Below are positions 1 to 20,000 of a stretch of DNA of 20,000 bases, piece by piece. The stretch is from IMG/VR virus record IMGVR_UViG_3300008117_000258. One strand, 5' to 3'. Origin of the DNA: an uncultured virus (IMG/VR IMGVR_UViG_3300008117_000258). Taxonomy: Duplodnaviria > Heunggongvirae > Uroviricota > Caudoviricetes. Both the position numbers and the translations under genes were made by a program. The notes beneath the pieces were generated by a model, which was given only the letters and a program-made list of their open reading frames with translations, was not told the origin of the DNA and made no database searches. Each line of letters begins with the position of its first letter. Within the stretch, counting starts at the first letter, position 1.

Positions 1-201
1 TTCTTATTAAAAGAAGGTTTTGAAGGGGTTATTCCAGCAGGTACACCGATTATACAGTTTACCTTCATTAAAAGAGAAAACTGGAAATCTGAAGCATTAG
101 AGTTTGATCAAAAGAAAAGAAGAAGAGAAAAACATATGGTCAAAAGACATATTATGAATGGGTACAAAAAAGAACATTGGAAAAAGAAAGAGTTTGATTA
201 A
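1..201 (+). CDS. 3' end of DUF6065-like (dUTPase-like fold) phage protein, partial; paralog of 6861..7556
   Basis: Frame 1 is open from the window edge: FLLKEGFEGVIPAGTPIIQF...GYKKEHWKKKEFD*. It aligns by eye with FFLKENFEGVIHQGTPIAQL...WYKNTHWKKKQW. Confidence 0.75.
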   Translation, partial: FLLKEGFEGVIPAGTPIIQFTFIKRENWKSEALEFDQKKRRREKHMVKRHIMNGYKKEHWKKKEFD

Positions 202-202
202 T

Positions 203-361
203 ATGAAAGAAATATTTCTATCAACATTAACAGGTTTTGGATGTGGCGTAGTATTTGCTGCATTCAAATTGCCAGTACCAGCACCACCAGTTTTTGCGGG
301 AGTCGCAGGAATTATTGGTTTATGGATTGGCTTTACAGTTATAACGAATATAATATCCTAG
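203..361 (+). CDS. XapX-domain (DUF1427) small membrane protein
   Basis: G..FAAFKLPVPAPP..AG..GI.G motif. ATG at 203 follows the upstream stop directly. Confidence 0.8.
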   Translation: MKEIFLSTLTGFGCGVVFAAFKLPVPAPPVFAGVAGIIGLWIGFTVITNIIS

Positions 362-372
362 GAGGAAAATAT

Positions 373-651
373 ATGAATGAACAAATTAAGGCACTACTAG
401 CATCATATGGACGATCAGTCCTTGGTGCAGGCCTTGCACTATACATGTCTGGGGTAACAGACCCTAAGACTCTTGCTTACTCACTATTGGCTGCGCTTGC
501 GCCAGTTGCATTGAGAGCACTCAACCCTAATGATAAGGCGTTTGGTCGTCTTCCAGATGTAGCAGAAGTTGATGCTGCAGTTAAGAAGGCAACCGTTAAG
601 AAGGCTCCTGTCAAGAAGGCTGTCAAGAAGGCTGCACCAAAGAAGAAGTAA
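373..651 (+). CDS. Holin-like membrane protein with Lys/Ala-rich C-terminal tail
   Basis: GGAGG RBS before ATG 373, two hydrophobic segments, LRALNPND.AFG motif, KKA repeats. Confidence 0.55.
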   Translation: MNEQIKALLASYGRSVLGAGLALYMSGVTDPKTLAYSLLAALAPVALRALNPNDKAFGRLPDVAEVDAAVKKATVKKAPVKKAVKKAAPKKK

Positions 652-657
652 TTCTTT

Positions 658-697
658 AGGGAGGGATATGCATATCTAGCCTATCCCTCTCTTTTTT
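658..697 (+). terminator. Rho-independent terminator
   Basis: GAGGGATA...TATCCCTC hairpin followed by a T run, just after the stop at 651. Confidence 0.65.
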
Positions 698-707
698 GGA
701 TACCATT

Positions 708-1418
708 ATGTATATATTTCAAAATCAAATTAAACCTAAATCTAAGACTGCATTAATAATGTGCACCTATCTTAGATACAAGAACTTGCCCAAAACATAT
801 AGCGACCTTAATAGTCAAACTAATTTAGACTTTGATTTTTATATATCTGATAACTCAAATGGTGACCCACACATATTAAATACAACTAATAAATTTTTAG
901 AATCTTTTCAGTATAATCTTTTTATTAAAGAACATCATAATAAATATAGTATTTTTAGTAGATTTATACTAGCAAAAGAACTTGCAAAAAGTGGATATGA
1001 AAAAATTATTATCATTGATGATGATGAAAGAATTCCAGCAAACTTTATTCAGGATTGTTATGATCAGTATGAAGATAATACAGTTAAGTCTTTTTACGCA
1101 CATAAAATAATTGATAACTATTGGGAAAAGGTTATGTTGAAGCCAGGAGAGTTAGGAAACTACGCTGGTGGCGGTGGACTGATGTGTAATGCAAAACTTT
1201 TTTTGCATAAAGACTTTTTTAATTGTCCAAAAAAATATTATGTACTTGATGATTTGTGGATTTCATATTTTTCTAAAGAAATTGCAGGATATAACATTAA
1301 ATTACTTAAGACAGATATTAGGTTTATACACGATAATCATGCAACAGCAAAAGGACTAATAAAAGAAAAACAATATTTTACAGATAAATACATACTGAAA
1401 AAAGAGTTAAATAAATGA
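708..1418 (+). CDS. GT-A fold glycosyltransferase (GT2-like)
   Basis: IIIIDDD motif, RF..A, late DDLWIS motif. Start uncertain (696 or 708). Confidence 0.65.
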   Translation: MYIFQNQIKPKSKTALIMCTYLRYKNLPKTYSDLNSQTNLDFDFYISDNSNGDPHILNTTNKFLESFQYNLFIKEHHNKYSIFSRFILAKELAKSGYEKIIIIDDDERIPANFIQDCYDQYEDNTVKSFYAHKIIDNYWEKVMLKPGELGNYAGGGGLMCNAKLFLHKDFFNCPKKYYVLDDLWISYFSKEIAGYNIKLLKTDIRFIHDNHATAKGLIKEKQYFTDKYILKKELNK

Positions 1419-2014
1419 AAATTGATCTAAGAAAATTCCCAACTTTTTACATTAACATGGATAAACATCAAGATAGAAACACTGACATGATAAAACTTGG
1501 CAAAGATGTTGGGTTTAATCAATACTCAAGGTTTTCAGGTATTGCTATGCCAAAACAACCAATGGCGGGATGTGCAAAGTCTCATTACGGAATTTTAGAA
1601 AACATGAGCAGTCCAACAATAATACTTGAAGATGATTGTGTTATTAAAAATGATTCATATGTTTTTGAAATACCAGACGATACTGATGCTTTATATCTTG
1701 GTTTGTCTGGATGGGGTTTTCTTAATAGCGAATCTAAACTAAACAATTTTTCTTATCAAAAACATACAGATTTTTCAGGTATTTATAAAATAAATGGAAT
1801 GCTTGCTACTCATGCTATATTATACATATCGCCAGAATACATAGAGTTATCAAAGAAAATTGCTAAATGGTCTGGAGATAATAATCAGCATATTGACCAA
1901 GGTTTTGCACTTGTTCAAAAATATTTTAATGTTTATGCTTTAAAGAAACCAGTTTTTTATCAGCACAGTAATACAGCATCAACTAATATTATATTAAGAG
2001 GAATGAATGGCTAA
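1415..2014 (+). CDS. Glycosyltransferase family 25-like
   Basis: YINMD...R, GCAKSH, ILEDD and LYLG motifs. Confidence 0.75.
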   Translation: MKIDLRKFPTFYINMDKHQDRNTDMIKLGKDVGFNQYSRFSGIAMPKQPMAGCAKSHYGILENMSSPTIILEDDCVIKNDSYVFEIPDDTDALYLGLSGWGFLNSESKLNNFSYQKHTDFSGIYKINGMLATHAILYISPEYIELSKKIAKWSGDNNQHIDQGFALVQKYFNVYALKKPVFYQHSNTASTNIILRGMNG

Positions 2015-2720
2015 ATTTGGATCTTTATGGGTAGGAAACCCAATGACAAAAATACAAGAAGTATCTTTATCTTCTTTCATATATCATGGCCACAACCTTA
2101 CCCTTTATGTATACGACATGGATATGAAGGTCCCAGAGGGCGTTCAGAAGGCTTTTGCGGGGGATATTATGGATGAGTCTGAGATGTTCCTAGTACAGAA
2201 TACATATGCAGCATTCTCTGATTTATTTAGATATAGGATGATTAAAAAGACTGGTTTGACATGGGTAGATGCTGATACTATTTGTTTATCACCTGACTGG
2301 GACGGGCTTGGATATACCTATGCTTGCCTGGAAAATGATACAGTGGTTGGTGGTGTTCTTGCTTTACCGCAAGATTCTCCAGCATTAAATTATTTAATTA
2401 AGAAGTCAACTCAATTTGATAAAACAAAGATTAAGTGGACTGATGTTGGTCCAGCCCTTGTAGACAAAGCATTTAGATCTTTTGAATTAATGGAACATGT
2501 TCAGCCAATGGAAGTTTTTTGTGGAGTTCACTGGTCTCAATGGGAAAAATTATGGAATCCAAAACATACAAAAGAAATTAAATTATTAGAGAAAACTTCA
2601 AAAAGTATTTCTGTTTATCACTCAATGACAACTCGTGGAGGAATAGACAAAAACTATTTTCCACCAAAGTCTGCAATGGAATATTTTTATGATAAATTCG
2701 TAATGAAGAAGTGGGGATAA
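2007..2720 (+). CDS. DXD glycosyltransferase (GT32/OCH1-like)
   Basis: SLWVG, FSDLFRY, G.TWVDAD and GP.L motifs. Confidence 0.8.
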   Translation: MAKFGSLWVGNPMTKIQEVSLSSFIYHGHNLTLYVYDMDMKVPEGVQKAFAGDIMDESEMFLVQNTYAAFSDLFRYRMIKKTGLTWVDADTICLSPDWDGLGYTYACLENDTVVGGVLALPQDSPALNYLIKKSTQFDKTKIKWTDVGPALVDKAFRSFELMEHVQPMEVFCGVHWSQWEKLWNPKHTKEIKLLEKTSKSISVYHSMTTRGGIDKNYFPPKSAMEYFYDKFVMKKWG

Positions 2721-2721
2721 T

Positions 2722-3369
2722 ATGAATAAGATAAGTATTGAATATGACAAAGGGGCAAACTTCCTGTCATCATTAATGAAGAATTATGGAAGCGACAAGG
2801 GTTCTCCTCATGAGGTAGATATAACACCTTCTGGTTGGATAGCGAATAGATACACAGACATATACCATATATTGTTTGCAACAATTCGTGATGATGCTAA
2901 GAAGATATTTGAATGTGGAATTGGCACAAACAATGAAGATATACAGTCTAATATGACTGCTAATGGTGTCCCAGGGGCTTCACTAAGAGGCTGGAGAGAT
3001 TATTTCTGGAATGCTCAGATATATGGTGCAGATATAGATGACCGTATTCTTTTTGAAGAAGATAGAATTAAAACCTATCAAGTTGATCAAACAGATCCAG
3101 AATCTATTAATAATATGTGGGAGCAGATAGGTGAATCAGATTTTGATGTTATTCTTGATGACGGCCTTCATGAGGCTCATGCCAATATAACACTGCTTGA
3201 AAATTCGTGGGACAGGCTAAAGCATAATGGCATATATATTATTGAGGATACATACTATACACATGAACCAATAAAGAAATACCTAAAGGAAAAGGGGTAT
3301 AACTTTATCTTGGTAACCTTTGACAATACTGCCAGTTATTGCTTTGTAATATTTAAAACTACAGTCTAA
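2722..3369 (+). CDS. Class I SAM-dependent (sugar O-)methyltransferase
   Basis: GSDKG..H, FECGIG, GASLRGW..YF, GADID, FDVILDDGLH and YIIED motifs. Confidence 0.85.
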   Translation: MNKISIEYDKGANFLSSLMKNYGSDKGSPHEVDITPSGWIANRYTDIYHILFATIRDDAKKIFECGIGTNNEDIQSNMTANGVPGASLRGWRDYFWNAQIYGADIDDRILFEEDRIKTYQVDQTDPESINNMWEQIGESDFDVILDDGLHEAHANITLLENSWDRLKHNGIYIIEDTYYTHEPIKKYLKEKGYNFILVTFDNTASYCFVIFKTTV

Positions 3370-3397
3370 GTCTGATTAAATAGGGTATAATGGTAGG

Positions 3398-3964
3398 ATG
3401 GCTGATACATATACTCCAAATGCTGGCATGAAGGCTGCTGCTAGACGTGCTTTGAAGTGGAAAGAAGATGGCAAAGCAACTGGTGCTGGAACCCCTGTAG
3501 GCTGGGGAAGAGCAAGTGATATTGTTGCAGGTAGATCAATGTCTCTTGATACAGTTAAAAGAATGTATTCTTTTTTCTCCCGTCACGAAGTAGACAAAAA
3601 AGGTAAAGATTTTTATAATACATCTAATCCATCCAATGGCCGTATCATGTGGGACGCATGGGGCGGAGATGCTGGTTTCTCATGGTCAAGAGCAATTGTA
3701 AACAGAAATAAAGAAGCATCTGATCTATTTATTAATTTTGGTAAGTTTATTCCTGGAGCAGAAAGATTAACAGAAGTTTTTGATTTATCTAAAAAAGAAA
3801 ATTACGGTGGTGTAATTGGAAACAGAAAGGGTGAACCAGCAGACAAAGAACTGTATGCAAGAGTAATTGCAGCAGCGAAGAAAAAGTTTAAGGTTTACCC
3901 ATCAGCATACGCTAACGGCTGGGTAGTGCAAGAATACAAGCGCCGTGGCGGAACATATAAATAA
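3398..3964 (+). CDS. Phage two-domain protein (N-terminal domain recalled from head/portal-associated proteins; C-terminal DUF5872-like)
   Basis: P..GM..AARRAL.W...AWGGDAG..W and YPSAYANGW.VQEYKRRGG.Y. TATAAT at 3386-3391 lies 6 nt before the ATG. Confidence 0.55.
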   Translation: MADTYTPNAGMKAAARRALKWKEDGKATGAGTPVGWGRASDIVAGRSMSLDTVKRMYSFFSRHEVDKKGKDFYNTSNPSNGRIMWDAWGGDAGFSWSRAIVNRNKEASDLFINFGKFIPGAERLTEVFDLSKKENYGGVIGNRKGEPADKELYARVIAAAKKKFKVYPSAYANGWVVQEYKRRGGTYK

Positions 3965-3967
3965 AAG

Positions 3968-4039
3968 TACCCCTGGCAGGATTTGAACCTGCGACCTACA
4001 CCTTAGAAGGGTGTCACTCTTCCACTGAGTTACAGAGGT
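3968..4039 (-). tRNA. tRNA-Arg(TCT)
   Basis: Cloverleaf; anticodon arm ACACC-CTTCTAA-GGTGT; T-loop TTCAAAT. Confidence 0.93.
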
Positions 4040-4040
4040 T

Positions 4041-4115
4041 TGGAGCCTTCTGTCAGGATTGAACTGACGACATCTCGCTTACAAGGCGAGTACTCTACCA
4101 CTGAGTTAAGAAGGC
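4041..4115 (-). tRNA. tRNA-Thr(TGT), CCA encoded
   Basis: Anticodon arm CTCGC-CTTGTAA-GCGAG; acceptor GCCTTCT/AGAAGGC. Confidence 0.95.
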
Positions 4116-4116
4116 G

Positions 4117-4188
4117 CATCTCCAGAGAGAATTGAACTCTCGTTTACACCGTGAAAGGGTGTTGTCCTAACCACTAGACGATGGAGAC
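4117..4188 (-). tRNA. tRNA-Glu(TTC)
   Basis: Anticodon arm ACACC-CTTTCAC-GGTGT; acceptor GTCTCCA/TGGAGAT. Confidence 0.93.
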
Positions 4189-4189
4189 T

Positions 4190-4265
4190 TGGCTGGTCTG
4201 GCAGGCTACGATCCTGCGACTTCCGAATTAACAGTTCGGCACTCTACCAACTGAGTTACAGACCA
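4190..4265 (-). tRNA. tRNA-Asn(GTT), CCA encoded, non-canonical T-loop
   Basis: Anticodon arm CCGAA-CTGTTAA-TTCGG; T arm GCAGG-ATCGTAG-CCTGC. Confidence 0.9.
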
Positions 4266-4269
4266 ATAG

Positions 4270-4343
4270 TACAACAGGTAGGACTTGAACCTACGATAAC
4301 CGAATTATGAGTTCGGGGCCTTGACCAACTTGGCTACTGTTGC
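4270..4343 (-). tRNA. tRNA with CAT anticodon (Ile2 or elongator Met)
   Basis: Anticodon arm CCGAA-CTCATAA-TTCGG; no initiator GGG/CCC stem. Confidence 0.9.
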
Positions 4344-4507
4344 TTGTTAATTATATTATATCCTGCATTATCTAGGTTGTCAACTATTGCATTAACAATA
4401 ACTTCATAATCTATTTCCATAATAAAATGATTTTCTATCTTGTGCATGTTTATTGCAATTGGTGCATGATGTTGCAATGATTTAGATATTATTTCTTTGT
4501 AATCCAT
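4334..4507 (-). CDS. Hypothetical protein, 57 aa
   Basis: MDYKEIISKSLQHH...; ATG overlaps the TAA of 4507..4770; 3' end overlaps the tRNA by 10 nt. Confidence 0.5.
   Translation of the reverse strand: MDYKEIISKSLQHHAPIAINMHKIENHFIMEIDYEVIVNAIVDNLDNAGYNIINKQQ
4355..4383 (-). promoter_or_regulatory. Consensus sigma70/SigA promoter for the tRNA cluster
   Basis: TTGACA-17nt-TATAAT ending 11 nt upstream of the first tRNA. Confidence 0.85.
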
Positions 4508-4770
4508 TATTTACTCTTTGGCTTAGGGTTTCTGCTTTCAATAAGTTCAATTATTCTATCAAGACCTTCAGAGTAAGTCATTGCATCATCTTTAGCCCAA
4601 AATAAAGTACCATCTTCATTAAACGAACTGCCCCTGTATTCAAGATATTCTTTTTGTATTTGTTTTATTATGGTAACTAATTGTTTTCTTTCCCATTTAA
4701 CTGCTTTTTGACAGCCACTACATGGACAGGCCCAATCTCCACGGTCAGGTGTTTGATTTGGATCAGCCAT
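4507..4770 (-). CDS. Hypothetical protein (CPCSGC motif)
   Basis: ORF track; co-oriented gene string. Confidence 0.65.
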   Translation of the reverse strand: MADPNQTPDRGDWACPCSGCQKAVKWERKQLVTIIKQIQKEYLEYRGSSFNEDGTLFWAKDDAMTYSEGLDRIIELIESRNPKPKSK

Positions 4771-4833
4771 TATCTATCATGCTTTCCATGAACATAACCA
4801 ACAATTATTCCACAAATAAAACCTATTACAAGG

Positions 4834-6393
4834 TCAATTACTTCCACTGTTTTCCTCCTCATATTTTTTAAAAATTGTATTACCAATTATCATGTAATCT
4901 ATTGGAGAACTATAAAATAAATCAATTGCATTTTCAGGATATCCAGCAATTGGTTTTTTATTAACATTTAAACTAGTATTTAAAATTATTGCACATCCCG
5001 TAATATTGTAGAACTCTTCTATTAGTTTTCTAAAATAGCCATCATCTTTTTCAACTGTTTGTACTCTGCAAGTATTATCAACATGTGTAATTGCAGGAAA
5101 ATCTTTTACAATAAAATTATTTGTAAATAACATATAAGGATCTTTATTTTCAAACTCAAAATAATCTTTTATATTTTCAGACAAAACTGAAGCACCAAAT
5201 GGTCTATAAAACTCTCTGTTTTTTACGGTGTTTATTATTTTTTTCCCATCTTTTATTCTGGGATCCATTAGTATAGAGCGGTTCCCCAATGCTCTTGGCC
5301 CAACTTCTCCATGTTCTTGATACCAACCAACTATTTTACCTTCAGATAGTAACTGTGCAACCATTTTAATTGTTTCATCAGTTGGTTTGTCTTTTGGTGC
5401 AATATCATTTTGGCAGTAAGGAAAGTTTTCTAGTTTAAACTTTGGTAAATTATTTAACTGTCTTAAAAGTTCAATTGCTCCTAGGCTTGTTCCTTCATCA
5501 CTTGAATGTGGAGCAACAATAAGGTTCTTAAACTTATTTAAAATTTTTGTGTTCCATACAACGTTTTGAGCCACACCACCAGAATATGAAACAACATCAT
5601 CGGTATCTGCGTATTCTAAAAATAAATTAACTATTAAATCTCCAACTGCTTCATGAACCGTTCTAATCCAATCAAGTTTATTGTGTGCAGCAAGTAGCAG
5701 ATCGCCTTTATGTTCAATCCATCTTTCAAAATTAAAAATCTGATTTACTTCATCAATTGAATATTCTTTTGTTTTGTTTAAAAAATCATTATCTACTTTT
5801 CCATAAGACTGCAGCCCCATAATTTTTCCAGCGTTATCATGAATATTATTAGAATTAACTCCAAGCATCGGTCCAATTTCACCCATAGTAAGACCAATAG
5901 ATCCGTTTTCTATTCTTCCATACCGAACAATTTTGTTGTTTTTAAATACAGTATAGGTTCTTCCTTGACCAACTCCATCAATAACTATTTTTGTTGATGG
6001 CAAATTATTTTCATCTTCTAGCATCCAAGTTGACATAGCATGAGCATAGTGATGATTTAAATGCCATAACTCTTTTACTCCATGAACCGCAAACATATTT
6101 GCATGGTCTGGAACTTTATAATAGTTTTTGTTATAATCTCTTAAGGCCTCAAACCCATCAGGCTCTTTACCACCATTAAACTTTGTGGCATCATAATCAA
6201 TTGCTACTTGATCAATTTCTTTAATTTCAAAGTTAAATAATTTTTCAGCATCTTTTATGATTTCCCAAATTGTTTCATACCAAAAATGTTTTTCTTGTTT
6301 TGTTCTTTCAAATTTATGATAATATAGTTTTTCTCCATCAAAATAAGAAACATTGTTATCGTGATACATCAAACTAATACCCAATAACTTCAT
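4834..6393 (-). CDS. Carbamoyltransferase, CmcH/NodU family
   Basis: HD, ER..R/K, HHYAHA, DGVG, GKIMGL..YG, SGGVAQN, GPRALGNRSIL, KNRE.YRPF, HVD.T.R.QTV and LNTSLN motifs. Confidence 0.93.
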   Translation of the reverse strand: MKLLGISLMYHDNNVSYFDGEKLYYHKFERTKQEKHFWYETIWEIIKDAEKLFNFEIKEIDQVAIDYDATKFNGGKEPDGFEALRDYNKNYYKVPDHANMFAVHGVKELWHLNHHYAHAMSTWMLEDENNLPSTKIVIDGVGQGRTYTVFKNNKIVRYGRIENGSIGLTMGEIGPMLGVNSNNIHDNAGKIMGLQSYGKVDNDFLNKTKEYSIDEVNQIFNFERWIEHKGDLLLAAHNKLDWIRTVHEAVGDLIVNLFLEYADTDDVVSYSGGVAQNVVWNTKILNKFKNLIVAPHSSDEGTSLGAIELLRQLNNLPKFKLENFPYCQNDIAPKDKPTDETIKMVAQLLSEGKIVGWYQEHGEVGPRALGNRSILMDPRIKDGKKIINTVKNREFYRPFGASVLSENIKDYFEFENKDPYMLFTNNFIVKDFPAITHVDNTCRVQTVEKDDGYFRKLIEEFYNITGCAIILNTSLNVNKKPIAGYPENAIDLFYSSPIDYMIIGNTIFKKYEEENSGSN

Positions 6394-6420
6394 GATTCCC
6401 CCAATTAAATGTTTTTGTTT

Positions 6421-6627
6421 TTATGAATTGGTTTGTTCTAAAACCATTCCATCATATTCTATGGTATGGGTGTTATCTTCATTGTGTATAATTGAATCAA
6501 CTTCATGAGAGAAGTACCACATTTCTTTACAATCAGACGAAGCGCATCTGGTTAGAAACCAAACCTGCTTTCCATCTTTTTGTACTCCGTCTGTAAAAAC
6601 TATATCGTCTGGTAAATTATTATTCAT
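6421..6627 (-). CDS. Hypothetical protein
   Basis: ORF with TATACT-N6-ATG leaderless start. Confidence 0.6.
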   Translation of the reverse strand: MNNNLPDDIVFTDGVQKDGKQVWFLTRCASSDCKEMWYFSHEVDSIIHNEDNTHTIEYDGMVLEQTNS

Positions 6628-6642
6628 ATATACAGTATACCA

Positions 6643-6867
6643 TCATTCTTCCTTGAATACTTCATTTTTTCCTTGAACAATAGAACGGCATGCCTCAAAC
6701 GCTTTGCGTGTTCTGCGACTTTTCAAGAATCCTTTGCGTTCCCAGATTTGCTGGGTAAATAAAATATCTTGATCTATTTGGTATCTTATTTCTTTTACCG
6801 TAGTAACAATAAGATCCATTATTTTTGTTTTTTGTTCTTCTGTTAGTTCTTCTGTCCAGTCTACCAT
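6643..6867 (-). CDS. Hypothetical protein
   Basis: ORF track; overlaps the upstream stop. Confidence 0.65.
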   Translation of the reverse strand: MVDWTEELTEEQKTKIMDLIVTTVKEIRYQIDQDILFTQQIWERKGFLKSRRTRKAFEACRSIVQGKNEVFKEE

Positions 6868-7556
6868 TGCTTCTTCTTCCAGTGTGTGTTTTTATACCAT
6901 CCCAAAAAAACTGTATTTGCTTTTTCTGTGTTTTTAAAACCTTCTTCCAATATCTTATTGTTTTCTTTTAATTCCCATTTTTCATTTTTAAATGGTATTA
7001 GTTGTGCAATTGGGGTTCCTTGATGTATTACTCCCTCAAAGTTTTCTTTTAAAAAAAACGGAATACTTCCATGAGGTGCTAAAACATAACCACCCTCAAG
7101 AACTCCACTTAGTGTATAAAAAGGAAGATCGTTTCTGTTTAATGGGTGTGTAAACAAAATACTGTAGTCTTTAGGAACAGTAAAGGATCCAAAAGTTTTC
7201 CACACCCAATGTTCGTTAGAGTATCCATGAGGCACTGGCAAAAAGGGATTACTTTGTGGATTTCTTTGATCTACTAACTGATCTCTATTTCTCCAAAAAA
7301 ATGCCTGCTTGCCATTTTTAATAGAAACCATTATGTCTGCAGGTAAAAGTAAATGATATCCAGTTGTTATTGCTTCTAAAAATGGTGTACAGGCCTTAAA
7401 TGTTCTGTCATCAACTTCTGAAAACTTTCCACTTAAAAATTTTGGAGTTTTCTTGTACCAGTCTGGCACAGTTGCAGATGCCTGCTTTACTGTTGGAAAA
7501 TCATTTTGAACTATAGAAGCATGCTCAAATGTTGGTTTATCTTTTTTAAATATCAT
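6861..7556 (-). CDS. DUF6065-like (dUTPase-like fold) phage protein
   Basis: P.WYK, T.K.C.PFL.A...GY, GY/YS.LF.HP.N, LPF...SG and GTP.AQ.IPF motifs. Confidence 0.65.
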   Translation of the reverse strand: MIFKKDKPTFEHASIVQNDFPTVKQASATVPDWYKKTPKFLSGKFSEVDDRTFKACTPFLEAITTGYHLLLPADIMVSIKNGKQAFFWRNRDQLVDQRNPQSNPFLPVPHGYSNEHWVWKTFGSFTVPKDYSILFTHPLNRNDLPFYTLSGVLEGGYVLAPHGSIPFFLKENFEGVIHQGTPIAQLIPFKNEKWELKENNKILEEGFKNTEKANTVFLGWYKNTHWKKKQW

Positions 7557-7558
7557 TA

Positions 7559-8260
7559 TTATCCAAACTCATACATTCCTATGTGTTTTGCTACTGCGTA
7601 TGGAGCCAAATAAACTTTGCCCCCAGTTTTTATCCAGGACTTACAAAAATAATAATCTTCTGATAAAAGAGTGTTTGTTTCTTCATCAATTTCTAAACTA
7701 AAAAAGTTTTTTGTAGTTTTATTTTCACTGTTTTTAAACATTAAAGAATTATTTGTATAAGTTTCTGCATCTATTATATCAAATACTTCTCTCTTTATCA
7801 GCATGTATCCCGTTCCAATTCCAGAAACTTCCTGTACTTCATTGTTGTCAAAAAAATCATTATTATTTTTTTGTGTAAAGACATAATTAAATCCATTTTT
7901 ATGAAAATTAGAGTCTCCATTAAGCACGGAAGACCTAATCTTAATCCAATCAATCTTTTTTAAAGGATATAAACCACCAATAATATCTCTATCTTCTTTT
8001 ACTAATCTTATAACGTCTTTTGCATTAAAATAAATATCTGCATCAATAAAAAGTAAATGAGTTGAATCTGATTCTAAAAATAATTTTGTAAGGTCATTTC
8101 TTGCACGATTAATTAGTGATTCATTATATATAAAAGCAGTTGAAAGACCCCATCCTTCTTTTTCAATCTCTTGCTTTAGTGCTAATATTGCTTTTGTGTA
8201 TTCTCCACTGCACATGCCTCCATACATGGGGGTTGCTAAGAATATGCTTGGTGTTTTCAC
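7559..8260 (-). CDS. GT-A glycosyltransferase-like protein
   Basis: ATPMYGG, NESLI.RARN, LLFIDADI, GTG.MLI.R.VF and LSEDY.FC motifs. Confidence 0.8.
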   Translation of the reverse strand: MKTPSIFLATPMYGGMCSGEYTKAILALKQEIEKEGWGLSTAFIYNESLINRARNDLTKLFLESDSTHLLFIDADIYFNAKDVIRLVKEDRDIIGGLYPLKKIDWIKIRSSVLNGDSNFHKNGFNYVFTQKNNNDFFDNNEVQEVSGIGTGYMLIKREVFDIIDAETYTNNSLMFKNSENKTTKNFFSLEIDEETNTLLSEDYYFCKSWIKTGGKVYLAPYAVAKHIGMYEFG

Positions 8261-8358
8261 TTGTGTCCTTTCATATGTCTTACAAGTGTATCACTAGCCA
8301 TCCTTGATCTTGACTCAATTTCTTTTTTGCATACTGGACATATAACTATTTTAGCCAT
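8257..8358 (-). CDS. 33-aa C2H2 zinc-finger-like microprotein
   Basis: MAKIVICPVCKKEIESRSRMASDTLVRHMKGHK; GGAG RBS; stop overlaps the GTG start of the next gene (GTGA). Confidence 0.6.
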   Translation of the reverse strand: MAKIVICPVCKKEIESRSRMASDTLVRHMKGHK

Positions 8359-8410
8359 AACTACTCCCACTCTATGTTGTTGATACTAAGCCAATCAAGA
8401 TAGTTAATGA

Positions 8411-8773
8411 TCATATTCCGTTTTCTTCCATATACTTTAATCTTTCTTCATATTTTTCCCAGTACGGAATATTATTTTCATCATAATCTGATCCAAGCAT
8501 TTTTACAACTGGATCATTTTTTAACTTTTCTGTGTAATATGTATCTAATTCATAAACTGTTCCCCACTTATAGTATGGTTTGTAAAATAGTTCTGACATA
8601 AAAGAATGATATTTATTTGTAAAACCCCAATCGCCTGCCTCATCTAAACGTATAGCCTTAATTAAATGGTAGTGACCAAAAATTTCACAAGAGTTAGCAA
8701 ACCATCTAAGCGGAAGTATCTTCGTCCTGTGTTGCTTGGTAAACCTCTCCAGGAACCCATCGTACTCTTCCAT
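8411..8773 (-). CDS. Hypothetical protein
   Basis: ORF track 8411..8851; probable start at or near MEEYDG. Confidence 0.6.
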   Translation of the reverse strand: MEEYDGFLERFTKQHRTKILPLRWFANSCEIFGHYHLIKAIRLDEAGDWGFTNKYHSFMSELFYKPYYKWGTVYELDTYYTEKLKNDPVVKMLGSDYDENNIPYWEKYEERLKYMEENGI

Positions 8774-8823
8774 ATTTATACTCTCTTTCATATCCAAGTG
8801 ACTTCCAGTCCATCTTAATAATC

Positions 8824-8943
8824 TTAGGCTCTTTTGGCATTTACACACCAAATGTTTTCATCTTGCATTGTTTGATGGGCTTCCCAAAAGTATTCAGACT
8901 CTTTTGACATGTAACACTTATCACAAATATTTTTATTTTCCAT
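8824..8943 (-). CDS. Small hypothetical protein, 39 aa (CxxC...H...C)
   Basis: MENKNICDKCYMSKESEYFWEAHQ...WCVNAKRA. Confidence 0.45.
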   Translation of the reverse strand: MENKNICDKCYMSKESEYFWEAHQTMQDENIWCVNAKRA

Positions 8944-8947
8944 TTTA

Positions 8948-9115
8948 TTATTCAAATGATTCCTGTGTTTTGTAAAAATCATCACTGCCAAACATAATAT
9001 CTATCATTTTGTTTTCAACTTTATCTAAGCATTTAGGGCATTGTTTAGTAGGTCTTGGAGTATCGTAATCAACCTCAAAGGCATAACCACAATCAAAGCA
9101 TAACACTTCTGGCAT
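8948..9115 (-). CDS. Small zinc-ribbon protein, 55 aa
   Basis: CFDCG...CPKC; GGAGG RBS. Confidence 0.6.
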   Translation of the reverse strand: MPEVLCFDCGYAFEVDYDTPRPTKQCPKCLDKVENKMIDIMFGSDDFYKTQESFE

Positions 9116-9239
9116 TATAGATCCTCCATAATATAATCAAACACTTTTTCTACTACTCTATCAATTTCGTCAGGGTACTGAGACTCCAACTGACACACCC
9201 TACAATCACACATATACTAAGTATAGCAAGTAATAGAAC

Positions 9240-9584
9240 TTATTGCAAGTAATCTATTAATTCTTGTATTTTTTCTTTTGGCTCTGCGACCCACTCTAAA
9301 GCATCTTCGCTTTGTAAAATATCTTTTAGATGAACAACTGCTTCATGTATTTCTCTTTTTAACTTATCACGCAAAAGAGTAGAGGCCATTTCAGCCGTGC
9401 CACATCTAGGGCTAGTCCAATGGTCCAGTATATATCCGCTATGATGTGCCTCATAGTATGGTTCCTTTCCATATGAATAAGTCTTCGTAATGTACCAGTG
9501 ACAATCACGGTCTTTGTGATGATCTAAACTAACATATTTTTGCCACTTTGCCGTAAGTTCAATTAATTCATCTTCAAGTTTCAT
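9240..9584 (-). CDS. Hypothetical phage protein
   Basis: ORF with TTGACT-17-TATACT-N6-ATG leaderless promoter (9591-9619). Confidence 0.75.
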   Translation of the reverse strand: MKLEDELIELTAKWQKYVSLDHHKDRDCHWYITKTYSYGKEPYYEAHHSGYILDHWTSPRCGTAEMASTLLRDKLKREIHEAVVHLKDILQSEDALEWVAEPKEKIQELIDYLQ

Positions 9585-9669
9585 ATATCCAGTATATTCT
9601 TTTTGGGCTATAAAGTCAAGCCGTCAATAGGTTTTTAAGTTCGGCGACTTATAGAGGTTTTAAACCTTA

Positions 9670-9888
9670 CTAAGCCCTAAAAGGGCTATATCGGTTAATA
9701 GCCTTGTTTGCTGCCAATTCTGCATCTTCTTCTGTGTGGGTATATCCAAAAGTTATAACCTTAAACCCATTATATAGAGTCCATTTCCAAGGAATCGGGG
9801 GAAGAAAAAACTTATCCTGATTCTTAACAGGCTTACCATTAGATTTAACAGGAGGTTTATACTCCTCAATAACTATCTTAAGTGTCAA
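9670..9888 (-). CDS. Hypothetical protein
   Basis: Probable TTG start overlapping the stop of the glycosylase gene. Confidence 0.5.
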   Translation of the reverse strand: MTLKIVIEEYKPPVKSNGKPVKNQDKFFLPPIPWKWTLYNGFKVITFGYTHTEEDAELAANKAINRYSPFRA

Positions 9889-10358
9889 ACCAATATCCCA
9901 ACATGAGTAGGCCAATAGTATAAACACCTATCGCAACAAGGTTTGGCAACACTATTTCTATACTCTGCATAGTAAAGAGGATCTTTGCGATATAGGTTAG
10001 CCTTATGGCTATCAAGAACTCTCTTCAACTGTTCTTGGTTTTGCATCCAAAAAGGAGTAGCCTTACCCCAGTTTAATGAAAATCTAATTTCTAAGTCTTT
10101 TAGGTTTGCAACATTCTTGTCAGTCTTGATGCCACGAAACTCTGCTTCGTAAACCATATGGTCAATATAACTCTTTAGTTCATACTCACAGCCTTTCCAC
10201 ATAAGAACTGCTGGATGGTTTCGCCAAGCACCAGACTCAGATGCGCCAGATAGAATCTTAAGTATTTGATAGCCTTCTAGAATCTGCTTGTTAAGGCGCT
10301 TATTGTCTAGGGTTTGGGCAGTGTATTCGTAATCTGCTGAAGGTAGAAAGGTTTGCAT
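9885..10358 (-). CDS. Pyrimidine-dimer DNA glycosylase/DenV-like protein (MSMEG_6728 family)
   Basis: MQTFLP, LD.KRL.KQ..E..QIL, W.NHPA..MW.G and SH..NL.RKDP..Y motifs. Confidence 0.88.
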   Translation of the reverse strand: MQTFLPSADYEYTAQTLDNKRLNKQILEGYQILKILSGASESGAWRNHPAVLMWKGCEYELKSYIDHMVYEAEFRGIKTDKNVANLKDLEIRFSLNWGKATPFWMQNQEQLKRVLDSHKANLYRKDPLYYAEYRNSVAKPCCDRCLYYWPTHVGILV

Positions 10359-10398
10359 ATATCTATTATCTCAAGGTTTGCAGATAAAGTCAAGTCTT

Positions 10399-10629
10399 TT
10401 ATAAATGTATTTTATTGACAGGTTCTTTAGACCAATGTATATAAGATTTAATATACACTGCTGCATAGGCAATTGCTGCAAAGATAAAGCCATATTGCTT
10501 AGTGGTTACAGCATAGATAATCCATAGGAACTCGTTGAACAATAGCAATAGCCATCCCCAAATGGTCTTACGACCAACAAAGAATATGCCTGTTACACCG
10601 ATTGCTGCTAATATATATGACCACCACAT
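10399..10629 (-). CDS. Small PnuC-like membrane protein
   Basis: Three hydrophobic helices, GRK..WGW......LW..YA....QYGF; leaderless promoter TTGACT-17-TATCAT. Confidence 0.65.
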   Translation of the reverse strand: MWWSYILAAIGVTGIFFVGRKTIWGWLLLLFNEFLWIIYAVTTKQYGFIFAAIAYAAVYIKSYIHWSKEPVNKIHL

Positions 10630-10677
10630 ATATCCATGATACCAGGTTTTGGCGGGGAAGTCAAGTATAATGAATCT

Positions 10678-10998
10678 ATGGCAATCCTATATCTAATATA
10701 TAACCCTATATTTAAAGCCTTCAAGATAGGTGTAGGAGATTTGTCTGGAAGTAGATACTCAGAGCATAGGCGTAAGGGATGGGTTCTGGTCAAGTATTGG
10801 TATTTCTCAGATAGATCAAAAGCCTTCAAGGTGGAGAAGATGGTTTTACAAACCCTAAAGAAGAGGTTTATATCTGGTTTTGTATCCAAAGAAAATATGC
10901 CACAGGGAGGGTTTAGCGAAACCTTTGATGCTTCTCAAACCTCATCTACTAAGATTATTAGAACAATAAACAGGGCGATCAAAAATTCGGGGAACTAA
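10678..10998 (+). CDS. GIY-YIG/T5orf172-like nuclease domain protein
   Basis: LYLIY...FKIG....R..EH...E...G.SETF; TATAAT-N6-ATG at 10666-10680. Confidence 0.6.
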   Translation: MAILYLIYNPIFKAFKIGVGDLSGSRYSEHRRKGWVLVKYWYFSDRSKAFKVEKMVLQTLKKRFISGFVSKENMPQGGFSETFDASQTSSTKIIRTINRAIKNSGN

Positions 10999-11022
10999 AA
11001 GGATGCTTCGTAATCCCTATAG

Positions 11023-11190
11023 TCATGAACCCATCTCTATAACACCCTTAGTATCCAGACATAGTTTGCATATCTCAAAGAACATAGTTCCAGAAGAATC
11101 TATCCTATAGTCATAATCACAGACATGTGGGGTTTTTCTCATATCGTTGAAACGCTTCCAAGGGTCTTGCATGAAGTCATCTATGTCCAT
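11023..11190 (-). CDS. Small hypothetical protein (H.C...CKLC)
   Basis: TATACT-N6-ATG at 11202-11188. Confidence 0.55.
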   Translation of the reverse strand: MDIDDFMQDPWKRFNDMRKTPHVCDYDYRIDSSGTMFFEICKLCLDTKGVIEMGS

Positions 11191-11425
11191 GTATCCAGTA
11201 TATCGTATGGACAAAGGTTTGATATACCCCCCAAATATAGTACCAAATGTCTGGTTTGATACTAGATATGGTGGTTTGATAGCAAATTAAATGTTACTGA
11301 TATTTTTATGATTTATCCTAAAGTGGAGGAAAGTGGAGCATAGTGGGTTATTGAGCATTTCTAAGAAGGGCGTTCGTAATGTCTTGGGGGCCCCAAACCT
11401 CATATCCCCAAACCTTCCTAGCGGG

Positions 11426-11454
11426 ATTATACTCCAAACCTTCCTATTTGTCAA
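11426..11454 (-). promoter_or_regulatory. Consensus sigma70 promoter
   Basis: TTGACA-AATAGGAAGGTTTGGAG-TATAAT. Confidence 0.8.
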
Positions 11455-11476
11455 ACCTCATATGCATGGTTTGGGC

Positions 11477-11505
11477 ATTATATACCAAACCTTTATAGTT
11501 GTCAA
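11477..11505 (-). promoter_or_regulatory. Consensus sigma70 promoter
   Basis: TTGACA-ACTATAAAGGTTTGGTA-TATAAT. Confidence 0.8.
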
Positions 11506-11667
11506 GCCCATTTTATGCATAAAAAAATCCTACAAAAATGCAGAAAAATGTAGGAAAATCCAGCAAAAAGGTTTGAAAGGTTTGGAAAATATCCAGAAAA
11601 CCAGGAAAAAAGGTTTGTTATTCTAATGGGGTTTATTACTATAGGGATTGGGATCTATTCTAAAAGT

Positions 11668-11793
11668 CCCGTGATTTTTTCTGAAGGGTTCGTAAAGGGT
11701 TATTGACAGAAATGGTTTGATGTGGTAGAATCCCCGTGAATTTTTGCGAGGGGTTCGTAAAGTCCCGTGATTTTTTTTAGAGGGTTCGTAAAG
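11668..11793. repeat. Three 30-bp direct repeats CCCGTGA-N11(T-rich)-GGGTTCGTAAAG
   Basis: Copies at 11668-11697, 11733-11762 and 11764-11793. Confidence 0.9.
11703..11731 (+). promoter_or_regulatory. sigma70 promoter with no downstream ORF
   Basis: TTGACA-17nt-TAGAAT between repeat copies 1 and 2. Confidence 0.7.
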
Positions 11794-11842
11794 CGTGTTT
11801 CAAGAATTTTCGACAATTGAAAAAAACGGAAAGCAGCCTAGT

Positions 11843-12091
11843 CTATGCTAGTGCTGCTAACCATTTGTCCATAGTTTTTGTATCTGGATCTATGTCTAAT
11901 AGGATATTGAGTGCTTCCCAAGCGGTATTGATAATAGCCTTGCCATGAGAGGTAGCCTTAGCCTCACCCTTCAATATAAAACCACATAACTCACATTCGT
12001 TTTGGAAGTCTTTGAAGAACTCTTCAGGTACAAAGTCTACTGCACCATGATATAGAGAACTCATTATCTTTACTTTACTATTGAAGTCCAT
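11843..12091 (-). CDS. Hypothetical protein
   Basis: ORF track. Confidence 0.65.
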   Translation of the reverse strand: MDFNSKVKIMSSLYHGAVDFVPEEFFKDFQNECELCGFILKGEAKATSHGKAIINTAWEALNILLDIDPDTKTMDKWLAALA

Positions 12092-12311
12092 CTCTCCACC
12101 TCTGCCTCATTACATTTGGGTCAAGCACTGCTTCTCTTTCATATTGCATTGCCTCTAGTATAGCCTCTAGTCGTGTGTAAGTCAATTGTGGCAGTACCCT
12201 CGCCAACATGACTCCAGTAGTTTCAAGGTCAAGGTTTAGGTCTTCTACAATAGTTTTAATTCTCATTGCTACCCGTTCTTCGGGTGATGTCCCAGTCCGT
12301 AGTCTTCTCAT
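12078..12311 (-). CDS. Hypothetical protein
   Basis: ORF track; GGGAG RBS. Confidence 0.7.
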   Translation of the reverse strand: MRRLRTGTSPEERVAMRIKTIVEDLNLDLETTGVMLARVLPQLTYTRLEAILEAMQYEREAVLDPNVMRQRWRDGLQ

Positions 12312-12334
12312 GAATCTCCCTTATCTATTGTATC

Positions 12335-12383
12335 AAAAAGTAGAGAGGGGGGCAAGTCCCACCACAAGCCTGCCCCCCATCTC
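12335..12383 (-). terminator. Rho-independent terminator
   Basis: GAGATGGGGGGCA...TGCCCCCCTCTC hairpin then TACTTTTT. Confidence 0.65.
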
Positions 12384-12403
12384 ATTATATGGACAGGGTG
12401 ACC

Positions 12404-12766
12404 CTACCCTATCACTTGCTCAGTCAAGACTCGTGGGGCATATGCATTAATGAATGCCTCCCAATCTACCGACACATTATCAATAACAGTCTTAGTAGTA
12501 AAGTCAACAATCACTGTTTGCTCACCTAGGTCAAAGTTATCTCCATGGACCGCATAGAGCCCAAACCCTGTTTCATCAAGGATGTTATGTTGAATAAGAT
12601 AACTGATCACCATACGTGTGCCATACGATGAGTCATCCCAGCGTCTACGTGCATGCTGCAGCGCCTCTGCAATGTCAGGCTGCCATGAATCCTGGCCCCA
12701 GTGTGAGTAGAGTACTACAGATGAATCGGTACCGTCTTTAAATACAAAGTTAATCCGTGCTCCCAT
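12404..12766 (-). CDS. Hypothetical phage protein
   Basis: MGAR.N....LY.HW; TAATG coupling with the upstream gene. Confidence 0.75.
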   Translation of the reverse strand: MGARINFVFKDGTDSSVVLYSHWGQDSWQPDIAEALQHARRRWDDSSYGTRMVISYLIQHNILDETGFGLYAVHGDNFDLGEQTVIVDFTTKTVIDNVSVDWEAFINAYAPRVLTEQVIG

Positions 12767-13104
12767 TATTCCTGCTCCCCTAGTTCTCCGTCAAAGTCAA
12801 TTACTACCATTGTGACACGTCCATCATCGTTTGTCTTTACATAAACAGGATAAAGGCCGTCGCCGTATCCAGTAGAGAACACTACAGCGGAACCGTTGCC
12901 AATTTCACCGTATGCCTCGTTAATAGTCTGATTACATGCTCCTAGATAAGAATATTCGCCTATGTGGTTTTCGGGTAGGAATTCATCCTCTGAGTTAGTA
13001 TCCCATTGGTCTAGATAGCAAGGGTCCCCAACCATAGCCTGCCCGCTGTCAACAGCAAAGGACCCAGCATAGGTCAAGTCTTTCATTAGTGTAGTGGTAT
13101 TCAT
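12766..13104 (-). CDS. DUF4241-like protein
   Basis: VDSG...GDP.Y and FSTGYGDG.YPVY motifs. Confidence 0.7.
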   Translation of the reverse strand: MNTTTLMKDLTYAGSFAVDSGQAMVGDPCYLDQWDTNSEDEFLPENHIGEYSYLGACNQTINEAYGEIGNGSAVVFSTGYGDGLYPVYVKTNDDGRVTMVVIDFDGELGEQE

Positions 13105-13532
13105 TCTGTCTCCTCTAGTTTTTTCATTTCTTCAATGGTAGCACAGTTAGGGCATTTTTCCAAATCAATGCTATCAAATTTATCTCTAATTAAATTATCA
13201 GGGTCTTCAAACTCTGCGTCACAGTTACCACAGTAAAACCATGGGTCTGATATCTTTACCTGAATAGTTGTATTTTCGGGGAATGGAACCTCAGTAATAA
13301 AATAACCAATCCTATTAACAAAGCCCCATCCAGACCATAGATAAGACCCACCGTCATCACCATCTCCATACATCCAAATATGGTTTGGCGGGGTAGACTT
13401 AACAAACTCTACCTCATCCCCATAGGTCTCAAACATATGACCGTCAAAGGAAGCATTTACATCTATATGGTTTTTGATTGGTTTGTAGGTTTCAAACCAT
13501 TCATCTTCTGTCATCTCAATAAAGTTATCCAT
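13101..13532 (-). CDS. Hypothetical protein with C-terminal zinc ribbon
   Basis: G...VNRIGYFITE.P; CGNC...CPNC. Confidence 0.7.
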   Translation of the reverse strand: MDNFIEMTEDEWFETYKPIKNHIDVNASFDGHMFETYGDEVEFVKSTPPNHIWMYGDGDDGGSYLWSGWGFVNRIGYFITEVPFPENTTIQVKISDPWFYCGNCDAEFEDPDNLIRDKFDSIDLEKCPNCATIEEMKKLEETE

Positions 13533-13806
13533 TAGCCTTGGCCCTATCTGATATAGCAAATGCTAGTTGATATGTTAGTGCGTATACCGCTTCAAGTGCG
13601 TCCATGTATCCTGAATTATATAGTCGCTCAACGGTGTCTTCGTACTCCTCATCAGAACCAAGTTCATCAGAGTTCTCCAGCAGCGGTACAAGTATCTTCT
13701 CACACTCATACATCATATTCTTAAGTTCACCATGTAGGATATCAGTACCTGATTCCCCTAGGTCTACGAGTTTTTGCAGTCTTGGGTCTAGTTGTGTTGT
13801 TTCCAT
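13525..13806 (-). CDS. Hypothetical acidic protein
   Basis: Leaderless start after TGTCAG-N10-TATGAT (13813-13834). Confidence 0.7.
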   Translation of the reverse strand: METTQLDPRLQKLVDLGESGTDILHGELKNMMYECEKILVPLLENSDELGSDEEYEDTVERLYNSGYMDALEAVYALTYQLAFAISDRAKANG

Positions 13807-14036
13807 TATGCAATCATATCCTCTGCCACTGACAAAAGGTGGCGGGTATTATAAATCTCAGCCTCTTTAGTCCTATAGAAATGAGGCTCTTCTTGCTCAT
13901 CTACCTCAATAGAATAAACTTCAGCGCTATAAGCATAGTCCTCGTAATTCCAGCCTTCTTGTTCTGCTGCGGCTTCATCTTCTGCCTCAACTTCCATGAA
14001 GTACTCAACAATCACTTTAACATCATAAATGGGCAT
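13806..14036 (-). CDS. Hypothetical acidic protein (VEAEDE.AA motif)
   Basis: AAGGAG RBS. Confidence 0.7.
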   Translation of the reverse strand: MPIYDVKVIVEYFMEVEAEDEAAAEQEGWNYEDYAYSAEVYSIEVDEQEEPHFYRTKEAEIYNTRHLLSVAEDMIA

Positions 14037-14068
14037 TTTTTTTGACTCCTTCTTAATGGTTTGATATA

Positions 14069-14299
14069 TTAATTATAGGGGTTTGAGTCTATCTTTACAA
14101 CCTGTGTGGGTGTGATGTTGCTCACATCTGTGATGATAGGGGCATAGGCCTCTTCATAACTAATATAGTTTAACATTCTGCCACAGGGACATTGCATCTG
14201 GACTACTCCCAGGGGAAAGTCATAGCCATCCCTGGCGGTAAACTCAATAAGAGCATCACACTCATCGGGATCGCATACAAATGTATATTTACTCCACAT
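14069..14299 (-). CDS. Hypothetical zinc-binding protein
   Basis: CDPDEC...CPCG. Confidence 0.65.
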   Translation of the reverse strand: MWSKYTFVCDPDECDALIEFTARDGYDFPLGVVQMQCPCGRMLNYISYEEAYAPIITDVSNITPTQVVKIDSNPYN

Positions 14300-14457
14300 T
14301 AGTCAAAGTACCCTTCTGCCCATAGGCCTGACAAGAAGTCTGAGGCCTGTGTTAAGTTTCTGTGTAACCAAGGGTCATCGTCAGGATTCACGGTAGTTAA
14401 TGCAGAATCAATGGCAAGAACCATATTATCTAAATCATCTCTCTCATATCCTAGCAT
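14299..14457 (-). CDS. Hypothetical protein, 52 aa
   Basis: MLGYERDDLDNM...GLWAEGYFD; TAATG coupling on both sides. Confidence 0.65.
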   Translation of the reverse strand: MLGYERDDLDNMVLAIDSALTTVNPDDDPWLHRNLTQASDFLSGLWAEGYFD

Positions 14458-14615
14458 TACTCACCCCAATACTTTACGATGGTTTGCAGGGTACTGTGAA
14501 TATTACAATCACAATCTCCCCCCATATTATCCATAAAGTCTATATGAGAGAAGTTATCCTCATAGATAGTCTCTACTAATTCAGAGATGGTTTGAGGTTT
14601 TAAGGTTTGGGTCAT
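14457..14615 (-). CDS. Hypothetical protein, 52 aa
   Basis: MTQTLKPQTISEL...CDCNIH...YWGE; coupled to both neighbours. Confidence 0.6.
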   Translation of the reverse strand: MTQTLKPQTISELVETIYEDNFSHIDFMDNMGGDCDCNIHSTLQTIVKYWGE

Positions 14616-14830
14616 GCTATTTCCTTTTCATAGGCAGGTAGGCTTACTACCGTCAATTCTAGCATTTCATCAGGGTATCTGTCAACTACCCAGTTCAGGG
14701 CTTCCCCAGCAGTTTTGAAATCAGTAGCAGTACTACTAGTTCCATAACCATTAATGGTGGCTTCCCAGCAATCAGTCCCACCTGGTGAGACAGAATAGTT
14801 CATTTCATATATTGCTACTTGTTTGGTCAT
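14612..14830 (-). CDS. Hypothetical protein
   Basis: Leaderless ATG 6 nt after TATAAT (14837-14842). Confidence 0.7.
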   Translation of the reverse strand: MTKQVAIYEMNYSVSPGGTDCWEATINGYGTSSTATDFKTAGEALNWVVDRYPDEMLELTVVSLPAYEKEIA

Positions 14831-14836
14831 ATTAAT

Positions 14837-14865
14837 ATTATAGTGGTTTGGACTGACATCTGCAA
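14837..14865 (-). promoter_or_regulatory. TGTCAG-type promoter
   Basis: TTGCAG-A-TGTCAG-N10-TATAAT. Confidence 0.8.
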
Positions 14866-14971
14866 GTCCCGTGAATTTTTTACTAAAGACCTTAATCATA
14901 AATAGTCCTCAGAAATATCATGATTTTTTCGACCCGCATTTTTATGCATTGCATTGCATTTTTATTTATTG

Positions 14972-15045
14972 CGATCCGTACGGGACTTGAACCCGTGACC
15001 TCTACCGTGACAGGGTAGCGAACTAACCAACTATTCTAACGGACC
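14972..15045 (-). tRNA. tRNA-Asp(GTC)
   Basis: Anticodon arm CTACC-CTGTCAC-GGTAG; acceptor GGTCCGT/ACGGATC. Confidence 0.93.
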
Positions 15046-15051
15046 AAATGG

Positions 15052-15078
15052 TGAGCAGTTTTAATTCATGCTCAGGAA
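15052..15078 (-). ncRNA. H-type pseudoknot motif copy
   Basis: TTC-CTGAGCAT-GAA-TTA-AAACTGCTCA. Confidence 0.65.
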
Positions 15079-15084
15079 ATTGTA

Positions 15085-16101
15085 TCATGCTAGTTGCATA
15101 ACATTCTGCACAACTTTTAGCAGACGATTTTTTTCTGCGTTGATAGCAGGGTCAAATCCACTTGCACTTGCAAGGATAGATTCGTTATTGCCACCACGAG
15201 CAGAACGGTACCAGTCAAGGCGCTCAGTAAGTGCATTGAAAGCGCCCCATGCAGAGCCAGCAATCATGCCGTTAAATTCGCCAGTGTAAATGTCGTTGAT
15301 AATATCAACTTTATTTTCCCACTTCTTGACCGCACCCTTAGCGTCTTTCTCAGGCTTAGGATAAGCAGCAAGAATGATGTCGTTGAATTGCTTAGCAGAA
15401 ACTTCTTTCTCAATCATAGCCTTAGCCATAATATCAAATTCGTCCATGTAAGTATTAGCAAGACCAAGAGTCTCACGAGCAATCTGCACTTTACCATTGG
15501 CAGTCTGCGTGTGGCGAATCTTGAATGATTGCTTGACACCATTCTTCTTCTTGCGTGAGCCTAGTGCAAGATTAAGAGTGTTAGCGCACACAACACGAAC
15601 GGGTGTTATGCTTGCTTGAATAGCGATTGAGCCATCGTGTGATGTGTTGATGAGCAAATAAGTCTTTACCTTATCTGCAACACCGCTAGGGTCTAGGATT
15701 GTTTCACGCTCTAATGCAAGAGAGCCGAATACAACACGACCACCCTTGATTGCGCCTGCGGTTTCCCAACGACCACCGCCGTCTAGGATATTATCACCGA
15801 ATGAGAATAAATCTTCATTCTGCAATACATGATAGCGCTCACCAACTACACCAAGAATATCAGTCTGGGTGTTATCGGTAGGATTTGTACGCAAAACATA
15901 TTGGTATGCCTTGTCGCTAGTTAGATGTGATGGGGTTTCCAAATCCTCTAAGCGAACATTCCAACCGTTTAGATTTGCTGCTTCCAACATTTCTGCGGTT
16001 GTTTTTTCCTCAGTGAATACGGTACCCAATCCATGCCATGCTGGTTCACGGAAAGATGCAAAAGATGTCTTACCGTTTTGTGTTTCTAGGTCATGTGCCA
16101 T
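15085..16101 (-). CDS. DUF932 (phage/plasmid-like) protein
   Basis: PAWHGLG, LGVVG..Y...QN...F, ETAG...GG, YLL..SHDG, TPVRVVCANTL, RHT and WGA.NA.TE motifs. Confidence 0.92.
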   Translation of the reverse strand: MAHDLETQNGKTSFASFREPAWHGLGTVFTEEKTTAEMLEAANLNGWNVRLEDLETPSHLTSDKAYQYVLRTNPTDNTQTDILGVVGERYHVLQNEDLFSFGDNILDGGGRWETAGAIKGGRVVFGSLALERETILDPSGVADKVKTYLLINTSHDGSIAIQASITPVRVVCANTLNLALGSRKKKNGVKQSFKIRHTQTANGKVQIARETLGLANTYMDEFDIMAKAMIEKEVSAKQFNDIILAAYPKPEKDAKGAVKKWENKVDIINDIYTGEFNGMIAGSAWGAFNALTERLDWYRSARGGNNESILASASGFDPAINAEKNRLLKVVQNVMQLA

Positions 16102-16131
16102 GAGTGTTTCTCCTTTTTGTTTGTTTATACA

Positions 16132-16160
16132 ATCATAACATGACCCACCGACAAATGCAA
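16132..16160 (-). promoter_or_regulatory. TGTCRG-type promoter
   Basis: TTGCAT-T-TGTCGG-N10-TATGAT. Confidence 0.8.
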
Positions 16161-16201
16161 ATCAGGATAGTTAAATAGGGGTAAATCGGACATTTTGGGG
16201 G

Positions 16202-16217
16202 TGTGATCAATCTCACG
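16202..16217. promoter_or_regulatory. CRP/GlxR-like site
   Basis: TGTGA-N6-TCACG. Confidence 0.6.
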
Positions 16218-16263
16218 TAATCGTAACTTGACAATGACTGGTCATTCGGGTCGAAAAATTTAT

Positions 16264-16429
16264 TAAGCCTTTTTCCATCATGCTTAGGATGTATGGGTTC
16301 TTACACCTGCCCAATAAGGTGGCTCTATAGTATTTCTATTATCGCCCTAATCAGCCTGGCGAAAAGTGAGCAGTTTACGTGGCCGTGCTCAGGGCCCTTA
16401 CCTAGTTTAAAGACATTCGGCATGTCTTT
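16264..16429 (-). ncRNA. Array of five back-to-back H-type pseudoknots
   Basis: Units at 16399-16429, 16367-16396, 16321-16362, 16292-16321 and 16264-16291. Each is a stem-loop plus A-rich linker plus a tail complementary to its own loop. Confidence 0.7.
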
Positions 16430-16447
16430 TCATAGCCCCCTATGAAA

Positions 16448-16867
16448 TTAGTAGTCAACCTCGTCATAGTTAGTATCTACAACGTTTGAATCTTCATTCA
16501 TGAGTTCAACGTGATATGAATTTACATTGAATTCAATTGTTGACAATATGTCATCAATATCCTCACCTGATTCAACACATATGGTAAATGTGTGGTCTAC
16601 GGTCATAGTAACGTCATAGTTCTGTGATAACGTGAAGTCGCCAATCTTTGCAAGCGCTTGGGCCTGCTCCATGGAGATATTCTCTTCATTAAGTTCACTG
16701 CGGGTCCAGTCCTTGAGATCTTCCTTAAGTCTATTAAGTGCTGCTGCAGTGTTCATGTCCCGCTGTGCAAGACGTGCATGTGATTCTTCTAGTTGAGTAA
16801 TACGCAATGTGGCCTTGGCCAATTCATCACGTAGAAATGTCTCTGTTGCGTAGTTTACTGTATCCAT
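16448..16867 (-). CDS. Hypothetical protein (coiled-coil N-terminus, acidic C-terminus)
   Basis: ORF track. Confidence 0.75.
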   Translation of the reverse strand: MDTVNYATETFLRDELAKATLRITQLEESHARLAQRDMNTAAALNRLKEDLKDWTRSELNEENISMEQAQALAKIGDFTLSQNYDVTMTVDHTFTICVESGEDIDDILSTIEFNVNSYHVELMNEDSNVVDTNYDEVDY

Positions 16868-16872
16868 AGGGG

Positions 16873-17136
16873 TTATTCCATTTCTTTCTCTAGTTGTTCA
16901 AATTCTTTGATGGTATTAATCATCTCATCCATTTGGTCTTTTGTCAAGCACACATTTGATACTAGTGTGGCAGTAAGTGAGGCAAGGTGAGCAGAATAAC
17001 TCCAAATTGCCTCAATGAATTCTTGTTCTGTCATTGATTCACGATGTTCGCTAATCTTCTTTGCCATTAGCATTGTGCTGAAGTCTGTAACTGCGTCGCC
17101 AGTTGCTTCTTGAATTTGTATTGCGGTGGATATCAT
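16873..17136 (-). CDS. Hypothetical protein
   Basis: ORF track; downstream of the promoter at 17167-17195. Confidence 0.75.
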   Translation of the reverse strand: MISTAIQIQEATGDAVTDFSTMLMAKKISEHRESMTEQEFIEAIWSYSAHLASLTATLVSNVCLTKDQMDEMINTIKEFEQLEKEME

Positions 17137-17166
17137 GAGGGCCTGCTTTCTTTGTTGTTTAATATA

Positions 17167-17195
17167 AGTATATATCTCAGGACTGACAAATGCAA
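17167..17195 (-). promoter_or_regulatory. TGTCAG-type promoter
   Basis: TTGCAT-T-TGTCAG-N10-TATACT. Confidence 0.8.
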
Positions 17196-17235
17196 CTTAA
17201 ATACCCGTGAATCTTAAATAGTGAGACGTAAACCA

Positions 17236-17251
17236 TGTGAGAAAGATCACA
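17236..17251. promoter_or_regulatory. CRP/GlxR-like site
   Basis: TGTGA-GAAAGA-TCACA (perfect consensus). Confidence 0.65.
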
Positions 17252-17282
17252 CGGGTCGAAAAATTTTTGCGGGGAATTTAGA

Positions 17283-17309
17283 GAGCAGTTTAAACTCATG
17301 CTCAGGAGT
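17283..17309 (-). ncRNA. H-type pseudoknot motif copy
   Basis: ACTC-CTGAGCAT-GAGT-TT-AAACTGCTC. Confidence 0.7.
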
Positions 17310-17360
17310 ATCATCTCAGGGAACACTTGCTACAAGTAGCGTGGAGCGCAGAGATGAAAC

Positions 17361-17531
17361 TTACTTAGATGTTTTTACCATTGCAAAGCGGTGTGCGCCG
17401 TTTGCTAACTGTAATGAAACTCTAGTTAGTTTAGCGTTGATAGGAGTAAAGTTGCTAATGCGACCTGTAATTCCTGTCTTGCTTGTTGTGAATAGATCAC
17501 CGATTTGGTAAGTGTATCCGCCTAGTGTCAT
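17361..17531 (-). CDS. Small basic SH3/KOW-like beta-barrel protein, 56 aa; paralog of 18180..18341
   Basis: MTLGGYTYQIGDLFTTSKTGITGRISNFTPINAKLTRVSLQLANGAHRFAMVKTSK; GAAAGG RBS. Confidence 0.7.
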   Translation of the reverse strand: MTLGGYTYQIGDLFTTSKTGITGRISNFTPINAKLTRVSLQLANGAHRFAMVKTSK

Positions 17532-17569
17532 TTTGGGTCTTGCCTTTCTGTTGTGGTGGTTAAAGTTGG

Positions 17570-17599
17570 TGAGCAGTTTTAGTTGTCATGCTCAGGACA
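17570..17599 (-). ncRNA. H-type pseudoknot motif copy
   Basis: TGTC-CTGAGCAT-GACA-ACTA-AAACTGCTCA. Confidence 0.7.
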
Positions 17600-17614
17600 T
17601 TTCCCCGTTGGGAA

Positions 17615-18040
17615 TTATAGGTATCGTGCTACCGCATTGTATGTTGAGGTATTAACTGTTTCCTCATCTGTCATCTTGAGGATACGAATTGCATTTTGGA
17701 TTTCTTCCTTCTGCTCACGATATGTGTGCTGATGGATAACCTCAAAATCCTTAGTTGGCTCTGTTGGCAAATCCTTTTGGGATACTGTCAAATCAAAGTC
17801 AATGTTTAGATTGTTATTCCAAGAACGGAAGTTGGTTCTAAAGTTTTCTGCCTTAGAGATATTCTTGACGGCATAAGCAATAAGTTCCTTCTTATACTTA
17901 TCCCACTCTTTCTGATACTTTGCTTCATTTGCTTCTTGTGAGGCGTAGTCTGCCTCTAGTTTAGCAAGTGCGCCTTCTAGTGCCTTGATTACTTTAGGTG
18001 TAGCGATTTTAACGCTAATTGCTTTTCCTCTTGTTGCCAT
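17615..18040 (-). CDS. Hypothetical phage protein
   Basis: ORF track; promoter at 18074-18095. Confidence 0.8.
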   Translation of the reverse strand: MATRGKAISVKIATPKVIKALEGALAKLEADYASQEANEAKYQKEWDKYKKELIAYAVKNISKAENFRTNFRSWNNNLNIDFDLTVSQKDLPTEPTKDFEVIHQHTYREQKEEIQNAIRILKMTDEETVNTSTYNAVARYL

Positions 18041-18073
18041 TTTTTGCTCTCTTTTCTTTGGTGGTTGATATTT

Positions 18074-18095
18074 ATTATAGGGGGTGGAACTGACA
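18074..18095 (-). promoter_or_regulatory. TGTCAG-type promoter
   Basis: TGTCAG-N10-TATAAT. Confidence 0.75.
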
Positions 18096-18110
18096 TTTCC
18101 CCCGAAGGGG

Positions 18111-18169
18111 GGAGAGTTCTTACTTACGACATTGGGCTAGAACACTCTCCTAAACTGCCCCTGTTTCGC
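18111..18169 (-). ncRNA. Candidate structured RNA (extended pseudoknot)
   Basis: GGAGAG..TTCT/AGAACTCTCC stem; loop GCCC and TCGT pair with upstream GGGC and GCGA. Confidence 0.5.
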
Positions 18170-18179
18170 TATGAAAGGC

Positions 18180-18341
18180 TTATGCCTTCCAAGTAGTCCA
18201 GCGTGGTGAGCCATTTACATCTAACTTGACACGAACTGTGTTCTTGTTAGTTGGCACGATTTCTACGATAGTGCCTGTAATCTTAGACTTCTGTGAAGTA
18301 TAAGTGTCGCCTACCTTGTATGTTGCTACGCCTACTGTCAT
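18180..18341 (-). CDS. Small basic SH3/KOW-like beta-barrel protein, 53 aa
   Basis: MTVGVATYKVGDTYTSQKSKITGTIVEIVPTNKNTVRVKLDVNGSPRWTTWKA; AAGGAG RBS. Confidence 0.75.
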   Translation of the reverse strand: MTVGVATYKVGDTYTSQKSKITGTIVEIVPTNKNTVRVKLDVNGSPRWTTWKA

Positions 18342-18371
18342 TTGTTTCTCCTTTGTTTGGTTGATATATTA

Positions 18372-18400
18372 AGTCTAGCATTTTCTACTGACATTTACAA
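18372..18400 (-). promoter_or_regulatory. TGTCAG-type promoter
   Basis: TTGTAA-A-TGTCAG-N10-TAGACT. Confidence 0.8.
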
Positions 18401-18441
18401 CATTTTTCCCTAAAAATCTCATATATTGAGATATATTGGGG

Positions 18442-18457
18442 TGTGATTTACATCACC
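18442..18457. promoter_or_regulatory. CRP/GlxR-like site
   Basis: TGTGA-TTTACA-TCACC. Confidence 0.6.
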
Positions 18458-18526
18458 TTCCGCCTGCCACCATTAGAATTGCCCCTACTATGGCTAAAAT
18501 GATTATTAGATTATTCATTTATCCCC

Positions 18527-19249
18527 TCACTTTTTGGTTGCGCTAAACACTATATCAGATTTCTCATAAATACACAACTTGCAGGTGGCGCATGCTGAGC
18601 CTTTTTGAGAGATAAGGGGAATAGCCTTTTTATTTTCAGGGCACTTAGCACCAGGCTTACCTGTTAGTGCCTTCATGTCTGCTTGCCCTATTAAGAAATT
18701 TTTGGCAAGGTATGCAAGGGATACGCCATGATTATTCTTGAGATCAATTCCCGTATCCTTATTCTCACTGTCTGTAGAATAGTATAAAGATAGATTAGGA
18801 ATGTCTTTAAGAATGAGCGCTGCAGATTTAACTCTTGTGTATACCCAGAATTGAATATCAGGATATTTATCCATAACTACTTTCCACGCATATGCGTAGG
18901 TATCGTTAAAGAAATCTCCGTCCCAGTGGATACGGAATAACTTTTGTGCATTGCGCTTATCACAATCTGCATTAAACTCATGAATCATTTCATTAAGTAG
19001 ACGGACCATTGTTTCTCCGTCTGCGTCTTTAAGTAGTTCCCAGTTATGAAGTAGGTTAACCTTTACTGTTGGGAATACCTTTTCCAACTTGCCTGCGTAG
19101 CAAATAGTTTCGCAGATAGACGTAGCACCAGGACATGAAAAGTTTTTTCCTGCGGGTAATCCGAATGTGTTTGCAATACTTGCTTGTTTTCCGTTAGGGG
19201 TGACGGCATTGGCTACTTTCCTATCTTTGCTTCTAAGTAATTTGGACAT
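18527..19249 (-). CDS. gp88-family protein (radical-SAM-like, Cys-rich)
   Basis: F.LPA..SCPGAT..C...CYA, FRIHWDGDF, FWVYTR and CP...C..C..C motifs. Confidence 0.8.
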   Translation of the reverse strand: MSKLLRSKDRKVANAVTPNGKQASIANTFGLPAGKNFSCPGATSICETICYAGKLEKVFPTVKVNLLHNWELLKDADGETMVRLLNEMIHEFNADCDKRNAQKLFRIHWDGDFFNDTYAYAWKVVMDKYPDIQFWVYTRVKSAALILKDIPNLSLYYSTDSENKDTGIDLKNNHGVSLAYLAKNFLIGQADMKALTGKPGAKCPENKKAIPLISQKGSACATCKLCIYEKSDIVFSATKK

Positions 19250-19255
19250 GGTGGA

Positions 19256-19402
19256 TTACTCACTTTCTTTTTCTCTTTCTAATCTTAACATTAGGGACTG
19301 ACATTTCTTGCGGTTGTATTTCTTTTTATTTGGGATCGCTGAGGCAGCATTAGAACGGCGAAGTTCCATAAGTCTACGTAATTCCTCAGATGTTTTTTTC
19401 AT
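19256..19402 (-). CDS. Small basic protein, 48 aa
   Basis: MKKTSEELRRLMELRRSNAASAIPNKKKYNRK...; preceded by TTGTAT-17-TAGTAT-N5-ATG. Confidence 0.65.
   Translation of the reverse strand: MKKTSEELRRLMELRRSNAASAIPNKKKYNRKKCQSLMLRLEREKESE
19282..19303 (-). promoter_or_regulatory. TGTCAG-type promoter
   Basis: TGTCAG-N10-TAAGAT upstream of the gp88-like gene. Confidence 0.7.
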
Positions 19403-19580
19403 ACTTAATACTATCAGATTTAGGGGAAAAATACAAGTCTACGTAAAACGGACATTGCGGACAAAAGGGGCGGGTCGAAATTTTTATTCGTCTAAATCTA
19501 CATACACATATAAATCAACATATGCATCGTGTGCAAGTATTAGCGTATCACGTTCACCATATGTATCAGTAGCAGTCATT

Positions 19581-19919
19581 TTAGTACCCCTCATCATATT
19601 CTAGTGAGAGTGGGAAGTCATCAGACCCATCTTGCCAGTCATCTACTGGGTCAATGAAAGTATGAAGGTGGTGCTGGTCTACAATAGCGTGTGCAGGTGC
19701 TTGCGTTGAGCCACGATATAGAATCTGAAAGTCACCAACCTTTGGCATATCAATCATGCGGTCATAGTCCTCATCATAGTATGCGTCAATAGCCTCAATA
19801 CATGGTGCTACCATTTCTGCGGGTACTGGAGGATAGTGATTACCCTTCAAGTGATATAGAATCTGAGTCTCCAAGTCCAAGACTGTATCTTTAATTCCTA
19901 GTGCGGTTACTGAACCCAT
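19581..19919 (-). CDS. Hypothetical phage protein
   Basis: HL.GNHYPPVP...AI...HHL..F. Confidence 0.75.
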   Translation of the reverse strand: MGSVTALGIKDTVLDLETQILYHLKGNHYPPVPAEMVAPCIEAIDAYYDEDYDRMIDMPKVGDFQILYRGSTQAPAHAIVDQHHLHTFIDPVDDWQDGSDDFPLSLEYDEGY

Positions 19920-20000
19920 TATGCTCTTACCTGTACCTTTCCATCACGATAAAAAACTTTTGTGTAGCATTTGCCAGTTGGCGTATAAAGATTAACTGTA
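19919..20000 (-). CDS. 3' end of a hypothetical protein (partial)
   Basis: ...TVNLYTPTGKCYTKVFYRDGKVQVRA*, TAATG-coupled to the next gene. Confidence 0.55.
   Translation of the reverse strand, partial: TVNLYTPTGKCYTKVFYRDGKVQVRA

What the first reader, a model, noticed from the sequence alone, without database searches (positions are those of the whole stretch)
15052..17599. Dispersed pseudoknot family stem-CTGAGCAY-stem-AAACTGCTC with covariation in both helices
Five copies lie on the transcribed strand, all downstream of stop codons: 15052-15078, 16264-16291, 16367-16396, 17283-17309 and 17570-17599. The P1 sequence differs in every copy but always pairs (TTC/GAA, CATC/GATG, GGCC/GGCC, ACTC/GAGT, TGTC/GACA). 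P2 shows a compensatory change: loop CTGAGC with tail GCTC(A) becomes loop CTAAGC with tail GCTTA. This is internal evidence for a functional RNA structure rather than a DNA operator. The conserved loop and AAAC linker suggest triplex contacts or a protein/ligand site (inference). One copy sits 6 nt upstream of tRNA-Asp.
Basis: partly seen in the sequence, partly recalled or inferred. Interest (0 to 1): 0.85.

Follow-up and report, generated by a model that had tools for sequence, protein, structure and literature searches.

The report
Portable RNA pseudoknot behind phage genes
Five copies of a 30-base knotted RNA fold sit just behind genes of this freshwater phage; the same uncatalogued fold recurs in many unrelated phages, so it is a real, widespread RNA device whose job (probably guarding or marking message ends) is still untested.

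Summary
The window holds four exact copies and one variant of NNNC-CUGAGCAY-GNNN-N(2-4)-AAAC-UGCUCA, all on the coding (minus) strand, where 0 are expected by chance.

The motif is a widespread family. In IMG/VR viral contigs 126 of 139 pattern matches carry the flanking P1 helix. Only 18 of 121 chance-dominated matches in bacterial genomes do.

Both helices covary. P1 shows all Watson-Crick pair types. P2 shows independent double changes at four of its six pairs, plus a co-insertion. G-U pairs outnumber A-C pairs 23 to 5, which points to the sense-strand RNA. No Rfam 15 family matches.

- Copies are untranslated, and 120 of 124 lie on the coding strand.
- They sit right behind stop codons, with a hard floor of 5 nt.
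- They travel with the upstream gene (DUF932, HSP20 and others).
- They cluster in one early region.

The closest known fold is the plant-virus "coremin" exonuclease-resistant RNA. It shares the C-G closing pair, the pyrimidine L1 and the NN-AAA-CU linker. Its loop consensus and its required second hairpin are not met.

My best reading is a protein-independent roadblock or 3'-end module (0.4). Earlier notes of this scan reported coremin-like knots on other phage DNA.

The parts
15052..15078 (-). PK1. P1 is 15078-15076 with 15067-15065. The loop CUGAGCAU is 15075-15068. The linker UUAAAAC is 15064-15058. The P2 3' strand UGCUCA is 15057-15052. It lies 5-6 nt after the DUF932 gene's stop and 6 nt before tRNA-Asp.
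   Evidence: (47.2 bits)
16264..16291 (-). PK2, a variant copy. P1 is CAUC/GAUG. The loop is CUAAGCAU and the tail is GCUUA, so loop G>A is compensated by tail C>U. Its linker is the AAAAAG type.
   Evidence: (13.3 bits, partial match)
16367..16396 (-). PK3. P1 is GGCC/GGCC, the loop is CUGAGCAC, the linker is ACGUAAAC and the tail is UGCUCA.
   Evidence: 27.6 bits
17283..17309 (-). PK4. P1 is ACUC/GAGU, the loop is CUGAGCAU, the linker is UUAAAC and the tail is UGCUC. In the nearest relative G001 both P1 arms are swapped together while the downstream flank is identical.
   Evidence: (48.6 bits)
17570..17599 (-). PK5. P1 is UGUC/GACA, the loop is CUGAGCAU, the linker is ACUAAAAC and the tail is UGCUCA. 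It sits between the 141-aa and the 56-aa genes.
   Evidence: (35.7 bits)
17600..17614 (-). P0, an ordinary small hairpin (UUCCC-AAC-GGGGAA) between the stop codon and PK5. Relatives carry similar hairpins, some of which include the stop codon itself.
   Evidence: my reading of the sequence
14971..15045 (-). tRNA-Asp (GUC), directly 3' of PK1. The order DUF932 - PK - tRNA-Asp recurs in 7 further distinct loci.
15085..16101 (-). DUF932 gene. In 15 of 17 members of this gene family with enough flanking DNA, a PK follows within 80 nt of the stop.
17161..17195 (-). Sigma-70-like promoter (TTGCAT-17-TATACT) downstream of PK4. It places PK4 at the end of the preceding unit.
   Evidence: plus my reading
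16132..16161 (-). Sigma-70-like promoter (TTGCAT-17-TATGAT) downstream of PK2, ahead of the DUF932 gene.
   Evidence: plus my reading

Best explanation
Each copy is a cis-acting RNA. It is a compact H-type pseudoknot of about 30 nt in the untranslated RNA directly behind a gene.

SHOWN (anatomy):
- P1 is 4 bp, free in sequence but closed by C-G.
- A single C (L1) crosses the 6-bp P2, formed by loop UGAGCA and the 3' strand UGCUCA.
- One nucleotide (Y or A) joins P2 back to P1.
- A linker NN(+insertions)-AAA-C runs along P1.

SHOWN (context):
- The element belongs to the upstream gene and moves with it as a portable 3' module.
- It comes no closer than 5 nt to the stop codon.

INFERRED (mechanism):
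- It works without a protein, as a mechanically robust roadblock that the terminating ribosome does not melt.
- It fixes and protects the 3' end of the upstream message against exonucleases.
- That end would be made by RNase P cleavage at an adjoining tRNA, by termination at a U-tract that follows in a minority of copies, or by other processing.
- It thereby insulates neighbouring cistrons of long early transcripts.
- Its conserved core also offers microhomology, at which phage gene modules are exchanged.
For: Structure:
- 126 of 139 viral pattern matches have at least 3 Watson-Crick P1 pairs next to the loop, against 18 of 121 in bacterial genomes.
- The covariation score is 0.387 against 0.079 in shuffles, with 0 of 500 shuffles as high.
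- P2 has double changes at 4 of 6 pairs, and copy L141:2505 has a co-insertion.
- Nested-only folding predicts P2 alone. P1's covariation therefore requires the knot.

RNA, sense strand, untranslated:
- 120 of 124 copies lie on the coding strand, and 5 of 124 lie inside a same-strand ORF.
- G-U pairs outnumber A-C 23 to 5.

Link to the upstream gene:
- 99 of 124 copies have an ORF ending 70 nt or less upstream.
- 19 copies lie exactly 5 nt from the stop. Only 2 lie closer, both behind ORFs of 45 and 68 aa.
- Ordinary P0 hairpins do overlap stop codons.
- A PK follows DUF932 in 15 of 17 members, a 141-aa family in 10 of 13, and HSP20 in 8 of 9. No family is preceded by a PK in more than 7 of 13 members.
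- In G001 against the window, both P1 arms change together with the upstream side while the downstream flank is identical.

3'-end setting:
- A tRNA starts 3-6 nt after the knot in 9 distinct loci, 8 with tRNA-Asp and 1 with tRNA-Arg.
- Promoters lie downstream of PK4 and PK2.
- A U-rich tract (at least 6 of 8 nt) follows 25 of 169 copies, against 3.3% of control windows.
- Canonical terminators are nearly absent, with 1 of 124 downstream regions against 17 of 620 random windows.
- The 10 nt downstream are G-poor.

Precedent, from passages of PMC6546385, PMC10520033 and PMC10321173: coremin-type knots with the same closing pair, L1 and AAA-CU linker stall Xrn1 and scanning ribosomes without any protein. 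They also drove frameshifting in a screen run in E. coli.
Against: - No RNA ends were mapped. The only RNA data are metatranscriptome contigs, which cannot show ends.
- In five HSP20-type loci a TATAAT box lies between the upstream stop and the knot. There the knot is also a 5' leader element 8-12 nt before the next Shine-Dalgarno.
- In at least three of the bacterial MAG copies examined (L297, L302, L336) a canonical terminator follows the knot. An end-protecting role would be redundant there.
- Coremin-type knots are known to resist attack from the 5' side. Resistance to 3' exonucleases is assumed, not shown.
- Near-invariance of the P2 sequence across phages of different host phyla is more than a mere barrier needs. 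It hints at a specific partner or an intricate tertiary fold.
- The loci were centred on knots found with an exact loop and tail pattern, so family statistics are biased towards the canonical type.
Confidence: 0.4

Rival explanations
1. A true phage counterpart of the coremin xrRNA. The knot stops a 5'-to-3' enzyme coming from upstream, such as RNase J exonuclease, scanning RNase E or Rho. It thereby shields the RNA downstream (the next cistron or a tRNA), or leaves a stable 3' fragment.
For: - It shares the core features of coremin and xrRNA-WCC: the C-G closing pair, a pyrimidine L1, two tolerant first linker bases with insertions tolerated there, an invariant AAA followed by C-U, and loop-to-spacer pairing.
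- Some copies lie 8-30 nt before a start codon or just after a promoter.
- Knots precede tRNAs.
- Among the pattern hits in bacterial genomes that carry P1, the ten whose record titles I read come from MAGs labelled Lachnospiraceae, Eubacteriales, Saccharibacteria, Anaerolineae and Thermodesulfobacteriota, plus two labelled only 'bacterium'. None of those ten is labelled as an enterobacterium. That these groups carry RNase J is recalled, not tested.
- That flaviviral xrRNAs also stop RNase J1 is recalled. PMC5760640 was seen only in a search listing.
Against: - The knot tracks the upstream gene, not the downstream one.
- PK4 and PK2 lie upstream of the next promoters, so transcripts from those promoters lack them.
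- The hp2 hairpin that coremin needs for Xrn1 resistance is absent: 28 of 113 copies have a hairpin there, against 37.1 +/- 4.8 in shuffles.
- The loop does not fit YGAD or YGNNAD.
Confidence: 0.25
2. A recognition site for a trans-acting factor. Candidates are a structure-specific endonuclease (RNase P reading the P1+P2 stack with its 3' A-C-C as an acceptor-arm mimic, or a T7 RNase III-site analogue), RNA polymerase (a put-like antiterminator) or a phage protein.
For: - The loop and tail sequences are nearly invariant across unrelated phages.
- After the tail, A occurs in 71% of copies and C in 49% at the next position. ACCA is the commonest 4-mer, in 15 of 169 copies.
- Four to seven copies per genome, 4-5 of them in one early region, recall the RNase III sites of the T7 early region (the T7 comparison is recalled).
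- A canonical terminator follows the knot in at least three MAG loci, L297, L302 and L336.
Against: - No protein family is shared by the +/-3 kb neighbourhoods.
- ACC follows only 26 of 169 copies.
- P2 can change sequence if the pairing is kept.
- Coremin shows that such conservation can arise from the fold alone.
Confidence: 0.15
3. A new, very small self-cleaving ribozyme that cuts polycistronic phage messages.
For: - Its distribution resembles that of hammerhead, twister and pistol ribozymes in phages. It is intergenic, on the sense strand, multi-copy and found across many hosts, with a conserved core and covarying stems (the ribozyme comparison is recalled).
- The P1 - loop pseudoknot - AAA linker resembles the 5' domain of the pistol ribozyme (recalled).
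Against: - Nothing is conserved outside the roughly 30 nt.
- No known ribozyme family matched, and none was found near the knots in the 40 of 80 flanked loci scanned.
- One metatranscriptome contig runs uncut through PK5 with at least 31 nt on both sides. This is weak evidence, because DNA carry-over is possible.
Confidence: 0.05
4. A DNA-level element: an operator for a dimeric protein on the GAGCA/TGCTC inverted repeat, or a single-stranded-DNA recombination or priming site.
For: - P2 is a DNA inverted repeat.
- Mosaic junctions and assembly joints fall at the knots.
Against: - The P1 arms lie asymmetrically about the repeat, yet they covary.
- G-U pairs outnumber A-C 23 to 5.
- Strand bias relative to genes is strict, at 120 of 124.
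- There is a spacing floor to the stop codon.
Confidence: 0.03

Closest known systems
Coremin motif xrRNA (xrRNA-C) of BNYVV, cucumoviruses and other RNA viruses, and its Watson-Crick variant xrRNA-WCC (passages read in PMC6546385, PMC10520033, PMC10321173)
   Same: - A short hairpin of 3-4 bp closed by C-G.
- The first loop base is a pyrimidine acting as a one-nucleotide L1.
- The first two linker bases are free, and insertions are tolerated there.
- AAA is essential and is followed by C-U.
- The loop pairs with the spacer to give an H-type knot.
- It is usually found in 3' untranslated regions, sometimes in tandem.
- It acts without protein.
   Different: - The loop here is 8 nt (CUGAGCAY), not YGAD or YGNNAD.
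- P2 is 6 canonical pairs and starts one base later, after the C.
- There is no second hairpin (hp2) downstream.
- It is encoded in DNA phages of bacteria, where Xrn1 does not exist.
- Exonuclease resistance is untested.
Luteovirus-type frameshifting pseudoknots (BWYV, PLRV), as described in PMC10321173 and recalled
   Same: A compact H-type knot with a short L1 carrying a C, an A-rich loop lying in the minor groove of stem 1, and a 5-8 nt working distance from the ribosomal A site.
   Different: Here the knot lies behind a stop codon, not behind a slippery heptamer. No extended frame follows it. Stem 2 is long and stem 1 is short.
T4/T2 gene 32 leader pseudoknot (recalled; mentioned in PMC10690425)
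   Same: A phage H-type knot with a one-nucleotide L1, followed by unstructured RNA.
   Different: The gene 32 knot is a single 5'-leader operator bound by gp32. The knot here is multi-copy, lies behind genes and has no identified protein.
Pistol self-cleaving ribozyme, 5' domain (Rfam RF02679; its anatomy is recalled)
   Same: A P1 hairpin whose loop forms a 6-bp pseudoknot, followed by a linker with a conserved AAA. It is frequent in phage spacers.
   Different: There is no P2, no P3 and no G-U cleavage site. No Rfam match was found.
T7 early-region RNase III sites and bacterial REP or terminator hairpins (recalled) - a functional analogy only
   Same: Repeated intercistronic structures just behind stop codons that end up at, and protect, the 3' ends of the upstream messages.
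   Different: Those are long simple hairpins read by RNase III, or acting as plain barriers. This is a 30-nt pseudoknot with a conserved core.

Membership tests
Coremin motif xrRNA-C / xrRNA-WCC | hp1 of 3-4 bp with a pyrimidine-purine (C-G) loop-closing pair; G-C abolishes function | tested here: met
   C-G in 92 of 95 rows, G-C in 2 and U-A in 1. The requirement comes from PMC6546385.
Coremin motif xrRNA-C / xrRNA-WCC | Loop consensus YGAD (4 nt) or YGNNAD (6 nt) | tested here: not met
   The loop is CUGAGCAY/A, 8 nt. Position 1 is C, but position 2 is U, not G. The consensus comes from PMC10520033.
Coremin motif xrRNA-C / xrRNA-WCC | Spacer whose first two bases are free with insertions tolerated at its 5' end, AAA essential, then C-U | tested here: met
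   In A2, columns 20-21 vary, AAA is invariant, and C25 and U26 are invariant. Extra bases occur only at the 5' end of the linker.
Coremin motif xrRNA-C / xrRNA-WCC | Loop-to-spacer interaction (non-canonical in xrRNA-C; 3 Watson-Crick pairs in xrRNA-WCC) | tested here: met
   Six canonical pairs, with compensatory changes at 4 of them. The helix is longer and shifted by one base relative to WCC.
Coremin motif xrRNA-C / xrRNA-WCC | A second hairpin (hp2) directly after the spacer, required for Xrn1 resistance | tested here: not met
   A hairpin of at least 4 bp starts 0-3 nt after the tail in 28 of 113 copies. Shuffles give 37.1 +/- 4.8. The first 5 nt hold 2-5% G.
Coremin motif xrRNA-C / xrRNA-WCC | Stalls a 5'-to-3' exoribonuclease | not testable with these tools
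   This needs an enzyme assay or mapping of RNA ends.
preQ1-I riboswitch (small H-type aptamer with an A-rich tail) | Match to the Rfam covariance model; a 5'-leader position that sequesters the Shine-Dalgarno | tested here: not met
   No Rfam match at the copies at E up to 10. Copies lie behind stop codons and are multi-copy.
Pistol ribozyme (RF02679) | P2 and P3 helices and a G-U cleavage site 3' of the pseudoknot; match to the Rfam model | tested here: not met
   No Rfam match. Nothing is conserved downstream of the tail.
Intrinsic (Rho-independent) terminator | A G+C-rich hairpin immediately followed by a U-tract | tested here: inconclusive
   At least 6 U in 8 nt follow 25 of 169 copies, against 3.3% of controls. 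Most copies lack the tract. The consensus scan finds no terminator at the window's copies.
tRNA-like acceptor-arm pseudoknot (TYMV type) | A coaxial stack of about 12 bp ending in a single-stranded N-CCA 3' end | tested here: not met
   The stack is 10-11 layers. ACC follows 26 of 169 copies and ACCA follows 15 of 169. The copies are internal to transcripts.

The most novel reading that the evidence does not exclude
These knots are the first exoribonuclease- and ribosome-resistant RNAs (xrRNAs) of DNA bacteriophages. On this reading a protein-free mechanical roadblock, sharing its core (C-G closing pair, pyrimidine L1, AAA-CU linker) with the coremin motif of eukaryotic RNA viruses, is used by phages of many bacterial phyla. 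It would cut long messages into stable segments, and it would double as the recombination joint at which gene cassettes are swapped.
Probability: 0.3. Interest if true: 0.85.

Novelty: new variant of a known kind. Interest (0 to 1): 0.7.

Why it matters
If the reading holds, bacterial viruses use the same tiny knotted RNA device as plant and insect RNA viruses to control where RNA-processing machines stop. That would be a case of convergence or very old sharing.

At about 30 nt and with no protein needed, it would be a compact part for stabilising or insulating messages in engineered bacteria. It would also help explain how phages that almost lack classical terminators define their message ends.

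The hard 5-nt floor to the stop codon gives a direct, testable link between the ribosome's footprint and RNA structure.

The family is in no RNA catalogue, although more than 150 copies were seen here. Genome annotation therefore misses it at present.

Tried and rejected
- **Rfam.** A permissive scan of the window and gathering-threshold scans of 40 of the 80 flanked loci found only tRNAs, one tmRNA-model hit of 81 nt in L136 and chance hits. No known family lies at the knots.
- **GenBank phages.** No near match was found. Distant search matched only the tRNA.
- **Literature.** Searches for the motif words, for phage pseudoknot terms and for RNase J with xrRNA in bacteria or phages found no description of this element. 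The catalogue of 8,495 IMG/VR candidate RNAs (PMC10690425) may contain it. A motif search of its supplements covered 6 files with no hit, but 3 files, two of them too large to unpack, were not searched.
- **Generic structural scans without sequence constraints** were too noisy to use.
- **RNA evidence**. Only assembled contigs were available. The RNA runs cover parts of the DUF932 and 141-aa genes, and one contig bridges PK5. No ends can be read, and uncovered parts mean nothing.
- **Upstream promoter idea.** -10 boxes are not enriched at a fixed distance before the knots. They occur only in the HSP20-type loci.
- **Shared neighbouring protein.** None was found within +/-3 kb.
- **Canonical terminator after the knot.** Found in 1 of 124 downstream regions.
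- **tRNA-like CCA end.** Weak.
- **Own genome.** It is not held. The nearest record, G001, was used instead.
Full report
**1. The observation**

From about 4,334 to 20,000 the window's genes run on the minus strand. Read on that strand, five elements have the form P1(5') - CUGAGCAY - P1(3') - linker ending AAAC - UGCUCA. They lie at 15078-15052, 16291-16264, 16396-16367, 17309-17283 and 17599-17570.

The exact pattern occurs four times, only on the minus strand. None occurred in 200 shuffles. The fifth copy (16291-16264) has loop CUAAGCAU and tail GCUUA, so a loop G>A is matched by a tail C>U.

P1 differs in every copy and always pairs. One copy ends 6 nt before tRNA-Asp.

**2. Is it more than chance, and is it a family?**

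- 126 of the 139 have at least 3 Watson-Crick pairs directly flanking the 8-nt loop.
- 99 of the 139 have the same 6-nt distance between the loop and AAAC.

The same pattern in 596 Gb of bacterial and archaeal genomes serves as a control. It gave 121 matches with evenly spread spacings, and only 18 of them have P1. Of those 18, the ten whose record titles I read lie on MAG contigs labelled Lachnospiraceae, Eubacteriales, Saccharibacteria, Anaerolineae and Thermodesulfobacteriota, plus two labelled only 'bacterium'. Five such genomes hold 1-5 copies each, which is what prophages or binned phage contigs would give.

The window's own genome is not held. Its nearest record, G001, carries the same copies. 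DNA runs that hold the stretch are from lakes and fresh water.

**3. Structure**

I aligned 95 copies of equal length (A2). These rows had been chosen for at least 3 P1 pairs; the fourth pair was not selected.
- The three variable P1 pairs use three or four Watson-Crick types each.
- The closing pair is C-G in 92 of 95 rows.
- The covariation score is 0.387, against 0.079 in shuffles and at most 0.093 for slid partners.

A covariance model built from A2 found 163 hits in 437 kb of flanking DNA. Many of these did not match the seed pattern. They supply the test of P2:
- loop CUGGACAU with tail UGUCCA (two loci);
- CUGGGUAU with UGCCCA;
- CUGGGCAA with UGCCCU;
- CUAGGCAU with UGCCUU;
- CUUAGCAU with UGCUAU;
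- CUAAGCAU with UGCUUG or GGCUUA (three loci, including the window);
- CUGAGUAA with UUACUU;
- a co-insertion, UGAGCCA with UGGCUCA.

Two copies are not compensated (L145:2901 and L205:4359). They may be decayed copies or chance hits.

I then aligned 60 rows (A4). They comprise the 3 window copies that fit the 33-nt register, 29 non-canonical model hits from other loci in that register (including both uncompensated ones), and 28 canonical copies. Four of the six P2 pairs show changes on both sides, and no shuffle reaches the observed score.

Wobble pairs that work only in the sense RNA (G-U) number 23. A-C mismatches number 5. Nested folding predicts only the P2 hairpin, at -3 to -7 kcal/mol. 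P1, which clearly exists, must therefore form inside that loop.

The fold is a classical H-type pseudoknot. S1 is 4 bp, L1 is one C, S2 is 6 bp, there is one junction base, and L3 is NN-AAA-C. Extra bases occur only at the 5' end of L3. Two copies carry a whole hairpin inserted at the junction base.

**4. Context**

Among 124 distinct copies, 120 lie on the strand with more ORF sequence, and only 5 lie inside a same-strand ORF of 70 aa or more.

Ninety-nine copies have an ORF ending within 70 nt upstream. The distance from stop codon to P1 piles up at its minimum:
- 19 copies at exactly 5 nt, 8 at 6, 4 at 7 and 7 at 8;
- only two closer than 5 nt, both behind doubtful ORFs of 45 and 68 aa.

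Small ordinary hairpins (P0) that precede some knots start at, or include, the stop codon. From recalled knowledge of the ribosome's mRNA tunnel, 5 nt is about the shortest spacer that lets a stop codon reach the A site while a downstream structure stays folded. It is also the working distance of frameshift-stimulating knots. I read the floor as a sign that the ribosome cannot easily melt this knot. That is an inference.

The distance to the next gene is broad, with a median of 154 nt.

Gene families are followed by a knot far more regularly than they are preceded by one:
- DUF932, 15 of 17;
- a 141-aa family, 10 of 13;
- HSP20, 8 of 9;
- the best 'preceded' value is 7 of 13.

At PK4, the window and G001 share the downstream flank, but both P1 arms and the upstream spacer differ. 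The exchange point therefore lies in the conserved 3' half of the knot, and the knot's variable half goes with the upstream gene. Alternative joints in lake DNA contigs fall at the knots as well.

What follows the knot:
- a tRNA after 3-6 nt in nine distinct loci, eight with tRNA-Asp and one with tRNA-Arg;
- sigma-70-like promoters after PK4 and PK2;
- a U-rich tract in 25 of 169 copies, against 3.3% of controls;
- a canonical terminator in at least three of the MAG copies, L297, L302 and L336;
- almost never a canonical terminator in the lake phages, at 1 of 124.

The 10 nt after the tail are G-poor, with A (71%) then C (49%).

In complete genomes of 105-117 kb, 4-5 copies cluster within about 3.5 kb and 1-2 lie elsewhere. 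A 183-kb phage has a single copy.

In five HSP20-type loci a TATAAT box lies between the stop and the knot. There the knot sits 8-12 nt before the next Shine-Dalgarno. It can therefore also be a leader element.

**5. What it is like**

No Rfam 15 family matches.

[quoted passage not shown] I checked that lead in the papers themselves, reading passages of PMC6546385, PMC10520033 and PMC10321173. Coremin has:
- a 3-4 bp hairpin whose closing pair must be pyrimidine-purine (C-G);
- a loop YGAD or YGNNAD whose first base acts as L1;
- a spacer whose first two bases are free and tolerate insertions;
- an essential AAA followed by C-U-A-C, which interacts with the loop;
- an obligatory second hairpin.

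A Watson-Crick variant forms a 3-bp S2. Coremin stalls Xrn1 and scanning ribosomes and drives -1 frameshifting, including in a screen run in E. coli.

The phage knot shares the closing pair, the L1 pyrimidine, the NN-AAA-C-U linker and the loop-to-spacer helix. It does not fit the loop consensus. It lacks hp2, with a hairpin in 28 of 113 copies against 37.1 +/- 4.8 in shuffles. I therefore do not file it as a coremin motif. I consider it the closest known device, and its behaviour a reasonable model.

**6. Mechanism**

Shown:
- it is a sense-strand RNA pseudoknot;
- it is untranslated;
- it is tied to the 3' end of particular, probably heavily used, early genes;
- it is portable between phages.

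Inferred, at 0.4: it is a protein-independent roadblock that survives the terminating ribosome and fixes or protects the upstream message's 3' end. RNase P cleavage at an adjoining tRNA would leave the knot plus 3-6 nt. From recall, that overhang is too short for 3' exonucleases to grip. A U-tract would make some copies terminators.

Rivals:
- a true xrRNA blocking a 5'-to-3' enzyme such as RNase J and shielding the downstream RNA (0.25);
- a recognition site for a nuclease, polymerase or protein (0.15);
- a small ribozyme (0.05);
- a DNA-level site (0.03).

The main facts against my preferred reading are the leader-type copies, the copies followed by real terminators, the unexplained near-invariance of P2, and the lack of any mapped RNA end. 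The RNA runs available were assembled contigs. One bridges PK5, which says little.

**7. Novelty**

I found no description of this element.
- Motif-word search.
- Phage pseudoknot and structured-RNA searches.
- RNase J with xrRNA.

It may be among the unnamed IMG/VR candidates of PMC10690425. A motif search of that paper's supplements skipped three files, two of them too large to unpack.

The fold type is known. Its use behind genes of DNA phages, this conserved core, and the stop-codon spacing rule are not described, so far as these searches show. I rate it a new variant of a known kind, with interest 0.7.

Noticed in passing
window 17236-17268 and 16202-16254 (minus strand); inverted copy near 14926-14940: After PK4 and PK2 comes AAATTTTTCGACCCG, then a CRP/FNR-type palindrome (TGTGA-N6-TCACA at 17236-17251, TGTGA-N6-TCAC at 16202-16217). 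Further on is a promoter with the shared -35 TTGCATTTGTC. The same block follows knots in relatives (L137, L139, L180). It is probably the regulatory region of the early promoters.
   Followed up: partly
window 16292-16366 (minus strand): The 75-nt stretch between PK3 and PK2 is conserved in relatives (L142, L180). It holds small hairpins and has no ORF or tRNA. It could be a small RNA bracketed by two knots, or a gene remnant.
   Followed up: no
window 17310-17360 versus G001 (L004): The window has about 43 extra nt between the 56-aa gene's stop and PK4, which G001 lacks. The insert ends in CCUGAGAUGAU, which looks like a decayed knot head. This is a scar of recombination at the knot.
   Followed up: partly
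L176:3621-3668 and L178:1309-1371: Two copies carry a whole extra hairpin inserted after CUGAGUA, at the one-base junction between P2 and P1. That position must therefore face outward.
   Followed up: no
L159, L170, L152, L200, L201 (around 2940-3040): After HSP20 genes, a perfect extended -10 box (TGTATAAT or GTATAAT) lies between the stop codon and the knot. In L200 and L201 transcription would start about at P1, making the knot the 5' end of the next message.
   Followed up: partly
L297, L336, L302 (bacterial MAG contigs): In these copies the knot is followed 5-15 nt later by a textbook Rho-independent terminator. In L297 it lies about 32 nt after a tRNA 3' end.
   Followed up: no
window 10636-10998 (+): A lone plus-strand ORF with a weak match to a phage endonuclease family (phrog_681) sits inside the minus-strand gene array. 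It may be a homing-endonuclease-type insertion.
   Followed up: no
window 696-8260: An auxiliary gene set: several glycosyltransferases, a methyltransferase, a Nol-like carbamoyltransferase (4834-6393) and a five-tRNA cluster (3967-4343). This suggests cell-surface or DNA sugar modification.
   Followed up: no
window 14600-18100, DNA run X1: Lake DNA contigs end or join at the knots (for example a contig spanning 16380-17599, and joints 16399>16898 and 17309>15117). This fits repeats breaking the assembly and real variants with different cassettes between knots.
   Followed up: no

What the first reader, a model, noticed from the sequence alone, without database searches (positions are those of the whole stretch)
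16264..16429. Back-to-back array of five H-type RNA pseudoknots in a phage 3' UTR
Seen on the minus strand, directly after the stop of 16448..16867 and an 8-bp hairpin: (A) AAAGACA-TGCCGAA-TGTCTTT-AAACTA-GGTA; (B) GGCC-CTGAGCAC-GGCC-ACGTAAAC-TGCTCA; (C) TCGCC-AGGCTGATTAG-GGCGA-TA-[ATAG-AAATA-CTAT]-AG-AGCC; (D) CACCT-TATTGGGC-AGGTG-TAAGAA-CCCA; (E) CATC-CTAAGCAT-GATG-GAAAAAG-GCTTA. Each 28-42 nt unit has a stem, an A-rich linker and a tail complementary to its own loop, and units are at most a few nt apart. B and E share a type; A, C and D differ in sequence. Established: type III toxin-antitoxin antitoxins (ToxI, antiQ, CptI) are tandem pseudoknots of similar size, and phage phiTE uses pseudo-ToxI repeats to escape ToxIN. 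Inference: this is a cassette of RNA modules that could act as antitoxin mimics or decoys, aptamer-like sponges, or exonuclease blocks. I do not recognise it as a described element.
Basis: partly seen in the sequence, partly recalled or inferred. Interest (0 to 1): 0.88.

Follow-up and report, generated by a model that had tools for sequence, protein, structure and literature searches.

The report
Gene-end RNA pseudoknot array in phage
Behind one phage gene lie four real, tiny RNA pseudoknots and one invariant sequence block; two of the knots belong to an uncatalogued family that many lake phages place just after stop codons or just before a tRNA, probably to shield message ends.

Summary
The sequence is as described at 16264-16429 (minus strand). 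Four of the five units (A, B, D, E) are real H-type pseudoknots. Both crossing stems are kept by compensatory changes in related phage contigs. The window alone holds 4 compact knots against 0.66 expected.

Unit C is a 42-nt, almost invariant block. Its proposed pairings are not supported.

B and E belong to a dispersed "CUGAGCA" family. It has 5 copies in the window and 281 in 79 related loci plus the window, all on the gene strand. A copy starts a median of 15 nt after a stop codon. In 66 of 79 loci a copy ends 2-8 nt before tRNA-Asp. Unit A is a diverged member; D is a second type.

Rfam has no match. The type III antitoxin reading fails: no tandem repeats and no toxin gene were found.

The closest known design is the coremin / xrRNA-WCC pseudoknot of eukaryotic RNA viruses.

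Most likely these are structural caps or roadblocks at message ends. That function is untested.

This scan noted the same family before on other genomes (e1-5956634, e1-6039286).

The parts
16428..16447 (-). 8-bp hairpin UUUCAUAG-GGGG-CUAUGAAA, starting directly after the TAA stop of gene 16448..16867
   Evidence: Read. In relatives the stem covaries (CAUAG/CUAUG, AGUAG/CUACU, GAUAG/CUAUC) while the GGGG loop is invariant.
16399..16427 (-). Unit A. H-type pseudoknot: S1 AGACA/UGUCU, S2 UGCC:GGUA, L3 UUAAACUA. A diverged member of the B/E architecture.
   Evidence: 18 sequences, S2 96.9% paired, pair 8-27 CG 11 / UA 3 / UG 2, pair 7-28 GU 10 / AU 3 / GC 3; in L026, L037, L061, L066 and L069 the same slot holds a canonical CUGAGCA knot.
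16367..16396 (-). Unit B. CUGAGCA-family pseudoknot: S1 GGCC/GGCC, L1 C, S2 UGAGCA:UGCUCA, L3 ACGUAAAC.
   Evidence: Model R1 hit at 16361-16400, E 0.0012. Orthologues show GGCC/GGCC changing to GGAC/GUCC.
16322..16363 (-). Unit C. Invariant block UUCGCCAGGCUGAUUAGGGCGAU.A.AGAAAUACUAUAGAGC. Not shown to be a pseudoknot; role unknown.
   Evidence: only two positions vary in 72 distinct copies and there is no compensation.
16294..16321 (-). Unit D. H-type pseudoknot of a second type: S1 CACCU/AGGUG, S2 UGGG:CCCA, L3 UAAGAA (family consensus YAARGAR).
   Evidence: 21 sequences, 100% of cells paired, 8 of 9 pairs with changes on both sides, 0 of 500 shuffles reach the score.
16264..16291 (-). Unit E. 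CUGAGCA-family pseudoknot with a compensated S2 (UAAGC:GCUUA): S1 CAUC/GAUG, L3 GAAAAAG.
   Evidence: R1 hit at 16258-16295, E 1.6e-10. Orthologues in L010, L012 and L055 carry UGAGCA...GGCUCA.
15052..15079 (-). CUGAGCA-family copy lying 5 nt after the TGA stop of the DUF932 gene and 6 nt before tRNA-Asp
   Evidence: R1 hit at 15046-15083, E 3.4e-14. Read. The same arrangement is found in 66 of 79 loci.
17282..17309 (-). CUGAGCA-family copy in the 3' UTR of gene 17361..17531, upstream of the next promoter
   Evidence: R1 hit at 17276-17313, E 6.5e-12. Read.
17570..17599 (-). CUGAGCA-family copy between gene 17615..18040 (stop 15 nt upstream) and gene 17361..17531 (start 38 nt downstream)
   Evidence: R1 hit at 17564-17603, E 1.4e-09. 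Read.
14971..15045 (-). tRNA-Asp, directly downstream of a pseudoknot copy (context)
   Evidence: ARAGORN and Rfam.
16132..16153 (-). Promoter of the DUF932 gene, TGTCGGTG-N8-TATGAT. It marks the 3' limit of the untranslated stretch that holds the array (context).

Best explanation
Shown: the stretch is the 3' untranslated end of a phage message. It carries a hairpin, four compact H-type RNA pseudoknots (A, B, D, E) and one invariant block (C).

Each knot has a 4-5-bp stem 1, a one- to three-base loop 1 (an invariant C in the B/E type), a 4-6-bp stem 2 made between the hairpin loop and the tail, and a 6-8-base A-rich loop 3.

B and E are copies of a family that these phages put a few bases behind stop codons or just in front of a tRNA.

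Inferred: the knots act in cis as small, mechanically tough plugs at message ends. After termination, or after RNase P has cut off the downstream tRNA, the knot is the last structure of the upstream message. It stops 3'-to-5' exonucleases from chewing into the coding part. Where a U-run follows, the same knot may also serve as the hairpin of an intrinsic terminator.

The A-rich loop 3 and the C of loop 1 would stabilise the fold by groove contacts, as in luteovirus frameshift knots. This step is an inference.

The tandem array in this window arose by recombination that joined two such 3' ends.
For: Structure is real and is RNA of the sense strand:
- Covariation in both crossing stems.
- 259 copies on the gene strand against 0 on the other strand in 80 loci.
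- 281 of 281 model hits lie on the gene strand.
- 22 U-G pairs at S2 pair 14-59 would be A-C mismatches on the other strand.

Position:
- 243 of 259 copies lie outside called ORFs.
- A knot starts a median of 15 nt after the previous stop codon (10th-90th percentile 5-51), and 159 of 241 start within 0-19 nt.
- The distance to the next start codon is loose (median 162, 35-263).
- Larger spacers are filled by a hairpin or another knot.
- In 66 of 79 loci the knot ends 2-8 nt before the 5' end of tRNA-Asp.
- In 4 of 80 other viral loci a tRNA starts 4-12 nt after the knot. RNase P cutting would therefore leave the knot as the 3' end.

Other support:
- U-rich tails follow 28 of 74 copies at the operon-end site and 18 of 80 copies elsewhere in viral contigs.
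- No canonical terminator is found in 15000-18000 (0 found, 2.2 expected).
- Each stem alone is weak (S1 from +1.2 to -7.3 kcal/mol, S2 from -1.9 to -5.4 kcal/mol for six of the seven knots; the register typed for E was off). The fold therefore needs both stems.
Against: - There are no transcript-end data. Only assembled contigs of RNA libraries could be laid, and they show neither ends nor strand.
- Stem 2, loop 1 and the AAA of loop 3 are far more conserved in sequence than a generic plug needs. C9, A12-A15, A23-A25 and G28-U30 are invariant in 106 copies. This points to a specific partner.
- The stems are short and A/U-rich, unlike usual 3' stabilisers.
- The family is confined to one small-gene block. 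All 5 window copies lie in 15046-17603 of 20 kb. The 5 hits in the 65-kb record span 6 kb. The 3-8 hits in complete 98-115-kb genomes are mostly clustered. General message caps would be expected genome-wide.
- The closest known analogue, coremin, blocks enzymes coming from the 5' side, not the 3' side (passages of PMC10321173).
Confidence: 0.4

Rival explanations
1. Prokaryotic counterpart of coremin-type exoribonuclease-resistant RNA. The knot stalls machines that arrive from the 5' side: the 5'-to-3' exonuclease RNase J of an actinobacterial host, or ribosomes. This would protect what lies downstream (the tRNA, the next cistron) or leave stable RNAs derived from the 3' UTR.
For: The design is the same as the coremin / xrRNA-WCC model (4-bp hairpin, single C as loop 1, loop-to-spacer stem 2, spacer GUUAAAC; passages of PMC10520033 and PMC10321173).
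- C9 is invariant here.
- L3 ends in AAAC in 145 of 173 copies, in UAAAC in 55, and in UAAAAC in 61.
- Unit A has UUAAACUA.
- The knots sit directly 5' of tRNAs and occur in tandem, as flaviviral xrRNAs do.
- The host is probably actinobacterial: the DUF932 protein's nearest cultured relatives are actinophages, and there are 7 PafBC-type promoters in the window. Mycobacteria have RNase J (abstract of PMC10119312 in the listing).
Against: - The loop does not fit coremin's YGAD or YGNNAD rule; here it is C-UGAGCA-N.
- The second hairpin that coremin needs for Xrn1 resistance follows only 25 of 173 copies (14.3 expected from shuffled flanks).
- Many copies are followed by a promoter, so nothing useful lies downstream on that transcript.
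- The position is tied to the upstream stop codon, not to the downstream gene.
- Ordinary frameshift pseudoknots do not stall Xrn1 (PMC10321173 passage).
Confidence: 0.2
2. Specific binding site, operator or decoy, for one trans-acting protein or RNA of the host or the phage. The protein reads the conserved stem 2, loop 1 and loop 3 face, and stem 1 is only a scaffold.
For: Stem 1 varies freely while the stem 2 sequence UGAGCA/UGCUCA, C9 and AAA are almost fixed across 106-173 distinct copies and in unrelated contigs. The copies are clustered in one block of small, probably early genes.
Against: No protein is shared (E <= 0.01) between the window's knot-bearing block and the knot-bearing block of genome G003. 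A phage-encoded partner next to the knots is therefore not evident. Unit D and unit A keep the fold with other stem 2 sequences. No candidate binder was identified.
Confidence: 0.15
3. Non-canonical intrinsic terminator. Stem 2, closed last and followed by a U-run, releases RNA polymerase, and stem 1 pre-organises it.
For: A U-rich tail follows 28 of 74 copies at the site before the DUF932 promoter and 18 of 80 copies in other viral contigs. Two bacterial-genome copies with a paired S1 (L260, L286) are also followed by T-runs. There are no canonical terminators in 15000-18000.
Against: 0 of 62 copies before tRNA-Asp and 1 of 123 other copies have a U-rich tail. In this window B is followed by only UUUU and then unit C. 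Stem 2 is short and not G+C-rich.
Confidence: 0.1
4. Antitoxin mimic or decoy of a type III toxin-antitoxin system.
For: The knots are pseudoknots of about 30 nt with A-rich linkers. This is similar in size to ToxI-type repeats, as described in passages of the review PMC5086642.
Against: - No tandem array of one repeat.
- No ToxN-like domain in the 37 ORFs scanned.
- The copies are dispersed behind different genes.
- Among 80 fetched bacterial or archaeal loci with the pattern, none held more than one match and only 7 have a paired S1, against 72 of 81 in viral loci.
- The family definition requires a repeat array, then a terminator, then a toxin gene (PMC5086642 passage).
Confidence: 0.03

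Closest known systems
Coremin motif (xrRNA-C) and its Watson-Crick variant xrRNA-WCC of plant, fungal and insect RNA viruses (PMC10520033 and PMC10321173; passages read)
   Same: Both are about 20-30 nt and lie in a viral 3' UTR. Both have a 4-bp hairpin, a single C as loop 1 that cannot be changed freely, a stem 2 between the hairpin loop and the spacer, and an A-rich spacer (G)UUAAAC. Here L3 ends in AAAC in 145 of 173 copies, and unit A has UUAAACUA. Both occur at gene ends and intergenic sites.
   Different: These are DNA phages of bacteria, not eukaryotic RNA viruses. Stem 2 is 6 bp of fixed sequence, not 3 bp. The loop does not fit YGAD or YGNNAD. The obligatory second hairpin is mostly absent (25 of 173 copies). 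No nuclease resistance has been tested.
Gene 32 mRNA pseudoknot of phages T2/T4 (review PMC3014915; passages read)
   Same: Both are compact H-type pseudoknots of a DNA phage with two coaxially stacked stems. The one-base loop 1 and roughly 7-base loop 3 geometry of the gene 32 knot is recalled and comes from no call.
   Different: The gene 32 knot is a single copy in a 5' leader and nucleates gp32 binding for translational autoregulation. The knots here are multi-copy and sit behind stop codons.
Luteovirus frameshift pseudoknots (BWYV, PLRV), as discussed in PMC10321173 (passages)
   Same: Size and architecture match. Loop 1 lies in the deep groove of stem 2 and the adenines of loop 3 lie in the minor groove of stem 1.
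   Different: The knots here lie after stop codons, with no slippery site and no downstream frame. After the DUF932 gene a tRNA gene follows.
Type III antitoxin RNAs (ToxI, CptI, TenpI, AntiQ) (review PMC5086642; passages)
   Same: Small pseudoknotted RNA units, sometimes borrowed by phages.
   Different: No tandem identical repeats, no adjacent toxin gene, and no processing evidence.
Intrinsic terminators and other 3' stabilising stem-loops of bacterial messages (general knowledge, recalled)
   Same: Placed just behind the stop codon. A subset is followed by a U-run.
   Different: The fold is a pseudoknot, not a G+C-rich hairpin, and most copies lack the U-run.

Membership tests
Classical H-type RNA pseudoknot (structural class) | Two helices in which the 3' strand of stem 2 pairs with the loop of stem 1, both maintained in evolution | tested here: met
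   Met for B/E, D and A. Not met for C.
Classical H-type RNA pseudoknot (structural class) | Loop lengths sterically compatible with coaxial stacking | tested here: inconclusive
   L1 is 1 nt over a 6-bp S2, L2 is 1-2 nt, and L3 is 6 nt in 133 of 173 copies over a 4-5-bp S1. This is judged compatible from recalled rules. No 3D model was made.
Type III toxin-antitoxin antitoxin (ToxI-like) | Tandem array of near-identical nucleotide repeats | tested here: not met
   Tandem Repeats Finder finds no array in 15000-17700. The units differ in sequence.
Type III toxin-antitoxin antitoxin (ToxI-like) | Rho-independent terminator and a ToxN/AbiQ/CptN/TenpN-type toxin gene directly downstream | tested here: not met
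   The downstream gene is DUF932. None of the 37 ORFs scanned against Pfam has a toxin domain. No terminator was found.
Type III toxin-antitoxin antitoxin (ToxI-like) | Cleavage of the precursor into units by the toxin | not testable with these tools
   Needs an experiment.
Coremin xrRNA-C / xrRNA-WCC | 4-bp hairpin 1 followed by a single pyrimidine (C, or U tolerated) as loop 1 | tested here: met
   S1 has 3 always-paired pairs plus a fourth paired in 84 of 106 copies. C9 is invariant in 106 of 106.
Coremin xrRNA-C / xrRNA-WCC | Loop consensus YGAD or YGNNAD (xrRNA-C), or a 3-bp Watson-Crick stem 2 (WCC) | tested here: not met
   The loop is C-UGAGCA-N. The second loop base is U, not G. Stem 2 is 5-6 bp.
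Coremin xrRNA-C / xrRNA-WCC | Conserved spacer GUUAAACUAC | tested here: inconclusive
   AAAC ends L3 in 145 of 173 copies and UAAAC in 55. Unit A has UUAAACUA in 11 of its 18 orthologues and UUAAACUG in 6. The spacer is similar, not identical.
Coremin xrRNA-C / xrRNA-WCC | Second hairpin directly downstream, needed for Xrn1 resistance | tested here: not met
   25 of 173 copies have a hairpin of at least 4 bp within 0-4 nt of S2b, against 14.3 (sd 3.2) in shuffled flanks.
Coremin xrRNA-C / xrRNA-WCC | Stalls a 5'-to-3' exoribonuclease | not testable with these tools
   Needs an enzyme assay.
Any Rfam 15 family (including the preQ1-I riboswitch, pistol and other small ribozymes considered from memory) | Match to the family covariance model | tested here: not met
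   Only tRNAs reach the gathering score in the window. Nothing relevant appears at E <= 10 in 16050-16500 or at E <= 5 in 14900-17700.
Intrinsic (Rho-independent) terminator | G+C-rich hairpin directly followed by a U-run | tested here: not met
   0 sites in 15000-18000. A U-rich tail follows only 29 of 259 family copies in the related loci.

The most novel reading that the evidence does not exclude
These knots are the first exoribonuclease-resistant RNAs of bacterial viruses. They would be a prokaryotic sister of the coremin/xrRNA-WCC fold that stalls the host's 5'-to-3' nuclease RNase J, and perhaps ribosomes. Tandem arrays like this one would then carve stable non-coding RNAs out of phage 3' UTRs, as flaviviruses and benyviruses do with Xrn1.
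Probability: 0.17. Interest if true: 0.9.

Novelty: new variant of a known kind. Interest (0 to 1): 0.74.

Why it matters
Small pseudoknots that resist molecular machines are well known in eukaryotic RNA viruses (frameshift knots, xrRNAs). No such dispersed, multi-copy family has been described for DNA phages, as far as my searches show.

This is a roughly 30-nt RNA module with unusually clean comparative support. It sits at a fixed place in gene architecture, behind the stop codon or in front of a tRNA.

If it is a nuclease or ribosome roadblock, it offers three things:
- a minimal, portable stabiliser for bacterial messages;
- a test of whether coremin-like folds are universal mechanical devices;
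- a handle on RNA decay in hosts that cannot yet be cultured.

The invariant 42-nt block C next to it is an unexplained, even more conserved element.

Tried and rejected
- Nested folding: the region is no more stable than shuffles on either strand (z = -0.43 and -0.48). This is uninformative for pseudoknots.
- blastn of the region against deposited phage genomes found no match.
- Model R1 on Streptomyces phage Jay2Jay, around its DUF932 gene, found no hit.
- RNA libraries: only Logan contigs with small shares were available. Laid on 14800-17800, they cover parts of the DUF932 gene and 17461-17765. Most of the array has no cover. One contig of a relative joins the end of the 141-aa gene, through 35 other letters, to the start of block C. 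This gives no ends, no strand and no proof of transcription.
Only 7 of 80 fetched loci have a paired S1. No host or antitoxin origin was found.
- tRNA-like 3' end: ACCA follows stem 2 in only 20 of 168 copies. Rejected.
- Plus-strand ORF 16293..16445 (50 aa): no Pfam match. It spans modules that lie apart in relatives. Rejected as a gene.
- Recoding at the upstream stop: the stops are mixed (TAA, TAG, TGA) and a tRNA or a promoter follows. Rejected.
- A window-wide scan for any compact knot has too high a background (20 on the gene strand, 12 on the other, 8.5 in shuffles).
- Canonical terminators are not enriched anywhere in the window (12 found, 12.0 expected).
- A first position script had a regex fault and was replaced.
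- Block C as a sigma-70 or PafBC-type promoter: I saw only weak hexamers by eye, it is a single copy per contig, and nothing was established.
- Literature: full-text searches found no description of this family. The 8,495 unnamed IMG/VR candidates of PMC10690425 are in supplements I did not open and may include it.

Full report
**What is there.** On the minus strand, gene 16448..16867 (139 aa, no family match) ends in TAA at 16448-16450. The 346 nt up to the ATG of the next gene (15085..16101, DUF932 / phrog_1221) are untranslated. They hold, in order:
- an 8-bp hairpin (16428-16447);
- a short repeated word, UUUUUCGACCCG;
- a CRP-like palindrome;
- the promoter of the DUF932 gene.

**Is it more than chance?** Ordinary folding says nothing (z = -0.43). 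A finder for compact H-type knots gives 4 non-overlapping knots (A, B, D, E) in the 176 nt. Dinucleotide shuffles give 0.66 +/- 0.71, and 1 of 500 reach 4.

**Relatives.** The DUF932 protein has 434 confirmed relatives in viral contigs. The 80 best loci were kept, at 91-100% protein identity. BLAST of the spacer against them shows that it is modular:
- Hairpin+A+B lies just upstream of the DUF932 promoter in many loci.
- C+D+E lies 600-1300 nt further upstream, behind the homologue of the window's gene 17615..18040. The homologue of gene 16448..16867 lies between the two modules.

The back-to-back array of this window is therefore a recombinant joining of two separate 3' ends. The joint is at ...CUCACUUUU/CGCC....

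**The B/E family.** B and E are copies of a dispersed element with this layout: [stem 1a, 4-5 nt, any sequence] C UGAGCA N [stem 1b] [A-rich, mostly 6 nt, ending AAAC or AAAAG] UGCUCA.
- A covariance model that encodes only stem 1 (R1) finds 5 copies in the window. All are on the gene strand, at 15046-15083, 16258-16295, 16361-16400, 17276-17313 and 17564-17603. There is nothing else in the 20 kb except one weak hit at 18590-18631 (E 0.03, inside the GP88-family gene) and chance-level matches (E >= 1.4).
- It finds 281 copies at E <= 0.01 in 79 loci plus the window, all on the gene strand.
- On 106 distinct gap-free copies the three inner pairs of stem 1 are paired in 106 of 106, with 54, 31 and 3 double changes.
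- On an alignment made by the model, which does not know stem 2, the core pairs of stem 2 read: 11-62 GC 100 / AU 7 / GU 2; 12-61 AU 108 / GU 1; 13-60 GC 109 / UA 1; 14-59 CG 83 / UG 22 / UA 3 / other 1. 0 of 500 shuffles reach the observed score, and slid partners drop to about 30% paired.
- The window's unit E (UAAGC:GCUUA) is itself a compensated variant of its orthologues (UGAGCA...GGCUCA).
- The many U-G pairs would be A-C mismatches on the other strand, so the fold is sense-strand RNA.

**Units A, D and C.**
- Unit D is a second knot type. In 21 orthologues 100% of cells are paired, 8 of 9 pairs change on both sides, and loop 3 keeps YAARGAR.
- Unit A is supported more weakly. Stem 2 is 96.9% paired, with CG changing to UA in 3 sequences and to UG in 2. 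In five loci its slot holds a canonical CUGAGCA knot, and it keeps the loop 3 UUAAAC. I read it as a diverged member.
- Unit C is different. It is 42 nt with only two variable positions in 72 distinct copies, and it occurs once per contig in more than 120 contigs. The few changes in its small hairpin and in its tail break the proposed pairs. It is a sequence-constrained element of unknown role.
- C heads a recurrent module: C, then the D knot, then the E knot, then a CCCCGCAAGGG hairpin, then a promoter.

**Where the knots sit.** A looser scan gave 259 copies on the gene strand of 80 of 80 loci and 0 on the other strand.
- 243 of 259 lie outside called ORFs.
- A knot starts a median of 15 nt after the previous stop codon, and 159 of 241 start within 0-19 nt.
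- The distance to the next start codon is loose (median 162).
- The direct spacer is 5-17 nt. Longer spacers hold a hairpin or another knot.
- After the DUF932 gene the knot is squeezed between the stop codon and tRNA-Asp. 79 of 80 loci have the tRNA, and in 66 of those 79 the knot ends 2-8 nt before it.
- In 80 other viral loci found by pattern, 72 of 81 matches have a fully paired stem 1. Four are followed by a tRNA within 4-12 nt, and 18 have a U-rich tail.
- U-rich tails follow 28 of 74 copies at the operon-end site, but 0 of 62 copies before the tRNA.
- The family is clustered. There are 5 hits within 6 kb of the 65-kb nearest record, and 3-8 hits, mostly in one block, in complete genomes of 98-115 kb. 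One of those genomes lacks DUF932. It shares no protein with the window's block at E <= 0.01.

**Host.** The nearest cultured relatives of the DUF932 protein are actinophages (Streptomyces phages such as Jay2Jay, 53% identity, with the gene near the left genome end). The window has 7 matches, all on the gene strand, to TGTCRGTG-N8-TANNNT, against 0.61 expected. That pattern is the PafBC (RecA-NDp) promoter form as I recall it and as earlier notes of this scan say. The passages I read in PMC6789036 name the motif but do not print it. An actinobacterial host is therefore likely but not shown.

**What it is not.**
- No Rfam family matches.
- It is not a type III antitoxin. By the review PMC5086642 (passages) that family is a tandem repeat array, then a terminator, then a toxin gene. 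Here there is no tandem repeat, no toxin domain in 37 ORFs, and the copies are dispersed.
- The sequence pattern in bacterial and archaeal genomes is at chance level. 7 of 80 fetched loci have a paired stem 1, against 72 of 81 matches in viral loci.

**Closest known design.** I read passages of PMC10520033 and PMC10321173.
- Coremin (GUCCGAAGACGUUAAACUAC) is modelled as a 4-bp hairpin, a single C as loop 1, a loop-spacer stem 2 (canonical in the WCC variant) and an A-rich spacer.
- It stalls Xrn1 and scanning ribosomes and promotes frameshifting.
- The phage knots share the plan, the invariant C, and the (U)UAAAC spacer (unit A has UUAAACUA).
- They fail the loop rule YGAD / YGNNAD, and they mostly lack the second hairpin (25 of 173 copies).
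- So they resemble coremin in design, but membership is not shown.

**Mechanism.** That the knots fold as described and are selected at gene ends is shown. What they do is inferred.
- I favour a cis-acting plug that protects the 3' end of the upstream message, with a terminator role where a U-run follows (0.4). The reason is that the element is tied to the stop codon and becomes the 3' terminus once RNase P frees the tRNA.
- The xrRNA-like 5'-side roadblock (0.2), a specific protein site (0.15) and a pure terminator (0.1) remain open.
- The fixed sequence of stem 2 and the restriction to one gene block are not explained by a generic plug.

**Status.** The scan has met the same family before on other DNA (e1-5956634, e1-6039286). 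My structural tests were made independently on this window's relatives.

I found no description of the family in four full-text searches. The unnamed candidate lists in the supplements of PMC10690425 were not opened.

Noticed in passing
window 13813-13834, 14837-14858, 16132-16153, 17167-17188, 18074-18095, 18372-18393, 19282-19303 (all minus strand): There are seven promoters of the form TGTCRGTG-N8-TANNNT (at most 1 mismatch), against 0.61 expected by chance; 0 of 200 shuffles reach 7. This is the PafBC / RecA-NDp promoter form of actinobacteria as I recall it, and as earlier notes e1-5977239 and e1-6027166 say for other lake phages. It suggests an actinobacterial host and use of its DNA-damage switch.
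   Followed up: partly
window 17236-17251 and about 16202-16217 (minus strand): CRP/GlxR-like palindromes (TGTGAtctttcTCACA; GTGAgattgaTCAC) lie about 50-70 nt upstream of two of these promoters. Similar sites appear in related loci (L034; several loci).
   Followed up: no
window 16247-16261, 17252-17266, 19471-19480 (minus strand); 14925-14936 (plus strand): A repeated word (AAA)UUUUUCGACCCG lies just behind the last knot and before the CRP-like site. It has four copies in the window. Its role is unknown.
   Followed up: no
window 16322-16363: Block C is a 42-nt sequence almost invariant across more than 120 viral contigs, one copy per contig, always at the head of the C-D-E module. It is far more conserved than the neighbouring genes or promoters. 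It has no family match and no supported structure.
   Followed up: partly
window 17361..17531 and 18180..18341 (minus strand): Two small paralogous proteins (56 and 53 aa, both with a YxxGD...ITG... pattern) are each followed by a structured 3' end. Neither has a family match.
   Followed up: no
window 16363/16364 joint; L034 1457-2350: The gene order around the knots differs between relatives. The C-D-E module follows the 141-aa gene in most loci, but in this window it follows gene 16448..16867. Joints fall at the shared knots or U-runs, so the repeated knots may serve as recombination points that shuffle small-gene cassettes.
   Followed up: partly
L260 (Lacticaseibacillus songhuajiangensis contig) and L286 (Candidatus Parcubacteria MAG), position about 2501-2530 of each locus: These are two of the few bacterial-genome matches with a paired stem 1. 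Both are followed by a T-run, like a terminator. They may lie in prophages. Their context was not examined.
   Followed up: no
window 3967-4343 and 4355-4383 (minus strand): A cluster of five tRNA genes (Met, Asn, Glu, Thr, Arg) sits 1-3 nt apart behind a perfect TTGACA-17-TATAAT promoter. No knot copy lies there, unlike at tRNA-Asp.
   Followed up: no
record G001 33507-33544, about 800 nt beyond the window's high end: A further strong copy of the knot family (E 9.8e-13) lies outside the window, so the knot-bearing block extends past 20000.
   Followed up: no
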